Source of the DNA: Candidatus Binataceae bacterium
GTDB taxonomy: Bacteria; Desulfobacterota; Binatia; Binatales; Binataceae
Assembly: GCA_041491005.1 (NCBI GenBank)
Contig: JBGPUE010000002.1
Coordinates: forward strand, 17,218-81,217
Reading direction: 5' to 3'
DNA length: 64,000 nt
How positions within the stretch are numbered: position 1 is the first letter of the stretch; the number at the start of each line of letters is the position of its first letter. Of the stretch, positions 1 through 64,000 are shown one piece after another. Position numbers and translations under genes: made by a program. The notes beneath the pieces are model-generated. The model was not told where the DNA came from. It was given only the letters and a program-made list of their open reading frames with translations, and searched no databases.

Positions 1-1186
1 CTACTTTCAGGCCGCCGATATCGTCAGCCAGGTTCTGAACTTCGGCTTGTCGGGTCCCATCGACGTCCAGGTCTCTGGACTCGATTTGAACCAGATCCAC
101 GGCGTCGCGCAGGACATCAAACGCTACATGCAAACAGTGCCGGGCCTGACCGACATTCGCATCCAGCAGCTGCTCGACTATCCGACCATCCGGCTCAATA
201 TCGACCGGGCGCGGGCGCTGGAGCTGGGCGTCAGCATGAACGACGTCGCGTCGAGCATGCTCACTTCGCTGAGCTCGAGCTTTCTGGTGTCGCCGAACTT
301 CTGGCTCGATCCGCGCAATGGCGTCAACTACAACGTCGCGGCGCAGACGCCGCAACACATAATCAGCTCGCTGGGCGCACTCGGCAACACGCCCATCGCG
401 CCGGCGCAGCGGGACGGCACGCGGCCCGCGGCGCAGTTCTTGTCCAATCTCGCGACCGTCAGCCACGACGTCATTCCGTCATCGATCTCGCACTACACGG
501 TGCAGCGTACGATCGACGTCAACTGCAACGTCGAGGGCCGCGACCTGGGCAGCGCCAGCGGCGCCGTCGAGAGCTACGCGAAGGCGATGAAAAACCTACC
601 GCCCGGCACGCGCATCAAACTGCTCGGACAGAGCGACGCGATGCGCGAATCGTTCGGCAGCCTCGGTCAGGGCCTGATTCTCGCGGTCATTCTCGTTTAT
701 CTGCTGATGGTCGCGAACTTCCAGTCGTGGCTGGAGCCGTTCATCATCATGCTCGCGGTCCCCGGCGCCCTCGCGGGCGTGCTCTGGATGCTGGTGCTGA
801 CTGGTACGACGCTCAATGTCGAATCGCTGATGGGCGCGATCATGGCGGTGGGCGTGGGTGTCGCCAACGGTAACCTCGTGATCACTTTCGCCAACGAATT
901 GCGCGAGCAGGGTTACAGCGCGATCAACGCGGCGATCGAGGCCGGGCGCATCCGACTTCGGCCCGTCATCATGACCGCATTGGCGATGATCCTCGGCATG
1001 TTGCCGACCGCGCTCGGCAAAGGGCAGAACGGCCCGCTCGGCCGCGCAGTGATTGGCGGGCTGATACTGGCGACTCTGATGACGCTGTTCGTGGTGCCGA
1101 CGGTATATTCGATCTTCGGCCGCAACCTTATTACCAAGGCGCAGCGCGACGCCGAGGTCGATGACGCTAATCTGCCGGGCGCCTAA
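1..1186 (+). CDS. RND (AcrB/CzcA-type) efflux permease, C-terminal ~390 aa, 5'-truncated by the window edge
   Basis: Frame is open from the window start. Translation carries the conserved AcrB C-terminal transmembrane motifs (PFIIMLAVPGALAGV, VVPTVYSIFGR). The real start lies upstream of the window. Confidence 0.85.
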   Translation, partial: YFQAADIVSQVLNFGLSGPIDVQVSGLDLNQIHGVAQDIKRYMQTVPGLTDIRIQQLLDYPTIRLNIDRARALELGVSMNDVASSMLTSLSSSFLVSPNFWLDPRNGVNYNVAAQTPQHIISSLGALGNTPIAPAQRDGTRPAAQFLSNLATVSHDVIPSSISHYTVQRTIDVNCNVEGRDLGSASGAVESYAKAMKNLPPGTRIKLLGQSDAMRESFGSLGQGLILAVILVYLLMVANFQSWLEPFIIMLAVPGALAGVLWMLVLTGTTLNVESLMGAIMAVGVGVANGNLVITFANELREQGYSAINAAIEAGRIRLRPVIMTALAMILGMLPTALGKGQNGPLGRAVIGGLILATLMTLFVVPTVYSIFGRNLITKAQRDAEVDDANLPGA

Positions 1187-1200
1187 GGCTCGCGGGAACC

Positions 1201-2349
1201 ATGGAAGACGATCCGAGGAAATACGTTCCCGAATGGCCGGGCGGCCGCTTCGCCGTCCGCTGGGTTAGCGCCGTCGTCATCGCGCTGGTTGCGATGGGCG
1301 GGATGGTGCTTGCGCGCGAACTCCGGATTCGGTCGCAGACCGAGGATCGAGTTCAGGCGCTACAGCGCGGGCCGCGGGTGCTGATCAAGCCGCTGCGGCG
1401 CGCGGCGGCCGAGCGCACGCTCAGGGTTCCCGCCGACGTGCATGGGTATGTCGAGACGCCGATCTACGCGAAAATTCCCGGCTATCTGAAGACCATGCTG
1501 GTGGACAAAGGCGATCGCGTGAAGAAGGGGCAGCTGCTTGCGCTGCTGCTGTCGCCCGAAACCGATCAGCAGGTGGCCAACGCCGAGGCCGACCTGCGCA
1601 TCAAGGATCTCACCAATCGCCGCTACCAGGACATGGTCAAGTTCGATGCCGCTTCGCAACAGCAGGCGGATGTCACCCGCGCCGAATGGCTCCAGGCGCA
1701 GGCAACACTGCGCCAGCTCAAGGCGATGCAGGGCTATGAAGGGATTCGTGCCGACTTCGACGGTCTGATCACGGCGCGCAACGTCGATCCCGGCACGCTG
1801 ATTACCCAGACCACGACCAGCACCGGCTCCGCACCGATGGCGATCGTTTCGATGGCGACGATGAGTCCGCTGCGCGTGTACGCATACCTGCCGCAGCGCG
1901 ACGCGCCGCTGGTGAAGAACGGCGACGCCGCCGCCGTCACGGTATACGAATATCCCGGGCGAAAATTCGAAGGCGCCGTGACGCGCCATCCCGAGGCGCT
2001 GAGCCGCTCCACCCGCACGATGTTGGTCGAGGTTGACTTGCCCAACCGGGATCTCGCGCTCTATCCCGGGATGTACGCGATGATGGAGCTGCAGGTGGCC
2101 GGGGCGGCGGGCGCGCCGATGGTGCCTGACGACGCGCTCATCTTCCGCGACGCGAAGACCTGGGTGCCGATCGTGCAGGGCAACCGCTTGCGCGTCATCG
2201 AGGTCAAGCTCGGCTACGATGACGGCCAGTACTCAGTCGTTGCGGAAGGTCTCAAGGGCGATGAGATGGTCGCGATGAACGTCGGGCAGACCGCGCGCGA
2301 CGGCGAAGTGGTCGAGCCGGTCGCCGCACCTCCCGACAAATCCGGCTAG
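1201..2349 (+). CDS. RND efflux periplasmic adaptor (membrane fusion protein, HlyD family)
   Basis: 382 aa with an N-terminal TM segment, a biotin-lipoyl-like and alpha-hairpin region (VPADVHGYVETPIYAKIPGYLKTMLVDKGDRVKKGQLLALL), and a beta-barrel C-terminus. Starts 15 bp after the RND pump stop. Confidence 0.75.
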   Translation: MEDDPRKYVPEWPGGRFAVRWVSAVVIALVAMGGMVLARELRIRSQTEDRVQALQRGPRVLIKPLRRAAAERTLRVPADVHGYVETPIYAKIPGYLKTMLVDKGDRVKKGQLLALLLSPETDQQVANAEADLRIKDLTNRRYQDMVKFDAASQQQADVTRAEWLQAQATLRQLKAMQGYEGIRADFDGLITARNVDPGTLITQTTTSTGSAPMAIVSMATMSPLRVYAYLPQRDAPLVKNGDAAAVTVYEYPGRKFEGAVTRHPEALSRSTRTMLVEVDLPNRDLALYPGMYAMMELQVAGAAGAPMVPDDALIFRDAKTWVPIVQGNRLRVIEVKLGYDDGQYSVVAEGLKGDEMVAMNVGQTARDGEVVEPVAAPPDKSG

Positions 2350-2472
2350 TGAGGGAGCTTAAGTCGGCGTCGCACGACTGTCCCTGGCGGGTTCTAGCCA
2401 GGCATCTGCAGACCATTCCAGTTTGATACTGCGGCGGATCGCGATAGCCCCCCATTGGGTATTTGCTCACCG

Positions 2473-3273
2473 TCACGCGACTGGAGCGGCTTCTGCTGGC
2501 GATCGCAGATTCAGCGCCGGTCGCAGCCCGATCCCATAGTCGGCTTCAAGGTCGTAACGGCGCCCGTGAAGGACGCCTTCACCGTTGGCGATCACGAGCT
2601 TGCGCGCTCGCACGTCTTCGATCCAGCGCGGATGCGACGCTTCGGCGCGCCGGTTCGCGATCGCGCGCAGGTGCGCTGGTTCATCAATGCCGACAGACAT
2701 CTGCGCGTAATCATGCTCGATGCGCCTCCGCACTGTCTCGCCGATGCCACCGTTCTGGACGCGGATATCGAACATCAACGCCACCGCCCGCTCGCTCATC
2801 ACGCCATGGGCGAGGGATAGCGCCCGCGCTGTCGCGAACATCCCGGCCGCATGCCGCAGTTGTATCGCTCGGAATTCCGGCGATCGTCCGAGTCCGGTGA
2901 ACATCACGCGCCAGGGCCCGGCGATCGCATGACGCGCATCCTGAATTGATCGCGCCCATCGCAGCTGCTGGGCGCGCGGCGCGGTGAGCATGTTTCTGAA
3001 TTCGGCGGCGCCCGCGCCGAAGATCTTGTCGACAAGCGCGGCATGGAGCGTGGCCATCTCGATTAGCAACTGCTGCAGGCTGCCCTCGCCCAGATTCCAC
3101 TGGCATGCACCCAAGCTTAGTCCTTGACCGTCGAAATCGCCGGCAATCCCGGCGAAGCAATCCGGCGGCGCAAATCCGGTCTCGAATGAACCCGTCAGCG
3201 CGAGGCAGCGCATCGCGAGATCGTCCGATCGGAGATCGACTACACCACGGGCACCCGTCGCGCCGGACGCCAT
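2473..3273 (-). CDS. hypothetical protein, possibly a lysozyme-like fold glycoside hydrolase (GH46 chitosanase-like pattern)
   Basis: 266-aa ORF with coding-like composition. The E...(18 aa)...D spacing and the GIAGDFDGQGLSLGACQWNLGEG segment recall GH46 N-terminal catalytic motifs. The family assignment is speculative. Confidence 0.35.
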   Translation of the reverse strand: MASGATGARGVVDLRSDDLAMRCLALTGSFETGFAPPDCFAGIAGDFDGQGLSLGACQWNLGEGSLQQLLIEMATLHAALVDKIFGAGAAEFRNMLTAPRAQQLRWARSIQDARHAIAGPWRVMFTGLGRSPEFRAIQLRHAAGMFATARALSLAHGVMSERAVALMFDIRVQNGGIGETVRRRIEHDYAQMSVGIDEPAHLRAIANRRAEASHPRWIEDVRARKLVIANGEGVLHGRRYDLEADYGIGLRPALNLRSPAEAAPVA

Positions 3274-3339
3274 CCTGAATGCCCCCCTGGAATGTACTGA
3301 CTGCCAGCGGTTGCGTACCGAAAAGCCGCCGGCGGCGCG

Positions 3340-3990
3340 CTATGCGCCCTGTTCAGTATCGACCTGCCGCACCTTCTGCTGGAGCTGCTTGACCAGCTCG
3401 GGAAAGCCCTGGTTGTTGATCACGCGATTAAACTGATTGCGATAGTTGCCGACGATGCTGATATCTGCGACGAGCACATCGTAGACCTTCCACTCGCCGT
3501 CAACCTGCCGCAGACGGTAGTTGATGTTGACCGGCTTGGCGCGGCTCGGGACGCTGACCAGCGTATTGACCTGACTGTAGCCGTCGCCCTCGGAGACTTC
3601 CTTGAGGTACTCGATGGAGAGGCCGTCTGACTGTTGCTGCGCTTTGGAGAAGTTGCTGCGGTTCAGATAGATGCCTTCGAGCAGGGTTGCGAACAGCTTG
3701 GTGAATTGCTGGCGATCTTGGTCGTTGAGTTCCCTCCAATGGACGCCGAGCGCCGAGCGCGACATCTCGACCGTGTCCCAGCGGACTTCGACGAGCTGGC
3801 GGAGCTTTTCGCGGCACGACTGCGCATCGGCCTTACAGTCGGGATTGCGCAGGATCGTGAGCAGCTGATCGCCCAGCGTCTGCATCGTCGCCAGCGGCCC
3901 GGCAGATGAAGCCTCGGTGCGCCCGGCTCTGAATGCGCCCGTCGCGAGCGCGATAATCGCGACAGCCAGAAGTGCCTTACGAACAACCAT
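3340..3990 (-). CDS. mlaC: MlaC/Ttg2D family phospholipid-binding periplasmic protein (ABC transporter auxiliary component)
   Basis: Signal peptide MVVRKALLAVAIIALATGAF followed by a toluene-tolerance Ttg2D-like domain (RWDTVEMSRSALGVHWRELNDQDRQQFTKLFATLLEGIY). Start chosen at the Met immediately before the signal peptide. Confidence 0.65.
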   Translation of the reverse strand: MVVRKALLAVAIIALATGAFRAGRTEASSAGPLATMQTLGDQLLTILRNPDCKADAQSCREKLRQLVEVRWDTVEMSRSALGVHWRELNDQDRQQFTKLFATLLEGIYLNRSNFSKAQQQSDGLSIEYLKEVSEGDGYSQVNTLVSVPSRAKPVNINYRLRQVDGEWKVYDVLVADISIVGNYRNQFNRVINNQGFPELVKQLQQKVRQVDTEQGA

Positions 3991-4195
3991 ACCCATCACC
4001 TTACCGTCACCCTTTTTCATCAACCCCCGCAGTTCCACATCATATCACACCGATCAGCCCTCGCGAGGTACACCCTGCGCTTCAAGACGGGTTCATTCGT
4101 GTTTTCATTTGGTCGGCTGTACAGGTTGGTGTTTCCATCTGCCGCGCGAGCGGGCCAGAATCCCGCGCTCGTCCAAGATTTAACGCGGGTGATAT

Positions 4196-4627
4196 ATGCT
4201 GCCGGCCGTGAATCGCATCTCATATCGCGCCAAGCCCGCGGCCTCCAACGCGGTCCTCAATGGCTTGTTCAAGGCGAGCTGGCCGAATCACCGGGCGCGC
4301 GACTTCCAGCCCATGCTGCGCCGTAGCCTCACTCATGTGTGCGCCTACGATGCGCGGCGGCTGGTCGGCTTCGTCAACGTGGCTTGGGATGGCGATAAGC
4401 ATGCGTTCCTGCTCGACACCACCGTGCATCCGTCGACACGTCGGTGCGGCATCGGCAGCGAACTCGTGCGTCGCGCGGCGGAGTTAACGAAGCAGGCCGG
4501 CGCCGAGTGGCTGCATGTGGACTTCGAAGCTGAGTTGACGCATTTCTATCGCGTGTGCGGCTTCCGCAGTACGAGAGCCGGGCTGATCCATTTGTCGGGA
4601 GCCGTCATCCAGCGGCGTGCGAAGTAG
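4196..4627 (+). CDS. GNAT family N-acetyltransferase
   Basis: 143 aa with a GNAT acetyl-CoA-binding motif (LLDTTVHPSTRRCGIGSELVRRAAELTKQAGAEWLHVDF). Confidence 0.7.
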   Translation: MLPAVNRISYRAKPAASNAVLNGLFKASWPNHRARDFQPMLRRSLTHVCAYDARRLVGFVNVAWDGDKHAFLLDTTVHPSTRRCGIGSELVRRAAELTKQAGAEWLHVDFEAELTHFYRVCGFRSTRAGLIHLSGAVIQRRAK

Positions 4628-5228
4628 TCGCTTGAGGCTGCCTCGCGATTTCTATGCGCGGCCAGTCCTGATCGTCGCGCGCGAGTGCATCGGCAAGGTT
4701 CTGGTTCATCGCACGCCCGAGGGTGAGGCGGCGGGGCGGATCGTCGAAGCCGAGGCCTATCGCGGCCCGCTGGATCGCGCCGCGCATAGCTGGCGCGGAT
4801 TGACGAAACGGACCGCAGCGATGTTCGGCCCGCCGGGATACGCCTACATTTACCTGCTCTATGGAACGAGCTGGGCCTTGAATCTGGTCGCCGCATCGGA
4901 AGGCGAGCCGCATGCGGTGTTGATTCGGGCACTGGAGCCGCTGCGCGGACTGGAATTGATGGCGCGGCGTCGAAGCAGGTTTGCCGATTCGCGCGATCTG
5001 ACAAATGGTCCGGGCAAGCTGACTCAAGCCCTCGCGATCACTGGCGCTGACTACGGCCGCGACTTATGCGGGGAGGAACTTTTCCTCGAAGAGCCGGAGC
5101 GTCCGGTCGGGAGGATAGGACGCTCGATGCGCATCAACGTGGAATCCGCCGGCCGCCCGTGGAATGAGAAGCCGTGGCGCTTCTACGAGCGCGCCAATCG
5201 ATACGTGTCGGTCCGCCCCCGCGATTGA
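4617..5228 (+). CDS. mpg: DNA-3-methyladenine glycosylase (Mpg/AAG family)
   Basis: 203 aa. N-terminus LPRDFYARPVLIVARECIGKVLVH and GPPGYAYIYLLYG are typical of Mpg. Its last 102 bp are repeated at 9538..9639. Confidence 0.8.
   Translation: MRSSRLRLPRDFYARPVLIVARECIGKVLVHRTPEGEAAGRIVEAEAYRGPLDRAAHSWRGLTKRTAAMFGPPGYAYIYLLYGTSWALNLVAASEGEPHAVLIRALEPLRGLELMARRRSRFADSRDLTNGPGKLTQALAITGADYGRDLCGEELFLEEPERPVGRIGRSMRINVESAGRPWNEKPWRFYERANRYVSVRPRD
5127..5228 (+). repeat. Direct repeat copy 1 (3' end of mpg), ~88% identical to 9538..9639
   Basis: atgcgcatcaacgtggaatccgccggccg...cgcgattga is found twice, encoding ...RINVESAGRPWNEKPWRFYERANRYVSVRPRD* here and ...RINVESAGRLWNEKPLRFYERANRYVSLHPRD* downstream. 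Confidence 0.9.
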
Positions 5229-5383
5229 TATCTGCCGCTATCCGACAGATATCCGTTGGACCCATGGCAAGTGATATTGAGCCTACGCCTTTTTAGTTCG
5301 CTAGATATAAGCTTTGAAAGGTTGACTTTCTCTTTTAGGCCGATAAGTTGCGTCTACGCTCGCCGATGCGCTGAATCACCTGA

Positions 5384-8300
5384 ATGGCGGCGAAGCCGGA
5401 AGTTCGAAGGGATATGACTGGTAACTCCACCGGAAAGGCAAGGATTCTCGCGGCGATTGGACTTACTATCGCCGCTTTGCAAATCGGTGGTTGCACCTCC
5501 AGCGACGAGCCGCAAACGAATACTGGCAATAGCGCGATCGCCGGTCTGTGTTCGGCCGCCTTCCAGCCAGCGGCGAGAGTCACGTCGGGACGTTCTCTCT
5601 TGGGAGTAAGGGGTGCCGCCGAGATTGTCGCGCCGGTTCCGCTTTCAGGATGTTCCAAGGACGCGAACAACAATGTGACGATCGGCTCCGGCGGTTGCGG
5701 GCCCAACGTCTACGTCGACCAGTCGTTCACCGGAAGCCAAAAATTGGGAAAGATAACCATCGCATCCGACGGCGGACTGGCTTTCCTCCACGATGGATCC
5801 TTCGACCTCGAAACGACCGGTATCGAAGTCAATGGCCTGCTATCGGTTGGGACTTCGACGTGCTCGGTCGGAAACGACAGCATCAACGACAAGATCACGA
5901 TCAGGTTTCTCGGGTCGAAGCCAACGTCAGGCACCGATCATAGCAAGGGAATCATCGTCAACAGCGGCGGCATCCTGCGGATGTTCGGCAGGAAGGGAGT
6001 GCCCGTCAATACGAAGCAGGTAGGCATCAGCTGGACGTACCTGGCGGATGCGGCGGGGCCGGCGACGCCCGGCGCGGGCAGCGCGCCAACCGGAACGACC
6101 GTCCTGCAATTGGCCGATCCAGTCGATTGGCAGCCTAACGATTGGATCGTCGTGGGAACCTCGACCTTCAGTCCGTTCGAAAGCGAGTTCGTGCAAATCC
6201 AGACCGTCACGCCCCGTCCCGCAACCACCAACTTGCCGGCGGGAAGCATGATCACCCTCAATCCAATAACGCCGCTGGTGCATTATCACTTCGGCGGACC
6301 CGCTCCCAGTGCAGGCGCGTCGAACCCGAATTGCAAAGACCACGATGACAAGCTGATTCCCGCGTCGTTCTGCGATGGTGCGGACAGGAACTACGGCGTG
6401 GACGAACGCGCCGAGGTCGGGCTTGTCACCCGCAGCGTCAAGCTGACCTCTGATACCTCCAGCAGCGCCCATTGGGGCGGCGAGATCATGGTCATGGCGG
6501 GTTTCAAGGAAGTATCGATCCAGGGGGTCGAAATCGAGAAATTCGGCAAAGACCAACTCGCCAGTTATCCAATCCACTTTCACAAGGCCGGCGCGCTGGT
6601 CAACCCTCCCGACGCGCCGATTGTCACGGTCAACGCGAACAGCGTTCATCACAGCTACAACAAATGCATGACCATTCATTCCACCAGCAACCTGACTATC
6701 CAGAACAACGTCTGTGCGCGGATCGTCGGGCATATCTTCTACGAGGAAATCGGCGACGAAGCTGGCATCAGCTTTCAGAATAACCTGGGCCTCGGCGCGA
6801 TGAGCCACTATTTCGGCTTGGCGCCCAGCGTTCCCCTCAATCCCGTTACCAACAAGCCCAAAGACTTTTGGGAGGGTGACTACCTCGGCAACAACATCGG
6901 TTACGACGGCTTCGGCATCCCCAACACCGATGACCAGACCAATCCGACACATAGCTCCTGCTACACGTCCAACGGGGCGGGTGGACTCGCCTTCGCGAAC
7001 CTGGTGCCCTGCACGGCGACCCAGTACTACGTAGAGCCCGCCAGCGGATTCTGGCTTGTCAACCCGAGCGCCGTGCTGCAGGGCAATTCGATTGGCGGAT
7101 GCCAGGGCGTCGGCGTCGGTTACTGGTATCTTCCACCATCAGACCCGCCGACGCCGGTGACAGTCCCGCCGACGCCTCCGATTTTGCATACCGAGAAGTT
7201 TCAGCCGGTTGGTTTGTTCAAGAACAACCGAGCCCACGCCTGCTACGACGGCATCTTTGGCGAGACCCAATTTGGCGTGAAGTCGGAGCAACTGCAGCCG
7301 CGCGTGGGCGGGGTCAACGCGGGGAAGTCGCTGATCGCCAGGTTTGACGGATTCACCTCGACGCGCAATCGCGACCGCGGCGTCTGGATGAGACCGGTCT
7401 GGTTTCTCTTCGAGAACGCCCGGCTGGCAACCAATCGCGACGATGTTTCGCTCTTGAGCTCAGGCGGAAATGACGGCAACGGCCCCGGCGTATGGGCGAT
7501 GCTCAAAGATTCGGTGCTGGTCGGACTGAGCCGCAACAATGTGGATCGCTTCGGGCCGTGCCCAGCCAACGCGGCACAGAGCTTCGGATGCGTAGACCAC
7601 AATCCGCAAGCAAACGACGAAGTTGAGAGAGGCTATCCCATCGCCCGTTGGAACATGGCGGGCTACTACATCTACGATGGCCCAGTCCGCATGTTTCACG
7701 ACCGCTTCGTCAACTTTAACAAGACCATCGCTCCGAGCTTGACGACGGCTGATCAAACGACGCTTGCGGGCTTCACTAACTATCCAAATGCCAACACCTC
7801 TGGACCATACGAGGGCGACGCCGCATTGGGATGGTTCCAGAACAATCAGAGCGCATATCCTACTGCGACCGTAGCCCGGGAACTGGTCTTCGAAAACGTC
7901 GATCTCCGGCATCAGATCTTCACAGAAAAGGTCAACTTCGGGAACTTCGATGACGGCGACAAGAACACCGCGATCCTTGATGAGGACGGTTCGCTGACCG
8001 GCTTCCAGGCTGTCAACAGCACCGGCGTGCAGGTGCCGACCCTGATTCCGATCTCGCTCAACAATCTTCCGTTCAACGCTTCGTCGAACTCGGTGGATGA
8101 GTGTCACGCCCAAGGCGGACAGGATGGCGCCCTCGAAGGTCGGCCGACTTCGCTGATCTCGCCTGGGAACATGGGAACGCTGGAATTTGGCGCGCTCTTT
8201 CCGGCCCGTGATACCATTCCGATCCCGCCCACGGATTCGACTCAGCTGATGACGTTTGCGAAAGACTCGACTGACTACGGCGCCCATCAGACGATGACCC

Positions 8301-9457
8301 TGCACAGCCGCAACGGCCAAGGCATCTGGGAACCCAAGGTAACCAGTGGCTTTGGCTATACGATCAGCGCGGCCCCGGCGCTCGACAAGAATATTTATCC
8401 AAACACCAGCGGCAAGGCGGGTATTCCGAACCTGGTTGATGTCGGCGTGGGTGACGTCGTGAAGCCCGGCATCAGCAAGGCCAATCCGTTCTACGTTCGT
8501 CTCGGCATCTGCTACACGAATCAGGACGGCAGCCATCCAGCGGCGGGACATTTCACTATCACACGCGGCTACAAGTCATACGGCGGCAATGCCGTAAATC
8601 AGAGCGACGCTGATCTTCAGCTGTTGTTCAACTACCTCGACCAGCGCTTCCAAGGGCAAACCTGCATCAATCTCGACGACGGCAACGCGCGCAATCTGGA
8701 CCCGAACAATCTCGGGAAAGGATGCCCGGCCAATGGCGTCACTGCCAAACCGACGGGAGGATGCCCGGCCGATTCAAGCGCAGGAACGGCCCAAGACAAC
8801 AACCCGGCCTGCATCTACTCGATCCAGTGCACCCAGGGCGATCCGAATTGCCCATGCCCGGGCGGGGGTAGCGCCTGCGGCCGCACGAGCGACGCGAGCA
8901 ATCCGATGCTTCCGATCGATGCCGCCAACACGATGACTCCCGCTGACGACATCAAGGAGTTGACCAATACCGACGGTACTTTCAAGAATCTCAACGCATT
9001 CTACTACGATCAAACCACCGGGATGCTTTTTTTCTACGTCACCCAGGATTCGCCCAATGCGTTTGGAGCGTCACCGCTGGGCAGCTGCAGTAATCCGCCC
9101 AATCCGGCGACCGATGATCCGGCTTGTCCAAATCTCAGTAAGGGGGAGAGTTACTATTCGTGCCCGAAGCAGGGCTGCACTACGTATATCGTGAAGCTCA
9201 ACGATTCGACCTACAATCCAGGACCGTCAAAGTGCCCGAGTACCGATCCGACTGCGATCTACGGCGTCAGCAGCGGCATATATGCTCAGCCTGTACCGCC
9301 GAATCAGAACAAGCTGGTGTATGTCGAGAACATCAGCAACGTCGTCACGCGGGTTCAGCCCGATCCGCAGGTATCAGGGCAGGGCTTCCAACATTCGGTG
9401 GCGGCAGCCAGTCCGGTCTGCCCCAACCCGACGCCGACCGCCACGCCTGGACCGTGA
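5384..9457 (+). CDS. Very large (1357 aa) lipoprotein with a G8-like domain plus parallel beta-helix (CEMIP/TMEM2/PKHD1-like), Pro/Thr linkers and Cys-rich C-terminal modules; putative secreted polysaccharide-active enzyme or adhesin
   Basis: Lipoprotein signal with lipobox (LAAIGLTIAALQIGGC). Residues ~100-210 look G8-like (ITIASDGGLAFLHDG...ITIRFLGSKP...IIVNSGGILRMFG). Beta-helix-type stretches follow (HHSYNKCMTIHSTSNLTIQNNVCARIVGHIFYEE). The C-terminus is Cys-rich (CPANGVTAKPTGGCPADS...CIYSIQCTQGDPNCPCPGGGSAC). GC and codon usage are lower than in flanking genes. Confidence 0.6.
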   Translation: MAAKPEVRRDMTGNSTGKARILAAIGLTIAALQIGGCTSSDEPQTNTGNSAIAGLCSAAFQPAARVTSGRSLLGVRGAAEIVAPVPLSGCSKDANNNVTIGSGGCGPNVYVDQSFTGSQKLGKITIASDGGLAFLHDGSFDLETTGIEVNGLLSVGTSTCSVGNDSINDKITIRFLGSKPTSGTDHSKGIIVNSGGILRMFGRKGVPVNTKQVGISWTYLADAAGPATPGAGSAPTGTTVLQLADPVDWQPNDWIVVGTSTFSPFESEFVQIQTVTPRPATTNLPAGSMITLNPITPLVHYHFGGPAPSAGASNPNCKDHDDKLIPASFCDGADRNYGVDERAEVGLVTRSVKLTSDTSSSAHWGGEIMVMAGFKEVSIQGVEIEKFGKDQLASYPIHFHKAGALVNPPDAPIVTVNANSVHHSYNKCMTIHSTSNLTIQNNVCARIVGHIFYEEIGDEAGISFQNNLGLGAMSHYFGLAPSVPLNPVTNKPKDFWEGDYLGNNIGYDGFGIPNTDDQTNPTHSSCYTSNGAGGLAFANLVPCTATQYYVEPASGFWLVNPSAVLQGNSIGGCQGVGVGYWYLPPSDPPTPVTVPPTPPILHTEKFQPVGLFKNNRAHACYDGIFGETQFGVKSEQLQPRVGGVNAGKSLIARFDGFTSTRNRDRGVWMRPVWFLFENARLATNRDDVSLLSSGGNDGNGPGVWAMLKDSVLVGLSRNNVDRFGPCPANAAQSFGCVDHNPQANDEVERGYPIARWNMAGYYIYDGPVRMFHDRFVNFNKTIAPSLTTADQTTLAGFTNYPNANTSGPYEGDAALGWFQNNQSAYPTATVARELVFENVDLRHQIFTEKVNFGNFDDGDKNTAILDEDGSLTGFQAVNSTGVQVPTLIPISLNNLPFNASSNSVDECHAQGGQDGALEGRPTSLISPGNMGTLEFGALFPARDTIPIPPTDSTQLMTFAKDSTDYGAHQTMTLHSRNGQGIWEPKVTSGFGYTISAAPALDKNIYPNTSGKAGIPNLVDVGVGDVVKPGISKANPFYVRLGICYTNQDGSHPAAGHFTITRGYKSYGGNAVNQSDADLQLLFNYLDQRFQGQTCINLDDGNARNLDPNNLGKGCPANGVTAKPTGGCPADSSAGTAQDNNPACIYSIQCTQGDPNCPCPGGGSACGRTSDASNPMLPIDAANTMTPADDIKELTNTDGTFKNLNAFYYDQTTGMLFFYVTQDSPNAFGASPLGSCSNPPNPATDDPACPNLSKGESYYSCPKQGCTTYIVKLNDSTYNPGPSKCPSTDPTAIYGVSSGIYAQPVPPNQNKLVYVENISNVVTRVQPDPQVSGQGFQHSVAAASPVCPNPTPTATPGP

Positions 9458-9503
9458 TGTCCGCCGGGATTCGAGCAGCGCTTCGCGTCGATTCCTTCCG
9501 TTC

Positions 9504-9531
9504 TGGTGGGCGGTGCAGGGATCGAACCTGC
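9504..9531 (-). repeat. 28-nt partial copy of the tRNA-Val 3' end (att-like remnant)
   Basis: tggtgggcggtgcagggatcgaacctgc is identical to the 3' 28 nt (including CCA) of the tRNA-Val at 10474..10548, in the same orientation, and diverges immediately afterwards. Confidence 0.8.
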
Positions 9532-9537
9532 AACTAC

Positions 9538-9639
9538 ATGCGTATCAACGTGGAATCCGCCGGCCGTCTGTGGAATGAGAAGCCGTTGCGCTTCTACGAA
9601 CGCGCCAATCGCTATGTCTCGCTCCACCCGCGCGATTGA
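9538..9639 (+). pseudogene. Displaced duplicate of the mpg 3' end (direct repeat copy 2); not an intact gene
   Basis: 102 bp ~88% identical to 5127..5228, encoding the last 33 codons of Mpg plus stop. The upstream frame is fused to an unrelated sequence (ORF 9160..9639 is chimeric). Confidence 0.8.
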
Positions 9640-9672
9640 TCGCCTTCTGAATAACGGCTCGAAGCTTCCCGC

Positions 9673-9692
9673 TGGTGGGAGGTGCAGGGGTC
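9673..9692 (-). repeat. Degenerate second partial copy of the tRNA-Val 3' end
   Basis: tggtgggaggtgcaggggtc matches tggtgggcggtgcagggatc at 18 of 20 positions, in the same orientation. Confidence 0.5.
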
Positions 9693-9733
9693 TAAAATGC
9701 GACCGGCCGAATCCCGGCCATCCAGGCGACCGA

Positions 9734-10159
9734 CTAACTCCGGCTGCGGGCCGACTGAAGTGAACCGGCGCGTGCTCGACGACCTCGGATCGTTCGAGGA
9801 CGACGGTTCGGGTGCCCGCCCGTTGCGCCCGCGCCAGCGGCCAGCAATGCCACAAGCTCCTGATTCAGAGAGACGCCGTCCACTGCGGCAAGGCGTGTAA
9901 GGCGTTCATGAAGGGAACGCGGGAGGCGCAGGCGTAGCTGGCCGGAATGCCCTGAAGTCACATCCGTAGGAGGGACAGCGGAGCCGTGGTGGCGCATCGA
10001 GGCGATGATGGCTCGGGCGGCAATTACTGCCTCACGGGTGGCCTCTTCAGGCCGGTGGCCATGGGCTGCGCATCCCGGCAGCGCGGGTACACGGGCGATA
10101 AAGGCATCATCCTCATCGCTCCACTCCACAACGACACGATATCCGAAAGTCTCTGCCAT
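9734..10159 (-). CDS. hicB: HicB family antitoxin (type II toxin-antitoxin)
   Basis: N-terminal HicB/UPF0150 fold (YRVVVEWSDEDDAFIARVPALPGCAAHGHRPEEATREAVIAARAIIASM) plus a C-terminal RHH-like DNA-binding segment (LRLPRSLHERLTRLAAVDGVSLNQELVALL). Overlaps the hicA stop (ATGA). Confidence 0.75.
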   Translation of the reverse strand: MAETFGYRVVVEWSDEDDAFIARVPALPGCAAHGHRPEEATREAVIAARAIIASMRHHGSAVPPTDVTSGHSGQLRLRLPRSLHERLTRLAAVDGVSLNQELVALLAAGAGATGGHPNRRPRTIRGRRARAGSLQSARSRS

Positions 10160-10416
10160 CAGTCTACCTTGAGTTCATAACTTTCGATGAGTCCCAAGAT
10201 TTGCCGGACCTGGTACGGCTTGGCTTTTCCCGATGCGCCCTCTTGAAGGTTGACAAGCGGCAGATCCGGCCGCGACGGATGCCGATAGATGCGGTGCGAC
10301 CCGCGTTTCCGGTCGAGCACATAGCCCAGATGCAACAGAAGTCCGCACAAGTCGCGAAAGCGGATGTTCGCTGGACTGCGTCGCGCCGTCTCGGCAAGCT
10401 CCGCCCATCGCCCCAC
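10159..10416 (-). CDS. hicA: HicA family mRNA interferase toxin (type II toxin-antitoxin)
   Basis: 85 aa in the YcfA/HicA family (RKRGSHRIYRHPSRPDLPLVNLQEGASGKAKPYQVRQILGLIE), sitting upstream of hicB. Confidence 0.8.
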   Translation of the reverse strand: MGRWAELAETARRSPANIRFRDLCGLLLHLGYVLDRKRGSHRIYRHPSRPDLPLVNLQEGASGKAKPYQVRQILGLIESYELKVD

Positions 10417-10473
10417 CAGCGAGACGATACCGCATATGGAACCACGGCACTAGCCCCGGAGCGGCTCGGCTCC

Positions 10474-10548
10474 TGGTGGGCGGTGCAGGGATCGAACCTG
10501 CGACCCTCGGTGTGTAAGACCGATGCTCTACCGCTGAGCTAACCGCCC
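10474..10548 (-). tRNA. tRNA-Val (anticodon UAC)
   Basis: The reverse complement is GGGCGGTTAGCTCAGCGGTAGAGCATCGGTCTTACACACCGAGGGTCGCAGGTTCGATCCCTGCACCGCCCACCA. It forms a canonical cloverleaf (7-bp acceptor, D and T arms) with a CTTACAC anticodon loop and an encoded CCA, 75 nt in total. Confidence 0.9.
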
Positions 10549-10608
10549 TCGATCGAAACCAGCAACCTGTCGCGCATCAAAGGCGCCTCGGCATCTCGCA
10601 CGGTCGCC

Positions 10609-10647
10609 CGCAAAGCAAAGGCGCGGGCCACTCGCGCGGCCCGCGCC
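10609..10647 (-). terminator. Rho-independent terminator downstream of hup
   Basis: Perfect 10-bp GC stem (ggcgcgggcc / ggcccgcgcc) with an 8-nt loop, followed on the minus strand by TTTGCTTTG. Confidence 0.55.
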
Positions 10648-10673
10648 ATAATCACACCCCGATGCGCGCCGCG

Positions 10674-10976
10674 CTACGCGCTCTGCGCCGCCCCTACCAT
10701 TCCCTCGTTGAGCGTGTCCTTGAGCTGCTTGCCGGGCTTGAACTTGGCCGAACGGCTGGCGGAAATCTGGATCGCGGCGCCGGTCTTGGGATTGCGCCCG
10801 GTGCGCGGCTTGCGCGAGGAGACCGCGAAAGTGCCGAAGCCCGAGATGTTCACGCGGTCGCCAGCCTTCAGTGCCGCGGTGATGTCGTCGAGGATGATGT
10901 TGAGGGTCTTCTCGGCGTCGGTCTTGCTGACGCCAAGCTTGTTGGACAGGGCCTCGATCATGTCGGTCTTGGTCAT
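10674..10976 (-). CDS. hup: HU family DNA-binding protein
   Basis: MTKTDMIEALSNKLGVSKTDAEKTLNIILDDITAALKAGDRVNISGFGTFAVSSRKPRTGRNPKTGAAIQI is the HU/IHF signature. Start set at the MTKTD Met (the ORF-finder start further upstream is unlikely). Confidence 0.85.
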   Translation of the reverse strand: MTKTDMIEALSNKLGVSKTDAEKTLNIILDDITAALKAGDRVNISGFGTFAVSSRKPRTGRNPKTGAAIQISASRSAKFKPGKQLKDTLNEGMVGAAQSA

Positions 10977-11060
10977 CGAATCTCCCCCGATCCGTTGCTG
11001 AGGAACCGATGGGACGGCGCATCGCACCGCCCCGTCAGGCAGGCCTGGCGACGGCGCACC

Positions 11061-13553
<2,493 letters not shown>

Positions 13554-13577
13554 TTTTGAGTCTCGAGGTCCCCTGTG

Positions 13578-14828
<1,251 letters not shown>

Positions 14829-14843
14829 ACTACCTCCGACGGC

Positions 14844-15440
14844 TCACTTCGAGGCGCTCCGATTTACGATTACCTCATCGATCAGTCCGTATTCAACCGC
14901 TTGTTCGGGGCTGAGGAAGTTGTCGCGATCGGTATCCTTCTCCAGCTTGCGCAGGCTTTGGCCGGTGTGATGAGCGTAGATGCTGTTGATCTCTTCACGC
15001 ATCCGCAGAATTTCTCTCGCATGGATCTCGATGTCGGTCGCCTGGCCCTGTGCGCCGCCCAACGGCTGATGAATGATGATGCGCGAATGTGGCAGCGCAT
15101 AGCGCCGCCCCTTGGCGCCCGCCGCGAGCAGCATCGAGCCCATGCTGCCGGCCTGGCCGAGGCAGAGGGTCGAGATAGCCGGCCGGATGAACTGCATCGT
15201 GTCGTAGATCGCCATCCCGGCCGTTACCGATCCGCCGGGTGAATTGATGTAAAAACTGATCTCGCGATCGGGGTCATCCGATTCGAGGAACAGCAGCTGC
15301 GCGGTGATCAGATTGGCGGCGTCGTCGTCGACCTCACCGCTGAGGAAAATGATGCGATCCTTGAGCAGGCGAGAATAGATGTCGTAGGCGCGTTCTCCGC
15401 GGCCGGTTTGCTCAACTACGATCGGAACCAGGCTGCTCAT
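14844..15440 (-). CDS. clpP: ATP-dependent Clp protease proteolytic subunit ClpP
   Basis: 198 aa with the ClpP catalytic-region motifs ([14 protein letters not shown]). Confidence 0.95.
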
Positions 15441-15559
15441 AATGCGGGCAAGCGCGTCCCGACCGTGTCACCGGCGTCGGTCACGCTAGCCAGGTAAAAT
15501 TGTAACTGCTTTGAAAAAATCGGGCAACCGCGCGTCAACCAAGCTGCCCGCGCCTAAGC

Positions 15560-16864
15560 TCAAGCATCGCCTTCGATCTGCGCACGGCTCAACAGCAGAT
15601 CAAGCGTCCGCTCGCGGCGCATCGCGCGGCGCAAGCCCTCGCGATGCTCCTCACCTGCATACAATTTGGCCGCGCGCTCGCGATCGCGGCCCGCCTGCGT
15701 CACCAGCTCCGCGATCTTGCGGCCCAGCGCCTCGTCGTCCACCGCGATTTTCTCCTGTTCCGCGATCGCATCGATGATCAGCGCCGAGCGGGCGCGTTTC
15801 TCGGCGCGTGTGCGGAGATCGTCGCGATTGGCCTGCGCCCGCTCGGCAGCCTGTTCATGCGACATGCCGGCGGCTTCCAGCGCATTGTGAATCTCGGCCT
15901 CGAGCACCTGCTGTTCGTGTGCGACCAGCGAATCCGGAACCTCGATCGGATTGCGCTCGATCACGATATCGAGCAGTCCCTGGCGCACCCGCGCGTCGCC
16001 CTCACGCTTGGCCTGCGCACCGAGGTCGTCGCGGATCCGGACTCGCAGTTCCTCCAGAGTGTCGCACTGGCCCGAATCCTTCGCGAATTCGTCATCGAGA
16101 TTGGGCAGTGCGCGGTAGAAAATATCCTTGACCGTGCCGCGCCATTCGACACTCTTCCCGGCGAGGTCTTTCTCGCTGTAATCGGCCGGGTAGCTGCGCG
16201 GCTTGACGAACGGTTTGCCGACCTCGGCGCCGGCCAGCACTTCATGCAGACCATGCGTCAGAGTCTGATCGGTGACCTGGAGCAGGCGCGATTCGACCTT
16301 CGAGCCGGCGATCGCCTTGCCGCCATCGAACGCTTCGAGCTCGACGATCGCGAAGTCACCTTGCTGGACGGCCGTGCGTCCTTCGACTTTCTTGAGCGGC
16401 GCAAGTCGTTCGCGCAGCCGCTCCAGCGCCGCATCGACGTCCTTGTCGCTGACTTCGATCTTCGGCGCGGGCACCTTGAGGCCCTCGTAGTCCTTGACGG
16501 TGATTTCGGGCTTGACGTCGAAAACCGCGCTGAACTTGAGTGACTTCGAGAGATCCGATTCTTCCGTGACAATCTCGGGATCGACCACCGGGCTCAGCTC
16601 GTGATCCTTGAGCGCTTTCTCGGTCGATTCGCGGATCAGCTTCTGCACCACTTCGGTGCGCACCTGCTCTCCGAAGTAGCGTTCGAGCAGGTTGCGCGGC
16701 GCATGCCCGGGGCGGAAGCCCTTGAGATGAGCATTGCGCCTGAGCTCGTTGTAAGCCGAGTCGAGCTCGTGGCGGATCTCGTCGGGTTCGAGTTCGATGG
16801 TGACTTTGCGCCGGAGCGCGGACGGGGTTTCGATATTTACCTGCATGGCTTGCGAAGCTGACAA
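15560..16864 (-). CDS. tig: Trigger factor
   Basis: 434 aa with a trigger factor N-terminus (MQVNIETPSALRRKVTIELEPDEI) and the PPIase-domain region. Sits in the conserved tig-clpP-clpX-lon-hup order. Confidence 0.9.
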   Translation of the reverse strand: MSASQAMQVNIETPSALRRKVTIELEPDEIRHELDSAYNELRRNAHLKGFRPGHAPRNLLERYFGEQVRTEVVQKLIRESTEKALKDHELSPVVDPEIVTEESDLSKSLKFSAVFDVKPEITVKDYEGLKVPAPKIEVSDKDVDAALERLRERLAPLKKVEGRTAVQQGDFAIVELEAFDGGKAIAGSKVESRLLQVTDQTLTHGLHEVLAGAEVGKPFVKPRSYPADYSEKDLAGKSVEWRGTVKDIFYRALPNLDDEFAKDSGQCDTLEELRVRIRDDLGAQAKREGDARVRQGLLDIVIERNPIEVPDSLVAHEQQVLEAEIHNALEAAGMSHEQAAERAQANRDDLRTRAEKRARSALIIDAIAEQEKIAVDDEALGRKIAELVTQAGRDRERAAKLYAGEEHREGLRRAMRRERTLDLLLSRAQIEGDA

Positions 16865-16950
16865 CTAAACACGGGAGGCGCCAAACAATCAATTCCCCGA
16901 ACCGGCCCGATCGGCGCGTCACGCCGCCGCGCCGGGGCTACAATCGCGGC

Positions 16951-17316
16951 TCAGCGATCGTCCGGGGCGTCGTCGGGTGCTTCGTTCGACGGCGGCGCCA
17001 CGCGATGGGTACCTAGACCGTGGTGCTCGAGGGGTTTGTGCGTCGGCTCGGAAGCCGCCGGGTCGTCCTCGGCTCCTTCGAGTGCGACTCCCTGGTACAG
17101 CGGGCGATACTCCGAGCCGAGGTCGCGGACTCGCGCCGACAACTCGAAGGCCCGGTCGGCCAGCTCGGGCGTCTCCGCGCGTGCCGTTCCGGTCGCTGCT
17201 GTGAGCGCGAGCCCACAGACGAATGCAGCGGACCATCCGAGCGCTGACGCCCGGCTGCATTCGCGACCTCGCGCGTTGTGGGAACGTTCCACCTTCCTCC
17301 GCCTATTATAGCCCAT
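16951..17316 (-). CDS. hypothetical small secreted protein
   Basis: Signal-peptide-like segment (LGWSAAFVCGLALTAATGTARA) followed by an acidic C-terminus. Weak evidence: no clear RBS, and the ORF-finder's longer version is implausible. Confidence 0.25.
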   Translation of the reverse strand: MGYNRRRKVERSHNARGRECSRASALGWSAAFVCGLALTAATGTARAETPELADRAFELSARVRDLGSEYRPLYQGVALEGAEDDPAASEPTHKPLEHHGLGTHRVAPPSNEAPDDAPDDR

Positions 17317-17566
17317 AACAAGCGCGCGTGTTCTTTCAAGCGGCCCCGGGCGGGAGTTTCGATGCGAGTCGGAGTGCCGCTCGGGTTGCGCGATGGAAGC
17401 ACCCGCCTGACATCGCGCGAGCGAAAAACTGATGATGAACGAGCCGGTGCTACCGACGATGGCAGTCGGTATTCTCTGGGTGATTTGGGGGACAGAGATT
17501 CCCGACGAATCTTTGGAACTCAACGAGAGTTAGTGTGAACGCTTCTCTTCGGCGTCGCCGCGAAAG

Positions 17567-18004
17567 CTATTTCGAGGTAACAGGGGGCGTTTGAACGGCA
17601 GGCGGGGTTTGAACGGCTGGTGGGGTTTGAACGGCTGGTGGGGTTTGAACGGCTGGTGGGGTTTGAGCGGCCTTCGCGGTGTTCACCACGTCTCCAACAA
17701 CCCGGATGCATTGCCGGTTGTACAAAATTGTAAGGAGCATGTCGTTGTAGGCGGTGACATTAGTCATCATGTCGCCATCTGGAACCTGGGCTACGGCTCG
17801 ATCTACCGCATCTTGCAGATTCGGATTTAGCGTTCCTATCGGGATAAAGAGCACCATATTGACGCAGTCCTCTCCTGTTACTCCCTGCTGCAAGGGCGGA
17901 TACGTGTAACCGAGATTCTTGGTGGACGCCATCGTGAAACTACCCAAGCGAAGAGAACAACCTCCGACTACGAGAGTCAAAACCACCAGGCAGAGCTGTT
18001 TCAT
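17567..18004 (-). CDS. Lipoprotein of unknown function carrying a C-terminal (AVQTPP)x5 tandem repeat
   Basis: Lipobox LVVGGC. A conserved core (GEDC...NPNLQDAVDRAVAQVPDGDMM...C.RVVGDVV) is shared with the adjacent paralog. The C-terminal repeats are encoded by 18-bp tandem units. Confidence 0.6.
   Translation of the reverse strand: MKQLCLVVLTLVVGGCSLRLGSFTMASTKNLGYTYPPLQQGVTGEDCVNMVLFIPIGTLNPNLQDAVDRAVAQVPDGDMMTNVTAYNDMLLTILYNRQCIRVVGDVVNTAKAAQTPPAVQTPPAVQTPPAVQTPPAVQTPPVTSK
17589..17675 (-). repeat. Coding tandem repeat of ~5 x 18 bp (ggggtttgaacggctggt)
   Basis: Directly visible as a tandem repeat and in frame within the lipoprotein gene (AVQTPP units). It is not a CRISPR: units are contiguous with no spacers. 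Confidence 0.85.
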
Positions 18005-18390
18005 GGCCGTACTATCCCCGCGCCCGGCGTCTGAGCAATTTTGACCACATCTCCCTTAACCCGGAAGCACTCGCTACTCCCCAAGATGTAGAAAGTCGGG
18101 TCGTCGTAGAGCGCGACATTCGCCATGGCGTCGCCTTCTGGCAGCTGTGCCATGGCGCGATCGATAGCCTCCTGCAAGTTGGGAACGAGGCTGCCGCTGA
18201 CGGGAAGTCCGAGAACCGTATAGATGCAATCGGTACCCTCGACTTCACGGCCGAGGGGCTTGGAAGGAATGTTAACGTTGTGTGTAGCCAGTGCGGTCAT
18301 CGTGCCCATATTGAACGAGCACCCCGCAGCCGCACACGCTGCACCAAGATAGACTAGGCACGCTAGCCGGGACCTATTCACTCGCGACAC
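18001..18390 (-). CDS. Paralogous lipoprotein of unknown function (no tandem repeat)
   Basis: Lipobox AAAGC. Shares GTDC...PNLQEAIDRAMAQLPEGDAM...C.RVKGDVV with the neighbour. The GTG start at 18390 is preceded by a G-rich SD-like run; the exact start is uncertain. Confidence 0.5.
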   Translation of the reverse strand: MSRVNRSRLACLVYLGAACAAAGCSFNMGTMTALATHNVNIPSKPLGREVEGTDCIYTVLGLPVSGSLVPNLQEAIDRAMAQLPEGDAMANVALYDDPTFYILGSSECFRVKGDVVKIAQTPGAGIVRP

Positions 18391-18650
18391 TTTCTGGGAG
18401 CCCCCCCACAGCTTTTGACGGGTTCTCTCTTCGGAGCCCGTTGAGCGGGAGGTACAGGATGGAGCCTCAATTTGCAAGCTTGGGAGCGAAAAAGACAGGC
18501 GCCTCTGGCCGGCGCGCCGCCTTCATCGCGAGTACGATCCCCGCGATGACCGAGTCGTCGACGGCTCTAGCGGGCATCGCGGTCGGGTCTCAACATCCGA
18601 ACGCTCTCCTCTGGCGTGTGCAGGCGGAGCGCTTCGTGCCGGGTTTGGGA

Positions 18651-18783
18651 TGTCATTCTGAGCGGAGCGAAGGCATCGCCGGAGCGAAGTCGAAGAATCT
18701 ACGCGAAGCGATTTTCTGCCTGTCTGCGAACGGGTTCCAGGCAAATCGCTCCGCGTAGATCCTTCGCTGCGCTCAGGATGACA
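18651..18783. mobile_element. MITE/REP-like palindromic element (~133 bp) with imperfect ~40-bp terminal inverted repeats
   Basis: Left arm tgtcattctgagcggagcgaagg...gaagaatctacgcgaagcgatttt. Right arm aaatcgctccgcgtagatccttcgctgcgctcaggatgaca, which is its reverse complement apart from one ~21-bp indel. The same core recurs at 26256..26361 and 53808..53906. Confidence 0.6.
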
Positions 18784-18832
18784 AGAGAGCCGGGTCGCGT
18801 AGAGTTCATCAAGTTAATTGCGGGACGCCACG

Positions 18833-19633
18833 CTAGCGGCCCTTGAAGTTCGGCTTGCGCTTGTCGCGGAATGCGCGCATGCCCTCGCGCACGTCCTCGC
18901 TGGGATTGGTGATCTGCACGTTGAGTGCCGCGTCTTCCAGCGCATCGGCCAGCGTCATGGTGCGCTGCTTGTACATCATCCGCTTGGCGCACCGGATCGC
19001 CAGCGGCGGCCCATCGGCGAGCCGCTGCGCGAAGTCATTGACCCGCGCGTCCAATTCGGCGTGAGCCACGACTTCAGTCACGAGGCCTAACTCGCAGGCC
19101 TGGCGCGCGTCATAGACCTCGGAGAGCAGCGACATCTTGAGCGCCCGATCCATCCCCATCGCGCGCGGGAAGAACCATGCGCCGCCTTCGTCGGGCAGTA
19201 GCGCGAACTTGAGCGAAGTGTCGCCCAGCCGTGCCTGGTCCGATGCGATGCGGAAATCGCAGCACAGTGCCAGCGTCAGGCCGCCTGCCACCGCCGCGCC
19301 GTTGATCGATGCGATCACCGGCTTGTCGAAGCGGTTGAGCGAGAGCACCAGCTGATGGAAGTTCTCGCGCATCTCGAGCAGATGCTCCATCGGATGGCCC
19401 TCGAAGCGCGAGCGGCTCTCCGGATTGCCGCTGATATCGCCGCCGGCGCAGAACGCACGCCCGCTACCGCCGATGATCAACACGCGGATCGCGTCGCTCA
19501 GCCGCGCGTCGTCGATCGCGGCCAGCATCTCATGCACCATCGCGCCGTGATAACCGTTCATCGTGCGCGGGCTATTGAGCGCGATGCGCGCGATCGCGCC
19601 TTGCTTGTCGAACAAGATGTACTTGAAATCCAT
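18833..19633 (-). CDS. Enoyl-CoA hydratase/isomerase (crotonase) family protein
   Basis: Crotonase fold motifs (IALNSPRTMNGY..., FCAGGDISG). Start set at the MDFKYILFD Met. Confidence 0.8.
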   Translation of the reverse strand: MDFKYILFDKQGAIARIALNSPRTMNGYHGAMVHEMLAAIDDARLSDAIRVLIIGGSGRAFCAGGDISGNPESRSRFEGHPMEHLLEMRENFHQLVLSLNRFDKPVIASINGAAVAGGLTLALCCDFRIASDQARLGDTSLKFALLPDEGGAWFFPRAMGMDRALKMSLLSEVYDARQACELGLVTEVVAHAELDARVNDFAQRLADGPPLAIRCAKRMMYKQRTMTLADALEDAALNVQITNPSEDVREGMRAFRDKRKPNFKGR

Positions 19634-19676
19634 TGCCGCGTTGCTCCCTGCGAAGGACTCGGCGATCCGTTTGCGC

Positions 19677-20492
19677 TCAGCGTCCCTGGAACTTCGGCTC
19701 GCGTTTCTCCACAAATGCCTTGGCGGCTTCGCGATGGTCTTGCGTGCGGCCGGTCAATGACTGGCCGAGCGCCTCGCGATCGAGGATGGCCGCGAGGTTG
19801 GAGTTCAGCGCCGCATTCAGATTGGCCTTCATATACGAGTAGGCGATTTGCGGCCCCGCCGCGATACGCATCGCGAGCTTCTCGACTTCTTCTTTGAACG
19901 ATGCCGCCGGGACGACGCGGTTGACCAGTCCGATCCGCAGCGCCTCCTGTGCATCGAACACGTCGGCCATGAAATAGAGCTCGCGCGCCTTGGCCGATCC
20001 AACCAGCCGGGTGAGCAGGTAGGTGCCGCCGAAGTCGCCCGAAAAGCCGACCTTGGCGAACGCGGTGCCGAAGCGCGCCACGTCCGACGCGATGCGAACA
20101 TCGCATGCCATCGCGAGGCTCAGGCCCGCGCCTGCCGCGGGGCCGTTGACCGCCGCGATCGTCACCTTGGGCATTTCGTAGAGCAGCGCGCTGGCCTGTT
20201 CGGAGCGCCGCAGCCGGCTAACGCTCTCTTCCAGCGAGGGCGGCGGCGCGGCGCCTGTCTGCGCCTGCGTGTTGGCCTGATTCATGCCGCCGACGTCGCC
20301 GCCGGCGCAGAAGCCGCGGCCCGCACCGGTGAGCACGACCGCGCGCACTTGGGGGTCAGCCGAAGCGCGCGTCAGCTCCTCCAGCATCGCGGGCATCATC
20401 TCATTGCTCATCGCGTTGAGCTTTTCGGGCCGGTTCATCGTGAGGGTCAGTACCCCGTTGCGCAGTTCGCTCAGTAGATGATCGGTGGCCAT
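19677..20492 (-). CDS. Enoyl-CoA hydratase/isomerase (crotonase) family protein, tandem paralog
   Basis: LTLTMNRPEKLNAM...FCAGGDVGG oxyanion-hole motif, 271 aa. Confidence 0.8.
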   Translation of the reverse strand: MATDHLLSELRNGVLTLTMNRPEKLNAMSNEMMPAMLEELTRASADPQVRAVVLTGAGRGFCAGGDVGGMNQANTQAQTGAAPPPSLEESVSRLRRSEQASALLYEMPKVTIAAVNGPAAGAGLSLAMACDVRIASDVARFGTAFAKVGFSGDFGGTYLLTRLVGSAKARELYFMADVFDAQEALRIGLVNRVVPAASFKEEVEKLAMRIAAGPQIAYSYMKANLNAALNSNLAAILDREALGQSLTGRTQDHREAAKAFVEKREPKFQGR

Positions 20493-20539
20493 GGTTTCCT
20501 CCGTAGTACGATCCTAATTAAAGTGTCACTTGAGATTCG

Positions 20540-21418
20540 CTATTCGACGCGCGCGACCTTCTGGAGCGCCGCCGCCAGCGCCTGGGTGCCGTCATGATCG
20601 TGCCCCAGCGCTGAGGCGGTGTTGAACATCGAGGCGACCATCGGCAGGCCCGGCAGCGCCAGCCCCGCCTCGCGCGCTGCCTCGGCGACCAGGCGGAGAT
20701 CCTTGCGCATCAGCTTGATGAAGAATCCCGGGCGCCAGTCGCGTGCGATGATCTTCGGGCCGAGGTTGCTCAGTTGCCATGACGCCGCCGCACCGGCGCC
20801 GATCGCTTCGAGCACGCGCTCCGGATCCAGTCCGCCGCGCTCCGCGAACAGCAGCGCCTCAGCTGCGGCTTCCAGCGTCAACGCGACCGCAATTTGGTTG
20901 GCGAGCTTGGTCATCTGGCCCGCGCCAGACGGGCCCATATGCGTGATGCGCTTGCCGAGCACTGCCAACAGCGGTTCGGCCTTGGCGAATGCCGAGGCTT
21001 CGCCGCCCACCATGATCGTGAGCGTGCCCTCGATCGCGCCGGACTCGCCGCCGGAGACAGGCGCATCGAGATAGGCGATATCGCGCTCGGCCAGCCGCGC
21101 GGCGATCGATCGCGCGGCGGCGGGGGCTGTCGTGCCCATGTCGATCACAAGCTGGCCGCTCGCAAGCACTGGCGCGATCCGCTCGATCGCCTGCTCGAGA
21201 TCGGGTGTATCCGGAACCATGATGAAGATCGCATCGGCGCCGCGGGCCGCCTCCGCTGCGTCAGCCGTCACGATCGCGCCGTCGGCAGCGAGTGCGCGGG
21301 CCTTCTCTGGTGTACGGTTGAATACCCGTACGTGATGGCCGCCGCGAAGCAGCCGCCGCGCCATCGGCGCGCCCATGATGCCGGTGCCGATCCAGCCCAG
21401 TTCCACGCGGCGCAGCAT
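20540..21418 (-). CDS. NAD(P)-dependent 3-hydroxyisobutyrate dehydrogenase-like oxidoreductase
   Basis: Rossmann N-terminus (GWIGTGIMGAPMARRLLRGGHHVRVFNRT) and the HIBADH/6-PGDH-like family. Together with the two crotonases this suggests a valine-catabolism cluster. Confidence 0.75.
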   Translation of the reverse strand: MLRRVELGWIGTGIMGAPMARRLLRGGHHVRVFNRTPEKARALAADGAIVTADAAEAARGADAIFIMVPDTPDLEQAIERIAPVLASGQLVIDMGTTAPAAARSIAARLAERDIAYLDAPVSGGESGAIEGTLTIMVGGEASAFAKAEPLLAVLGKRITHMGPSGAGQMTKLANQIAVALTLEAAAEALLFAERGGLDPERVLEAIGAGAAASWQLSNLGPKIIARDWRPGFFIKLMRKDLRLVAEAAREAGLALPGLPMVASMFNTASALGHDHDGTQALAAALQKVARVE

Positions 21419-21515
21419 AGCGCGGCCGCGCGCACGATTGGAAATGCACGACGCTACCGCGGCGCGAACTTCAGGCTGATCGCGCCAGCGGGTCGACTTG
21501 AGGCGTCAGCGGCGC

Positions 21516-23798
21516 TTACGCGGCGGCCCGCGCGGACGGCGCGGCCTCATCCTCCGCGATCGAGCCGCGCTTGGACAGCACCACTGCGACGGTGATCAGC
21601 GCGATCGCCACTGCCACCACCAGCACGCTCCCCGCCGAGAAGTCGAAGAGGTCGGACGGCACGAAGGGCGCCGCGAGGATGGCGACGAGGTTCATCACCT
21701 TGATCATCGGGTTGAGCGCCGGGCCGGCCGTATCCTTGAACGGATCGCCAACCGTATCGCCGACCACGGTGGCCTTGTGCACGTCGGTGCCTTTGCCGCC
21801 GAGGAAGCCGTCCTCTACCTTCTTCTTCGCGTTGTCCCAAGTGCCGCCGGCATTCGACATGAAGACCGCCATCAGCTGGCCGGTGAGGATCGCGCCGCCA
21901 AGGAATCCGCCCAGCGCGCCGGCGCCCAGCCCGAACCCGACCAGCAGCGGTCCGAAGATCGCCAGGATGGCCGGCCCGAGCAATTCCTTCTGCGCGCTGG
22001 CCGTCACGATATCGACGCAGCGGCTGTAGTCGGGCTTCTCGGTGCCTTCCATGATTCCCGGATGCTCGCGGAACTGGCGGCGCACCTCGACCACAACCTG
22101 GTAGGCGCTGCGTCCGACCGCCTTGATCGCGAACGAGCTGAACAGGAACGGCACCGCGCCGCCGATCATCATCCCGACGAACACCGTCGGCATGTTCACC
22201 TGCACGCCTATCAGCGTCAGATGCGCCTCATCGATGAAGGAGCGGAACAGCGACACCGCCGCGATTACCGCGCTCGCAATCGCCAGCCCCTTGGTCAGCG
22301 CCTTGGTGGTGTTGCCGATCGCGTCCATCCACGACAACGTGCGCGACGCCTCCTCTTGATGGATGCCGCCCATCTCGAAGATGCCGTGCGCGTTGTCGGT
22401 GATCGGACCGTAGGTGTCCATCGCAAGGATGAAACCGGTGGTGGTGAGCAGGCCCAATCCAGTCAGCGCGATTCCGTAGAACTGCAGCGCCGGAGACTCG
22501 CGGAAGAGAAGCATCGCGCCGATGATCGATGCCGCGATGACCATCAGCGCCCACACCGACGATTCCAGTCCCTCGGCCAGCCCCGCCAGGATCAGCGTTG
22601 CGGGGCCGGTCTTCGCCGCCGTCGCGCATTCGGTGACGGGGGGGTAGTCCGGATGTGTGAAGTAGTTGGTCAGCCACAGCGTGACGACCGACAGCGCCAC
22701 TCCGATCGTCGCGGCGAATGAGAAGCGCCAGTCGATCGCGCCGGTGCGCGGATCGTCGAGATAGAGTGCGTTGACGATGAAGAAGCCAATCACCGACAGG
22801 ACCGCGGAGGTAAGGTAGCCACGGATAATCGGGCGCATCGGATCGCGCATCGTAGTGCCTTCGGCCACCCGCACCGCCATGATGCCGGCAATCGAAGAGA
22901 ACACGCCGACTGCGCGCAGCATCAGCGCGAAGATGATGAGTTTCATCGCGAACGCGCCGGCCATCGCACCGTAAGCCGCGATGAAATCCTTCTCGCCGAT
23001 CGCGTAGGCCGCCAGAATAATCGCCGCGACCAACGTCACCTCGTACGATTCGAAGACGTCGGCCGCCATCCCCGCGCAATCGCCGACGTTGTCGCCCACG
23101 TTGTCGGCGATGGTCGCGGCGTTACGCGGGTCGTCCTCGGGGATGCCCGCCTCGATCTTGCCGACGAGGTCGCCGCCGACGTCAGCCGCCTTGGTGAAGA
23201 TGCCGCCGCCCACGCGCATGAACAGCGCCGCCAGCGAACCGCCGAAGCCGAACCCGACCAGCACTTTCATCGCGTCCTGGCCGTAGATCAGAAAGATGAT
23301 CGTTGCGCCGAGCAGGCCCAGCCCGACCGTGAACATTCCGGAGACGCCGCCCGCCTTGAAGGCGAGTTCCATCGCGGCCTTGAAGCTCGTCAGCGCGGCA
23401 TTGGCGCTGCGCACGTTGCCTTTGACGGCCAGCCACATACCTACGAAGCCCGCGCCGTACGAAGCGGTGACGCCCATCAGGAATGCGACTGCCACGCCGA
23501 TCGGGAGATACAGCCCCTGTCCGGCGTACGAATGCCGGTACATCATGAACAGCCCGACGAAGACGATCAGCACGAACCATCGCATCGTGCGGATCTGGCG
23601 CCGCAGGTAGGCCATCGCGCCTTCCTCAATTGCCGACGCGACGTCGGTCATCGACTTGGGGCCGGGGTCCGCGGCCAGCACAGCACGCACGAGATGGAGG
23701 CCATAAAGCAGCGCGATGACGGCCGACAGCAGGACGCCCCAGAGGATCATTCTCTGCGCGTCGGTCAGAATTGGCAGGGCAATACTGGCTTCACTCAT
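21516..23798 (-). CDS. hppA: Membrane-bound proton-translocating pyrophosphatase
   Basis: 760-aa polytopic protein with H+-PPase signature segments (GGIFTKAADVGGDLVGKIEAGIPEDDPRNAATIADNVGDNVGD, DNAKK). Confidence 0.9.
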   Translation of the reverse strand: MSEASIALPILTDAQRMILWGVLLSAVIALLYGLHLVRAVLAADPGPKSMTDVASAIEEGAMAYLRRQIRTMRWFVLIVFVGLFMMYRHSYAGQGLYLPIGVAVAFLMGVTASYGAGFVGMWLAVKGNVRSANAALTSFKAAMELAFKAGGVSGMFTVGLGLLGATIIFLIYGQDAMKVLVGFGFGGSLAALFMRVGGGIFTKAADVGGDLVGKIEAGIPEDDPRNAATIADNVGDNVGDCAGMAADVFESYEVTLVAAIILAAYAIGEKDFIAAYGAMAGAFAMKLIIFALMLRAVGVFSSIAGIMAVRVAEGTTMRDPMRPIIRGYLTSAVLSVIGFFIVNALYLDDPRTGAIDWRFSFAATIGVALSVVTLWLTNYFTHPDYPPVTECATAAKTGPATLILAGLAEGLESSVWALMVIAASIIGAMLLFRESPALQFYGIALTGLGLLTTTGFILAMDTYGPITDNAHGIFEMGGIHQEEASRTLSWMDAIGNTTKALTKGLAIASAVIAAVSLFRSFIDEAHLTLIGVQVNMPTVFVGMMIGGAVPFLFSSFAIKAVGRSAYQVVVEVRRQFREHPGIMEGTEKPDYSRCVDIVTASAQKELLGPAILAIFGPLLVGFGLGAGALGGFLGGAILTGQLMAVFMSNAGGTWDNAKKKVEDGFLGGKGTDVHKATVVGDTVGDPFKDTAGPALNPMIKVMNLVAILAAPFVPSDLFDFSAGSVLVVAVAIALITVAVVLSKRGSIAEDEAAPSARAAA

Positions 23799-23964
23799 CG
23801 TGGGCGAATCTCCGGGAGAGCGATCTCATCGGATGCTTATGGATGTTTGGCCGATTCATCAGCGGCACGTAGCCGACCATGCTTATCCAATCCGGAGGAT
23901 GTATCTCAAGGAAGTGAACCGGTCCAGCCAATTGCCGCGCAACTTCGCTCGGGATCCCTGCGCT

Positions 23965-24336
23965 TTACGGCTCGCCGTTCGAGGTCGGCGTCGAATTTTC
24001 GACGCCCGTGCTGAGCGCACGCAGAGCATCGCCGAGACCGTTGGATGGCAAGTTCTCGCTGGCTCCGCCTTCATCTCCGCTCGCCGCATGCATGTGGATC
24101 GCGGACTGCACTTGGCTCTCCGATACCTTGACCTGCAGACCATCACCGCGCCGCAGCCGGTTTCGATCCTCACTGCTCATTGACTGATAGATCTGCGCAG
24201 CTTGCGCGCCTTGGCTGCGGTTCAAGGCTTCGACGAATTGCTGTTGGGGTGACGTCTGGTGCGAACACGCACCAAGCGCCGTCGCGGCCGCCAAGATGAG
24301 CGCGATCCGCTTGGATGATCGTCCGCGACGTGCGAC
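23965..24336 (-). CDS. hypothetical small lipoprotein
   Basis: Signal peptide with lipobox (KRIALILAAATALGAC) ahead of a Q/S-rich ~100-aa body. GTG start inferred; the longer ORF-finder version would overlap the start of the + strand gene. Confidence 0.35.
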   Translation of the reverse strand, partial: VARRGRSSKRIALILAAATALGACSHQTSPQQQFVEALNRSQGAQAAQIYQSMSSEDRNRLRRGDGLQVKVSESQVQSAIHMHAASGDEGGASENLPSNGLGDALRALSTGVENSTPTSNGEP

Positions 24337-24363
24337 TTTCGCCCCTGAAGGAGGACCAACCCG

Positions 24364-24786
24364 ATGGCGATGTCGAAGGAACATGTCGATCAACTCCTCT
24401 CCCAACCCAACATCGCGGTGGTGGCGGTCACCGCTCCCGACGGCCATCCGCATGCCGTCCCGACTTGGTACGAGTACCGCGATGGCGAGGTGGTCTTTCA
24501 CACCGCCGCCAGCGCGTTCAAGTACCGCTGCCTTCAACATGATAACCGCGTCGCGCTATGCGTCGATACCCGCGTGGCGCCCTGCAAGGCCGTGATCGTC
24601 AAGGGGCGCGCCTCGATGATCGAAACTATGGACGACGAGAGGCTTGAACGAATGTCGATCGCGTATCTTGGCGAGAAAGCCGGGCGCGCCTACGCGAAGA
24701 CGCTCAAGGGCCAGAAGATGGTCGTGGTGCGCTTCAAACCCACGCGAACCATCTCTTGGGATTACACGGGCGAACTACCGACATGA
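24364..24786 (+). CDS. Pyridoxamine 5'-phosphate oxidase family protein (PPOX class, putative F420-dependent)
   Basis: 140-aa split-barrel FMN/F420-binding fold pattern (NIAVVAVTAPDGHPHAVPTWYEYRDGEVVFHT...VALCVD). Confidence 0.6.
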   Translation: MAMSKEHVDQLLSQPNIAVVAVTAPDGHPHAVPTWYEYRDGEVVFHTAASAFKYRCLQHDNRVALCVDTRVAPCKAVIVKGRASMIETMDDERLERMSIAYLGEKAGRAYAKTLKGQKMVVVRFKPTRTISWDYTGELPT

Positions 24787-24850
24787 TAGAGGCGTGCGCC
24801 CGGAGACCAAGCCGCTTCAAGGTCGCATCGGATCCAGGGAGGAACGCGCG

Positions 24851-25858
24851 ATGCTAAGGACCAGGATTTGCGATTTGTTCGGAATCGAGTTGCCGATCAT
24901 CGGAGCCGGGATGGGTGGTGTCGCGATGGCGGAGTTGGCGGCGGCGATCTCCAATGCGGGCGGCCTCGGCACCCTTGGTCTGGGCGGGCTGCCTCCGGAA
25001 GTGATGCGCGCTCAGATCAAGGCCACACGCGAACTCACCGTAAAGCCGTTCGCAGTCAACCTCCTGGTTCCGTTGATGCCCCCCGGGGCGGTCGAGGCCG
25101 TGCTTGAGGCGGGCGCGCGAATCGTCACGTTCTTCTGGGGCGACTGCGACGACCGCGTCGCGAAGTGCAAACGCGCCGGCGCCAAAGTGATCTGGCATTG
25201 TGGATCACCTGAAGAAGCGGCGGCCGCTCGCGGCGCAGGTGTCGATGCAGTAATCGCGCAAGGCTTTGAGGCTGGTGGACATGTGCGCGGCACGACTACC
25301 ACGATGGCGCTGATCCCGCAGGTGCGCGATGCGATCGGCGATCTGCCGCTCATCGCAGCCGGCGGGATCGCGGACGGACGGGGCTTTGCCGCGGCTTTGG
25401 CGCTTGGCGCTGATGGCGCGGCGTTCGGCACACGCTTTCTGCTCGCGCACGAATGCCTCGCGCATGCGGACTATAAGCGAGCCATCTCAAGCGCCCGCTC
25501 CGAAGACACTCTTCACACCACGCTTTACGACATCGAATGGCCAAATGCGGCGCATCGTGTACTGCGCACGCCGCTGGTTAAGAGATGGGAAGACGCGGGC
25601 CGGCCCGCGTCGGGCAAACGTCCCGGCGAAGGTGAACAGGTCGGCAAGCTCAAGATGGGCGAAATCGAGGCGCCGCTGGTGCGCTATTCGGCGCAGCCTC
25701 CTGTCTCGTACTTCGAGGGCGATACCGGCGGGCTTGCATGGTATGCGGGCCAGTCATGCGCGCTGGTGCGCGAAGCGCTCCCGGCTGGCGAGATCGTCCG
25801 GCGCATCGCCGCCGAGGCGCGCGAAGTCATCGCAAAGCATCTGGCTCCGCTAGCGTGA
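24851..25858 (+). CDS. Nitronate monooxygenase / 2-nitropropane dioxygenase family (FMN-dependent, FabK-like TIM barrel)
   Basis: MLRTRICDLFGIELPIIGAGMGGVAMAELAAAISNAGGLGTLG is the canonical NMO N-terminus. Start moved to that Met. Confidence 0.8.
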   Translation: MLRTRICDLFGIELPIIGAGMGGVAMAELAAAISNAGGLGTLGLGGLPPEVMRAQIKATRELTVKPFAVNLLVPLMPPGAVEAVLEAGARIVTFFWGDCDDRVAKCKRAGAKVIWHCGSPEEAAAARGAGVDAVIAQGFEAGGHVRGTTTTMALIPQVRDAIGDLPLIAAGGIADGRGFAAALALGADGAAFGTRFLLAHECLAHADYKRAISSARSEDTLHTTLYDIEWPNAAHRVLRTPLVKRWEDAGRPASGKRPGEGEQVGKLKMGEIEAPLVRYSAQPPVSYFEGDTGGLAWYAGQSCALVREALPAGEIVRRIAAEAREVIAKHLAPLA

Positions 25859-25868
25859 CAGGATACCC

Positions 25869-26222
25869 TTGGCCGCTCGCCGCCATTCTGAGCCCTTCGA
25901 CTCCGTTCACGATAGACTGCGCGAAGAAAGCCCGGCGTGGGACGTGGAATACTACGTATACATAGTGAGCAGCCCGTCGCGCGCGCTATACACAGGCGTC
26001 ACGAACGACATCGTACGCCGAGTCGATGAGCATAGGCGTGGAGAGGGAAGCCGCTTCGCCAAAAGGTACCGGATCACTCGGCTCGTCTATGTTGAAGAGA
26101 CTGATAGCCTTGAGGCGGCGATCGCTCGAGAGAAGCAGCTCAAGGGCTGGGTTCGCACCAGAAAGATTAGGCTGATCGAATCCTTGAACCCAGAGTGGAA
26201 CGACCTCATCGAGCAGAGGTGA
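25869..26222 (+). CDS. GIY-YIG nuclease family protein (small, stand-alone)
   Basis: YYVYIVSSPSRALYTGVTNDIVRRVDEHRRGEG... matches the GIY-(x10)-YTG(V/I)T motif with downstream R and E. A MITE-like repeat sits immediately downstream. Confidence 0.7.
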   Translation: MAARRHSEPFDSVHDRLREESPAWDVEYYVYIVSSPSRALYTGVTNDIVRRVDEHRRGEGSRFAKRYRITRLVYVEETDSLEAAIAREKQLKGWVRTRKIRLIESLNPEWNDLIEQR

Positions 26223-26255
26223 CCAATGCTTGACCCGTCACCCCGGCAGTGAGAT

Positions 26256-26361
26256 CCGGGATTCTTCGCTTCGCTCAGAATGACGACAACCGTAGCGAAG
26301 CCCCGATCTCGCTTCCTGGCCCTCCAATTTTCGTCATTCTGAGCGAAGCGAAGAATCCCGG
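26256..26361. mobile_element. MITE/REP-like element: perfect 31-bp inverted repeats flanking a 44-bp spacer
   Basis: ccgggattcttcgcttcgctcagaatgacga (26256..26286) and tcgtcattctgagcgaagcgaagaatcccgg (26331..26361) are exact reverse complements. Same core as the 18651 element. Confidence 0.7.
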
Positions 26362-26450
26362 TGTCTTTCGTCTGCCACGCATCAAGTAACTCGACGCTGT
26401 GGCGGCGCCGATTCGTTTCGCAAGGCCGTATCGTCTGCGATAATCCGCGC

Positions 26451-27500
26451 ATGGCGAAGGCAGTGCCGATGGAGGCGGTGGTCGAGGCGCTGGGGAAGAT
26501 AAAATACCCTGGCTACAGCACCGACATCCTCACGCTCGGATTGATCGACGATCTCGCCGCGACGCCGGATGGCGGTTTCAAGCTCACGCTCCGCCAGGCG
26601 ACCGAACGCGACGAGCTGATGCGCGAACTCGCCAGCGCGATCCATCGCGAACTCACGCATGACCTCGGCATCGCCAACCTCGAGCTCAAGGTGCGGCGGC
26701 TCGAGCCCGAACTCGGCGAGAAGACCGGCAAAGTCAGGCTCGAAGGCGTCCGTCATGTAATCGCCGTCGCCAGCGGCAAGGGCGGCGTCGGCAAATCGAC
26801 GGTCGCAGCGAACCTCGCTGTCGCGCTGAGCCAACTCGGGCATAAGGTCGGCCTGCTGGATGCCGACATCTATGGGCCGTCGGTGCCGATGATGTTCGGC
26901 ACGGGTGAGATGCGCCCGAAATCGAAGGACGGCCGCACCTTCTACCCGATTGAGATGCACGGATTGAAGCTGATCTCGATCGGCTTCTTCCTGGGCGAGA
27001 AGGCGCCGATCATCTGGCGCGGTCCGATGGTAATGGGGGCAGTGAAGCAGTTCCTCAAGGACGTTATCTGGGGTGAGCTGGACTTTCTGGTCGTCGATCT
27101 GCCGCCCGGCACCGGCGATGCGCAGTTGACGCTTGCGCAGCAGGTCTATCTGGACGGCGCGGTCATTGTCACCACGCCCCAGGATGTCGCGGTGCTTGAC
27201 GCGGAGCGGGCGGTCAAGATGTTCCGGCAGGTGCATTGCCCGATGCTCGGCGTGGTCGAGAACATGAGCTACTTCGTATGCTCTGATTGTGGCGAGCGCG
27301 CCGAATTGTTCGGCGCGGGCGGCGGAGAGCGGATGGCGAAGACGGAAGAGATGGAATTGCTGGCGCGGCTGCCGCTGTATTCCGAGCTGCGCGAGGCGGG
27401 CGACGCCGGCCTGCCGATCGCGATCGCGCATCCCGACCATCCGGCCAGCAAGGCCTTCGTTGAGCTTGCCAAACGGGTCATCGCCCAGATGAGCCGCTAG
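26451..27500 (+). CDS. apbC: Mrp/NBP35 family iron-sulfur cluster carrier ATPase (ApbC)
   Basis: N-terminal MIP18-like domain, Walker A (GKGGVGKST) and CxxC motif (CSDCGE). Start set at MAKAVPMEAV; the ORF-finder start lies inside the repeat element. Confidence 0.85.
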   Translation: MAKAVPMEAVVEALGKIKYPGYSTDILTLGLIDDLAATPDGGFKLTLRQATERDELMRELASAIHRELTHDLGIANLELKVRRLEPELGEKTGKVRLEGVRHVIAVASGKGGVGKSTVAANLAVALSQLGHKVGLLDADIYGPSVPMMFGTGEMRPKSKDGRTFYPIEMHGLKLISIGFFLGEKAPIIWRGPMVMGAVKQFLKDVIWGELDFLVVDLPPGTGDAQLTLAQQVYLDGAVIVTTPQDVAVLDAERAVKMFRQVHCPMLGVVENMSYFVCSDCGERAELFGAGGGERMAKTEEMELLARLPLYSELREAGDAGLPIAIAHPDHPASKAFVELAKRVIAQMSR

Positions 27501-27650
27501 CGGGCAACCCCCCTTGCTCATGCGCCAAGCCGCCGTTATTCTTCCCGACTAATTGATCGGAACTGAAAGGCAAGACCGCTTCATTCGGCGCTGCCCGCGG
27601 CCGAACCTCCCAGCCGCTCCATAACGATACAAGGAACGCTTTGAAACGGG

Positions 27651-27986
27651 ATGTCCACGCTTATCACCGAGGAATGCATCAACTGCGGCGCCTGCGAGCC
27701 GGAGTGTCCCAACACCGCGATTTACGAGGGTGGCGCGCAATGGGAACTGGAGGGCGCGACTCATCCCGCGATCAAGGAAGACATCTATTATATTGTCCCG
27801 GACAAATGCACTGAATGTGTCGGCTTCTTCGATCAGGAGCAGTGCGCTGCGGTATGTCCGGTGGACTGCTGCGTGCCCGATCCCAACATCCCGGAGAGCG
27901 AAGAAGTGCTGATCGAGCGCGCAAAGAAGATGCATCCGGATCAGGCCTTCAGCGCGGACTTTCCTTCGCGTTTCAGAAAAAAGTGA
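27651..27986 (+). CDS. Ferredoxin (2x[4Fe-4S] type, YfhL-like)
   Basis: [12 protein letters not shown] and [18 protein letters not shown] cysteine clusters. Confidence 0.8.
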
Positions 27987-28204
27987 CCGCGCTTGCACCG
28001 GGGGTGAGGTGAAGAAGAGCGGGAGGAATCGGAGCGACGGAGTCGCGCAGGCATCGAGCCCGGCAAGCGTGGGGCCGCTGTTTACATCGCGGGACCGCTC
28101 CGATACAAGGCACGAGAGCCTGCGTTTGGCTATGGGGGCGCGGGCTGGTGTGTGCGCCGCATCAACGGGGGAGCGGAGCGCCGTCCCTGAACTGAGTGGG
28201 TGGA

Positions 28205-29308
28205 ATGTCCAAGATTAGGGTGGCAATCGCTGGTGTCGGCAACTGCGCCTCGTCGCTGTTGCAGGGAATCGAGCACTACAAACACGCTCCGCTCAACGAG
28301 AAGGAACCGCCGATCGGCCTGATGCACTACGATCTCGGCGGCTACCGGCCCGGCGACATCGAGGTCGCTTGCGCATTCGACGTCGATGCGCGCAAGGTCG
28401 GCCGTCCGCTCGAGGAAGCCTGCTTTGCGCCGCCCAACAACACGCTGACCATCTGGCCCGACCTGCCGGAATACGGCGTCCATGTGGACATGGGCGAGAT
28501 TCACGACGGGATCGCCGAGCACATGTCTGCCTATCCGCCTGAGCGCTCTTTTGTGGCCGCCAAGGAGCCGCCGGTCAATATCGAGAAGCGGCTCAGCGAT
28601 ACTGGCGCTGAGGTACTGCTCTGCTATCTGCCGGTCGGCAGCCAGAATGCCGTCGAGCGATACACCCGCGCATGCCTCGCCACTGGCGTCAGCCTGCTCA
28701 ACTGCATGCCGGTATTCATCGTTTCCACCGAGAAGTGGGCCAAGCAGTTCAGCGAGCGCGGCATCCCGGCGATTGGCGACGACGTCAAATCGCAGCTTGG
28801 CGCGACGATCCTGCATCGCACGGTGATGCGCCTGTTCGCCGAGCGGGGCATCAAGATCCGCCACACCTATCAGCTCAATACCGGCGGCAACACCGACTTT
28901 CTCAACATGCTCGATCGCAAGCGGCTGGGGTCCAAGCGCGTCTCCAAGACCGAGGCGGTGCAGAGCGTGCTCGCCGATCCGATGCCCGCCAACGATGTCC
29001 ACATCGGCCCGTCTGACTACGTTCCGTGGCAGAAGGACAACAAGGTCTGCTTCATCCGCATCGAGGGTGAGGGCTTCGGTGGCGTGCCGGTCGAGCTGGA
29101 GGCACGCCTGTCGGTCCAGGATTCGCCCAACTCCGGCGGCATCGTGATCGATGCGATCCGCTGCTTGCGCCTGGCGCGCGATCGCAAGATCGGCGGCCCG
29201 CTGTACTCGATGTCGGCCTATTCGATGAAGCATCCGCCGCAGCAGATGATCGACGACGTCGCACGCGAACGGGTCGAGAAGTTCATCGCCGGCGAACTCG
29301 AGCGCTAG
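28205..29308 (+). CDS. ino1: myo-inositol-1-phosphate synthase (archaeal/bacterial short type)
   Basis: MSKIRVAIAGVGNCASSLLQGIEHYK is the characteristic MIPS N-terminus. Rossmann fold plus C-terminal catalytic domain, ~368 aa. Confidence 0.8.
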   Translation: MSKIRVAIAGVGNCASSLLQGIEHYKHAPLNEKEPPIGLMHYDLGGYRPGDIEVACAFDVDARKVGRPLEEACFAPPNNTLTIWPDLPEYGVHVDMGEIHDGIAEHMSAYPPERSFVAAKEPPVNIEKRLSDTGAEVLLCYLPVGSQNAVERYTRACLATGVSLLNCMPVFIVSTEKWAKQFSERGIPAIGDDVKSQLGATILHRTVMRLFAERGIKIRHTYQLNTGGNTDFLNMLDRKRLGSKRVSKTEAVQSVLADPMPANDVHIGPSDYVPWQKDNKVCFIRIEGEGFGGVPVELEARLSVQDSPNSGGIVIDAIRCLRLARDRKIGGPLYSMSAYSMKHPPQQMIDDVARERVEKFIAGELER

Positions 29309-29480
29309 CCGACTTTTCTTCTTCCAGTCCCCTTTGCATGAGTCTCCTCATTCCCTCTCCCTGTCCGGGGAGAGGGTAGGGCGAGGGTTCTGTCTGCGGT
29401 CTTGAACGTTAGGGTCTCCTTATGGCCCGCGCCGCGCTATCTTCCGTATCGCATTCGGGTGCGCCTAGAATCAGGCGGCG

Positions 29481-30710
29481 ATGGTGCTTAAGGACAAGCG
29501 AATCCTGGTTGGAGTCAGCGGCGGCATCGCGGCTTACAAGGCGGCCGAACTGATCCGCCAGCTCGTTAGTCGCGGCGCGAACGTCCGCGTCATGATGACG
29601 CGAAACGCGGCCGAATTCATCACACCGCTGACGTTGCAGACGCTCAGCGCCAATCCGGTTGCGAGCGATACCTTCAGCCTCACGCAGGAATCCGAAATCG
29701 GCCACATCCGGCTCGCCGACACCTCCGATGCGATCGTGATTGCACCTGCGACTGCTGACGTGATTGCCAAGGCCGCGGTCGGCATCGCTGACGACATCGT
29801 CACAACTGTGCTGCTCGCGGCGCAATGCCCGATCGCGTTTGCGCCCGCGATGAACGTCCACATGTACGCTCATCCTACGGTCACCGAGAACCTCGCGAAG
29901 CTCGCCGCGCGCGCCGTCACTATCATCGAACCGGGCGAGGGCGCGCTGGCCTGCGGCTACGAGGGCAAGGGCAGGATGGCCGAGCCGGCCGACATCGTCG
30001 AAGAGCTCGAGCGGATGCTCTCCGCGCATGATCTTGCCGGCGAACGCGTACTGGTCACTGCAGGCCCGACTCAGGAAGCGATCGATCCGGTGAGATTCGT
30101 CTCGAATCGTTCGTCGGGCAAGATGGGTTTCGCGATCGCGCGGGCTGCATGGCGCCGTGGCGCCGAGGTCCGCATCGTAGCGGGACCCAGCGCGCTGGCT
30201 ACGCCTCGCGGTGTCGAGCGGATCGATACCGTAAGCGCGGCCGAGATGTTGCGCGCGACGGCAGAGAACTTCCCGTGGTGCACGGTGCTGGTGATGGCGG
30301 CGGCGATTGCCGACTTCCGCCCGGCTCGTCCGTCAGCGCATAAGGTCAAGAAGAATTCGCGCGGGATGAGCCTCGAAATGACCGCGATCGCCGATGAGCT
30401 GCCGCGGCTGGCCGCGCGCAAGGGCAACCGCGTGCTAGTCGGCTTCGCGGCGGAGACCGAAGATCTCGAGCGCAACGCCGCGGACAAGCTGCGCCGCAAG
30501 AAGCTCGATCTGATTGTCGCCAACGACGTGATGGCCGAGGGCGCCGGCTTCGGCGTCGATACCAACATCGTCACTGTGATCGGCGCCGATGGGAGTTCGC
30601 GCAGCCATCCGATGCTGCCCAAGGACGAGGTCGCCGACCTGATCCTCGATCGAGTTGCGACGATGCGCAGCGTCCGCACGAAGGTCCGTGCACTCAGAGC
30701 CGTCCGCTAG
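29481..30710 (+). CDS. coaBC: Bifunctional phosphopantothenoylcysteine decarboxylase / phosphopantothenate-cysteine ligase
   Basis: Flavoprotein N-domain (KRILVGVSGGIAAYKAAELIRQL) and DFP ligase C-domain (VSNRSSGKMG...KKK). The stop overlaps the left direct repeat of the insertion. Confidence 0.9.
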   Translation: MVLKDKRILVGVSGGIAAYKAAELIRQLVSRGANVRVMMTRNAAEFITPLTLQTLSANPVASDTFSLTQESEIGHIRLADTSDAIVIAPATADVIAKAAVGIADDIVTTVLLAAQCPIAFAPAMNVHMYAHPTVTENLAKLAARAVTIIEPGEGALACGYEGKGRMAEPADIVEELERMLSAHDLAGERVLVTAGPTQEAIDPVRFVSNRSSGKMGFAIARAAWRRGAEVRIVAGPSALATPRGVERIDTVSAAEMLRATAENFPWCTVLVMAAAIADFRPARPSAHKVKKNSRGMSLEMTAIADELPRLAARKGNRVLVGFAAETEDLERNAADKLRRKKLDLIVANDVMAEGAGFGVDTNIVTVIGADGSSRSHPMLPKDEVADLILDRVATMRSVRTKVRALRAVR

Positions 30711-30739
30711 GAGCCGCCCCGGCATGAGTTCCGCGCCGC
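30699..30739 (+). repeat. Left copy of a ~41-bp imperfect direct repeat (coaBC stop + UDG start codon region)
   Basis: gccgtccgctaggagccgccccggcatgagttccgcgccgc versus gccgcccgctaggagcgcgtcgcgatgagttccgcgccgc at 33222..33261. Shares gcc-g-ccgctaggagc and atgagttccgcgccgc, i.e. the first 5 codons of the UDG gene. Confidence 0.8.
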
Positions 30740-30857
30740 TCCCCCACGACGAGGAATCGCGAACCCCGCTGAGATGCACGGTCTACTTTTGCCGAAACTG
30801 ATGTCGGGCGAGGTGCGCGTACGCTACGCCGAGCACATGATGGGGGGAGACCGACGG

Positions 30858-33161
30858 ATGATCAACAAGTTGCGGTTGCTTAGGAACATTGGGCAGTTCG
30901 ACTCGGTCGATAGCGCTGCGACCATCGCGTTAAATTGACTCACCCTGATCTACGCAGAGAACGGGAGAGGAAAGACAACCCTCGCTGCCGTGCTCCGGTC
31001 GCTCGGGACCGGCGATCCGATTCCGATCATGGAACGACGCAGACTTGCGGCCCAGCGCGCTCCACACGTCGTCATCGAGTGCGATGGAGGACCGCCGTCT
31101 GCGATGTTCGAGAACGGTGTGTGGAACCGCACGTTACCGAACATGGTCGTGTTTGACGACCTATTTGTTGACCAGAACGTCTACTCGGGTTTGGCGGTCG
31201 GGGCAGAACACCGGCAGAACCTGCACGAGCTCATCCTAGGTGCCCAGGGCGTGACCCTCAACACGAAGCTTCAAGGGTTGGTCGAGCGCGTCGAGGAGCA
31301 TAACGCTGCGTTGAGGAACAAAGCGGCCGCCATACCTCCGGCAGAGCGCGGCGCGCTGTCAGTTGACGAGTTTTGCTTGCTCCCGCCACGGACGGACGTA
31401 GACGAAGCGATACAAGCTACCGAGCGCATGCTAGCGGCGGCGCGCGAACAAGCCCCAGTTCGGAACGCTTCCCTCTTCGACCCGCTGAGCCTTCCGGCTT
31501 TCGATGTCGCGGCCACTGACCGCGTCCTTCAGAAAGACTTGGCCACGCTCGATGCGGCGGCGGCGGCTCGCGTCCAAGCGCATGTGGCAGGACTGGGTCC
31601 AAGCGGTGAAACGTGGATTGCTGAAGGAATGCGCCGTCTCCCGCGGGCGGCTCCAGGCGCGGGAACGGCCATCTGCCCATTCTGCGGGCAGGATCTGGCC
31701 GGCGCGCCCCTTATTGCCCACTACCGGGCCTACTTTAGCGCTGGCTACGCCGACCTTAAGCGTAAGGTTTCGGAGGCTCTTGCAGAGATAAACCGCACGC
31801 ACGGGGCCGATGTGCCAGCGGCGTTTGAACGCTCGATCAGGGTGGCTGTGGAGCGGCGGCAGTTCTGGTCACGGTTCTGCGATGTACCCGACCTCGTCGT
31901 GGATACGGCCACGATTGTGCGCGATTGGCGCGCTGCCCGCGAGGCCGTCATCGCGGCGCTTACCTCGAAGCAGGCAGCGCCGCTGGAGCGCAAGACACTT
32001 GCGGCGGAGGGCCAGGCAGCGGTCGCGTTATACCACACTCATCGCGACAGGATTGCGGCTCTCAGCGGCGCGCTCGTGAAGACAAATGCTTCTATCCGAC
32101 TGGTCAAAGAGCAGGCGGCAGTGGCCAACCCGCAACTCATCGCTTACGATCTCTCTCGCCTCAAGGCGGTCAAGGCCCGCCACAGCCCAGGCATCGCAGC
32201 GCTTTGCGATGGCTATCTGGCGGAGAAGGCCGCCAAGGCGCAAACAGAGCAGCAACGGGACCAAACCCGAGCGGTGTTGGACCAGTACAGAATGAACGTG
32301 TTTCCGGGATACCAGACTGCGGTCAACCTTTATCTACAACGATTCAATGCGGGGTTTCGGCTCGACAGTGTGACTCCCGTCGACACTAGGGGAGGCCCGG
32401 CTTGCACGTACAACTTACTGATCAACGACATACCCATCGCCGTCGCGGGAGCGCCCCCTTCGCCTGGCGAGCCTTCATTCCGCAACACCCTGAGCTCGGG
32501 CGACCGCAATACACTTGCGCTCGCCTTCTTTTTCGCTTCCCTTGACCAAGATCCGGGACTCGCAAACAAAGTCGTTGTGATCGACGACCCGATCTCAAGC
32601 CTTGACGATCATCGCTCGCTAACCACCGTGCAGGAGATACGAGACCTCGCGAAACGCGCCGGCCAGGTCATCCTGCTCTCCCATAGTAAGCCGTTCCTAT
32701 GCCGCACTTGGGAGCGGGTCGATCCTTCGACCCGTACCGCGCTCCAGGTAGCCCGCGACAACCTTGGCTCGACCATTCGCTCCTGGGACGTGGACGAGGA
32801 CTGTATCACTGACCACGATCGGCGCCACGCCACTATGCGCGAGTACCTTGCCAATGGCATGCCGAACAATCGGGAAGTCGCCGGATCAATTCGCCCTCTG
32901 CTGGAAGCGTTTCTTCGCGTAGCTTGCCCGGAGCATTTTCTTCCAGTAACGAAGCTTGGACAATACCATGACCTGTGTAGGCAGCGCGTAGGCACGCCCC
33001 AGCAGATCCTCGATACGAGCGCGACTGCGGAACTAGGCAAACTGATCGAATACCCGAATAGATTTCATCACGACACGAACCAGGCGTGGGAGACCGAGAC
33101 TATCAATGAGACTGAGCTGGCAGGCTTCGTCCGGAGAGCAATGAGTTTCGCCAAACGGTGA
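30858..33161 (+). pseudogene. AAA_13/RloC-like Rad50-type ABC ATPase with CXXC zinc hook, disrupted by an in-frame TGA at 30936..30938 (possible anticodon-nuclease/abortive-infection type module)
   Basis: ATG at 30858 has a strong SD (ggggggag) and encodes MINKLRLLRNIGQFDSVDSAATIALN-TGA-LTLIYAENGRGKTT. This is the typical AAA_13 N-terminus with the stop sitting where a conserved residue (W or K) precedes the P-loop. Downstream: ~450 aa of coiled-coil-like sequence with a central CPFCGQ zinc hook, ABC signature (LSSGDRNTLALAFFFA), Walker B/D-loop (VVVIDDPISSLDD), H-loop (LLSHSKP) and a ~170-aa C-terminal domain. Lower GC3 than the host genes. Confidence 0.6.
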
Positions 33162-33221
33162 GCCCGTGACCAGTGGCCACTTCAGTGAGTCCGACGTGGA
33201 AGACGCCGCCCTAGCATCCGG

Positions 33222-33261
33222 GCCGCCCGCTAGGAGCGCGTCGCGATGAGTTCCGCGCCGC
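33222..33261 (+). repeat. Right copy of the ~41-bp direct repeat
   Basis: See 30699..30739. Here the ATG is the genuine start of the UDG gene. Confidence 0.8.
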
Positions 33262-34061
33262 CGCTGGACCGCAAGATCGTGCTGGCCACGATGCGCGATT
33301 ACGTCGAGCAATTGCGCGAGGAAGGACTCGAAGGGCTGCCCGCGAGCGAAGCTGTAGCGCCCGTCCTCGTGTCGGCCGCGTCCCGCGCTATGCAGCCTCC
33401 TGCTGCGGCGCTCAAAGCTCCGTCAGCAGCTGGCGCGCCCGCGGAGGAGCTCTTTTCGCCGTACCCCGGATTGGAGCAGACTGCGGAACTGGGTGCGTTG
33501 CGCGCCTTTATCGGCGATTGCCAACGATGCAAGCTCGCGCCGACCCGCACGAACCTCGTCTTCGGGATCGGCAATCCGCATGCGGAATTGGTCTTCGTCG
33601 GCGAAGCGCCGGGCGCGGACGAAGATGCGCAAGGCGAACCGTTCGTCGGGCGCGCGGGCCAGCTACTGACCGATATTATCGAGCGCGGCATGGGAGTGAA
33701 GCGCGCTGACGTTTACATCTGCAACGTGATCAAGTGCCGCCCGCCGGGCAATCGCAATCCTGAGCCCGACGAAGTCGCGGCCTGCCAGCCCTTCCTGTTC
33801 CGCCAGATCGATTTGATCAAGCCGCGCGCGATCGTAGGCCTCGGCAGTTTCGCAGTGCAGGCGCTGCTGCGCGTCAAGACGCCGATCGGCAAGTTGCGGG
33901 GCGCCTGGCAGGAGGTGCGCGGTGTCCGCATGATGCCGACCTTTCATCCTGCATACCTGCTGCGCACTCCCGGCGACAAGCGGCTGGTGTGGAGTGATAT
34001 ACAAGAAGTTATGAGGGAACTGGGGTGGCCGATTCCAAAGCGTGGCGGACCGGCGGCATGA
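33246..34061 (+). CDS. Uracil-DNA glycosylase, family 4
   Basis: [23 protein letters not shown] and a downstream HP motif (TFHPAYLLR) are family-4 UDG signatures, 271 aa. Confidence 0.85.
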
Positions 34062-35383
34062 GGCGCACGTGGCTGCCAATCGCGCTGGTGCTGGCGATCG
34101 CCGCTTTGCCATCGGACGGCGCGGCTGCGGTCGCGAGCACTCCAGCCCGCGGCGAGAGCTCGCGTGGCTCGGTTGTTTTAATCCGTATCAACGGTTCGAT
34201 TAATCCAGCCGTCGTGGCCTATATCGAAGACTCGCTCGATGCCGCCAACAAAGAGGGCGCAAGCGTGCTGGTGATCCAGCTCGATACTCCCGGCGGCCTG
34301 CTCAATTCCACCCAACGCATCGTGAAGGACTTGTTAGGTTCGGCGGTGCCCGTGATCGTCTATGTCGCGCCATCGGGCGCCAGTGCCGCATCGGCCGGCA
34401 TGTTCATCACCGAGGCGGCGAACATTGCCGCGATGGCGCCGGGCACGACGATCGGTGCGGCCCATCCGGTGGAGAGTGGCGGCGGCGAGCCCAACGCCGT
34501 GATGGGCAAGAAGATCGAGAACTTCGCCGCATCGTTCGCCAAGACCGTCGCGCAGGAGCGTGGGCACAATCCGCAATGGGTGGAAGACGCCGTGCGCAAC
34601 AGCGCCGCGATCGGCGACCGCGAAGCATTGTCGCAGCATGTGGTCGATATCGTCGCGCGCGATCTCACCGACCTGCTGCTGCAATCCACCGGCGTTGAAG
34701 TGAAGCTCGGCGAGCGCAAGATCACCCTGATGCTCACTGGCGCCGCCGTGCACGAGCGCACGATGAGCCTAGCGCAGCGTTTTCTCAACGCGCTGGCCGA
34801 TCCCAATCTGGTTTATCTGCTGCTGATGGGCGGTCTTATCGGGCTGTATTTCGAGTTCGCCCATCCTGGGGTCTACATGCCCGGCGTCGCAGGTGCGATC
34901 TGCCTGCTGCTCGCATTGACTTCATTTCAGGTGCTGCCGATCAACCTTTCGGGGCTGCTGCTGCTGCTGCTCGGTGTCGGCCTGCTGATTTCGGAGGCGT
35001 TCCTGACCAGCTACGGGATTCTCGGGATCGGCGGGATCGTGGCATTCGTGATCGGTTCGCTCTTCCTGATCGACGGTGCACAGACCACAATGGCGGTCAG
35101 CCGCGGGCTGATCGCGGGCGCGGCGCTGGCGCTGACCGCAATCATCGTTGGACTGGGCTACCTGATCGTCCACGATCGCCGCGGCCAAGCCGCCACCGGC
35201 CGCGAAGGGCTGATCGGCGAGGTCGGCGAAGTCCGGGATCTAATCGCGCCGGGCGTCGCGGGACGAATCTTCGTGCACGGCGAGCATTGGCGCGCAGTGG
35301 CCGACGAGCTGATCGCATCGGGCGAGCGCGCGCAGGTGACGGCGGTTCACGGGATTGAAGTCGAGGTGCGGCGGATCAGCTAG
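34058..35383 (+). CDS. nfeD: NfeD family membrane-bound serine protease
   Basis: Signal peptide, ClpP-like fold region (VLVIQLDTPGGLL), a C-terminal multi-TM region and an OB-fold. Followed by an SPFH gene, the classic nfeD-stomatin operon. Start set at [10 protein letters not shown]. Confidence 0.8.
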   Translation: MRRTWLPIALVLAIAALPSDGAAAVASTPARGESSRGSVVLIRINGSINPAVVAYIEDSLDAANKEGASVLVIQLDTPGGLLNSTQRIVKDLLGSAVPVIVYVAPSGASAASAGMFITEAANIAAMAPGTTIGAAHPVESGGGEPNAVMGKKIENFAASFAKTVAQERGHNPQWVEDAVRNSAAIGDREALSQHVVDIVARDLTDLLLQSTGVEVKLGERKITLMLTGAAVHERTMSLAQRFLNALADPNLVYLLLMGGLIGLYFEFAHPGVYMPGVAGAICLLLALTSFQVLPINLSGLLLLLLGVGLLISEAFLTSYGILGIGGIVAFVIGSLFLIDGAQTTMAVSRGLIAGAALALTAIIVGLGYLIVHDRRGQAATGREGLIGEVGEVRDLIAPGVAGRIFVHGEHWRAVADELIASGERAQVTAVHGIEVEVRRIS

Positions 35384-35407
35384 CGCGGAATCCGCGCGAG
35401 CGCCCGC

Positions 35408-36205
35408 ATGGAGGCAACTATGGCTGGCGGTGTTGGCATCGTGATCCTGATTGGCGTGATGTTCGTGCTCAGCGGACTCAAGGTGTTGCGCGAGTACGAG
35501 CGCGCGGTGATCTTCCGCCTCGGCCGGCTGACGCCGTATCGCGGGCCAGGACTCATCTTCATCATTCCGATTCTCGAACGCGCGGTGCGAATCGACGTCC
35601 GCACGATCACGATCGAGATTCCGCCGCAAGACGTGATCACGCGCGACAACGTCACGGTAAAAGTTAGCGCAGTGCTCTACTTCCGCGTGATCGACGCGTC
35701 GCGAGCCGTCGTCGAGGTCGAGAACTATCTGTTCGCCACGATGCAGCTGGCGCAAACCACGCTGCGCTCGGTCGGCGGGCAAACCGAACTCGACGACCTG
35801 CTGAGCCAGCGCGAGAAGGTCAACGCGCGCATCCAGGAGATCGTCGATGCGCAGACCGAACCGTGGGGCATCAAGGTGACGCTGGTCGCGCTCAAGAACA
35901 TCGACCTGCCCCAGGACATGCAGCGCGCGATCGCCGCGCAGGCCGAGGCCGAACGCGAGCGCCGCGCCAAGATCATTGCCGCCGAGGGTGAGTTCCAAGC
36001 CGCGCAGAAGCTCTCCGAGGCGGCCGAGATCATGGCGCACAACCCGATCACGCTGCAGTTGCGCTACCTGCAGACGCTTGCCGAGATCGCGACCGAGCAC
36101 AACTCCACAACGATCTTCCCCGTGCCGATCGATCTGTTCGAGCCGTTCATCCAGATGCGCCGCGCGGCCAACACCGCTGCACCGCCCGGCAAACCCAACC
36201 CGTAA
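35408..36205 (+). CDS. SPFH/band-7 (stomatin-like, slipin) family protein
   Basis: N-terminal TM, then an SPFH domain ([13 protein letters not shown]...[32 protein letters not shown]) and a coiled-coil C-terminus. Confidence 0.85.
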
Positions 36206-36272
36206 CCGATTGCGCCCAGAGCCCGAAACCGGCTAGCTTGCGCGCGCGTTCAGATCTCAAACGAGGTGAGCT

Positions 36273-36677
36273 GTGGAAGTCGCAAAGGATTCGATTGACC
36301 TCGGGATCGTCGTGACCGATGAAAACGCCGCGCTCGCATTCTATCGCGACGGGTTGGGCATGGAGGATGCCGGCAATCTTATGCTGCCCGGCGGCCGGAT
36401 GTATCGCCTGATGTGCGGCACCACCGTGATCAAGCTGCTTAAGCTCGACAAGACGCCCGATGTGAAACCGGCTGGCGGCGGCCCGATGGGCGGGCTCGGT
36501 CTGCGCTATTTCACGATCACGGTGCCCGACATCCACGCTCTGATGGCGCGTCTGGAGCAAAAGGGGATCAAGCCGCTGATGCGGGTGACGGAATTCCGTC
36601 CCGGCGTGACGATCGCGATGGTTGCCGATCCGGACGGCAACACTGTCGAGTTCCTGCAGCAGGCCGCCGCGAACTGA
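36273..36677 (+). CDS. VOC (glyoxalase/bleomycin-resistance/dioxygenase) family protein
   Basis: 134 aa with paired beta-alpha-beta-beta-beta module pattern (IDLGIVVTDENAALAFYRDGLGM...RYFTITVPDIHAL). Confidence 0.6.
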   Translation: MEVAKDSIDLGIVVTDENAALAFYRDGLGMEDAGNLMLPGGRMYRLMCGTTVIKLLKLDKTPDVKPAGGGPMGGLGLRYFTITVPDIHALMARLEQKGIKPLMRVTEFRPGVTIAMVADPDGNTVEFLQQAAAN

Positions 36678-36680
36678 GCC

Positions 36681-37259
36681 GTGGGGAAACTGATCCTCGT
36701 CCGCCACGGCGAGAGCGAGGGCAACGTGGTTCGGGTCTTTACCACCACCCCGATGGAGCTGCCGCTGACTGATCTCGGCCGGCGGCAGGCGCGCGCAGCG
36801 GCGGATAAAATCGCGCGGCTTTTCAAACCCGAATTGGTGGTCGCGAGCTCATACATTCGCGCGCGCCACACCGGCGAGATAATCGCGAGCGCTCTCGACC
36901 TGCCGATCGAAATCGAACACGAGTTGCACGAGCGCGACATGGGCGGGCTGGTCGGTAAACCCTACGACGCCATCGTCGACGATCCGGCATACGACCCCAA
37001 GCGGCCGTGGGAGTGGAAGCCGCCGGGTGGGGAAACCCTCGAGGAGGTTCGCGCCCGCACCGCACCGGTGCTCGATCGCCTGGCTGCACAGCATGCCGGC
37101 CGCGAAATCGTGGTCGTGAGCCACGGCGGCGTGATGGCGGCATTGTGGGCGCATGTCACAGGCAGCTGGGAAGATGCGCACGTACTGCCCAACGCCGGTA
37201 TCGTGCTGATCGAGCATAGCGCCGGCCGATACCTGCGACCCGGCGTTGTCACGGACTGA
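36681..37259 (+). CDS. Histidine phosphatase family protein (phosphoglycerate-mutase-like)
   Basis: LILVRHGESEGN (RHG catalytic motif) and downstream SHGG motif (VVSHGGV). Confidence 0.8.
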   Translation: MGKLILVRHGESEGNVVRVFTTTPMELPLTDLGRRQARAAADKIARLFKPELVVASSYIRARHTGEIIASALDLPIEIEHELHERDMGGLVGKPYDAIVDDPAYDPKRPWEWKPPGGETLEEVRARTAPVLDRLAAQHAGREIVVVSHGGVMAALWAHVTGSWEDAHVLPNAGIVLIEHSAGRYLRPGVVTD

Positions 37260-37318
37260 CGCGCGACCAACCCGCTGCCGGCGCAGCTGTCTCAGACCTT
37301 GCCGCTCTCGGTGTCGTA

Positions 37319-37612
37319 TCAGCGCTTGCGCCGCGGGCGCTTGGGCTTGGGCCGCCATCGCCCGCCCGGTCCGTAGCTGGAGACCGGCCCGAGCACGTCG
37401 GTGTAACGCCATTCCTTGATTTCCGCTTCGGGATGACGCGCGCGCCATGCTTCGATCCATCCGGCCCGGCTGCGGGCGCGTCCTGCCTCGACTTGGAACT
37501 GGGATCGGTCGTCACGCAACAGGACGATCTTGCCAACACGATGGACGAAGACCCGCACCAGCGTCCAGTCCTCCAACAGAATGCGGAGCTGGCCGGTCTC
37601 TTCGTCCCTCAA
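37319..37612 (-). CDS. hypothetical small basic protein
   Basis: 97-aa ORF with a strongly basic tail (KPKRPRRKR). No recognisable family. Coding status uncertain. Confidence 0.25.
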   Translation of the reverse strand: MRDEETGQLRILLEDWTLVRVFVHRVGKIVLLRDDRSQFQVEAGRARSRAGWIEAWRARHPEAEIKEWRYTDVLGPVSSYGPGGRWRPKPKRPRRKR

Positions 37613-38037
37613 GACAATGCATCCCTCGCCGACCCGGCCTAGCAGGCGCCAGCTGGATGAGGTTCCAGCACGGCGGCGCGCAGGGCCGCGCGCTTCACCG
37701 CGCGCCTATCGAGAGAGGTCGGCGATCGTTGTCGAAATGCTCAGACACTGGCCTTCAAGCGTCAGGCGCCCTATGACACTAGAGCGCCAGTTGCGGAAGG
37801 CTGGCAATGGGCAGAACGAAACTGGGAATAGCTATCGGTGTTGAAGTTGGTATTTGTTGTAACTGTTAAGTAACACACTGTAGAGCAAGCCTGGTCGTGA
37901 CAGGAGTGTGATGGGCGTAGTCCGGCACGACTGAGCTGTGTTCCCCATGGTCAAACGCATGATCATACCCAACCAAGAGTTGTTGGTATTACACACAATG
38001 GCTTGCTCGCTTAGTGAAAACCGGTCCGAAGGCGCGC

Positions 38038-39108
38038 TTAGCGCAGACGGCGGAATGAATGCGTCTTGATCGCGATAGTGACTTCGCGGTCGACTGTCAG
38101 CCCAAGTTCAGCGACCGAGACCGAGGTGAGTTTTGCCCGCCAATGCACACCGCCAGCGGCGACCCGCACCAGCGCGTCCGCACCGACGGCATCGATGCCG
38201 ATGATCACACCCCCGAGCAGGTTGCGCGCGGAAATGCCTTGCAGCGGATGAGACGATAGCAGCACGTCCTCGGTCGGCACCGAGTAAGTCGCGACTAGGG
38301 GTGCGGAAGGGGAATCGCCGGGCACGCTCAACACGGTGCCGTTGGCAAGCCGCAGCCGCGGAGCTTCGGCGGGCGAAGCCGCAGGCAGGAGCGAGCCGCT
38401 GACGATATTGTCGAACGCGATGCCGCCATCGAGCGCCGTCAGGCGCCCTATGTCGAACACCTCGCCCGGCGATCCTTGCGCCTCGATGCTACCCGCGCGC
38501 ATCAGCAAGGCCTCATGCGCGAAACCGATCGCTTCACCGAGGTTGTGCGTTACATAGATGATCGCGGTGTCCGCACGATCGCGAATCCGCAGAATGTAGG
38601 GGAATATCCGCTCTTTGAGTTCGACATCGATCGCGGCTAGCGGCTCGTCGAGCAGCAATAGCTGCGGACGAGTCGCCAGCGCGCGCGCTAGCGCAACCCT
38701 TTGGCGTTCGCCGCCCGACAGCGTCGCCGGATAGCGGCCGAGCAGCGGGGCGATCTCGAGGATCGACACGGCCTCGTCGAAGACGTTGCGCGACTGGGCG
38801 GAAGCAGCCAGCCCGAAGCGGACGTTGCCGGCCACCGAGAGATGCGGAAACAGAGCCGCGTCCTGCGGGACATAACCGACGCGGCGTCGCTCCGGCTTTA
38901 GCGAGATCCGCGCGGGGGAGTCGAGCAGAACCTCGCCATCCAACACGATCCGCCCGCTGGCCCGCCGCCTGAGCCCCGCCACCGCCTCGAGCAGCGACGT
39001 CTTGCCACAGCCGGACGGGCCCATGATCGCGACGGCCCGGGTCGCCAAGCGCGTCTGGATGCGGAGCTCGAAGCGATCCAGCGGCAGCCTGAAATCAAGT
39101 TCGATCAC
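38038..39108 (-). CDS. modC: Molybdate ABC transporter ATP-binding protein with C-terminal TOBE/MOP domain
   Basis: Walker A (GPSGCGKTS), signature (LSGGERQR), Walker B (LLLDEP) and a C-terminal MOP-like domain. The likely GTG start at 39108 overlaps the modB stop (GTGA); the ORF-finder ATG at 39156 would overlap modB by 52 nt. Confidence 0.85.
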   Translation of the reverse strand: MIELDFRLPLDRFELRIQTRLATRAVAIMGPSGCGKTSLLEAVAGLRRRASGRIVLDGEVLLDSPARISLKPERRRVGYVPQDAALFPHLSVAGNVRFGLAASAQSRNVFDEAVSILEIAPLLGRYPATLSGGERQRVALARALATRPQLLLLDEPLAAIDVELKERIFPYILRIRDRADTAIIYVTHNLGEAIGFAHEALLMRAGSIEAQGSPGEVFDIGRLTALDGGIAFDNIVSGSLLPAASPAEAPRLRLANGTVLSVPGDSPSAPLVATYSVPTEDVLLSSHPLQGISARNLLGGVIIGIDAVGADALVRVAAGGVHWRAKLTSVSVAELGLTVDREVTIAIKTHSFRRLR

Positions 39109-39785
39109 TGAGCCAGCCGCCGGCTGCGGCGCATCGTGGCGAATTCCCCGATCCAAACGGCCGCGAATGCGATCAGCGCGGTGATGCCCGCCAGCCGCAT
39201 CGCGCCGGCGTCATCGCCGAGTTCGGCGCGCGAGAAGATCGCCAGGGCCAGCGTCTGCGTGCGGCCCGGGATGTTACCGGCGATCATGATCGTCGCACCA
39301 AACTCGCCCAGCGCGCGCGAAAAGGCGAGCAGCGCGCCGGCCAGAATTCCGCGCCACGCCAGCGGCATCGCGACCCGCACAAACGATGAAAACGGGCCTG
39401 CGCCAAGCGTTCGTGCGACGGCCATTAGCCGCGGATCAACTTCCTCGAATGCGGCGCGCGCCGGGCGCACCAGCAATGGAAACGACATCACCGCCGTCGC
39501 CATCACCACCGCCTTCCAGGTGAAGACGACCTGCACGCCCATGTGCGCGAACAGCACGCCCAACGGGCCGTGGCGCGCGAGCATCTCCAGCAGCAGCAGG
39601 CCGACCGCCGTGGGCGGCAGCACCAGCGGCAGCGAGAGTACCGTGTCGACGATGCCACGCACGGTGCCGGGCCATCGGCTCAGGCACCAGGCGGCCGCAA
39701 TCCCGACGGGCAGAATCGCGATCGTGGAAATCGCGGCTATCCGCAGCGTGAAAAACAGGACCGAGAAATCTTCGGCGCTCAGCAA
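39105..39785 (-). CDS. modB: Molybdate ABC transporter permease
   Basis: 226 aa with an EAA-type permease motif region (ALGEFGATIMIAGNIPGRTQTLALAIF), typical of ModB. Confidence 0.85.
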   Translation of the reverse strand: MLSAEDFSVLFFTLRIAAISTIAILPVGIAAAWCLSRWPGTVRGIVDTVLSLPLVLPPTAVGLLLLEMLARHGPLGVLFAHMGVQVVFTWKAVVMATAVMSFPLLVRPARAAFEEVDPRLMAVARTLGAGPFSSFVRVAMPLAWRGILAGALLAFSRALGEFGATIMIAGNIPGRTQTLALAIFSRAELGDDAGAMRLAGITALIAFAAVWIGEFATMRRSRRLAQ

Positions 39786-39791
39786 GAAGGC

Positions 39792-40541
39792 CTACATTAG
39801 GATGAAACCCATCCGGGTGAAAACGGCGCGCGCCTTTGCACCGCCAAGATAGTCAACGAAGCTCCGCGCGGCCGGCTTTTTGGAACGGATCAGGCGGGCG
39901 ACTGGATAGGTGATGGGTGGTCCATCTATGACCGCGTATACAACTTGGACTCTCGGTGAGCTCGTGGCATCGGTCTTGTAAACGAAGCCGGCCTCCGCCG
40001 CGCCGGTCTCGACCGCCGCCATAGCAGCGCGAACGTCTAGAGTTGGGATGATTTTGGGTTCTAGCCGCTTCCACAGCCCGATCGATTCAAGCCACTTGCG
40101 CGCGTAGACGCCGACCGGCACCGATTTCGGATCGCCGGTGACAATCGCGCTGAAGTTCTCAAGGTCGGCAGGCGCTGCAACCTTCGCCTTGGAGTCTGCT
40201 GGAACGATCACCACCAGCTGGTTCGAAAGCAGATTGCGCACGTCCTTTTTGTAAACCAGGCCAGCGTTTTCGAGCTGTTCCATCTTCGCGAGATCGGCCG
40301 CGAAGAAGATGTCGGCGGGTGCGCCCTCGATGATCTGCCGGGCCAGCATGCTGGACGCCCCGAACGAGCAAGTCACATCATTGCCGCTGTCCTTATGAAA
40401 CTCCTGCCCGATCTCCCTGAGCGCATCGGTCAGGCTGGCGGCGGCGAACACCAGGATCTCATCGGCGCGCGCCGCGATCGGAACCATCGCGACGTAAGCG
40501 ATCACGATCAGCGAAAACAGGGTTCTTCGGGCGACAGGCAT
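39792..40541 (-). CDS. modA: Molybdate ABC transporter substrate-binding protein
   Basis: Signal peptide MPVARRTLFSLIVIAYVAMVPIAARA, then a ModA fold (ILVFAAASLTDALREIGQEF...VTGDPKSVPVGVYARKWLE). Start moved to the Met before the signal peptide. Confidence 0.85.
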   Translation of the reverse strand: MPVARRTLFSLIVIAYVAMVPIAARADEILVFAAASLTDALREIGQEFHKDSGNDVTCSFGASSMLARQIIEGAPADIFFAADLAKMEQLENAGLVYKKDVRNLLSNQLVVIVPADSKAKVAAPADLENFSAIVTGDPKSVPVGVYARKWLESIGLWKRLEPKIIPTLDVRAAMAAVETGAAEAGFVYKTDATSSPRVQVVYAVIDGPPITYPVARLIRSKKPAARSFVDYLGGAKARAVFTRMGFILM

Positions 40542-40549
40542 GGCGGCAA

Positions 40550-41431
40550 TCAGAAGGGAAGCCGTACCGACAGGACCCAGTTGTGATCGTACGAGCGATG
40601 CTCGCTGACGGCGGCCTGCAAACCTGCGCCGACGGTGAGTCCGAGCGTCTTCCATAGCGGAAGCCGCCCGATCACGAGGCCGGGCGTAACGAACAGCTGA
40701 TGCTGGGCGATGCGCTCGCCATTGGGCCAGTAGGTGTAATTGAACTCGACCTCCGGCCAGAACTTGCGCAGCACACGATATTGCAAGGCGGTGTTCCACG
40801 CCAGTGGCATCCCCAGCCGCGACATGCCGCCGGCTGGAAGACTCGCGCCAAGCGTGCTTTGGATGTCGAAATCGCCCCATCCTTTGCCGGCCGCAAGCGT
40901 GGGCGTGAACACGCCGTGGCGCGCGCCGAGCCTGGACGGGCCGGTTGGCGCAGTGGCGCCGATGAAGAGCGTCACGATGTAGTTGCCGCGCTCTTCGGGA
41001 GCCGCCAGCAGCCGGTATTTGACCAGAAAGGAAGTATCGCCCCAGTTGTCCAGCCCATGTGTGGCGGGAGGCGGCGAGTACCTGCTGCGCGCCACATAGG
41101 GCGGCGCGCCGAGAATGATCTCAGTGTTGGCAAACGGGATCAGCTCAAGGCGCGCGCCTCCAGAGACGTTTGTCGCGCGGCCGTGAGGCATTGCCTGCCA
41201 CTGCTCGTCATACCTGATCTCCTGTTCCATGCGCGGTGTCACCGTGACCAGCGGCGTTATCCAGTGCGGTTGTTCGGCTCTGATTCGTTCCGAACGTTCG
41301 ATCCACTCGGTGCCCGCGCCGTACAGCGCATCCAGCGGTCCGCTTTGCGCGCGGGCCGGACGCAGTGGTGTGACCAACACGACCACGATCAGGGTCAGGC
41401 AGCCGGCCGGCTGAACGGGACGATTTTTCAC
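40550..41431 (-). CDS. Outer-membrane beta-barrel channel, first gene of the mod operon (putative oxyanion porin)
   Basis: Signal peptide, alternating amphipathic beta-strand pattern, and a C-terminal aromatic (..VRLPF). Position upstream of modABC suggests a molybdate/tungstate OM channel. Confidence 0.55.
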   Translation of the reverse strand: MKNRPVQPAGCLTLIVVVLVTPLRPARAQSGPLDALYGAGTEWIERSERIRAEQPHWITPLVTVTPRMEQEIRYDEQWQAMPHGRATNVSGGARLELIPFANTEIILGAPPYVARSRYSPPPATHGLDNWGDTSFLVKYRLLAAPEERGNYIVTLFIGATAPTGPSRLGARHGVFTPTLAAGKGWGDFDIQSTLGASLPAGGMSRLGMPLAWNTALQYRVLRKFWPEVEFNYTYWPNGERIAQHQLFVTPGLVIGRLPLWKTLGLTVGAGLQAAVSEHRSYDHNWVLSVRLPF

Positions 41432-41462
41432 GGCGCGCGTAACATGCCACTATATCCGACAG

Positions 41463-42572
41463 ATGACAAGTATAGTTAACAACCTTAGACGGTTGCGGAT
41501 CGCGCGCGGGCTGGGACAGAGCGAGCTGGCGCGCCGCGCTGGCATCTCGCGCCAGGCGCTCAGCGCGATCGAGGGCGGGACTTATCAGCCTGGTGTGGCG
41601 ACCGCGTTGCGCATCGCGCGAGCGCTCGGTCAGAGCGTGGAGAGCCTGTTCGGTGAAGACCAACCCGTTGAGATCGTCGCGCGATGGCACGGCGTAGCCG
41701 CGTCCGCCCGCTCGAGCAGGGTCGCGCTGGCCCGAGTGGGCGGACGGCTCGTCGCGCTGCCGCGTTCTCCAGCGGCGCTGAGCCTTGCACCCGCGGCAGG
41801 GGTCTTGAAGCGGGTGCGGCCGGGCGGCCGAGCCGAAATCGCGGCCTATCGCACATCCCAGGAGATTGACTCGACCCTGATCGTCGCCGGATGCGACCCG
41901 GCGGTGGCGTTGCTGGCCGATCATATGGCGCGCCACTCCCCGACACTCGAAGTTGTGGCGGTCGGGCGCAGCAGCCGCGCGGCATTGCGGCTGCTGGCCG
42001 AACGCGGCGCGCATGTCGCCGGAGTTCATCTTCGCGACCCGCGTACCGGCGAGTACAATCTGGCCGCCGCGCGCGAAGCGCTGCGAGGTCATCGCGTGAC
42101 GATAGTGAGCTTCGCGCGATGGGAACTCGGACTTGCGACGCGCCACGGAATCCGATCGCCGCTCCGCGAGGTTGCCGATCTTGCCCGCCCGGGCGTCACT
42201 GTCATCAATCGTGAGCAGGGTTCGGGCGCGAGGCTGGTCCTCGATGAGGCGTTGGCTGTGGCAGGTATCAGTCCAACCCGACTCAAGGGCTACTCGCAGC
42301 TTGCCGCCGGGCATCTGGAGGTCGCAAGCGCTATCGCCAACGGACTGGCCGATGCTGGCGTGACGATCCGCGTCGCAGCGGATGCTTACGGCCTGGATTT
42401 CGCGGTGTGGCGCGAAGAGCGCTACGACCTGGTGGTCGGCCGCCGTGAAATGAACTCGCGGCCGGTGCTAGCGATGCTCGAAGCGCTCGGTTCGGGGCAG
42501 TTCGCGCGCGAGATCGCCGATCTGTGCGCGTACGATACCGGCGAGATGGGCAAGATCGCGGCGCGCCTATAG
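41463..42572 (+). CDS. XRE-family HTH regulator fused to a PBP_like (ModA-related) ligand-binding domain; putative molybdate/tungstate-responsive regulator
   Basis: N-terminal HTH_XRE (LRRLRIARGLGQSELARRAGISRQALSAIEGG) and a ~250-aa C-terminal PBP-superfamily domain. Divergently transcribed from the mod operon. Confidence 0.6.
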   Translation: MTSIVNNLRRLRIARGLGQSELARRAGISRQALSAIEGGTYQPGVATALRIARALGQSVESLFGEDQPVEIVARWHGVAASARSSRVALARVGGRLVALPRSPAALSLAPAAGVLKRVRPGGRAEIAAYRTSQEIDSTLIVAGCDPAVALLADHMARHSPTLEVVAVGRSSRAALRLLAERGAHVAGVHLRDPRTGEYNLAAAREALRGHRVTIVSFARWELGLATRHGIRSPLREVADLARPGVTVINREQGSGARLVLDEALAVAGISPTRLKGYSQLAAGHLEVASAIANGLADAGVTIRVAADAYGLDFAVWREERYDLVVGRREMNSRPVLAMLEALGSGQFAREIADLCAYDTGEMGKIAARL

Positions 42573-42586
42573 GAACGTGGGCGCAA

Positions 42587-43342
42587 TCAGAGGATGGATT
42601 CGAGGAACTCGGCCGAACGCAGGCGGCGATCGATTACACCCGCGATGAAGCGCGCCATCGCCAGCGCGCCATCGCTGCCCGCTGCCGACAAATCGCACGC
42701 CGTGGCGAAGTCGGCGAGCCCCAGCCGCGCGAGCGAGTTGACGCTCGCGGCGGCGAGCCCGATCGCACTCGCCTGAAGTCCGGCGCGGCATCGGCGGCAT
42801 ACGATGCCGCCGCGCGCGGTGATGAATGCGATCGACGTATCTTCAGGGCCCGGCAGCGCCGCGCATACGCGGCACCGCGCGAACTCCAGCCCGAATCCCG
42901 CCCATTGCAGCAGCTTGAGCTCGAAAGCCTGCCGCAATGATGCGCCTGCGCCGCGGCGCGCCAGCGTGCACATCGCATCGCATAGCAGCTGATACGCGCC
43001 CGATGCCTCCGCCTCTTCACGCGTGAGCGCATCGGTCAGCTCGGCCATGTAGCAGGCCAGCGCGATCTTGCCGAGATCGTCATCGAGATTGTGCGGCGGG
43101 AGTCCGCCGGCCTCCGCGCGCGTAATGAAAACCAGCTCCCCATGCGGCCTGCGCCGGAAATAGAGCATCACATGCGAAAACGGCTCGAGCTTGCGCTCGA
43201 AGCGCCGGCGCGAGGCCTTGGCCCCTTTGGCGATGCCGCTGAGCTTGCCGGCATCGCGGGTGAGCAGGCTGACGATGCGGTCGGCTTCCGAATAATCGCG
43301 CGCGCGCAGTACGATCGCGGGCGTGACTTCCTCGACCGGCAT
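42587..43342 (-). CDS. recO: DNA repair protein RecO
   Basis: OB-fold N-terminus (AIVLRARDYSEADRIVSLLTRDAGKLSGIAKGAK) and a C4 zinc motif (CRVC...CRRC). Confidence 0.85.
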   Translation of the reverse strand: MPVEEVTPAIVLRARDYSEADRIVSLLTRDAGKLSGIAKGAKASRRRFERKLEPFSHVMLYFRRRPHGELVFITRAEAGGLPPHNLDDDLGKIALACYMAELTDALTREEAEASGAYQLLCDAMCTLARRGAGASLRQAFELKLLQWAGFGLEFARCRVCAALPGPEDTSIAFITARGGIVCRRCRAGLQASAIGLAAASVNSLARLGLADFATACDLSAAGSDGALAMARFIAGVIDRRLRSAEFLESIL

Positions 43343-43354
43343 CGCGGATGCTCG

Positions 43355-44476
43355 CTACATCCGGCGCAGCATCGATTGCTGGATGCCGCGCACTTGCGAG
43401 CGCATCGCCTCGACGCCCGCGACGTTGCGCCCGCCGCCGGCCGCTTCGCGCATCAGGTTGTCGAACTTGGCCAGGATATTGGCGATCTTGGTATGCGCCT
43501 CGATCAGCGCGCGATTGCGCAGGTCGTCGCTCTCCCACTGCCGGGCGGCATACTCCTGCAGTTCCTGAGTCTGGATGAGCAGCTCGCGCGCCTCCTCCTC
43601 GTAGCCTTTGACCAGGCGCTGGATGGTATCGCGGACCTTGGGCCGTTCCTCGGGATCCTTCCACAGCGCGTGTTCGAGAAATGGCAAGTCATCCTCGGCC
43701 GCCTGCGTACGGCCCAGCAGCAGCGCATGTGCGCGGAGCAGATCGAGTGAATTGCGCCAGCGCCGATCCGAAGCGATGATCTGCTGGCGCGCGAGTTCCC
43801 GACGAAGATCGGCGATCGCGCGAAGGATCGGCCCGGGAATCGCAACCTTCATCATGGCGGCCTGCAATTCCTTCAGCTCGGCGAAGCCCAGCCGCGTACG
43901 CTCGCGCGCCGGCGCGGCTTCGAGCATCTTGAGGAAGCGAAATTCCTCCGCGATGTAGTCGACGACGTAACGCAGCATGAAACGGTCGTAGAGCGCGGTC
44001 AGTTCCTCCTCATCGGGCAGCTCGTTGGATGCGCCGAACATCGTGATCAGCGGAACGATGATTCGCTCGCGGCCATTATGGAACAGGCGTTCGTTGATAA
44101 CCGTCAGCAGCGCGTTGAGGATCGATGAGTTGGCCTTGAAGATCTCGTCGAGGAAGGCGATGTGCGCCTCGGGCAGCTTGTGCGAGGTCACGCGGCGATA
44201 GTCGTCGGCCTCCAGCGCCTTGAGGCTCACCGCGCCGAAGATTTCCTCGGGCGTCGAGAACTTGGTCAGCAGCCACTGGAAGTAGTTTGCGCCCTCGATG
44301 CGCTGGCACAGTTCTTCGGCGAGCATCGATTTGGCGGTGCCAGGCGGACCGATAATCAGGATGTGGCTGGAGGAGAGCAGGGCGCATAGCGCGCCATCGA
44401 TTAGATCGGCGCGTTCGAGGAAGAGCTGGTTCAGCTCATCGCGAATCTTGAGCAGTCTGGCTTGTGCGTCGGACAT
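43355..44476 (-). CDS. MoxR-like AAA+ ATPase (AAA_5 type), no vWA partner in view
   Basis: Walker A (IIGPPGTAKS), Walker B/sensor region (IAFLDEIFKANSSILNALLTVINER) and a long helical C-terminal extension. Confidence 0.65.
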   Translation of the reverse strand: MSDAQARLLKIRDELNQLFLERADLIDGALCALLSSSHILIIGPPGTAKSMLAEELCQRIEGANYFQWLLTKFSTPEEIFGAVSLKALEADDYRRVTSHKLPEAHIAFLDEIFKANSSILNALLTVINERLFHNGRERIIVPLITMFGASNELPDEEELTALYDRFMLRYVVDYIAEEFRFLKMLEAAPARERTRLGFAELKELQAAMMKVAIPGPILRAIADLRRELARQQIIASDRRWRNSLDLLRAHALLLGRTQAAEDDLPFLEHALWKDPEERPKVRDTIQRLVKGYEEEARELLIQTQELQEYAARQWESDDLRNRALIEAHTKIANILAKFDNLMREAAGGGRNVAGVEAMRSQVRGIQQSMLRRM

Positions 44477-44660
44477 TCCCAATCCGCGGGCGGCGGCGCT
44501 CCGCAATCGAGCCAGAAGCTATCAGAGCGCGGCGCGCCGCTTAAGGCCGTGCTATCATGCCGCCTTGCCGGGACGCATCGCCGGCGCTACTAAGAGAGGC
44601 GGGTCGCCGTGCAGGAATGGAGCCTGCGCGTGCCGGGCCATACAGCTCGCGGAGGCAGCG

Positions 44661-45857
44661 ATGGAAAAAGCATTGGCGGGCGTCAAGATTCTCGATCTCA
44701 CCCAGTTCGAAGCCGGCACTTCGTGCACCGAGATGCTGGCATGGCTAGGCGCCGACGTGATCAAGCTCGAAACGCCGGGCTCGGGCGATCAGGGCCGCGG
44801 ATTGCTCGGTGAGAAGGGCGTCGACTCGCACTACTTCATGCTGCTCAACGCCAACAAACGCAGCATCACGCTCAACCTCAAGAGCGAGCGTGGCAAGCAG
44901 ATCTTCATTGAGCTGGTGAAGAAGGTCGATATCCTGAGCGAGAACTTCTCGCTGGGTACGATGGAGAGCTTCGGGCTGGGCTACGATTACCTTCGGACCA
45001 TCAACCCACGCCTGATCTACTTGACGATCAAGGGCTTCGGAACATGGGGCCCATACAGCAAGTACAAGAGCTTCGACATGATTGCGCAGGCCGCCGGCGG
45101 CGCGATGACGATCACGGGCTTTCCGGGTTCGCCGCCGCTCAAGCCGGGCCCGACCATCGGCGATACCGGCACCGGCATCCATGCCGCAACCGGCGTGCTG
45201 GCCGCATACATCCAGCGCGAGCGCACCGGCAAAGGGCAGAAGGTCGAAGTCGCGATGCAGGAGGCGGTGCTGAACTTCGTACGCGTGCCGATGATGGGCA
45301 CTTACCTCACGAACAAGCCGGTCGTGCGCAATGGCAACCGGCTGGCCGGTGCCGCGCCCGCGGACATCTACAAGTGCGCGCCCGGCGGCGACAACGATTA
45401 CATCTATATCCTGTGCACCACGCGCGCGATGTGGGAGGCGTTGTGCAGCTCGCTCGGTCGCCCCGAACTCGCGACCGACGACCGCTTCAAGGATCAGCGC
45501 GCACGCAACCAGAATGCCGAAGCGCTCGCCACGATCATCAGCGATTGGACCGCAACGCGCAGCAAGCATGAAGCGATGAAGATCCTGGGCGAGGCGGGCG
45601 TGCCATGCGGCAAAGTGCTCGACACGGTGGAGCTGCTGAATGACCCGCATCTGCGCGAGCGCGGCATGATCGTCACCGTCAAGCATCCGGTCCGCGGCGA
45701 CTTCACGATGCCGGGATGCCCGGTGCGGCTGGACGATTCGCCAGTGAACGTGACCGCCGCGCCGCTGCTCGGCCAGCACAACGCGGAAGTGTACGGCGAG
45801 TATCTCGGGATGACGGTGGCGGACGTGGAGGGGTTGCGTGCGGATGGCGTGGTCTGA
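44661..45857 (+). CDS. CoA-transferase family III (CaiB/BaiF; formyl-CoA-transferase-like)
   Basis: MEKALAGVKILDLTQFEAGTSCTEMLAWLGADVIKLE is the typical family-III N-terminus. Start set at this Met with an upstream SD (ggaggcagcg). Confidence 0.8.
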   Translation: MEKALAGVKILDLTQFEAGTSCTEMLAWLGADVIKLETPGSGDQGRGLLGEKGVDSHYFMLLNANKRSITLNLKSERGKQIFIELVKKVDILSENFSLGTMESFGLGYDYLRTINPRLIYLTIKGFGTWGPYSKYKSFDMIAQAAGGAMTITGFPGSPPLKPGPTIGDTGTGIHAATGVLAAYIQRERTGKGQKVEVAMQEAVLNFVRVPMMGTYLTNKPVVRNGNRLAGAAPADIYKCAPGGDNDYIYILCTTRAMWEALCSSLGRPELATDDRFKDQRARNQNAEALATIISDWTATRSKHEAMKILGEAGVPCGKVLDTVELLNDPHLRERGMIVTVKHPVRGDFTMPGCPVRLDDSPVNVTAAPLLGQHNAEVYGEYLGMTVADVEGLRADGVV

Positions 45858-45918
45858 TTGAGACCGCGCCAACGGACACGTCGCGCATCCCGACGTACGC
45901 GAGACTAGCCAATCCAGC

Positions 45919-47499
45919 GTGAGTACCGGTGATCCGTTTGATGCGATCGAGTCGCTCAGGGGTCGCGCCCAAGAGCTGCTAAGCGGCTTCGCTCGTACCC
46001 ATCGCGGCGTTGCATACGCCGACCTGCGTATCGAAGCGGTCTTCGCGCGTTCGAGCGCGGCCGAGAATGGCGCGCCGCGGTCGAGCTCCGAGAGCGAGAC
46101 GCTCGCATTTGGCGTGACCGTGCATGCCGGGGGTAGCGGCGGAGTCATCGGACATGGGCAATGGGGCGGCGAGCTGGGACGGCCGGCGCTGCGCGGATCG
46201 CGGCCCGAGGCCGCGATCCGCGCAGCGCTGCAGAGCGCCTGGCGGCGCGCGCGCCTCAGCGCGCGCGAAAAGGCCGCGTTGATCCGCGATGCAGGCCAGG
46301 CGAGCATCGCGAGCCTGATACGCGCGGAAGTGCCGCCACGAGCGGCCATCCGCGATGATGTCGCGCCCGTGTTCGCCGGCGATCCGCGCGCAATCGATCC
46401 GCGGGAGTTGGAGCGGCTGAGCGTCGATGCCTCTGCGCAAGTTTCGGCGCTCGGAGCTGAGATCGCGTTCAACTTCGTCGGTGCGCTCAGCGAAATCCGC
46501 CGCGAGCTATTCGTCAACACTGAGGGCGCGTCGATCTCGCAGGGCTTCGCGTTCTCGCAGGGCGACTGTTACGTCGTCGCCGAGACTGCGCACGGCCATC
46601 AGGAAAGCTACGACACGATCGGCCAGCAGCGCGGCCCGGAATGCCTCGCCGAGGGATGGCGCGGCGAGCTGATGCCAAATCCCGACCTGGCCGGCTTCGC
46701 TGTGGCGCTCGGGATCGAGGCGCGCGAACTGGCTGCCGCGCCCGCGCTCAAACCGCCTGCGGGCGAGGTGACGGTGGTCACCGATCCGCATTTCAATGCG
46801 CTATTGGCTCACGAGATCATCGGCCATCCGTGCGAAGCGGATCGAGCGCTCAAGATGGAAGCGGCATACGCTGGCCGGAGCTGGTTGCTGCGTTCAATTG
46901 CCAAAAACGAGCTCGGCCACCGGGTCGGATCACCGCTGTTGTCGGCGTGTTCAGACCCGTCGCTCGAAGGCTACGGATTCTACCGCTACGACCATGAAGG
47001 CACGCCCGGCGCGCGTGTGATGCACATCGAGGGCGGCGTGTTCCGCGGCTTCCTCAACTCGCGCGCGACAGCCGCGGCGCTCGGCGTGGCGCCCAATGGC
47101 GCCGCGCGCGCCAGCGAAGCCCGCTACATGCCGCTGATCCGAATGTCGAACACCTTCTTCATGCCGGGCGAGAGCGATCCCGCTCGCATCATCGCCGACG
47201 TCGAGCGCGGCTACTATGTGTGTGGGCACAGTGTCCCGTCGATTGCCGAATCGCGCGAGAACTTTCGCATCTCGGCGCGGCGTATCTATGAGATCGAGCA
47301 CGGCCGGCTCGGACGCCTGTACCGTTCGGGTAGCGTGATAAGCGACAGCCGCCGCTTCTTCATGAACGTCGATGCGGTCGGTAATGACCTTCGCCTGATT
47401 GCGATCCCCAATTGCGGCAAGGGTCAGCCGATGCAGGTCAAGCGGATGTCGAACGGCGGCCCAACCATGCGCTCGCGCGCCTATCTGGGCGGCGCCTGA
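45919..47499 (+). CDS. TldD/PmbA family metallopeptidase
   Basis: 526 aa with a conserved C-terminal half of the PmbA_TldD family (HEIIGHPCEADR...GGVFRGFLNSRATAAALGV...MSNTF). Confidence 0.75.
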   Translation: MSTGDPFDAIESLRGRAQELLSGFARTHRGVAYADLRIEAVFARSSAAENGAPRSSSESETLAFGVTVHAGGSGGVIGHGQWGGELGRPALRGSRPEAAIRAALQSAWRRARLSAREKAALIRDAGQASIASLIRAEVPPRAAIRDDVAPVFAGDPRAIDPRELERLSVDASAQVSALGAEIAFNFVGALSEIRRELFVNTEGASISQGFAFSQGDCYVVAETAHGHQESYDTIGQQRGPECLAEGWRGELMPNPDLAGFAVALGIEARELAAAPALKPPAGEVTVVTDPHFNALLAHEIIGHPCEADRALKMEAAYAGRSWLLRSIAKNELGHRVGSPLLSACSDPSLEGYGFYRYDHEGTPGARVMHIEGGVFRGFLNSRATAAALGVAPNGAARASEARYMPLIRMSNTFFMPGESDPARIIADVERGYYVCGHSVPSIAESRENFRISARRIYEIEHGRLGRLYRSGSVISDSRRFFMNVDAVGNDLRLIAIPNCGKGQPMQVKRMSNGGPTMRSRAYLGGA

Positions 47500-47525
47500 A
47501 TCGATCAACCGCGAAACCAGCCGGA

Positions 47526-49106
47526 TCAGTCGTCGGCGCCGACCGCGGTGAGCGGTATCGCCTCAGCGGCGATCGCCGGCACATAGTAGGCTTCGGGCGA
47601 GCCCCACACGATCGCTGGTTCCGCCCGCGCACCGACCGCAATTGGGTGGGCAAACACCTGCTCGATGTTGCCATTGATGCGCAAGCAGTTGGGCACCAGC
47701 GGAGGCCCGATCTTTCCATTGCGGATGAGATATGAGTCGCCGCTCACCGTGCAGGTAAAATCGCCGGCCCGCTGCCCATTGATCGGGTAGGTGTACCAGA
47801 CGCGCCCGATGTAGATTCCGTCGCCCACCGCCGCGAGCATCCGTTTCAGATCCATTCCGCCGCGCGAGCGCATGAAGATGTTGGTGCCCGACGACCCCGG
47901 ATGCGCATCAAAGCGGCGCTCGCCGCCCTCGCCGATGCGGAAGCCATTGCCGGCGCCAAACGACACTGCGGCGTCGGCGCCCAACTTGTTGGCTCTATGT
48001 TCATCGGCCGCCAGCCGGCGCGAATCGTAGTGATTCGACAGCAGTCCGACCAGCCGCCCGGCGCGGATCAAATCAACCTTCGCTGCTGGCAGGCCCTCGC
48101 AACTGATCCGCCGTCGCACCGAGCCTCCGCTTGCGCAAGGATCGTCAGCGAGACTCAGCCGCTCGTCCATCACGGGCTGGCCGAAACGGCCATGATAGGC
48201 GGAGCTGGCAGTGTAAAACGCGCCGGTGGTGAGGCTCGGCACGATCATATAGTTCAGTATTTCCGCGATCGGCTGCGGGCCGAGGATCACGCGCCAGGTC
48301 CCCGATGGTGCACGCTCGCCACCGCTCAGCGCGAAGGCCCGCCGCATCGCATCCGCGCCCAATCGCGGGACCAGCCGCGCAATCGCAGCCCGCGAGCCAC
48401 CGAGCGCCGATGCGGTGGCCTTGGCTTCCAGAGCCTCGATCAGCACAGCCACCGAGGCGCGGAAGTGCGCGCTTTGATCCGCGCGTACAGCCGCGAAACG
48501 CGAGCCGCCGACCGCGATGCGATCGCGTATCAGCGTCAAGTCTCCGCCGATGATCAGTCCGCGAGGTTCGTCCTTGGGCGCGTTGCGGAACGCCTTTGCC
48601 GATCCGCACCTGAAGCTGGAGAGCGCGCCGCGGATGATCGACCATGCGCCCTGCACCAGCACGCCATCGCGCATCGCGATCAGATCATTCGCTTCTATTG
48701 GGCCGGGCTTCGGCTCGCGCGGTATGGCGGGAAGTCCGGAGAAGTCTGGATCGACGACCGATGCATTGCGGGCACGCTCAAGGCATCGGCGCAGCGCATC
48801 GAGCGAGGGTTCGCCGGGCTCAAATGCCGCACCGCTCTCATGCGGATTACGCTTCATCGCGATGCGCAGCGCGATTCCATCGCCTGCGAGCGACTTGAGC
48901 TCTTCGACGCCACGGCAGGGGATATCAGAGGTGTAGTTGAGCCGCGCCACGATCTGCTCGCTGCTCGAACAGTAGATCTCAAAGTCGCCGAGGTCGCGCT
49001 CGCGCCTGAGCGCGCCGGTCGCGACGCGCACGAAGGTGGACAGTTCACTCAGCCTGAGCATCCGGGATGGCGCGTCAGCGAGGCGCGGCGGCGAATGATC
49101 GGTCAT
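47526..49106 (-). CDS. TldD/PmbA family metallopeptidase (second, convergent copy)
   Basis: C-terminal PmbA_TldD region (GGDSYLIRNGKIGPPLVPNCLRINGNIEQVF). Start uncertain; MTDHSPPRL Met chosen. Confidence 0.65.
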   Translation of the reverse strand: MTDHSPPRLADAPSRMLRLSELSTFVRVATGALRRERDLGDFEIYCSSSEQIVARLNYTSDIPCRGVEELKSLAGDGIALRIAMKRNPHESGAAFEPGEPSLDALRRCLERARNASVVDPDFSGLPAIPREPKPGPIEANDLIAMRDGVLVQGAWSIIRGALSSFRCGSAKAFRNAPKDEPRGLIIGGDLTLIRDRIAVGGSRFAAVRADQSAHFRASVAVLIEALEAKATASALGGSRAAIARLVPRLGADAMRRAFALSGGERAPSGTWRVILGPQPIAEILNYMIVPSLTTGAFYTASSAYHGRFGQPVMDERLSLADDPCASGGSVRRRISCEGLPAAKVDLIRAGRLVGLLSNHYDSRRLAADEHRANKLGADAAVSFGAGNGFRIGEGGERRFDAHPGSSGTNIFMRSRGGMDLKRMLAAVGDGIYIGRVWYTYPINGQRAGDFTCTVSGDSYLIRNGKIGPPLVPNCLRINGNIEQVFAHPIAVGARAEPAIVWGSPEAYYVPAIAAEAIPLTAVGADD

Positions 49107-49620
49107 TCGCCGCCAGCAGTGGTAGCTGAGCGCCCTCATGAGCGAGCAGCCAGCGCTTGCGCTCGATCCCGCCGCCATAACCGACGAGCTTGCCGTTGGC
49201 GCCAATCACGCGATGACATGGGATTACGATCCCTACCGGATTAGCGCCGTTGGCGGCGCCGACCGCGCGCACGGCGGCGGGTGCGCCTATCCTGCGCGCC
49301 AGCTCGCCGTACGAGATCACCGCGCCGACGGGAATCGCGCGCAGTTCGTTCCATACCGCGCGCTGAAACGGCGAGCCGCCGGTATCGGCCGCGATTCCCT
49401 TGAGCGCGTCGAGCTCGCCTGCGAAGTAGGCGGCCAACCGGGTCGCGGCGTTCGCCGGATCTTGCGCGGGGCGGAATTCGATTGCGCCGAAGCGGCGCGT
49501 CAGATGCGCGCATGTGCGCTCATTGAGATCGCCGAAATCGAGCGCGCATAGCGCTCCCTCGAATGCGGCGACCGTGATCATGCCGATCGGCGATGAAATC
49601 GATGCGAGTTCGAGAATCAT
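49075..49620 (-). CDS. ogt: Methylated-DNA-protein-cysteine methyltransferase
   Basis: PCHRV active-site motif (IVIPCHRVIGANGKLVGYGGG) and an N-terminal Ada-N-like domain. Confidence 0.85.
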   Translation of the reverse strand: MILELASISSPIGMITVAAFEGALCALDFGDLNERTCAHLTRRFGAIEFRPAQDPANAATRLAAYFAGELDALKGIAADTGGSPFQRAVWNELRAIPVGAVISYGELARRIGAPAAVRAVGAANGANPVGIVIPCHRVIGANGKLVGYGGGIERKRWLLAHEGAQLPLLAANDRSFAAAPR

Positions 49621-49631
49621 GCGTGCCGCGC

Positions 49632-50108
49632 TCAAGACGTCACCTTCTTGCCGTCGCGATAGTGCTCTTCCCAGTTGCGGAAGCCGGCCGGATCCCATCG
49701 CTTCCACGTTCCGTCCTTCTGGCCCTTGACGTACCCGCCTTCAGCTGACTTCTGACCGTTGGGATACCATCCGCTGTGGGGCCCCTGCTGTACGCCGTTT
49801 TGGTAATGATCGATTGCGGAAAGCTGGCCGCTGTCGTACCACGAGCGCCACTCGCCGCTTTGCTTGCCGTCGTGATAGACGCCTTCCATGGTCGTCTCGC
49901 CATTGGGACCATACAACGTGAAGCGCCCCTCCTTGACCGGCTTGCCATCGACCATCTTCTCACACCAAGTCTCGGAGCCGTCCGGCGGTCCTTCGCCCAT
50001 CAGCCTGGCGCCGGGCGGGCAGGGCGGTTCACTCTTGCATGCGCTGGTCGCTGCGATCGCGACGATTGCAACCGCGATCGCGAGCAGCCTGCCTGAATTC
50101 GTCAGCAT
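49632..50108 (-). CDS. MORN-repeat (YwqK-like) lipoprotein
   Basis: Lipobox ATSAC. Repeated G.W..W...G motifs (EGVYHDGKQSGEWRSWYDSGQL, HSGWYPNGQKSAEGGYVKGQKDGTWKRW). Confidence 0.65.
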   Translation of the reverse strand: MLTNSGRLLAIAVAIVAIAATSACKSEPPCPPGARLMGEGPPDGSETWCEKMVDGKPVKEGRFTLYGPNGETTMEGVYHDGKQSGEWRSWYDSGQLSAIDHYQNGVQQGPHSGWYPNGQKSAEGGYVKGQKDGTWKRWDPAGFRNWEEHYRDGKKVTS

Positions 50109-50278
50109 CGCGATTGAGATGAGCGCGTCGCCATGATCATCACAATAGCGAAGCGGGGCCGGGGGTTCAGCATCGCCTGAAGGCCATCTGTCGCCGTCTC
50201 ACGCCAGCATGCCATCCGGATGCGAAATCGGACCGCCGGCCAGATGGCCGGCGGTCCGATGCGCCTACCAACGCTCGA

Positions 50279-51972
50279 TCAGCCCGCCGATCCCGTCGAA
50301 CCCAACAGATTCCCGCCCAGCGTCGCGTTGCCGACGCGCACATCGCCGATCACGTTGATCATAGATGGCTTGCCCGACTTGAACGCCCGCTCGAGCGCCG
50401 GAACGATCTGCTCGGGTGTCTCCACCTGCTCGCCGTGGCATCCCATCTCGGCGAAGATTTTGTCGTAGCGGATGTTCGGCAGCATGTTGAACGGGTCGGT
50501 GCGGCCCTTCAACCCGGGCATCTGATCGAAGCTCGGTCCCCATGAGCTGTTGTTCCACAACACCGTCATAACCGGCAGCTTGTAGCGCGCGGCGGTCTCC
50601 ATGTCCCAGCCGCCTATTCCCAGTCCGCCGTCGCCGCTGATCACGACCACCTGCGCACCCGGACGCGCGAGCTGCACGCCGATTCCCATACCCACCCCGT
50701 GTCCCACCGGCGCGAGCGGACCGGCGTCGACCACCTGGCCCATGAAGCGGCAGGTGAACGCCTGGCTCATCCAGCCCGACATCGTAAAGCTGTCGATGAC
50801 GGTGGTCGCGTTCTTGTCCAGCACCTTGATCAGATCCTGCGCGAGCCGCGCCGGGTGAATCGGCGAGGCGGTGCTGACCTTCTTTTGTTGGTCGGACAGC
50901 GCGGCGTCGAAGCGCGCGCGCGTCGCCTGCACTTCCTTGAACCATTCGGAACTGCGATTGCGCGAGAAGTCGAGCTTCAGTTCCTTGATCCGGTTGATCA
51001 TCTGGCGCAGCACGAGTTTGCAGTCGCCAACGATCGGCAAGTCCGCATTGACTTGCCATCCGATCCGGGTCGCCGTCGCATCGACCTGGATATACTTGGC
51101 CTTATCAGTCCAAGTCGGCGGCTGTCCGAAATGCTCGCCGCTCCAGAAGCGGAAGCCGAGCGCCAGGATCACATCGGCGCCGCCCGTGAACGGCTTTTTG
51201 AACGGTCCGCGGATCGCCAGCACATGCTCCTCCGAGACCGCTCCCTGCCCGGCGCGCCGCGCATAGACAGGAATTCCCGTCAGCTCGACGAATTCATTGA
51301 GCTCCGCACCGGCGCCCGACCAGAACAGCCCATCGCCGCCCGCGATCAGCGGTCGTTCCGCGCCATGCAACATCTCGATCGCGCGGTCGATATGCGAGGG
51401 GTCGCCCGCCGAGCGGATGTCGTCGGCGGTGAAGCCGCGCGCACCCTTGCGCTGCTTTGCGTCGTCGTCGTGATGGTAGAGGATGTTCTGCGGGATCTCG
51501 AACAGCGCGACGCCCTGCGGTGGCGCGATCGCCTCGCGGAACGCAGAGCGCAGGTCGAACTCGATCGTACTCCAGTCGGTCACCCGCTTGGTGAACTTCG
51601 AGAAGCTGCGCACGACCTCGGAGCCGTAAGCTTCCTGGAACGATCCCAGATGGTCCTCGGTGTTGGGATGCTGCCCCGAGAGGCACACCACTGCGCTGCC
51701 GGTGAGTCCCGCCACGCACAGCCCGGTCACTGCGTTGGTCAGGCCACATCCGGCGGTCACCATGCATACGCCCGGCTCGCCCGACGTGCGCGCGTAGGCA
51801 TCCGCGGCGTAGGCGGTCGCCTGCTCATGGCGCATGTGGATCATCCTGACGTCATTGTTCTTGAGGTTGGCGAGAATCGGAAAGAGATGCCCGCCGTTAA
51901 TCGTGAAGCAGTAGCGAACACGTTGCTCCTTGAGCACGCGCCCGACTATCGCGCCGCCGTCCATCTTTGCCA
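50279..51972 (-). CDS. Thiamine-pyrophosphate-dependent enzyme (acetolactate synthase / oxalyl-CoA decarboxylase-like)
   Basis: Three-domain TPP enzyme pattern with the TPP-binding motif (GDGGLGIGGWDMETAARYKLPVMTVLWNNSSWG). Start set at MAKMDGGAIVGRVL. Confidence 0.8.
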
Positions 51973-52221
51973 TCGCCCGAAATCCTCCTCGAAGTGCTGT
52001 CAGCGCATCGCTTGTTCCGAATCCTGCCACAATTCGCCGTCTGCCGAGAAGCGCGGCGCTCAGGCCCGAATCGAGGCGTCTGCCGCCTTGGGGATTTGAC
52101 GGTCTTGGGTAGTGGCGCGCACGCCCAGTCGATGGCACACTCTTACGCCAGTTGTGGCAACCCCGTGTGGAGTGGAAGTGGTGAGGCCTAGCGTTCCCAA
52201 CAACCGCTGTGCCGAGATTCG

Positions 52222-53706
52222 ATGACTTCGTCGATGAGACAGACGTTCGCGATCATCACCATGGTTGCGTGGGCCTGTTTTGCGGGAACCGCTCTGGCCA
52301 GCGAACCAATCGCAGAGACCGAGCCCTACGGCCGGCCGACGCCATCTGCCAAGCTCGTGCCTGCAGCTAAGCCGGCCAAGTCCAACGTCAAGGCCCCTTC
52401 CGGCAAGCAATCGGCCGAGGCAGCGGCCAAGGGTGCGAAGCCCTCGCAGGGGCCTCCAGCCGGCGTCGGGCATGAGCCCGCCGCGGCATTCGCAGCTGAG
52501 GCTGCGGAAATGAAAGGGGGCGCTTCGAAGGCGAATAGGCCATTCAGCTTGGTCGATCCCAAATCGTGGCCGTTTTCGTTCGTGCCCGTGCCCGAGGTTG
52601 CGACCGATCCCAACCAGGGCACGACCATCGGCGTGCTGCCGGTCTTCCTCTTCAACAATGAGCACCACGAGATTCGCAGCATCTTTGCGCCCGACGTCAA
52701 CTACAACACCAACATTGGAGCGGGCGGGACCGTGCGCTATCTCGCCTATCCGTCCGAGAACACCCAATGGTATGTGATCGGCTCCGCAGCGCAGCAAATC
52801 GCGCGCAGAGTCGATCTCTTCTACTCCACCGGCCGAACGCGGCATGATCGCTGGTCGCTTGACGGTCGTTTCTACTTCGAGCGCGATCCCACCGATCGCT
52901 TCTTCGGCATCGGTAACCAATCCAACCAGAACAACGAGACCAATTTCACCACCGAGCAGGTCTACGGCGATGTTCGGCTCAGCTACAACTTCTCGCCCGA
53001 GTTGCAACTGACGCTGTGGGAGAAGCCGCGCTATGTCCGAATCCAGCAAGGTGCGCTGGACAACCTGCCGTTCATCGGCACGCTCTTTCCCACCGTCAAG
53101 GGGCTCGGCGGCGGCAGCGACATCATGAACCGCCTGATGGTTTCCTACGACACGCGTGACGCGATCGACATACCCCGCCATGGCGGGCTGGCGCGGGTCT
53201 TCGGCGGCATCTCCGACCGCCGTTTCATGAGCTCAGTGTCATACACGCAATTCGGCGGAGAGTTCCGCCGCTACGTACCGCTCGGCAGCCGCATTACGCT
53301 GGCCGGCCATGCGTTTTTGCAGTACACGCCGGCGGGCAACGAGACCCCGTTCTGGGCGATGGGGCGCCTGGGCGGCGAGGACAGCCTGCTGACCAACCAG
53401 CAGACCCTGCGCGGCTACGGGGCAGGCCGCTACGTCGATAACAACCTCTCAGTCGCAAACCTTGAAATGCGCACGCGCGTCTACGAAGCCAACCTGTTCG
53501 ACACGCACGGCATCGTCGAGCTGGCGCCGTTCATCGAAGCCGGCAAGGTCTTCCACACGCCGCGCGACAACCCGATCAACCGGCTCCATCCGGTGGGCGG
53601 TATCGGCTTTCGCGGCATCGCCGAGCCCTTTGTCGTCGGCTATGTCGATGTCGGCTACGGCGGCGAAGGCACGTCGATCTTCTCCGGAATCAACTACCCG
53701 TTCTAG
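52222..53706 (+). CDS. Outer-membrane beta-barrel protein, Omp85/surface-antigen (D15) superfamily-like
   Basis: Signal peptide, low-complexity Ala/Pro N-region, and a C-terminal barrel ending ...GINYPF with Omp85-like terminal strands. Confidence 0.5.
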   Translation: MTSSMRQTFAIITMVAWACFAGTALASEPIAETEPYGRPTPSAKLVPAAKPAKSNVKAPSGKQSAEAAAKGAKPSQGPPAGVGHEPAAAFAAEAAEMKGGASKANRPFSLVDPKSWPFSFVPVPEVATDPNQGTTIGVLPVFLFNNEHHEIRSIFAPDVNYNTNIGAGGTVRYLAYPSENTQWYVIGSAAQQIARRVDLFYSTGRTRHDRWSLDGRFYFERDPTDRFFGIGNQSNQNNETNFTTEQVYGDVRLSYNFSPELQLTLWEKPRYVRIQQGALDNLPFIGTLFPTVKGLGGGSDIMNRLMVSYDTRDAIDIPRHGGLARVFGGISDRRFMSSVSYTQFGGEFRRYVPLGSRITLAGHAFLQYTPAGNETPFWAMGRLGGEDSLLTNQQTLRGYGAGRYVDNNLSVANLEMRTRVYEANLFDTHGIVELAPFIEAGKVFHTPRDNPINRLHPVGGIGFRGIAEPFVVGYVDVGYGGEGTSIFSGINYPF

Positions 53707-53807
53707 TGTGGTGCCCGCAAACAACTTGAATATGTCGGTCAAATCGCTTCGCGTAGATCCCTTCGGCAAGAGGAGTCTCAGGGCAGGCTCTTCGACACGG
53801 CTCGCGT

Positions 53808-53906
53808 CGCTCGCCGGCTCAGGATGACGAGAAGAAGGCTTTTTGTGTCATCCCGAGCGAGCCGAGCGTCCAGTGAGGCGACGAGGGATCGACGCGGAGC
53901 GATTCG
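53808..53906. repeat. Degenerate copy of the MITE/REP-like repeat (hairpin gctcaggatgac / gtcatcccgagc plus gacgcggagcgattcg)
   Basis: cgctcgccggctcaggatgac and gtcatcccgagcgagccgagcg form an inverted pair around a T-rich loop. The downstream gatcgacgcggagcgattcg matches the internal part of the 18651 element. Confidence 0.5.
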
Positions 53907-53971
53907 TTCAAGCGTCTTTTTGAAGTCATTTGCGGGACGGGACACTAGCGTCCCGCGATGCGCCGCTCGCG

Positions 53972-55045
53972 CTACATCCGCTCGATAATCTCGCGCGCGA
54001 AGTCTTCGATCGAGTCTCTGAATCCCTCCATCGGCGGATTGAGAAAGACCTGCGTCAGGCCTGCGCGTTCAAGCGCTCGCAGCCGCTCGATGATTTCCTC
54101 GCGCGGACCGACCATGGTCGTCGCACGGATGGTTTCGGGCGTCACGAAGCGGCGCTCGTCCGGCACGACGTATGTGCAATGCCCATCGTGGAGCTCGAGA
54201 TAGCGCTCCTCGGATGGCGTCTTCATCGCGTTCACGTATTCGAGATACGCATCATAGACGGGGCGGATCCCGGCAGGCAGCGTTTCGGCGCGCGCGTAGC
54301 CCGCGGCCATCGCATGGAAGCTCGCCATCACCCAATGTTCGGTCATCGCGGCGACGCGCGCCGAATCGATCTTCTCGCCCGGCCGCAGCACGCATACGTG
54401 CGTCAGCGATACGATCGGGAAGCCCGGCTTGATGTCGCGTCCCGCCTTGGCCGCGCCGATGCGCAGTGAGCCGAGCACGCGATCCATCCGATCGGGCGCG
54501 GCGATGCCGGTGGTCACCAAGCCGTCGCCGAACTCGCCCGCGATCGCGATCGCGTTGGGCGCGTTGCCAGCCACATACATCGGAATCGGACCGTCGAGGT
54601 TGATGAAGCGATAGTCGCGATGCAGGAAACGAATCTTGCGGCGCAAGCCCTCGGTCTCATAGAGGGCTTCGCCTGTGCGCAGCAGCTCGCTGATGACGCG
54701 CACTTCCTCGCGGAACGCGGCGAGCTTGACCGGCGGAAGGCCCATCACACGGCGGCCCGTGTGACCGGTGCCGAAGCCGAGGATTACGCGTCCGGGCGCC
54801 AGCTCGTTGATGGTCGCGATCGAATGTGCGGTGACGGGCGGAATCCGGTTCGATGCGATCGCGACGCCGGTGCCGAGCTTGATGCGCCTGGTGTTGACCG
54901 CAGCCAGCGCCATGCATGCGTAGGTGTCGCCCCAAATCATGTGCGAGTCGGGAATCCAGGCGTGGGTGAAGCCGAGCTGCTCGGCGAGCTTGGTTTCCCC
55001 GACGGCTAGTTGCGGCCGGGTGAAGATCAACGTTCCGAATTCCAT
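53972..55045 (-). CDS. LLM-class flavin (possibly F420)-dependent oxidoreductase
   Basis: Luciferase-like monooxygenase TIM-barrel pattern (MEFGTLIFTRPQ...LGFTHAWIPDSHMIWGD...RVILGFGTGH). Confidence 0.75.
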   Translation of the reverse strand: MEFGTLIFTRPQLAVGETKLAEQLGFTHAWIPDSHMIWGDTYACMALAAVNTRRIKLGTGVAIASNRIPPVTAHSIATINELAPGRVILGFGTGHTGRRVMGLPPVKLAAFREEVRVISELLRTGEALYETEGLRRKIRFLHRDYRFINLDGPIPMYVAGNAPNAIAIAGEFGDGLVTTGIAAPDRMDRVLGSLRIGAAKAGRDIKPGFPIVSLTHVCVLRPGEKIDSARVAAMTEHWVMASFHAMAAGYARAETLPAGIRPVYDAYLEYVNAMKTPSEERYLELHDGHCTYVVPDERRFVTPETIRATTMVGPREEIIERLRALERAGLTQVFLNPPMEGFRDSIEDFAREIIERM

Positions 55046-55188
55046 CGCGCGCCTCCGCGCCCGCGTTGGGATACGGGCGCGGCGAGTATAGCGGGTGCGC
55101 GCGGATTACGTCACGCCACCGGCGAGGCCTGTAAGGTCTCGCTGTTCGAGGCGCTCGCCGCAAGCTATATTCAGATGGGACCAGGGCC

Positions 55189-56196
55189 ATGATCAGCAGA
55201 ACCGACGATCCGCGCGACTGGAGTGAACAGGACGAGCAGCGCGACTTCAGCTCCGAAGCCGCCAGCTCAGCGATTCGCATCCGCCCCGACCAGCTCAAGA
55301 GCCTTTACGTGCTTGATTCGCAGCGCGCTCTCGCGGCGGTCGCCGGTACGTGGGCGTTGATCGCCACGGCAATTGGCGCCGCGCTATGGACCGGCAGTCT
55401 GCTGGTATGGGTCATCGCGATCCTCGTAATCGGACGCTCGCAGCATGCGCTTGCCGTCCTGATGCACGATGCGGCGCATTTCCGGATGTTGCCCAGCCGG
55501 CGCTGGAACGATTTCGTTGGCCAGTGGCTGTGCGCGTTTCCGATCGCGAGCAATCTCTACGCCTACCGCAATGTTCACCTGCGCCATCATCGCTACCTGC
55601 TCAGCGATCGCGACCCCGACCTGTCGCTGTCGCGTCCCTATCCCGTCACTTGGACGAGTTTCCGGCGCAAACTTCTACGCGATGCGACCGGCGTATCGTC
55701 GCTGGTGATGCGCGGATATGTGACGGTTGACAAAGGCCGCGCGCGGCTGGCGTTCGGCAATCTGTTCCGCCGACGGCTCAATACCACCACCGTCGCCCGC
55801 CGCTCCGCAGCGGTCGGCGCGATCGCGGCGCTCTTCTGGCTCGGCTACGGGTGGGCGTTCATCGGGTTATGGGTGCTGCCGCTATTGACGGTGTATCAGG
55901 TGATTCTGCGCGTCCGCGGCATCCTCGAACATGCGGCGGTACCCGATGCGGCTGACGGCCTGCGCAACGCACGCACGATCGTTTCGCACAACCCGGCGCT
56001 GCGCTTCATGCTCAACCCGCATCACGTCGCCTATCACCTCGAGCATCATCTCTATCCGGCCGTGCCGCACTACCATCTAGCAGCGCTGCATCGTGCGCTG
56101 GCCGAGGATCCTCGCTTTGCGGGCGCGCTGGTCGAAACCAGCTATGCGCGCGCCTTGGGCGATTTGGTCAAGCGGGAGCTTCCTGCGGCGGCCTGA
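55189..56196 (+). CDS. Fatty acid desaturase family membrane protein
   Basis: Three His boxes (HDAAH, HLRHH, LEHHLYPAVPHY) and TM segments. Confidence 0.8.
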   Translation: MISRTDDPRDWSEQDEQRDFSSEAASSAIRIRPDQLKSLYVLDSQRALAAVAGTWALIATAIGAALWTGSLLVWVIAILVIGRSQHALAVLMHDAAHFRMLPSRRWNDFVGQWLCAFPIASNLYAYRNVHLRHHRYLLSDRDPDLSLSRPYPVTWTSFRRKLLRDATGVSSLVMRGYVTVDKGRARLAFGNLFRRRLNTTTVARRSAAVGAIAALFWLGYGWAFIGLWVLPLLTVYQVILRVRGILEHAAVPDAADGLRNARTIVSHNPALRFMLNPHHVAYHLEHHLYPAVPHYHLAALHRALAEDPRFAGALVETSYARALGDLVKRELPAAA

Positions 56197-56962
56197 CTTG
56201 CGGCGAAGTCGCAATCGCTGCGAACACGCGATGGAATACGGCGAGCGGGTCTGAGGGGAAACGCGCGGCGAGCGTGGCCCGCAGCTCGTCGTCGAAGCGC
56301 GCGACCTGATCGGGTTGCAGCGAGGCCCCGACGCCCGCACTGGCGCGGACCCGTCCGCGCCATGCCTCATGCGAATACGGCACGTCGAGATCGAAGCTGA
56401 AGGTCTCAATCTCACGAAAGGCCGCTTCCGCGAGGTCGCGCAGCCACGCGGGATACATTCCCAGGCCCCGGCCGAACTTCCAGGCCGGGTTATGCTTCAT
56501 GATCAGCTGTTCGGTCGCCTCGGCGACGTTGCCGCTGACGGGAATCCAGTCGAAATGCGCGATCACGATGCGTCCGCCGGGAACCAGTAGTCTGCGCGCC
56601 TCCAGCGCGGCGCCGGCCCGGTCGAACCAATGCCAGCATTGGCCGGCCGTCACCAGATCGAACGACCCGTCCGGCAACCCACTCTGTTCGGCGCTCGCGA
56701 CAAGGTAGCGAGTTGCTACCCGCGCTTCGGCGTCGAGGCTGCGGGCCTGCACGATCATCTCGGCCGAGCGATCCAGTGCCGTCACTTCCAACCCGCGCCG
56801 CGCAAGTCCGCGCGCGAGCGTGCCCGTTCCGGTGCCGAGGTCGAGCGCGCGGATGCCGGCCCGCAGCACATTCATCGCGGCCAAGCGATCGTAGATGCGG
56901 TCGGGGAAGCCGGCGCGATGGCGGGCGTAGTCGTCGCTGGTTCTGCCGAATTCGATTTCCAT
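56168..56962 (-). CDS. Class I SAM-dependent methyltransferase
   Basis: Motif I (LDLGTGTGTLARGLARRG) and post-I acidic residue (ALDRS). Start set at MEIEFG. Overlaps the 3' end of the desaturase convergently by ~28 nt. Confidence 0.8.
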   Translation of the reverse strand: MEIEFGRTSDDYARHRAGFPDRIYDRLAAMNVLRAGIRALDLGTGTGTLARGLARRGLEVTALDRSAEMIVQARSLDAEARVATRYLVASAEQSGLPDGSFDLVTAGQCWHWFDRAGAALEARRLLVPGGRIVIAHFDWIPVSGNVAEATEQLIMKHNPAWKFGRGLGMYPAWLRDLAEAAFREIETFSFDLDVPYSHEAWRGRVRASAGVGASLQPDQVARFDDELRATLAARFPSDPLAVFHRVFAAIATSPQVRPPQEAPA

Positions 56963-57070
56963 TGTGAACCCCGCAAGTTGACTGCATATATCTATATATA
57001 TCTTGATGATTACACGCAACAACTGCACAAGGCTTGACGCTTTCGCCTCCCAAGTGCAGAACTGCTTGCA
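56963..57070 (+). promoter_or_regulatory. AT-rich divergent intergenic region with sigma70-like elements
   Basis: TTGACT at 56978..56983 followed by tatatctatatata, and a second TTGACG at ~57034. A sharp AT spike in an otherwise GC-rich window, between divergent genes. Confidence 0.35.
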
Positions 57071-58402
57071 GTGGCCGTACGCAACTCCGATCGCGGTGAA
57101 ATGCTCGGCGCAGCCGAGGCTGCCCAACAGCTTGGCGTCAAGCTTTCCACACTCTATGCATACGTCAGCCGCGGCTGGCTCAAGAGCTATCGGCGCAAAG
57201 TCGGCCGCCAGGCGCTCTACCGCCGCGGCGATATCGAGGCGCTGCGCGGGGTGGTCGCGCCCGAACGCGGCCGCCGCGGCCGCAGCTTGCCCGCGGCCGC
57301 TTCATGGGTGACGGTCGCGCAGCCCGCCAGCGCCGACAGCGGCTCGCCCGGTGTGATCGTCGCGGAATCGGCGGTCAGTTCGCTGCTCAACGGCCGTCTC
57401 GCTTACCGCGGCTACCCGATTGAAGAGCTGATCGAGCGCGCGAGCTTCGAGGAGGTCTGCCTCCTGCTGTGGGACGGCGAACGCCCTCGCGCCGAAGCCT
57501 TGGAAGCTCTGCGCGCGGAAATCTATGGAGCGCGGATGCCGGCGGCGGTCGCGGCATCGCTCGCCGCGGTCGGCCAGGATGCCTCGCCGCTGCTGCGGCT
57601 CACCGCTGTGATGCCAAGCCTGATCGCGATGGAACGTCAGCAATCGCCACGAACTCGCATCCGGCAAGCCGTGTTCATCATCTCGATGCTGCCGTTGGCG
57701 CTCGCGCGTACCCCCGCGGCTGCGGCGGGTCCGCTACCGGGTGAGGGCGGGATGGCGGCACGCCTGCTGATGACCGGGCGGCTGGCGCCAGCGCCGCCCG
57801 AGGATTGGGAAATCGCCGCGATGGATCGCGTGCTGATCGCTTGCGCTGAGCATGAGCTCAACGCCTCGACCTTCGCTGCTCGCGTGGTGGCGAGCACCGG
57901 CGCAGATCTTTACGCGTCGGTGTTGGCGGCGTTGTGCTCGCTGGCAGGGCCGATTCACGGCGGCGCATGCGATCGCATCGAACCGATGATGGAGAAGCTG
58001 CTGGCGGGCGGGCGCATTGACCAATCGCTGGCAGGCTTCGCGCGCGAGCGGATGCTGCCGCCCGGCTTCGGCCATGCGATCTATCCCGGCGGCGATCCGC
58101 GCGCGGTGCTACTGCGCAAGCTCGCCTCAACGATCGCGCGCAACAAGGGTCGCAAGCTTTACGAGTTGGCGCTCAGGGTTGAGGACGCAGTCTGGAAGCA
58201 GGAACGCCTGCGCCCCAATCTCGACTTCTACCTCACGGTCTGCACCCGGATGCTCGATTTTCCGCGCGGGCTGCCTGCCGCGATCTTCGCTGTCGGCCGT
58301 TCTGCCGGATGGATCGCGCACAGCCTCGAACAATACGCCGACAACCGCCTGATTCGTCCGCGTGTGCGCTACAAGGGCGCTGCGCTGCGCCATTGGCAGT
58401 GA
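57071..58402 (+). CDS. Citrate-synthase-family protein with an N-terminal excisionase/MerR-type HTH domain
   Basis: N-terminus LGAAEAAQQLGVKLSTLYAYVSRGWLKSYRRKVGRQALYRRGDIEAL is HTH_17-like. The C-terminal region carries citrate synthase signatures (EHELNASTFAARVVASTGADLYASVLAALCSLAGPIHGGA and GFGHAIYPGGDPRA). Confidence 0.7.
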   Translation: MAVRNSDRGEMLGAAEAAQQLGVKLSTLYAYVSRGWLKSYRRKVGRQALYRRGDIEALRGVVAPERGRRGRSLPAAASWVTVAQPASADSGSPGVIVAESAVSSLLNGRLAYRGYPIEELIERASFEEVCLLLWDGERPRAEALEALRAEIYGARMPAAVAASLAAVGQDASPLLRLTAVMPSLIAMERQQSPRTRIRQAVFIISMLPLALARTPAAAAGPLPGEGGMAARLLMTGRLAPAPPEDWEIAAMDRVLIACAEHELNASTFAARVVASTGADLYASVLAALCSLAGPIHGGACDRIEPMMEKLLAGGRIDQSLAGFARERMLPPGFGHAIYPGGDPRAVLLRKLASTIARNKGRKLYELALRVEDAVWKQERLRPNLDFYLTVCTRMLDFPRGLPAAIFAVGRSAGWIAHSLEQYADNRLIRPRVRYKGAALRHWQ

Positions 58403-58456
58403 GCAGTCACGCGCGGGCTTTGACGGCGAGGCGCGCGAGTCGTAAAGAGCGGTGAC

Positions 58457-59476
58457 ATGAAAGCAATCGCCAAGACCCGCGCCGCGCTCGGCGCCGAGAT
58501 CATCGATGTCGCAAAGCCGCGGCCGGCCGATGGCCAACTGCTCGTGAAGATCGCGGCGTGCGGCATCTGCGGCTCCGACTTGCACATCTATCTGTGGGAG
58601 CTGGGCGCCGAGCGCTTTGCGCCGCGCCTGCCGATGGTGATGGGCCATGAGCCGGCGGGCGAAGTCGCCGAGGTTGGCGCTGGAGTCTCCGGCTTCAAGC
58701 TCGGCGATCATGTCGCGCTCGATCCATTCGGGCATTGCGGACGATGCGGCCCGTGCCTGGCCGGCCGCTTTCATTTATGCAGCTCGCCAACGATGCTCGG
58801 CGGCGCATTCGCCGAGTTCGCGATCGCGCCGGTTGGCAATGCGCACTTGGTGCCGCCTTCTATGGACATGGAACAGGCCGCGTTGCTGGAGCCGTTCGGC
58901 ACGGGACTGCATGCGGTCGAACAATCGAGCCTTAAGGCTGGCGACAGCGCGGTGATCGAAGGTCCCGGCCCGATTGGGCTAAGCGTCGCGCTCGCTGCGC
59001 GCGCGCTGGGCGTGAGCTCGATCGTGATCACGGGCCTGCGCGAAGATGCTGAGCGGCTGGCGCTCGCGCGCCAACTCGGCTTCGCCACCGTATGCACCGC
59101 CGATCGCGACTGGATTGCGCAAGTGCGCGCGATGCTCCCGCCGGACGGCGCCGATGCGCTCTTCGACGCATGTGGCGCGATGGATTCGGTGCGCGAACTG
59201 GTGCGGCGCGGCGCCGAGCTGATCGAGGTCGGATGGCCCGCGCGCGACCTGCCCTCAGCCGAGCTGCGTGCGCTCTTCTTTCACGGCGTGACGATCATCA
59301 ACTCGCGCGTCCGCACGCCCGAGACCTGGCGGCGCGCGATCGCGATGGTCTCAAGCGGCGCGGTCGATCTGCGCCCGATGATCACGCATCGCTATCCGCT
59401 CAGCGACGGGCTGGCGGCATTCGAACTGCTGCGCGCGCGCAAGGGTGTCAAGGCGCTGGTCCGTCCGGCGTCGTAG
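58457..59476 (+). CDS. Zinc-dependent alcohol dehydrogenase (MDR superfamily; threonine/sorbitol-DH-like)
   Basis: GHEPAGEV zinc-ligand motif, structural-zinc Cys cluster (GHCGRCGPCLAG..HLC), and a Rossmann region (GPGPIG). Confidence 0.85.
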   Translation: MKAIAKTRAALGAEIIDVAKPRPADGQLLVKIAACGICGSDLHIYLWELGAERFAPRLPMVMGHEPAGEVAEVGAGVSGFKLGDHVALDPFGHCGRCGPCLAGRFHLCSSPTMLGGAFAEFAIAPVGNAHLVPPSMDMEQAALLEPFGTGLHAVEQSSLKAGDSAVIEGPGPIGLSVALAARALGVSSIVITGLREDAERLALARQLGFATVCTADRDWIAQVRAMLPPDGADALFDACGAMDSVRELVRRGAELIEVGWPARDLPSAELRALFFHGVTIINSRVRTPETWRRAIAMVSSGAVDLRPMITHRYPLSDGLAAFELLRARKGVKALVRPAS

Positions 59477-59535
59477 CAGTAGTGTCGATACGGTCGGACG
59501 CCCAAGGCAATCAGATAGTGAAGAGGTAAGCCACG

Positions 59536-60648
59536 ATGAGACACGGATGGAAAATCGTCGATACCGACACTCATCAGATGGAACCCGAGGGCATCTGGGA
59601 ACGCTACATCGAGGATCGCTTCAAGTCGGCTGCGCCGCGCGCGGGCAAGACCTCGGCCGGCCGCACGGCCATGATGGTGGAGGGCGAGTCGCTGACCGCC
59701 GAAGAGGGCAAGTATCCGATGGCCGCGCCGGAGTTCCTCGAGGCGGTGCGCAAGGCGATGAAGCGCTTCGAGCGCGCGCGCAAAACCAACTTCAGCGCCG
59801 AGAGCCGTATCCAGGACATGGACGAGGAAGGCGTCGACGTTCAGGTTCTGTATCCGACGGTCGGCGGCCAGATGCTCGGCAAGGAGTTCCATGATACCGA
59901 GCTGCTCGCCGCATGTTGCCGGGCGTACAACAACTGGAGCGCCGAATATTGCCAGGCCGCGCCGCAGCGGCTGCGCTTCGCCGCGATGCTGCCAATCCAG
60001 GACGTCGACAAGGCGATCGTCGAGGCGCAGCGCACAGCAGCGATGGGCGCGGTCAGCTATTACGTGCGGCCCAATCCGATCAAGGGCCGCAACCTGTACC
60101 ATCGCGACTACCTGCCGCTGTGGGGCGAGATCGAAAAGCTCAACAAACCGATCTCGATCCACGATTCCGGCTCGCCCCACATCCCGTCGTTCGGCGAGCG
60201 GATGGACAGCCACGTCACCGGCCACATTATCGCGCACCCGTTCGAGGCGATGGTCGCGATGATGAGCCTCATCTGGTACGGCATCTTCGAGCGCTTCCCG
60301 CGGCTGACGGTGGTGCACGTCGAGGCCGACGCGGGATGGGTTCCGTATTGGCTGCAGCGGATGGAACAGCACTGGGACTTCAGCGGCAACGCCGAACATC
60401 CTGAAATGAAGAAGCGTCCCACCGAGTACTTCAAGAGCAACATCTACGTAGCGTGCCGTGCCGATGAAGCGATGCTCAAGCCCGCGCTTGAGCTGGTCGG
60501 TGACGATAATTTCGTTTGGAACACCGACTACCCGCATCCGGACGGGACGTGGCCGTGGGCGCTCAAGAGCATGGAGGCCCAGGCGATCCCGGATGCGAGC
60601 AAGCGCAGGATCCTGTGGGACAACGCCGCGCGTGCATTCCGGCTCTGA
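59536..60648 (+). CDS. Amidohydrolase-2 family metal-dependent hydrolase/decarboxylase (ACMSD-like)
   Basis: N-terminal IVDTDTHQ metal-binding motif, TIM-barrel hydrolase pattern, and C-terminal DYPHPDG. Confidence 0.75.
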   Translation: MRHGWKIVDTDTHQMEPEGIWERYIEDRFKSAAPRAGKTSAGRTAMMVEGESLTAEEGKYPMAAPEFLEAVRKAMKRFERARKTNFSAESRIQDMDEEGVDVQVLYPTVGGQMLGKEFHDTELLAACCRAYNNWSAEYCQAAPQRLRFAAMLPIQDVDKAIVEAQRTAAMGAVSYYVRPNPIKGRNLYHRDYLPLWGEIEKLNKPISIHDSGSPHIPSFGERMDSHVTGHIIAHPFEAMVAMMSLIWYGIFERFPRLTVVHVEADAGWVPYWLQRMEQHWDFSGNAEHPEMKKRPTEYFKSNIYVACRADEAMLKPALELVGDDNFVWNTDYPHPDGTWPWALKSMEAQAIPDASKRRILWDNAARAFRL

Positions 60649-60702
60649 TATCGCAGCGCGTATGCAGAGCGATGTCGCTGCTAATGGAGAGGAGGAAAAC
60701 TG

Positions 60703-61101
60703 ATGGCTGAGGAATCGGAACGGGGTCCGATGCTGACGACCTTCGCGGTGCTGTTCGCCATCATGGCGATCTCCAACCTGTCCAAGCCCTTCCAGTTCCA
60801 CGGCGTGGGCTTCGTGTTCTTCGGCACAAAGCTCACCGGCGTCGCAAACATGATCGTCGGACCACTCTTCGGCATCATGCTGGCGGCCTATTCATTCGGG
60901 ATCTGGAACATGCGCCGATTTGCGGTACCAATCGGGCAGGCGTACGCCGCGTACGTGATCGCTAACATAGTCATGTTCAGTATCAAGCATCAGGCGCCGG
61001 GAGGGCCCGGCTGGGGCGCGTTCGTCTACATCAGCGTGGCAGTGGGCGTCTCGGCAGGATCCGCCATCATCCTGACGCGCCGGCGCGCCGAACTGACCTG
61101 A
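60703..61101 (+). CDS. hypothetical small integral membrane protein
   Basis: 132 aa with 3-4 predicted TM helices. Coding-like composition. Confidence 0.4.
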   Translation: MAEESERGPMLTTFAVLFAIMAISNLSKPFQFHGVGFVFFGTKLTGVANMIVGPLFGIMLAAYSFGIWNMRRFAVPIGQAYAAYVIANIVMFSIKHQAPGGPGWGAFVYISVAVGVSAGSAIILTRRRAELT

Positions 61102-61104
61102 CGC

Positions 61105-62343
61105 TCACGCCGCCAGCGTGCGTCGCCATGCCTCCTCGGTGAACAGATGCGAGGGAAATCGCTCTGGCCCCAGGAACGCGACACCGCCTATCACTGCCAG
61201 TTCCGGATCCGAAAACATCCGCGCCATCACTCGCTTGCGGCGCGCGCGCGCTTCCGGCCCGAACTCGACGAAAAGCTCTGAGTAGCGGCTGGCGGTGAAA
61301 CGCAAGCGGCGCATCCGCTCGGCCCGCTCTTCAGCGTAGGGCGCGAACAGCTCCGGCCGCCAATCACGATCGTCGAGCATCAGGTCGCGCACGATCCGCA
61401 CGTCGCGATACGCAATCGACAACCCCTGCCCGATGATCGGGTCGTTATGGCCGGCCGCGTCGCCGATCAGCACCACGCCCGGGACATATGGAGCGTCAGT
61501 CCAGGCATCCTCGTTCGCGTACGAATTGCACGGACCCGCGGGAAAGCCCCGGGCTAGGTACTCGCTGCCAGAAACGCACTTTAGCCGGAACGCTTCGAGG
61601 AAGCTTGCCGCGCCATCATCGCCGGCGAAGCGCCGCTTCTGATCGCGTCCATAGCAGATGTACAACCGCGCGCGGCTCGGGCCCTGCGGAAACACCAGGA
61701 AGTGGGTGTCACTCTCGGTGCCGATGGTCTCCAGACCGGCAGGCCATCCGTCGATCCCGTCGACGAGCAGGCCCGCCATCAGATGATGTGGCGTGCCACG
61801 ATGCAATTCGATGCCGAGTTGCCCGCGCACCACTGAATTGCGTCCATCGGCGGCAATCACGATGCGTGGCTTGAGCGTGTGCGATCGCCCGTCGTGATGG
61901 AAACTCACCTCGGGCCGTTCACCCGGTCTCACCACGATATCGGCGACGCCGCGCAGCAATATCGCGCCGTCGTCGGCCGCCTCGCGATTCAGCGTGTCGC
62001 ACATGACGGGATGGCGCATACACAGCGGGCTCTTCAGAGGCGGCGGCAGACCGCTGAAGTCCATCGCCCGCGCTTCGGCATCCGCGATCGGCGTCTCCTC
62101 GCTGTATGGGATGTGGCGCTGAAGATGATGGCCGCCCGCCGCACGCAGCACTGCGTAGAGTTGAAGCCGCTCGGTCTCGGCCACGCCCCACGGCGCGAGC
62201 CATTCGCCGCGCACTCGATCGACGTGCACGGTGGACTTCTCGAGGATGGTGACGGCGATGCCCGCGCGCGCCAGCGAGATTGCGAGCGCGCTGCCGGCAA
62301 CACCTCCGCCTACGATTGCTACTTCAGGCGATTGAGTTGTCAT
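61105..62343 (-). CDS. FAD-dependent monooxygenase (UbiH/salicylate-hydroxylase-like)
   Basis: FAD-binding GxGxxG (VAIVGGGVAGSALAISLARAGIAVTILEK) and a DG motif (VIAADGRNSVVR). Confidence 0.75.
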   Translation of the reverse strand: MTTQSPEVAIVGGGVAGSALAISLARAGIAVTILEKSTVHVDRVRGEWLAPWGVAETERLQLYAVLRAAGGHHLQRHIPYSEETPIADAEARAMDFSGLPPPLKSPLCMRHPVMCDTLNREAADDGAILLRGVADIVVRPGERPEVSFHHDGRSHTLKPRIVIAADGRNSVVRGQLGIELHRGTPHHLMAGLLVDGIDGWPAGLETIGTESDTHFLVFPQGPSRARLYICYGRDQKRRFAGDDGAASFLEAFRLKCVSGSEYLARGFPAGPCNSYANEDAWTDAPYVPGVVLIGDAAGHNDPIIGQGLSIAYRDVRIVRDLMLDDRDWRPELFAPYAEERAERMRRLRFTASRYSELFVEFGPEARARRKRVMARMFSDPELAVIGGVAFLGPERFPSHLFTEEAWRRTLAA

Positions 62344-62377
62344 CGTGCGCCGCGCACCGGTTTGTGCGGACGCGCGA

Positions 62378-62981
62378 TCAGCCGCCGGCCGCCTTGCGCG
62401 CCGCCGGACGCGACATCAACTCGCCGAACCAGCGCGCGGCGTTGGCGTGGCGATCGATCTTCAGGCCGATGAACGAAATCAGCGACAGCACCGAAGCGAC
62501 GTTGATATCGGCCACTGTGCAGGCGTCGCCGAGGACGTACTTGCGGCCTTTGAGCTGGCCGTCAAGGACGGCGAGGGGCACTTGTAGCGCTTCCTCAGCG
62601 GCCTTGGCGGCCTTCGCGTCGCGCTGGGCCTCGGGCAGGAACAGCTTGTTCATCAGGATCGTCATCAGCGGCGGCTCGAACTCGGTCATGGCCCAGATGC
62701 TCCACTGTACGGCGTGTGCCTGATCGACCAGCGACTTCGGCCACAGCGCGCCGCCGTACTTCTGCGCGAGATACAGGTTGACCGCCATCGACTCCCAGAT
62801 GATCGTGCCGTCGTCATCGACTAGCGTCGGGATGTGGCCGTTGGGATTGATCTTCAGGTAATCGGGCTTCCGGGTATCGCCGGTAAAGCTCGTCGGCACG
62901 TTCTCGTATTTGATTCCGCATTCATTGGCCATCCAGAGCGCGCGCATCGCACGCGACTGGGGCACGCCGTAGATCTTGATC
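62378..62981 (-). CDS. Glutathione S-transferase
   Basis: Thioredoxin-like N-domain (IKIYGVPQSRAMRALWMANECGI...INPNGHIPTLVDDDG) and a helical C-domain. GTG start inferred; the long N-terminal extension in the ORF-finder call is implausible. Confidence 0.7.
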
Positions 62982-63066
62982 ACAGCTTCCTCCGAGGGTT
63001 GGGGTTGAGAAGTGAAATAACTCGCATCTGGTTGAGAGGGCAAGCCTGATTCGTTGCCGCGCAGCT

Positions 63067-64000
63067 TCAACCGGCGAGCTTTTTCTTGAGAACGTCGGTG
63101 ATTACCTTGGGATTGGCCTTGCCGCCCATCGCCTTCATCACCTGGCCCATGAAGAAGCCGAACAGTTTGTCGCGTCCGCCGCGATACTCCGCGACCTTGG
63201 CGGGGTCGGCGGCAATCAGCTGATCGCATGCCGCCCCGATCGCTCCCTCATCGGAGACTTGCGCAAGTCCTAGCTCGGCGATCGTCGCCTCCGCACCCTT
63301 GCCCGATTTACACATCGCGCTGAACGCCGTCTTGGCCGCATTGAGGCTGATCGTCGAGTTCTCGACCATCCGGAGCAGCGCGCCGGTTTCGGCGGGCGCG
63401 GGGGCGGAGTCCGCCAACGGCTTCGCGCTTTCGCGTACGGCGCGCAGCACCTCGGTCATTACCCAGTTCGCCGCGGCCTTCTTATTCGCGAGTCCCGGCA
63501 ACACGGCCTCGAAATATTCGGCGACCTCATGCTCCGCGGTCAGCACGTCAGCTTCGTACGCAGTAAGCCCGAAATCCCGCACATATCGCGCGCGGCGTTC
63601 GCCCGGCAGCTCGGGCATCGACGCGCGAATCTCCTTGATCATCTCCTGCGATACCATCAAGGGTGGCAGGTCGGGCTCGGGGAAGTAGCGGTAGTCGTTG
63701 GCGAACTCCTTGGAGCGCATCGGCCGCGTCGCTTCACGATCGGCATCCCACAGCAAGGTCTCCTGGAGGACGCGGCCGGCTGATTCGATTACTTCGATCT
63801 GGCGGCCGATTTCGTACGCGATCGCCTTTTCGACGTTGCGGAACGAATTCAGGTTCTTGACCTCTGTCCGGACGCCGAGCTTCTCATCGCCACGCTTGCG
63901 CACCGAGACGTTGGCGTCGCAGCGGAAACTGCCTTCCTCCATCTTGCCGTCGGAAGCGCCGAGATAGAGCAGCATCGTGCGCAATTCCCGGAGATAAGCG
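63067..64000 (-). CDS. gatB: Asp-tRNA(Asn)/Glu-tRNA(Gln) amidotransferase subunit B, C-terminal part (gene continues past the window end)
   Basis: GatB core (EVKNLNSFRNVEKAIAYEIGRQ) and the C-terminal GatB/YqeY domain. A full-length GatB is ~480 aa, so the N-terminus lies beyond 64000. Confidence 0.85.
   Translation of the reverse strand, partial: AYLRELRTMLLYLGASDGKMEEGSFRCDANVSVRKRGDEKLGVRTEVKNLNSFRNVEKAIAYEIGRQIEVIESAGRVLQETLLWDADREATRPMRSKEFANDYRYFPEPDLPPLMVSQEMIKEIRASMPELPGERRARYVRDFGLTAYEADVLTAEHEVAEYFEAVLPGLANKKAAANWVMTEVLRAVRESAKPLADSAPAPAETGALLRMVENSTISLNAAKTAFSAMCKSGKGAEATIAELGLAQVSDEGAIGAACDQLIAADPAKVAEYRGGRDKLFGFFMGQVMKAMGGKANPKVITDVLKKKLAG

What the first reader, a model, noticed from the sequence alone, without database searches (positions are those of the whole stretch)
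18651..18783. Palindromic MITE/REP-like repeat family (core GTCATTCTGAGCGAAGCGAAG) at three intergenic loci
The 133-bp element at 18651..18783 has ~40-bp imperfect terminal inverted repeats. A second copy at 26256..26361 consists of perfect 31-bp inverted repeats (ccgggattcttcgcttcgctcagaatgacga and its reverse complement) around a 44-bp spacer. A degenerate third copy is at 53808..53906. All are intergenic: downstream of the lipoprotein pair, between the GIY-YIG gene and mrp, and after the Omp85-like gene. Three copies in 64 kb implies hundreds per genome. They could act as terminators, mRNA stability elements or recombination substrates, and the perfect copy looks recently mobilised. The second copy overlaps the spurious upstream extension of the mrp ORF.
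Basis: seen in the sequence. Interest (0 to 1): 0.55.

Follow-up and report, generated by a model that had tools for sequence, protein, structure and literature searches.

The report
Hairpin repeats of a GIY-YIG nuclease
The repeats are real, but they are not an orphan MITE family: they are the hairpin target sites of a recently described single-strand-DNA nuclease family (Ssn), and that nuclease gene sits between two of the repeat copies in this window.

Summary
The window carries eight copies of an oriented hairpin unit at four loci. The core is GTC-ATYCT-GAGCGNAGCGA-AGRAT-C.

The stem covaries perfectly: T/A 54, C/G 38, 0 mismatches in loci chosen by protein. In those same loci the GTC before the stem and the C after it are invariant (91-92 of 92).

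It encodes 92 aa (25944-26222) and lies between a unit(+) and a unit(-). In 80 genomes from many phyla, homologues have a unit(+) upstream in 39, a unit(-) downstream in 41 and both in 27. About 1% per side is expected by chance.

This is the SRM-ssn-SRM architecture of Chenal et al. 2025 (PMC11893778). Ssn binds the hairpin only as ssDNA and cuts a few nucleotides 5' of it. GTC is needed for cutting and the trailing C for binding.

No IS200/RAYT transposase, Rfam family, terminator or target-site duplication supports the MITE/REP reading.

Three modest additions: this hairpin type escapes the published SRM search pattern, its loops vary between near-identical strains, and exact copies occur in more than 120 uncultivated viral contigs.

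The parts
18652..18714 (+). SRM-type hairpin unit (GTCATTCTGAG...GAAGAATC) with a 22-nt insertion in its loop, plus the lineage-specific 3' extension TACGCGAAGCGATTT. This is the left arm of element 1.
   Evidence: The 22-nt loop insertion is absent in the near-identical strain L214.
18743..18782 (-). SRM-type hairpin unit (GTCATCCTGAGCGCAGCGAAGGATC plus the extension). This is the right arm of element 1.
25882..25935 (+). Degenerate long-loop unit directly upstream of ssn. Its tag is GCC instead of GTC, and its 3' stem is AGAAA-G in this strain but AGAAT-C in related strains.
25944..26222 (+). ssn-like gene: a 92-aa single-domain GIY-YIG nuclease with a GTG start.
   Evidence: Pfam GIY-YIG, E = 1.9e-14. 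JGI calls the same 92-aa product. It is 55% identical to a homologue flanked by near-canonical Neisseria-type NTS repeats. The nearest solved relatives are UPF0213 proteins 1zg2 and 1ywl.
26256..26289 (-). SRM-type unit immediately downstream of ssn (core 26260-26284). This is the left arm of element 2.
26328..26361 (+). SRM-type unit (core 26333-26357), the right arm of element 2. It has the short loop here, and a loop 24 nt longer in strains L214, L205 and L209.
53741..53828 (-). Long-loop SRM-type unit (GTCATCCTGAGCC...GAAGGGATC plus the extension CTACGCGAAGCGATTT).
53847..53905 (+). SRM-type unit with an enlarged loop (GTCATCCCGAGCG...GAGGGATC plus the extension GACGCGGAGCGATTC).

Best explanation
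The repeats are Ssn-related motifs (SRMs). These are oriented DNA hairpins that serve as recognition sites for a small single-domain GIY-YIG nuclease of the Ssn family. In this window that nuclease is encoded at 25944-26222, in the typical SRM-ssn-SRM arrangement.

Each unit has four parts: a 5' tag (T)GTC, a 5-bp stem ATYCT/AGRAT, the loop GAGCGNAGCGA, and an invariant 3' C. The loop can close further through tandem G.A pairs and a GCGNAGC mini-hairpin.

By analogy with characterised homologues, the protein should act as follows:
- It binds the hairpin only when the DNA is single-stranded, for example incoming transforming or conjugative DNA, replication or recombination intermediates, or phage ssDNA.
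- It cuts that strand a few nucleotides 5' of the GTC.
- It does not cut the complementary strand, dsDNA or RNA.

The expected consequence is local modulation of recombination and horizontal transfer around loci that carry SRMs.

How the units multiply is not known. Strain comparisons here point to recombination or gene conversion between units and to gain or loss of the whole block, rather than to classical transposition.

Shown here: the anatomy, the covariation, the conserved tag and trailing C, the gene-repeat association, the strain polymorphism and one empty site.

Inferred from the literature: ssDNA binding and cleavage, and the biological role.
For: 1. Stem covariation:
- Among exact-pattern matches in viral contigs, Y/R pairs are T-A 88, C-G 55, T-G 1 and C-A 0.
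- In loci chosen by protein rather than by motif, they are T-A 54 and C-G 38 with no mismatch.

2. When only the stem-loop is used as anchor, GTC at -3 to -1 is found in 92/92, 91/92 and 92/92 units, and C at +1 in 92/92. These are the positions that Chenal et al. found critical: the three upstream nucleotides for cleavage and the C after the palindrome for binding.

3. Gene association in 80 GIY-YIG loci from many phyla:
- a unit(+) lies within 150 nt upstream in 39;
- a unit(-) lies within 150 nt downstream in 41;
- both are present in 27;
- about 0.01 per side is expected from the background density.
Many homologues end in '...DPSLRSG*', which is the translated unit(-).

4. The only recurrent protein family flanked by units on both sides is GIY-YIG.

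5. The window protein has the GIY-YIG domain and the invariant Y6, Y16, R26 and E63. It is 55% identical to L179's protein. L179's upstream flank matches the published degenerate SRM pattern and the NTS consensus from its second base; its downstream flank was read by eye and differs by a compensatory T>C/A>G pair.

6. The published biochemistry shows the loop is dispensable and can be extended. This fits the natural short- and long-loop variants at one locus in near-identical strains.

7. A more distant syntenic relative (L229) has only about 46 nt between the NMO stop and the mrp ATG, with no ssn and no unit. The window has 592 nt there.

8. GCGNAGC is a documented, extraordinarily stable DNA mini-hairpin (abstract of PMC13037366).
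Against: - No biochemical test exists for this hairpin type.
- The published degenerate SRM search sequence matches none of the window's units, and only 1 of the 80 loci.
- Chenal et al. found that changing the palindrome sequence while keeping the structure abolished Nm SsnA activity. Recognition of this different stem is therefore an extrapolation.
- Membership of CDD family cd10448 could not be checked. The nearest solved structures are named UPF0213.
- Standard nearest-neighbour folding gives single units only -2.6 to -2.7 kcal/mol, z about -0.1 to -0.2. The hairpin rests on covariation, not on predicted energy.
- The unit upstream of ssn in this window lacks both GTC and the trailing C.
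- More than 120 viral contigs carry exact units, yet none of the 120 stored loci encodes an Ssn homologue.
- The whole genome is not available, so copy number and the absence of a RAYT are unverified.
Confidence: 0.78

Rival explanations
1. SRM-ssn-SRM is itself a minimal selfish, IS-like or homing-type cassette of about 0.4 kb. The gene-less hairpin pairs would be its non-autonomous derivatives, by analogy with RAYT and REPIN. This complements the main explanation rather than excluding it.
For: - The gene sits between inverted units in 27 of 80 loci.
- Paralogues in one genome carry different flanking unit types (L176).
- Flanking units share a 6-nt stem signature in 15 of 27 loci, against 0.25 expected by chance.
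- The whole block is absent between NMO and mrp in the syntenic relative L229.
- Dunin-Horkawicz et al. noted a GIY-YIG domain recently inserted into an HsdR gene (PMC1564403).
- Chenal et al. raise the IS analogy themselves.
Against: - The cassette is at the same locus in all 7 near-identical strains.
- The tandem copies in L176 share homology well beyond the left unit, which fits unequal recombination rather than transposition.
- GIY-YIG enzymes are hydrolytic and have no known strand-transfer chemistry (general knowledge).
- There is no target-site duplication.
- In a minority of loci the arrangement is (-)gene(+) or an array.
Confidence: 0.25
2. The repeats are REP/REPIN-like elements spread by an IS200/IS605-type Y1 transposase (RAYT) encoded elsewhere in the genome.
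For: - Inverted doublets resemble REPINs.
- The hairpin plus conserved 5' tag resembles the GTAG/CGTC-tagged REPs (titles and abstracts).
- The rest of the genome was not available to search.
Against: - No unit-flanked ORF family other than GIY-YIG recurs in 2.3 Mb.
- The tag is (T)GTC, not GTAG or CGTC.
- The GIY-YIG association is about 40-fold above background, and it is the published partner of GTC-tagged hairpins.
Confidence: 0.05
3. The elements act mainly at the RNA level, as transcription terminators, mRNA-stabilising hairpins or a structured non-coding RNA.
For: - The paired elements would form very stable hairpins if transcribed (-44 to -48 kcal/mol as DNA).
- Units are commoner between convergent genes than between divergent ones: 50 vs 20 and 51 vs 23.
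- Element 3 lies between convergent genes.
Against: - No Rfam family matches.
- No terminator-like site lies in or at the elements.
- Between co-directional genes the orientation is near-even: 77 vs 57 in viral loci and 54 vs 55 in bacterial loci.
- The invariant unpaired GTC and C are unexplained by a terminator role.
- Nm SsnA does not bind RNA.
Confidence: 0.07
4. It is a classical MITE derived from a DDE transposon, with terminal inverted repeats and target-site duplications.
For: The size (106-165 bp), the inverted arms and the intergenic location.
Against: - No direct repeat flanks element 1 (…GGGAT|…|AAGAG…) or element 2 (…GAGAT|…|TGTCT…).
- Arms occur alone and in both relative orientations.
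- The same 25-nt unit occurs in contigs of 32-70% G+C with unrelated flanks.
Confidence: 0.03

Closest known systems
Ssn nucleases and their NTS/SRM hairpin repeats (Chenal et al., Nat Commun 2025, PMC11893778)
   Same: - A single-domain GIY-YIG protein of about 92-94 aa, flanked on both sides by inverted copies of an oriented hairpin repeat.
- GTC immediately 5' of the palindrome and C immediately 3' of it.
- Repeats that are intergenic, clustered and multi-copy.
- A loop that tolerates changes and extensions.
   Different: - The stem-loop sequence is ATYCT-GAGCGNAGCGA-AGRAT rather than ATTCCCGCG-MAV-CGCGGGAAT.
- The published degenerate SRM pattern finds none of the window's units.
- No enzyme that recognises this type has been tested.
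- The hosts here are uncultivated soil-type lineages, not Neisseria or Wolbachia.
Neisseria dRS3 repeat (ATTCCC-N8-GGGAAT)
   Same: It is the palindromic core of the NTS. L179's flanks (GTCATTCCCGCGCAGGCGGGAATC) are of this type and flank a protein 55% identical to the window's.
   Different: dRS3 is defined without the oriented GTC and C flanks, and its stem sequence differs from the window's units.
REP / REPIN elements with RAYT (TnpA-REP) transposases
   Same: - Short tagged hairpins, often in inverted doublets and mosaic arrays.
- A single-copy gene flanked by its own repeats.
- Recognition as ssDNA.
   Different: - The partner here is a hydrolytic GIY-YIG nuclease, not an HUH Y1 transposase.
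- The tag is GTC, not GTAG or CGTC.
- No RAYT was found in the sequence held.
IS200/IS605 insertion sequences
   Same: Subterminal hairpins recognised on one strand of ssDNA.
   Different: No TnpA or TnpB is present, the cassette is about 0.4 kb, and no strand-transfer chemistry is expected.
Mini-hairpin DNA d(GCGNAGC) (PMC13037366)
   Same: The unit's loop contains exactly GCGNAGC. N is free: C 57, A 49, G 23, T 15.
   Different: That is a physico-chemical motif, not a genetic element. Its role within the unit is inferred only.

Membership tests
Ssn / SRM system (PMC11893778) | The repeat is a hairpin-forming inverted repeat of 20-50 nt. | tested here: met
   The stem covaries: T-A 88, C-G 55, T-G 1, C-A 0, and T-A 54, C-G 38 with no mismatch in protein-selected loci. 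Predicted energy of single units is weak.
Ssn / SRM system (PMC11893778) | Three conserved nucleotides (GTC) lie immediately upstream of the palindrome. They give orientation and are needed for cleavage. | tested here: met
   G 92/92, T 91/92, C 92/92 when only the stem-loop is used as anchor. Seven of the 8 window units have GTC; the unit at 25882 has GCC.
Ssn / SRM system (PMC11893778) | A conserved C lies immediately after the palindrome and is needed for binding. | tested here: met
   C 92/92 at +1.
Ssn / SRM system (PMC11893778) | Repeats flank the ssn gene on both sides (SRM-ssn-SRM). | tested here: met
   In the window: 25882-25935(+), gene 25944-26222, 26256-26289(-). In 80 genomes: 39 upstream, 41 downstream, 27 both, against about 1% expected per side.
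Ssn / SRM system (PMC11893778) | The protein is a single-domain GIY-YIG of about 94 aa with catalytic Tyr, Tyr and Glu. | tested here: met
   92 aa; Pfam GIY-YIG 1.9e-14 covering residues 3-74; Y6, Y16, R26 and E63 invariant in alignment A2.
Ssn / SRM system (PMC11893778) | The protein belongs to the clade or CDD family cd10448 that contains N. meningitidis SsnA. | not testable with these tools
   Neither CDD nor the Nm SsnA sequence was available. Indirect support: 55% identity (E = 2e-35) to L179's protein, whose upstream flank matches the NTS consensus from its second base. The solved relatives are named UPF0213.
Ssn / SRM system (PMC11893778) | The repeat matches the published degenerate SRM search sequence HGTCWYN(0-2)YYVSBRHN(0-5)WNVSBRGN(0-2)RNCYNB. 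| tested here: not met
   0 matches in the window, and 1 of 80 GIY-YIG loci (L179). This is an operational search pattern built from 29 genomes, not a functional definition.
Ssn / SRM system (PMC11893778) | Strand-specific cleavage of ssDNA a few nucleotides 5' of the motif, with no activity on dsDNA or RNA. | not testable with these tools
   This needs purified protein and oligonucleotides.
Ssn / SRM system (PMC11893778) | Hundreds of copies per genome. | not testable with these tools
   Only 64 kb is available: 8 units, about 0.12 per kb. Canonical-type units number 213 in 1.19 Mb of related bacterial loci, against 0 in reversed controls.
REP / REPIN-RAYT | A Y1 (HUH) transposase gene flanked by the same repeats. 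| tested here: inconclusive
   None appears among unit-flanked ORFs in 2.3 Mb. However, 80 of the loci were chosen through GIY-YIG, and the source genome is not available.
REP / REPIN-RAYT | A GTAG or CGTC tetranucleotide tag at the foot of the hairpin. | tested here: not met
   The tag is (T)GTC followed by AT of the stem.
MITE (DDE-type) | Terminal inverted repeats bounded by a target-site duplication. | tested here: not met
   No direct repeat lies at the borders of elements 1 and 2. Units also occur singly.
Rfam structured RNA / intrinsic terminator | A match to a curated covariance model, or a GC stem followed by a T-run. | tested here: not met
   Only tRNA passes the gathering threshold, and there are only chance-level hits at E up to 10. 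No terminator-like site lies within the elements.

The most novel reading that the evidence does not exclude
The GCGNAGC-loop hairpin studied here may be a separate Ssn target class that has gone largely unnoticed. It is invisible to the published SRM pattern, yet it dominates in Acidobacteriota, Chloroflexota, Gemmatimonadota and Cyanobacteria.

Its exact copies lie in the intergenic regions of true phage structural modules that lack any ssn gene. That would mean one of two things. Host Ssn enzymes may act on phage single-stranded intermediates, as an ssDNA-level restriction or recombination control. Alternatively, units may be planted in trans into foreign DNA, with SRM-ssn-SRM acting as a roughly 0.4-kb minimal mobile cassette.
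Probability: 0.2. Interest if true: 0.6.

Novelty: new member of a known kind. Interest (0 to 1): 0.3.

Why it matters
- The finding turns an anonymous repeat family and a 'hypothetical GIY-YIG' gene into one annotated two-part system with a testable biochemical prediction.
- The published SRM search pattern misses the hairpin type that accompanies these Ssn homologues in many soil and freshwater phyla. Surveys based on that pattern undercount the system.
- Natural short- and long-loop alleles at the same locus offer ready-made substrates for testing the reported loop tolerance.
- A new specificity would add to the ssDNA-cutting toolkit that the Ssn authors propose.
- For annotation, it explains recurrent spurious ORF extensions and peptide tails such as '...DPSLRSG', as well as the extended mrp and ssn ORFs here.

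Tried and rejected
- Rfam at gathering and at E up to 10: only tRNA and chance-level hits.
- Full-text search for the repeat sequence itself: only unrelated primer matches.
- Broad GIY-YIG/repeat, REP/RAYT and COG2827/UPF0213 literature searches gave no link. The decisive paper surfaced only through 'dRS3'.
- Exact look-ups of window proteins found nothing. Relatives were reached through cluster members instead.
- Search for GIY-YIG genes in the 120 viral loci: none.
- NCBIfam, PADLOC and PHROGs for the nuclease: no family.
- Orientation relative to neighbouring genes: no useful bias. The generic detector and greedy gene calls are noisy, with about 40% of units 'inside' ORFs.
- Thermodynamic folding of single units: not distinguishable from shuffles.
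- Terminator and promoter scans: nothing inside the elements.
- Metagenome scan with the NMO protein for empty sites: only distant relatives, of which one (L229) was syntenic and useful. Its intergenic DNA is too diverged to map insertion borders.
- Cultured phages: no convincing copy of the unit and only distant GIY-YIG homologues of 40% identity or less.
- The idea that gene-less pairs are internal-deletion derivatives of the gene cassette found no sequence support in the window.
- The three GIY-YIG copies in L176 looked like transposition at first, but two are a tandem duplication whose homology extends beyond the unit.

Full report
**1. Observation**

- Element 1 (18651-18783) has a 63-nt left arm (18652-18714) and a 40-nt right arm (18743-18782). 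The left arm is the right arm's complement plus an internal insertion.
- Element 2 has arms 26256-26289 and 26328-26361 that are 97% complementary.
- As single strands, the two elements fold at -48.3 and -44.5 kcal/mol, with z = -7.7 and -11.5.
- The third locus is larger than stated. A second shared block, GATCTACGCGRAGCGATTT, ties 53741-53759 and 53887-53905 to element 1. The locus therefore runs 53741-53905.
- A fourth, degenerate copy lies at 25882-25935.
- All copies are intergenic, between ORFs confirmed by Pfam: enoyl-CoA hydratase, nitronate monooxygenase, Mrp/NUBPL-type ATPase, Omp85 and luciferase-like monooxygenase.

**2. The unit**

The repeated entity is not a 100-130-bp element with terminal repeats. 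It is a single oriented unit of about 25 nt: GTC-ATYCT-GAGCGNAGCGA-AGRAT-C.

- Units occur head-to-head (element 1), tail-to-tail (elements 2 and 3) and alone.
- The Y and R positions covary. In viral-contig matches the pairs are T-A 88, C-G 55, T-G 1 and C-A 0.
- In 92 units from loci selected through a protein, anchored on the stem-loop only, the pairs are T-A 54 and C-G 38 with no mismatch.
- In that unbiased set the three bases before the stem are G 92/92, T 91/92 and C 92/92. The base after the stem is C in 92/92.
- The loop contains GCGNAGC with N free. A recent review describes this as an extraordinarily stable DNA mini-hairpin (PMC13037366).
- Standard nearest-neighbour folding does not see the single-unit hairpin: -2.6 to -2.7 kcal/mol, z about 0. 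The structure therefore rests on covariation.
- Some units carry 20-50 extra nucleotides in the loop while keeping the stem, the GTC and the C.

**3. Distribution**

These contigs range from 32 to 70% G+C and have unrelated flanks.
- Some are genuine phage. A tail sheath gene and a head-tail adaptor gene start just downstream of units.
- Cultured phages lack the unit.
- Plasmids of Planktothrix, Calothrix, Oscillatoria, Granulicella and Hymenobacter carry it.
- Rfam has nothing.

**4. The partner gene**

It encodes 92 aa from GTG 25944, as JGI also calls it.

- Its homologues often end in tails such as DPSLRSG*, which is the translated unit(-).
- A scan of species-representative genomes returned 80 loci. 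They come from Acidobacteriota, Chloroflexota, Gemmatimonadota, Cyanobacteria, Planctomycetota, Nitrospirota, Bacteroidota, Proteobacteria and others.
- A structure-based unit detector was applied to these loci. Its false-positive controls gave 13-35 hits against 346 real.
- It finds a unit(+) within 150 nt upstream in 39 loci, a unit(-) downstream in 41 and both in 27. The chance expectation is about 0.01 per side.
- Clustering every ORF flanked by units on both sides gives only one recurrent family, the GIY-YIG protein.
- The flanking hairpin varies by lineage. In a Roseibium chromosome, paralogues carry different unit types.

**5. Identification**

This is the system published by Chenal et al. 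(Nat Commun 2025, PMC11893778).

- Ssn is a family of single-domain GIY-YIG proteins, 94 aa in N. meningitidis.
- They bind a hairpin repeat only as ssDNA. The repeat is NTS in Neisseria (CGTCATTCCCGCGMAVGCGGGAATCYRG) and SRM in general.
- They cut a few nucleotides upstream of it.
- The three nucleotides before the palindrome control cleavage, and the C after it is the most critical base for binding.
- The loop is dispensable and can be extended.
- The gene is typically arranged NTS-ssnA-NTS.

The window reproduces each sequence-level feature. The window protein is 55% identical (E = 2e-35) to the protein of locus L179. L179's upstream flank matches the NTS consensus from its second base. Its downstream flank, read by eye, differs by a compensatory T>C/A>G pair.

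Two caveats apply:
- CDD family membership (cd10448) and direct comparison with Nm SsnA could not be done. The nearest solved structures are labelled UPF0213.
- The published degenerate SRM pattern matches none of the window's units, and only 1 of the 80 loci. Chenal et al. showed that sequence as well as structure matters for Nm SsnA. Activity on this hairpin type is therefore inferred.

**6. Dynamics**

Six contigs from near-identical strains carry the same NMO-ssn-mrp locus. Element 2 is therefore not a recent insertion.

- The unit at 26328-26361 has the short loop in the window and three strains. In three others the loop is 24 nt longer, with adjacent substitutions.
- The unit at 18652-18714 has 22 extra loop nucleotides in the window that strain L214 lacks.
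- Substitutions also cluster at the 3' edge of the upstream unit.

These patterns fit conversion or slippage within hairpins. They also fit the reported loop tolerance.

A more distant syntenic relative (L229) has about 46 nt between NMO and mrp. It has no ssn and no unit, where the window has 592 nt. The whole block has therefore been gained or lost as one piece, and its borders cannot be mapped. Two adjacent gene copies in Roseibium are a tandem duplication whose homology extends beyond the unit, which suggests unequal recombination.

**7. Rivals**

- An IS200/RAYT partner is unsupported, but it cannot be excluded without the whole genome.
- A DDE-type MITE is contradicted by the absence of target-site duplications and by solitary units.
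- An RNA or terminator role has no support from Rfam, from terminator scans or from orientation statistics. Secondary effects of such stable palindromes on transcripts remain possible.
- The idea that SRM-ssn-SRM is itself a minimal mobile cassette remains open. It is compatible with the main explanation.

**8. Verdict**

The kind of system is already known, and this is a new member. Its hairpin type lies outside the published search pattern, its loops vary between strains, and it has an unexplained presence in uncultivated phage contigs.

Interest is modest.

Noticed in passing
IMG/VR loci L001-L120 (e.g. L031 2007-2031, L098 11475-11499): Exact 25-nt units occur in more than 120 uncultivated viral contigs. 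Some lie directly upstream of phage tail sheath and head-tail adaptor genes. None of the 120 stored loci encodes an Ssn homologue, and cultured phages lack the unit.
   Followed up: partly
window 26339-26345 and the corresponding position in L214, L205, L209; window 18662-18683 vs L214: Near-identical strains differ by 24-nt and 22-nt blocks inside the loops of two units at fixed loci. Substitutions cluster next to these blocks, which looks like conversion between unit variants rather than point mutation.
   Followed up: partly
window about 18540-18560 vs L214: Synteny with strain L214 (GCA_041493145.1) breaks about 100 nt to the left of element 1. The lipoprotein pair of the window is replaced there by two unrelated plus-strand ORFs.
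   Followed up: no
window 18811-18861 and 53923-53973: A second shared motif, AAGTNANTTGCGGGACG..CTAGCG (75% over 51 nt), lies just to the right of elements 1 and 3. At 53931-53955 it forms the hairpin GCGGGACG/CGTCCCGC. At 18811-18861 it runs over the stop codon of the minus-strand enoyl-CoA hydratase gene; at 53923-53973 it ends at the stop codon of the minus-strand monooxygenase gene. There are two matches against 0.14 expected.
   Followed up: partly
window 5127-5229 and 9538-9640; 9503-9534, 9672-9703, 10473-10504: A 103-nt direct repeat (89%) copies the 3' end of a methylpurine-DNA glycosylase gene. It brackets 4.3 kb that holds a 1357-aa G8/CEMIP beta-helix ORF. Two partial copies of the 3' part of tRNA-Val (gene at 10474-10548, minus strand) lie beside the second repeat. 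This looks like att-type scars of an integrated element.
   Followed up: partly
window 17583-17672: There are five tandem copies of an 18-nt unit (GGTGGGGTTTGAACGGCT). On the minus strand they encode PPAVQT repeats at the C-terminus of a predicted lipoprotein.
   Followed up: no
whole window: The palindrome GCGATCGC (HIP1-like) occurs 33 times against 14.6 expected from dinucleotide-preserving shuffles.
   Followed up: no
L229 788-1310: In the syntenic relative without ssn, the NMO gene matches only residues 1-65 and 222-313 of the window protein. This suggests an internal deletion or an assembly artefact.
   Followed up: no
L176 9044-10339 and 14314-14952: A Roseibium chromosome carries three ssn-like genes within 6 kb. 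Two are a 694-bp tandem duplication with GTCATCCCCGACTTGATCGGGGATC units. The third is a diverged paralogue with a different long-loop unit type (GTCATTCCGGAC...GATCCGGAATC).
   Followed up: partly

What the first reader, a model, noticed from the sequence alone, without database searches (positions are those of the whole stretch)
30699..33261. Single-gene RloC-like ABC-ATPase cassette inserted between coaBC and the UDG gene with a ~41-bp target duplication
The coaBC stop and the first five codons of the uracil-DNA glycosylase gene (ccgctaggagc...atgagttccgcgccgc) occur twice, at 30699..30739 and 33222..33261. The ~2.5 kb between them carries one gene and nothing else. This looks like a precise insertion of a foreign cassette into the short coaBC-UDG junction, with the left repeat leaving an orphan 26-codon UDG start (MSSAPLPHDEESRTPLRCTVYFCRN). 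The cargo is a Rad50-like ABC ATPase (P-loop, ~450-aa coiled-coil-like insert with a central CPFCGQ zinc hook, signature LSSGDRNTL, D-loop, H-loop) plus a ~170-aa C-terminal domain. That architecture is the one described for the RloC/PrrC-type anticodon nucleases (Pfam AAA_13) that act as suicide/defense modules. No integrase, transposase or restriction-modification partner accompanies it. By eye the cassette uses A/T-ending codons (tta, cta, ata, aaa) far more than the flanking genes, consistent with recent horizontal acquisition. A solitary RloC-like gene delivered by an unknown insertion mechanism with a 41-bp duplication would be worth characterising.
Basis: partly seen in the sequence, partly recalled or inferred. 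Interest (0 to 1): 0.8.

Follow-up and report, generated by a model that had tools for sequence, protein, structure and literature searches.

The report
Dead RloC gene, restriction-operon fragment
A 2.5-kb piece cut from a foreign type I restriction-modification operon, carrying an RloC-type anticodon-nuclease defence gene now disabled by one stop codon, sits between two housekeeping genes of an uncultured Binataceae bacterium; it is a decaying relic of a known kind, and only how it was inserted remains unexplained.

Summary
The repeat is real but imperfect. It spans 30690-30739 and 33214-33261, with 42 of 51 aligned columns identical and exact blocks of 11 and 16 nt. The composite pattern occurs twice in the window and never in 100 shuffles.

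The insert (30740-33213, 2,474 bp) is not one gene and nothing else. It is an internal fragment of a type I R-M operon:
- a 39-codon hsdS tail with a 1-nt deletion;
- a complete RloC-like gene;
- the first 16 codons of hsdR.

The spacings match those in intact hsdS-rloC-hsdR operons of the closest homologues (78-79% identity).

All five assemblies checked at that site carry the TGA, which is an ordinary stop in this genome. The rest of the ORF is undecayed.

Relatives have coaBC and UDG adjacent. No empty site from the same species could be found, and the insertion mechanism is unresolved. This is a recently inactivated new member of a known kind, of modest interest.

The parts
29481..30710 (+). 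coaBC (host gene, intact); ends ...LRAVR*
   Evidence: NCBIfam TIGR00521 at 452 bits. The C-terminus LRAVR* is shared across Binataceae relatives.
30690..30739 (+). Left copy of the junction repeat. It holds the authentic coaBC tail with its stop, an AGGAG Shine-Dalgarno, a 9-nt linker, and an orphan copy of UDG codons 1-5.
   Evidence: Exact blocks lie at 30704-30714 and 30724-30739.
30724..30801 (+). Orphan 25-codon ORF. UDG codons 1-5 are fused in frame to the hsdS-tail relic.
   Evidence: Translation.
30740..30857 (+). hsdS 3' relic of about 39 codons (...EESR / AEMHGLLLPKLMSGEVRVRYAEH...), with a 1-nt deletion after 'EESR'.
   Evidence: tblastx to the HsdS C-termini of L086 and L088. tblastn hits on plasmids are annotated 'restriction endonuclease subunit S'. 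Comparison with L176 shows the frameshift. The motif is unique in the window and lies 72 nt from the ATG, as in intact operons.
30858..33161 (+). RloC-like ABC-ATPase/HEPN anticodon-nuclease gene. It would be 767 codons if read through; it is a pseudogene.
   Evidence: Pfam AAA_13. PADLOC PDC-S06 at 4e-57. 2,247 homologues, those listed nearly all 760-780 aa; JGI names many, including the window's own gene call, 'wobble nucleotide-excising tRNase'.
30936..30938 (+). In-frame TGA at codon 27. Homologues have Arg, so CGA>TGA is inferred.
   Evidence: present in L081-L085; Arg in 108/117. TGA is a normal stop in 5 of 10 neighbouring genes.
30963..30980 (+). Walker A (GRGKTT, residues 36-41), downstream of the stop codon
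   Evidence: invariant or nearly so in 117 homologues.
31674..31685 (+). CPFC zinc-hook motif (residues 273-276), in the loop between the helical arms
   Evidence: C-P-F-C in 117/117 homologues. In the proxy model it sits in a non-helical break within the helical insert, residues 120-495.
32490..32588 (+). ABC signature LSSGD (residues 545-549) through Walker B/D-loop VVVIDDPISSLD (from residue 572)
32790..33158 (+). C-terminal HEPN-fold nuclease domain. It carries R679 (32892-32894), E683 (32904-32906) and H737/H738 (33066-33071).
33166..33213 (+). hsdR 5' relic, first 16 codons (VTSGHFSESDVEDAAL)
   Evidence: Direct comparison with the HsdR N-termini of L086, L088, L173 and L176. The motif is unique in the window and lies 20 nt after the rloC stop, as in intact operons.
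33214..33261 (+). Right copy of the junction repeat. It holds a diverged, non-functional coaBC-tail copy (reads IRAAR* in that frame), the functional Shine-Dalgarno, an 8-nt linker, and the true UDG start.
33246..34061 (+). Family-4 uracil-DNA glycosylase (host gene, intact)
   Evidence: NCBIfam TIGR00758 at 202 bits.

Best explanation
The 2,474 bp between the repeats (30740-33213) are the middle of a foreign type I restriction-modification operon of the form hsdM-hsdS-rloC-hsdR. What remains is the last ~39 codons of hsdS, a whole rloC-type gene, and the first 16 codons of hsdR.

Intact family members are Rad50-like ABC ATPases. They have a zinc-hook coiled coil that controls a C-terminal HEPN anticodon nuclease. 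By homology with Geobacillus RloC, they shut down translation as a suicide or defence response.

In this Binataceae genome the fragment landed in the very short spacer between coaBC and the UDG gene. A ~50-bp copy of the junction on each side keeps coaBC's stop codon and UDG's ribosome-binding site and start intact.

The gene is no longer functional. A CGA-to-TGA change at codon 27 stops translation before the P-loop. Any re-initiated product would lack Walker A, which is required for nuclease activation in GkaRloC. The rest of the ORF is undecayed, so the inactivation is recent. A plausible cause (inferred) is that an anticodon nuclease orphaned from its R-M partner is harmful or useless.

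Shown: anatomy, family, nonsense codon, foreign origin, non-random repeat.

Inferred: loss of function, the reason for inactivation, and the insertion route. The mismatch pattern of the repeat favours a crossover inside the identical 16-mer with DNA that carried a diverged copy of the same junction. It does not favour a freshly made target-site duplication.
For: Anatomy:
- DNA homology to intact operons runs exactly 30846-33163 at 77%.
- The HsdS-tail and HsdR-head motifs are each unique in the window, with 0 in 200 shuffles. They lie 72 nt before the ATG and 20 nt after the stop, matching L086, L175 and L176.
- The hsdS tail hits annotated HsdS genes.

Context of homologues:
- hsdM-hsdS-rloC-hsdR in L086, L173 and L176; an hsdS...rloC...hsdR arrangement in L088.
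- Decayed hsd flanks in L175 and L185.

Family:
- AAA_13 at 98.8 bits and PDC-S06 at 4e-57.
- Motifs are invariant in 117 homologues.
- SMC/Rad50 fold hits at E about 3e-8.

Nonsense codon:
- five assemblies; Arg in 108/117; TGA is a normal stop here.
- Only 4 of 191 conserved columns deviate, which is within the family range.
- Walker A Lys44 or Walker B Asp572 mutants of GkaRloC lose in vivo ACNase (PMC3458546).

Foreignness:
- coaBC and UDG are 6-7 nt apart in 8 loci and 46-63 bp apart in 4 loci.
- GC3 is 0.69 against 0.75-0.86.

Repeat:
-.
- All 9 differences lie 5' of the exact 16-mer, P=0.023.
Against: - No empty site from the same species or a close relative could be found. The next UDG relative is only 74-75% identical, so the insertion is inferred from distant synteny.
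- Loss of function is inferred. Low-level TGA read-through or a function for a P-loop-less product cannot be excluded, and there are no expression data.
- The repeat copies are only 82% identical while the cargo ORF is nearly pristine. A simple 'recent insertion with target duplication' does not explain this.
- The source of a diverged second junction copy is unknown. No sampled Binataceae coaBC ends in IRAAR*.
- No recombinase gene was found within about 10 kb either side. The rest of the window was not scanned for one.
Confidence: 0.78

Rival explanations
1. Remnant of a larger integrative island. A complete type I R-M island with its own recombinase integrated site-specifically at the coaBC-UDG junction. 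The two repeat copies are then hybrid attL and attR sites, with the element carrying an imperfect mimic of the target. Later internal deletions removed everything except hsdS'-rloC-'hsdR.
For: - The direct repeats are imperfect. All differences lie on one side of an exact 16-mer, as expected for a single crossover between a host site and an element-borne look-alike.
- The right copy's coaBC-like part differs partly by synonymous or conservative codon changes (AGA>CGG Arg, CTC>ATC), as if it had evolved as coding sequence elsewhere (reading).
- L088 has a tyrosine integrase about 6 kb from its hsd-rloC operon.
Against: - No integrase, excisionase or other island gene remains within about 10 kb.
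- Two independent deletions would each have to end exactly at the inner edge of an att repeat. No filler was detected between the repeats and the hsd relics.
- None of about 35 Binataceae relatives has mobile-element genes at this junction.
Confidence: 0.12
2. A discrete mobile rloC mini-cassette. The unit [~115-nt hsdS tail]-rloC-[~50-nt hsdR head] is itself a mobile module with defined ends. It normally hops between hsd operons, bringing replacement gene ends. Here it landed off-target, generating a ~50-bp target duplication by an unknown trans-acting mechanism.
For: - The stubs recur with similar extents in independent loci. L175 has an hsdS tail of <=111 nt and an hsdR head broken at the same codon (...EDAALA|). 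L173 has an hsdR-head stub plus the real hsdR start about 250 nt further on, that is, a duplicated head. L088 has a stub, then other genes, then the real hsdR. L185 has both stubs.
- The window's nearest homologue (79%) is in an intact operon while L175 (73%) shares the breakpoints. The shared ends are therefore not simply inherited.
Against: - There are only 4-5 loci, and the endpoints are similar but not identical (hsdR head of 27, 48, 51 and >=75 nt).
- L175 shows no flanking repeat in the 70 nt available.
- L171/L172 is a solitary copy with no stubs.
- No terminal inverted repeats or recombinase were found.
- Selection for an intact rloC with its upstream signals, plus recombination within conserved hsd segments, could give a similar picture.
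Confidence: 0.08
3. The gene is functional despite the TGA. Possible routes are leaky read-through or recoding that keeps a toxic nuclease at very low level, or a two-piece or N-terminally truncated protein that still works.
For: - The ORF shows no other defect: 4/191 conserved-column deviations and no frameshift.
- The allele is fixed in all six contigs of the organism.
- RloC expression is self-limiting and toxic (PMC2610378), so very low expression could be tolerated or useful.
Against: - TGA is an ordinary stop in 5 of 10 neighbouring genes, including rloC's own.
- None of 117 homologues has a stop or unusual residue there; Arg occurs in 108.
- Any re-initiated product (GTG at 30990, or the 685-aa call) lacks Walker A, and Walker A mutation abolishes GkaRloC ACNase in vivo (PMC3458546).
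- The hsdS relic upstream is frameshifted, so translational coupling is lost.
Confidence: 0.05
4. The flanking repeat is coincidental or an assembly artefact.
For: GC-rich sequence gives many short chance repeats; one search lists 18 families. Metagenome assemblies can create chimeras at repeats.
Against: - The composite pattern has 0 hits in 100 shuffles.
- The repeat sits exactly at the two ends of the foreign DNA.
- The same structure occurs in six contigs from independent assemblies by different pipelines (JGI, NCBI MAGs, Logan), including a 181-kb contig.
Confidence: 0.01

Closest known systems
RloC of Geobacillus kaustophilus HTA426 (Davidov & Kaufmann 2008, PMC2610378; Klaiman et al. 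2012, PMC3458546)
   Same: - ABC-ATPase head split by a helical insert with a CX2C zinc hook.
- C-terminal Arg-X3-Glu...His anticodon-nuclease triad.
- Size within 658-897 aa.
- Found next to a cryptic hsd relic: GkaRloC lies beside the C-terminal half of an hsdR inside an IS4 transposon.
   Different: - The sequence is too distant for phmmer or NCBIfam to link directly, so membership rests on Pfam AAA_13, motifs and fold.
- The Glu-to-His spacing is 53-54 residues, just outside the 36-52 reported in 2008.
- The window's copy has a nonsense codon before Walker A.
- No transposon is present. Relics of both hsdS and hsdR hug the gene, and it is bounded by a ~50-bp imperfect direct repeat of the target.
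PrrC / EcoprrI (anticodon nuclease embedded in a type I R-M operon)
   Same: In the closest intact homologues (L086, L173, L176) the gene sits inside an hsd operon between hsdS and hsdR, as prrC does. It has an ABC ATPase N-domain and a HEPN nuclease C-domain.
   Different: PrrC is 341-416 aa and lacks the coiled-coil/zinc-hook insert. The PADLOC PrrC model matches only the ABC signature region (residues 546-613, E 1e-8). There is no PrrC box.
rlo genes in Campylobacter jejuni hsd loci (Miller et al. 2005, as cited in PMC2610378)
   Same: Accessory 'restriction-linked ORFs', including rloC, inserted between the genes of type I R-M loci.
   Different: The phylum is different. The primary paper is not in the searchable library, so no flanking-stub comparison could be made.
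PADLOC candidate single-gene defence family PDC-S06
   Same: Full-length match to model PDLC04895 (E 4e-57, residues 1-686 of 767).
   Different: PDC-S06 is only a candidate class, listed in surveys. No functional test was found in the library.
Rad50 / SbcC / SMC / RecN housekeeping ABC ATPases
   Same: Head-plus-coiled-coil fold (Foldseek E 3e-8 to 1e-5). CXXC hook as in Rad50.
   Different: There is an extra C-terminal HEPN nuclease domain and no Mre11/SbcD partner. Scores against SMC_N (22 against a cutoff of 40) and recF (26 against 172) are far below their cutoffs. The context is defence islands.

Membership tests
RloC (Davidov & Kaufmann 2008 definition) | [quoted passage not shown] | tested here: met
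   GRGKTT 36-41, LSSGD 545-549, VVVIDDPISSLD from 572 and LLSHS 606-610 all lie in (near-)invariant columns of 117 homologues. In the window's copy they lie downstream of the stop codon.
RloC (Davidov & Kaufmann 2008 definition) | Helical (coiled-coil) insert splitting the ATPase domain, with a central CX2C zinc hook | tested here: met
   C273-P-F-C276 occurs in 117/117 homologues. The AF2 model of the 79%-identical proxy P0002 has helices across residues 120-495, with the hook in a central non-helical break. The best PDB matches are SMC and Rad50 heads with coiled coils. Zinc binding is not testable here.
RloC (Davidov & Kaufmann 2008 definition) | C-proximal Arg-X3-Glu-X36-52-His catalytic triad | tested here: met
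   R679-X3-E683 and H737/H738 are invariant in 117/117. The Glu-to-His spacing is 53 or 54, one or two residues beyond the range tabulated in 2008 from 72 orthologues (PMC2610378). This is counted as met with a minor deviation.
RloC (Davidov & Kaufmann 2008 definition) | Size 658-897 aa | tested here: met
   767 codons when read through the TGA. Nearly all listed homologues are 760-780 aa.
RloC (Davidov & Kaufmann 2008 definition) | Wobble-nucleotide-excising tRNase activity, activated by its ATPase | not testable with these tools
   This needs biochemistry. The window's allele is predicted to be inactive, because the stop precedes Walker A and GkaRloC K44 and D572 mutants lack ACNase (PMC3458546).
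Pfam AAA_13 (PF13166) | Score above the gathering threshold | tested here: met
   98.8 bits against a cutoff of 36, E 4.5e-28.
HEPN superfamily (RloC/PrrC nuclease domain, Anantharaman et al. 2013) | All-alpha HEPN fold of the C-terminal domain | tested here: met
PrrC | Short (341-416 aa) ABC-HEPN protein without a coiled-coil insert, with a PrrC box, always inside a type I R-M locus | tested here: not met
   The protein is 767 aa with a ~375-aa helical insert. The PADLOC PrrC model aligns only to residues 546-613.
SbcC/Rad50/RecN/RecF housekeeping ATPases | Profile score above the family cutoff | tested here: not met
   SMC_N scores 22.3 bits against a cutoff of 40. recF TIGR00611 scores 26 against 172. 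There are no PDB sequence hits at E<0.01.
Transposon-type target-site duplication | Short, perfect direct repeats flanking an element with terminal inverted repeats and a transposase | tested here: not met
   The repeat is 48-50 nt and 82% identical. No transposase gene lies within about 10 kb, and the insert ends are hsd gene fragments.
Integrase-mediated genomic island (attL/attR) | Direct repeats of the target plus a site-specific recombinase gene in the island, often at a tRNA or gene 3' end | tested here: inconclusive
   Imperfect direct repeats at a gene 3' end are present. No recombinase is present, there is no tRNA nearby, and relatives have no element at this site.
Type I R-M operon fragment | Flanks homologous to the HsdS C-terminus and the HsdR N-terminus, at the spacing seen in intact hsdS-rloC-hsdR operons | tested here: met

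The most novel reading that the evidence does not exclude
The unit [hsdS tail ~115 nt]-rloC-[hsdR head ~50 nt] is a discrete, self-contained mobile defence cassette. It carries replacement gene ends. It moves between (and occasionally out of) type I R-M operons by a still unknown, recombinase-in-trans or template-switch mechanism that duplicates ~50 bp of the target. The window would be an off-target landing of such a cassette.
Probability: 0.08. Interest if true: 0.6.

Novelty: new member of a known kind. Interest (0 to 1): 0.3.

Why it matters
As it stands, this is a tidy example of defence-gene decay. An anticodon nuclease was torn out of its restriction-modification operon, placed between two housekeeping genes in a poorly known phylum (Binatota), and silenced by one point mutation while everything else is still intact. 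That fits the view that RloC/PrrC-type suicide nucleases are costly once uncoupled from their R-M partner.

It also extends the RloC family, with a tested HEPN fold, to a large clade of environmental 767-aa proteins that usually sit between hsdS and hsdR.

One point could matter more. Very short hsdS and hsdR stubs recur around rloC in several unrelated loci, and here an imperfect ~50-bp target repeat has no recombinase nearby. Together these hint at an uncharacterised way in which single defence genes are shuffled into and out of R-M operons.

Tried and rejected
**Searches for an empty site**
- Exact-protein look-ups of the window's CoaBC, UDG and 723-aa ORF found nothing on record.
- The genome-contig scan with CoaBC gave a best hit of 82%.
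- The metagenome-contig scan with UDG gave a best hit of 75%.
- The UDG search of 5.8 billion proteins found nothing between 100% and 74%.
- All contigs carrying the exact UDG also carry the cassette.
- No empty-site allele is therefore obtainable.

**Is the coaBC-UDG interval a hotspot for mobile or defence genes?** Rejected. The genes found there in relatives are metabolic or envelope genes: luciferase-like monooxygenase, CoA-transferase, phospholipase C, LptD/LptE, an MFS transporter, an OprB porin and arginase. They are shared within clades.

**Homology beyond the repeat on the inner flanks.** Such homology would indicate long homologous arms. Scores were no better than shuffles.

**A relative's coaBC end matching the right repeat copy.** None was found.

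**Other negative results**
- tblastn of the 20-aa hsdR stub against plasmids gave no match because the query is too short. It was replaced by direct alignment and a motif scan.
- L175 has no flanking repeat around its solitary copy, with only 70 nt of left flank available.
- There is no tRNA or Rfam feature near the cassette, and no promoter or terminator signal above chance.
- PDB sequence search gave no hits.
- The window has no resident hsd genes and no second cassette copy.

The intact homologue P0002 served as proxy for the full length, and the window's own sequence was used for the C-domain.
- The afdb50 fold library was unavailable.

**Recoding of the TGA.** Rejected, because TGA is a common stop here.

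Full report
**1. Observation**

CCGCTAGGAGC lies at 30704-30714 and 33227-33237. ATGAGTTCCGCGCCGC lies at 30724-30739 and 33246-33261. The composite pattern CCGCTAGGAGC-N8/9-ATGAGTTCCGCGCCGC occurs exactly twice in the 64-kb window and in none of 100 dinucleotide-preserving shuffles.

It is not a clean 41-bp duplication:
- The linker between the blocks differs: CGCCCCGGC against GCGTCGCG.
- The similarity extends further 5', giving 30690-30739 against 33214-33261 with 42 of 51 aligned columns identical.
- There is no similarity beyond these limits on the inner flanks; scores equal the shuffles.
- All nine differences lie 5' of the exact 16-mer (P=0.023).

**2.

Translation of 30699-33161 shows an in-frame TGA at 30936-30938, codon 27 of the ATPase (...TIALN*LTLIYAENGRGKTT...). 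This is nine codons before Walker A. The ORF finder therefore lists only 30990-33161, which starts after the P-loop. The public gene calls for this organism are a 54-aa and a 685-aa fragment.

- The TGA is present in all five assemblies that include this site, from JGI, NCBI and Logan.
- These assemblies differ from the window at 55 sites over 22 kb, so they are not copies of one assembly.
- In 117 full-length homologues the codon is Arg in 108, so CGA>TGA is inferred.
- TGA ends 5 of the 10 neighbouring genes, including rloC itself, so it is an ordinary stop here.
- Apart from this codon the ORF is pristine. It has the same length as its homologues (767 codons) and no frameshift. Only 4 of 191 columns that are >=97% conserved deviate, and 29 of 117 intact homologues deviate at least as often.

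**3. The flanks are hsd gene stubs**

Upstream of the ATG, the same frame reads ...AEMHGLLLPKLMSGEVRVRYAEH.... This matches the C-terminal tail of HsdS in the loci of the closest homologues (L086, L088) and in L176 (ESRRLAALRDLLLPKLISGELRV). In plasmid records it hits genes annotated 'restriction endonuclease subunit S'. Comparison with L176 shows that the relic runs back to 'EESR' at about 30749, with a 1-nt deletion. It therefore abuts the left repeat.

Four bases after the rloC stop, a GTG opens VTSGHFSESDVEDAAL. Compare the HsdR N-termini: (V)PGGEFKETHVEEAAL in L086, VNSGFAESELEEAAL in L088, MANFTESVVEDAAL in L173 and MSQSFTESVVEQAAL in L176. After 16 codons (33213) the right repeat begins.

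The two motifs are each unique in the six-frame translation of the whole window, with none in 200 shuffles. They lie 72 nt before the ATG and 20 nt after the stop. The spacings in intact operons are 71-72 nt and 14-21 nt. The motifs were written after seeing the sequences, so this is a consistency check and not an independent test.

DNA-level homology to the intact operons covers exactly 30846-33163 at 77%. The insert is therefore hsdS'(39 codons)-rloC-'hsdR(16 codons), 2,474 bp.

**4. Family and fold**

Sequence profiles:
- Pfam AAA_13 scores 98.8 bits against a cutoff of 36.
- SMC_N and recF profiles are far below their cutoffs.
- PADLOC gives a full-length match to the candidate single-gene defence family PDC-S06 (4e-57). 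The PrrC model matches only the ABC signature region.
- JGI names many homologues, including the window's own gene call, 'wobble nucleotide-excising tRNase'.

Criteria published for RloC (PMC2610378), with results:
- ABC motifs: present.
- CX2C hook: C-P-F-C in 117/117 homologues.
- Arg-X3-Glu...His: R679 and E683 in 117/117, H737 and H738 in 117/117. The spacing is 53-54 residues against the published 36-52.
- Size: 767 aa, within range.

Structure:
- An AF2 model of the closest intact homologue (P0002, 79% identical, pLDDT 82) has a split head, a ~375-residue helical insert with the hook in a central break, and a helical C-domain.
- Its best PDB matches are SMC, cohesin and Rad50 heads with coiled coils, plus RecN and Lamassu LmuB.

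**5. Function now**

In GkaRloC, single mutations of Walker A Lys44 or Walker B Asp572 abolish in vivo ACNase (PMC3458546). A product re-initiated after the TGA lacks Walker A entirely. The window's allele is therefore most likely dead. Because nothing else has decayed, it died recently. RloC is toxic and self-limiting when expressed (PMC2610378). Selection against an orphaned nuclease is a plausible cause, but this is inference.

**6. Host and locus history**

The host is an uncultured Binataceae bacterium. No close relative exists in any collection searched. The next UDG is 74-75% identical, and every contig of the organism carries the cassette.

At greater distance, coaBC and UDG are directly adjacent: 6-7 nt apart in eight loci and 46-63 bp apart in four. 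Other clades have clade-specific metabolic or envelope genes in between, but no mobile or defence genes. The left repeat copy carries the family-typical coaBC end LRAVR*. The right copy would read IRAAR* and matches no sampled lineage.

GC3 of rloC is 0.69. This lies between the host genes (0.75-0.86) and the homologues in L086 and L088 (0.57-0.61). There is no tRNA, Rfam family, promoter or terminator signal, and no recombinase within about 10 kb. The window holds no other hsd gene.

**7. Context of the family**

Of the close-family loci with visible flanks:

| Locus | Context |
|---|---|
| L086, L173, L176 | intact type I operons hsdM-hsdS-(TIR)-rloC-hsdR |
| L088 | hsdS...rloC...DUF genes...hsdR |
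| L170 | follows a type III-like mod/res pair and GmrSD |
| L185 | rloC between an HsdM N-fragment and an HsdR C-fragment, with both stubs retained |
| L175 | truncated hsdS tail, and an hsdR head broken at the same codon as in the window (...EDAALA\|), followed by housekeeping genes |
| L171/L172 | solitary copy without stubs |

In L173 and L088 a diverged hsdR-head stub follows rloC, and the real hsdR start lies further downstream. More distant plasmid homologues (47-54% identity) sit beside type II R-M systems, after a type I hsdR, or alone.

Two things follow. Solitary rloC is normal: 8 of 73 are R-M-linked in PMC2610378. An hsd relic next to rloC has a precedent in G. kaustophilus. The tight clustering of stub endpoints is not explained.

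**8. Mechanism of insertion (unresolved)**

A fresh target-site duplication should be perfect. Here the copies differ at 9 of 51 columns, all 5' of the identical 16-mer, while 2.3 kb of cargo ORF carries one substitution of note.

That pattern fits a single crossover within the 16-mer between the chromosome and DNA carrying a diverged copy of the same junction. Such DNA could be an att-like site, a Campbell-type integration, or homologous acquisition from a related lineage where the insertion first occurred. The source of that second copy is unknown.

A 3-nt microhomology (GCA) lies at the right junction, and hsdR's GCCGCCCTAG resembles coaBC's GCCGTCCGCTAG. Microhomology-mediated joining is therefore also possible.

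**9. Verdict**

The feature is a recently inactivated RloC-type gene on a fragment of a type I R-M operon. It is a new member of a known kind with an unexplained insertion scar. Interest is modest at 0.3. The most novel reading, a discrete mobile rloC cassette, has a probability of about 0.08.

Noticed in passing
L173/L174 5886-6959 and 9301-9620: A TIR-domain gene (357 aa) is embedded between hsdS and rloC in an otherwise canonical type I operon. A diverged copy of the hsdR start (MSSFTESVVHNAAVAW) follows rloC, about 250 nt before the real hsdR start (MANFTESVVEDAALAW). The hsdR head is therefore duplicated.
   Followed up: partly
L088/L089 4221-5600: DUF6978 and DUF1828/DUF1829 genes lie between rloC (followed by an hsdR-head-like stub) and the real hsdR. 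These are further accessory genes inside an hsd operon. A tyrosine integrase lies about 6 kb downstream.
   Followed up: no
L086 12072-15051: The hsdM-hsdS-rloC-hsdR operon of the closest homologue (79%) lies near a large terminase, DUF5681 and a ParB-methyltransferase fusion. This suggests a prophage or phage-plasmid carrier. One related operon is on an IMG/VR viral contig (L176).
   Followed up: partly
L170 320-9304: A 71%-identical homologue follows GmrSD, an N6/N4 methyltransferase and a ResIII/RE_endonuc gene (type III-like). The same rloC clade therefore associates with different R-M types.
   Followed up: no
L171/L172 6400-9475: An intact solitary homologue in a Bryobacteraceae MAG lies between a DUF433-PIN toxin-antitoxin pair and a MacB transporter. 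It is surrounded by housekeeping genes (ATP synthase, DHDPS) and has no hsd stubs or flanking repeat.
   Followed up: partly
window 23553-38333 (compared with L081): Strain-level differences between the window and the 181-kb JGI contig are clustered: 24320-24756, 27563-27603 and 29720-29807 (the last inside coaBC). None lies within the 2,474-bp cassette. The pattern looks like recombination tracts in the population.
   Followed up: partly
L001-L041, L065, L077 (interval after coaBC): The coaBC-UDG interval is a synteny break-point in Binataceae. One clade holds a phospholipase-C-like gene, a luciferase-like monooxygenase and a CoA-transferase. Others hold LptD/LptE, an MFS transporter with an OprB porin, an arginase-family gene, or small ORFs of unknown function.
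   Followed up: partly
window 10474-10548 (- strand): The only RNA gene detected in the window is a tRNA-Val(TAC). It is unrelated to the cassette.
   Followed up: yes
H1, NZ_CP147882.1 52413-52496 (Roseomonas mucosa plasmid): The best tblastn hit of the window's hsdS-tail peptide (68% over 28 aa, including the residues just before the rloC start) is annotated only as 'hypothetical protein'. It could be another hsdS tail or relic next to an rloC-like gene.
   Followed up: no
window 34025-34061: The nfeD ORF as listed from its first possible start (GTG 34025) overlaps the 3' end of the UDG gene by 37 nt. JGI calls the same overlap.
   Followed up: no

Follow-up and report, generated by a model that had tools for sequence, protein, structure and literature searches.

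A C-to-T nonsense mutation at codon 27 most likely inactivates a recently inserted RloC-like gene in a Candidatus Binataceae bacterium

A gene for an RloC-like ABC-ATPase in a 64-kb stretch of DNA (the window) from a Candidatus Binataceae (Binatia) bacterium was found to be interrupted by a TGA at its 27th codon. The TGA is a genuine allele, and judged from the homologues a single C>T transition from an arginine codon (CGA) accounts for it. The sequence of events that we propose is that a 2.5-kb slice of a type I restriction-modification (R-M) operon brought this RloC-type ABC-ATPase/anticodon-nuclease gene into the chromosome, and that the nonsense mutation then inactivated it. The locus is probably a pseudogene of recent date; at best it would be an allele whose activity is strongly attenuated.

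The reading frame of the AAA_13/RloC-like gene extends on the forward strand from 30858 to 33161 and has 767 codons when the internal stop is counted (Table 1). It begins with the ATG at 30858, 8 nt downstream of a Shine-Dalgarno-like run (GGGGGGAG). Translation from this ATG yields MINKLRLLRNIGQFDSVDSAATIALN, meets the TGA at 30936-30938 and continues as LTLIYAENGRGKTT; the next stop is only the TGA at 33159-33161. The initial annotation had reported an internal stop in this frame, placed directly 5' of the P-loop, and both particulars were found as described, with the TGA at codon 27 and the Walker A motif at residues 33-40. The stitched length is the commonest one in the family, found as exactly 767 aa in 57 of the 120 top homologues, and the first 21 residues are identical to those of homologue P0003. 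Since family homology is present on both sides of the stop and the length is modal, this is one gene with one bad codon and not two chance ORFs, in agreement with the earlier description of a gene that is full length but for one codon. In-frame restart candidates after the stop are the CTG at 30945 and the GTG at 30990, both correctly noted before, and the ATGs at 31029 and 31104. Public gene callers start at the ATG at 31104, which gives a 685-aa product (P0001).

Table 1. Coordinates of the RloC-like gene, its motifs and the surrounding features in the window
Feature	Position	Strand	Basis or remark
coaBC (Dfp), left-flank host gene, stop TAG 30708-30710	29481..30710	+	Pfam DFP 1e-67, Flavoprotein 7e-35
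Direct repeat, left copy: last coaBC codons, 13-nt spacer, first 16 nt of udg (ATGAGTTCCGCGCCGC)	30694..30739	.	Repeat families D2 and D3
hsdS 3' remnant (..GLLLPKLMSGEVRVRYAE..), in frame with the AAA_13 ORF, roughly 25 codons	30771..30857	+	PADLOC type I specificity-subunit profiles
RloC-like gene, first 26 codons, including strand beta1 of the ABC head	30858..30935	+	Translation; model of homologue P0003, residues 2-8 = strand
In-frame TGA, codon 27 (ancestral Arg, CGA)	30936..30938	+	Sequence and homologue alignment
RloC-like gene, other 740 codons and natural TGA stop; no further lesion	30939..33161	+	Translation
Walker A/P-loop AENGRGKT, residues 33-40, K39	30954..30977	+	G38 and K39 invariant in 119 homologues
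CPFC zinc-hook motif, residues 273-276, tip of the coiled-coil insert	31674..31685	+	C273 and C276 invariant, 119/119 homologues
Walker B VVVIDD, residues 572-577	32571..32588	+	D576 and D577 invariant in 119 homologues
Putative anticodon-nuclease triad region, R679-X3-E683 ... H737/H738	32892..33071	+	Invariant, 119/119 homologues; motif per PMC2610378
hsdR 5' remnant, 17 codons (VTSGHFSESDVEDAALA)	33166..33216	+	Aligned to intact hsdR N-termini
Direct repeat, right copy: coaBC-tail-like ..AAR*, 12-nt spacer, functional udg start	33217..33261	.	Repeat alignment
Family-4 uracil-DNA glycosylase (udg), right-flank host gene	33246..34061	+	Pfam UDG 7e-37

The protein matched Pfam AAA_13 with 97.8 bits (cutoff 36). 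Its best PADLOC match was PDC-S06 (profile PDLC04895, E 2.2e-57), to which residues 1-686 aligned over profile positions 1-704 of 784; it is a member by this profile of what is a candidate family only, with a putative function. There was no NCBIfam match above the cutoffs, a PDB sequence search returned marginal Rad50 matches only (E 0.06 or weaker), and the matches of a plasmid search were all distant ones, to genes labelled 'AAA family ATPase' (65-67% DNA identity). The AlphaFold model of P0003, which is 78% identical, has a mean pLDDT of 83 and contains a split ABC head, long helices over residues 116-495 and a helical C-terminal domain. The top Foldseek matches, over the head and the coiled coil, were an SMC head (1.4e-8), Rad50 (2.8e-8) and LmuB (4.5e-6). 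The Rad50/SbcC/SMC-family ABC ATPases and Lamassu LmuB thus share the fold of head plus coiled coil, but they are without the C-terminal nuclease-like domain and their sequence identity is only 9-20%.

The closest resemblance is to RloC, a wobble-nucleotide-excising anticodon nuclease (COG4694; Davidov and Kaufmann, 2008, PMC2610378), and the JGI/COG label on homologues is 'wobble nucleotide-excising tRNase'. As in RloC, a Rad50-like ABC-ATPase head is split by a long coiled coil with an invariant, central CXXC zinc hook, and the head carries the Walker A (GRGKT, K39), ABC signature (LSSGD, 545-549), Walker B (VVVIDD) and switch-His (H609) motifs, the signature and H609 also being invariant in the 119 homologues. 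The size is similar (767 aa here, about 800 aa in RloC) and an invariant R-X3-E ... H set is present in the C-terminal part. The published C-proximal catalytic triad is Arg-X3-Glu-X36-52-His (PMC2610378), whereas the spacing from E683 to the His is 53-54 here, just outside that range, and no match to a PrrC or RloC ACNase C-domain was obtained with the PADLOC profiles. The triad is a candidate one, and tRNA cleavage with excision of the wobble nucleotide is a putative, label-based property. Family members are mostly unlinked to R-M genes, as is rloC, which is rarely R-M-linked and has an internal silencing switch (PMC2610378, PMC3458546); the copy studied here, in contrast, stems from an R-M-embedded lineage and contains a nonsense codon. 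PrrC of the E. coli prr locus was also considered. The closest intact homologues occupy the position of PrrC in a type I R-M operon (hsdM-hsdS-gene-hsdR, found in L008 and L006), with an ATGA overlap of the hsdS end and the start of the AAA_13 gene, and the two proteins have in common an ABC ATPase N-domain and a C-terminal R-X3-E...H motif. PrrC is, however, about 400 aa long and without a coiled-coil/zinc-hook insert, whereas the present protein has a roughly 380-residue helical insert with the CXXC. The match to the PADLOC PrrC profile was confined to residues 546-613, in the signature/Walker B stretch (E 8.5e-9), and of hsdM and hsdR only short remnants exist at this locus. The size and the insert imply that the protein is not PrrC, and the gene is best named RloC-like.

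A sequencing or assembly error would leave a sense codon at position 27 and an intact gene, an alternative that the initial annotation had raised. The window is metagenome-derived and one base separates its sequence from an intact gene, as such an error would have it. However, the identical TGA was present in all five other public contigs that encode P0001 (JGI 3300053057, JGI 3300052992, NCBI MAG GCA_041483395.1, Logan SRR29604879 and Logan SRR29604911), and the stop site lies outside any homopolymer. These contigs differ from the window at 0, 1, 13, 43 and 151 positions, and their flanks by 0-33 differences per kb, the maximum being reached upstream in L002; it follows that they are not copies of one assembly. 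Their sources comprise at least two samples and three assembly pipelines, and at least three haplotypes can be told apart, although some of the data sets may share raw reads. The recurrence of the same TGA in six sequences across samples, pipelines and haplotypes makes an error very unlikely, so much so that we give it hardly any weight. The search for an intact allele in related strains, as the initial annotation had advised, gave the same answer: besides the five contigs, all with TGA, no intact allele more than 79% identical was found among 5.8 billion clustered proteins, the next best match being at 79%. The TGA allele appears to be fixed in the sampled population.

The codon from which the stop arose was sought in the alignment. 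In the 118 homologues whose N-terminus could be aligned, position 27 is occupied by Arg 107 times, by Pro nine times and by Cys and Leu once each; Trp does not occur. The closest homologues read AAT CGA CTC (L008/L009), AAT CGG CTC (L006/L007) and GCC CGC CTC (L010), and the window AAT TGA CTC. A single nonsense change is thus the best explanation, as had been proposed, but the TGG codon put forward as its origin, and the Trp that was expected at this position, were dropped in favour of CGA>TGA.

A programmed reading of the TGA, as selenocysteine or in an alternative genetic code, could draw on the homologue with Cys at the aligned position. The residue of the family is nevertheless Arg, not Cys, and position 27 is structural rather than catalytic. 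TGA is moreover the regular stop of the neighbourhood: it terminates six of the 11 neighbouring called genes, 24 of the 48 long ORFs in the window and the RloC-like gene itself. No SECIS-like fold was found in the 86 nt around and after the stop (z = 0.42 relative to shuffles), and the 64-kb window contains no tRNA-Sec, its sole tRNA being tRNA-Val. None of the other family copies among 80 related metagenome loci has a stop at codon 27. Their lesions are scattered over unrelated positions, which indicates sporadic decay and no conserved recoding site. Selenocysteine insertion and an alternative code were ruled out on these grounds, as was a recoding site conserved in the family, and programmed recoding retains next to no probability. 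The stop therefore lies in a conserved region, is reproducible across assemblies and is without a recoding signal, as is characteristic of a pseudogene.

In the P0003 model two strands (residues 2-8 and 28-33) flank the stop position and the second runs into the P-loop. Translation from the ATG at 30858 would yield a peptide of 26 residues and break off just one residue short of this second strand. The canonical in-frame restarts (GTG 30990, ATG 31029 and ATG 31104) are all located 3' of the Walker A lysine K39, and re-initiation at any of them would give a protein that lacks it. In Geobacillus kaustophilus RloC (GkaRloC), mutants of Walker A (K44) and Walker B (D572) have no in vivo ACNase activity (Klaiman et al., 2012, PMC3458546). 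As the Walker A lysine of GkaRloC is needed for activation of the nuclease, the gene studied here is most likely null. By analogy with the K44 mutant a P-loop-less protein could not activate the nuclease, and we infer that any restart product would be inert. Loss of function of the gene would accordingly be the most likely consequence of the stop.

An N-terminally truncated protein from the GTG at 30990 or the ATG at 31104 might still function without its P-loop, perhaps as a constitutively active nuclease or together with another ATPase. Possible ribosome binding sequences precede both codons (GGGAGAGGAAAG 14 nt upstream of the GTG and GGAGGA 8 nt upstream of the ATG), and the 685-aa product is the one annotated by the gene callers. 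This is very improbable, as both Walker mutants of GkaRloC were inactive in vivo (PMC3458546), strands of the ABC head core would be removed according to the P0003 model, and none of the 119 homologues starts there, except for one fragment at a contig edge.

More deserving of consideration, yet still unlikely, is an attenuated gene, in which near-cognate tRNA-Trp would read through a leaky stop and only a trickle of active full-length protein would be made, so that a nuclease that may be toxic could be tolerated once its R-M partner had been lost. In E. coli, termination is weak where UGA is followed by C, and this context is reportedly the weakest. The stop in the RloC-like gene is a TGA followed by C, and position 27 tolerates Pro, Cys and Leu in homologues, so that some full-length Trp27 protein could be made by read-through. 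Several haplotypes furthermore share the allele and show no difference anywhere in the cassette, and the remainder of the gene is undamaged. Of 189 near-invariant columns, four show a departure, all conservative (median of the homologues 2, maximum 9). The absence of a second lesion and of excess substitutions would also be expected of a gene still under selection and to that extent counts against a pseudogene; undamaged sequence is equally expected of a very recent lesion. Against attenuation it can be held that no stimulatory structure is present downstream of the stop, that no other family member has a stop at codon 27, the scattered lesions being ordinary decay, and that intact stand-alone copies are common, which means that attenuation is not generally needed. 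A further variant has the TGA act as a throttle: once the RloC-like nuclease had been separated from the type I R-M partner that silenced it, a leaky UGA-C before the P-loop would have been favoured by selection, since less of a self-toxic tRNase would be made while a trickle of active enzyme was kept, and the undamaged, SNP-free cassette would have spread among Binataceae haplotypes by recombination. We regard this as more improbable still than attenuation in general. A young pseudogene remains the preferred reading, and the lack of other decay suggests that its lesion is young.

The surroundings of the gene point to an insertion between two host genes. The CoaBC encoded on its left is 74-82% identical to CoaBC of Binataceae MAGs, and the order coaBC-udg-nfeD is kept in Binataceae relatives. 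The insertion is bracketed by an imperfect direct repeat of 46 bp (84-86% identity, one indel, spacing 2522-2523), between the copies of which lie 2,477 bp of foreign DNA consisting of an hsdS tail, the RloC-like gene and an hsdR head. GC3 is 0.69 in the RloC-like gene, compared with 0.75-0.84 in the flanking host genes. The hsdS remnant matched only the extreme C-terminal ends of S-subunit profiles (for example 383-400 of 406, E 3.6e-7). The hsdR remnant aligned with the N-termini of intact hsdR genes 3' of the homologues, such as MSQSFTESIVEQAALAWLEGVGW and MSRFTESTVEDATLSW, and its assignment is based on this alignment, since the peptide of 17-23 aa is too short for PADLOC, which gave no match. 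Neither hsdM nor hsdR was found in the 64-kb window, and a promoter and terminator scan of the cassette revealed nothing beyond the expectation from shuffles.

At the left junction, a chimeric ORF of 54 aa (30774-30938) is called as a gene in the JGI contigs; in it the hsdS tail continues in frame into the first 26 codons of the RloC-like gene. The run of six Gs at 30840-30845 has probably one G more than the ancestral sequence. With five Gs the hsdS frame would stop at an ATGA overlap, like that of the intact operons. In one R-M-embedded homologue (L006 4386-5596; L007 3908-5118), two further genes, for DUF6978 and DUF1828/DUF1829, are situated between the AAA_13 gene and hsdR as additional restriction-linked ORFs.

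The initial annotation had described the cassette as recently inserted and otherwise undamaged, and this was upheld. At the coaBC-udg site the RloC-like gene was absent from all 80 Binatia relatives, about half of them Binataceae. Between 29808 and 33314 there were zero differences among all haplotypes (the window and L001-L005), whereas up to 33 per kb were counted nearby (L002, upstream of 29481). A segment free of differences is consistent with a recent transfer or sweep across haplotypes. Together with the four departures in 189 columns, it implies that the insertion and the nonsense mutation are both recent.

The gap between coaBC and udg is variable in the relatives (L011-L051, L075 and L087), measuring 51-157 bp if empty and 0.5-5.4 kb otherwise. 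Judged by ORF N-termini alone, the cargo found there resembles genes for a luciferase-like oxidoreductase, a CoA-transferase and a phospholipase-C-like protein. The idea that the site is a hotspot for defence islands was abandoned, because by the same N-termini the other occupants look metabolic and not defensive. The 46-bp repeat is far longer than the usual target duplication of a transposon, and its copies are non-identical although the cassette is SNP-free among the strains. It may be an old att-like duplication, or one copy may have undergone later recombination. The hsdR head ends at the same residue (...EDAALA), before a conserved Trp, in the window and in L010 (about 2490-2545), an unrelated orphan copy with a protein 73% identical, prmA and rsmE downstream and little upstream sequence for comparison of the left edge. 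The common end could mark a breakpoint that recurs or the edge of a cassette that both loci share, and there is a small chance that the slice of hsdS tail, gene and hsdR head is a discrete exchangeable module.

The earlier suggestion that a toxic gene had been killed because it was costly to carry was not supported by the family survey. Roughly 42 of the 56 full-length relatives have no hsdR/hsdM detectable nearby (by tblastn with two references only, many of the stand-alone loci having short flanks), and nearly all of these are intact; in at least 16 of the approximately 42, each of the two flanks measures 2.9 kb or more. Lesions were present in 3/42 stand-alone and 3/14 R-M-linked copies, which are small numbers; they were no more frequent in the former, and an orphan-specific inactivation found no support in this comparison. 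RloC itself is usually unlinked to R-M (PMC2610378). The other lesions in the family are TAG at codon 136 (L096), TAG at codon 469 (L147), TGA near the start of L135 and frameshifts in L122, L134, L138, L152, L153 and L159; some of them may be assembly errors. In the 80 loci, about one in ten metagenomic copies is lesioned, R-M-linked and stand-alone alike, which argues against a simple cost of an orphan toxin. That a dispensable defence gene was lost neutrally is no less likely than that selection acted against its toxicity.

With good probability, then, the locus holds an ordinary pseudogene of recent date, derived from a defence gene of a known kind; the small insertion that carries it is interesting. 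Taken alone this carries little weight, being one more case, from an uncultured lineage, of a point mutation that disables a defence gene. For annotation it means that 30858-33161 should be marked as a pseudogene and that neither the 685-aa CDS nor the 54-aa ORF should be annotated as a gene. The locus is also a clean and dated case in which an RloC-type gene of R-M origin was brought, within a small slice, to a junction of housekeeping genes.
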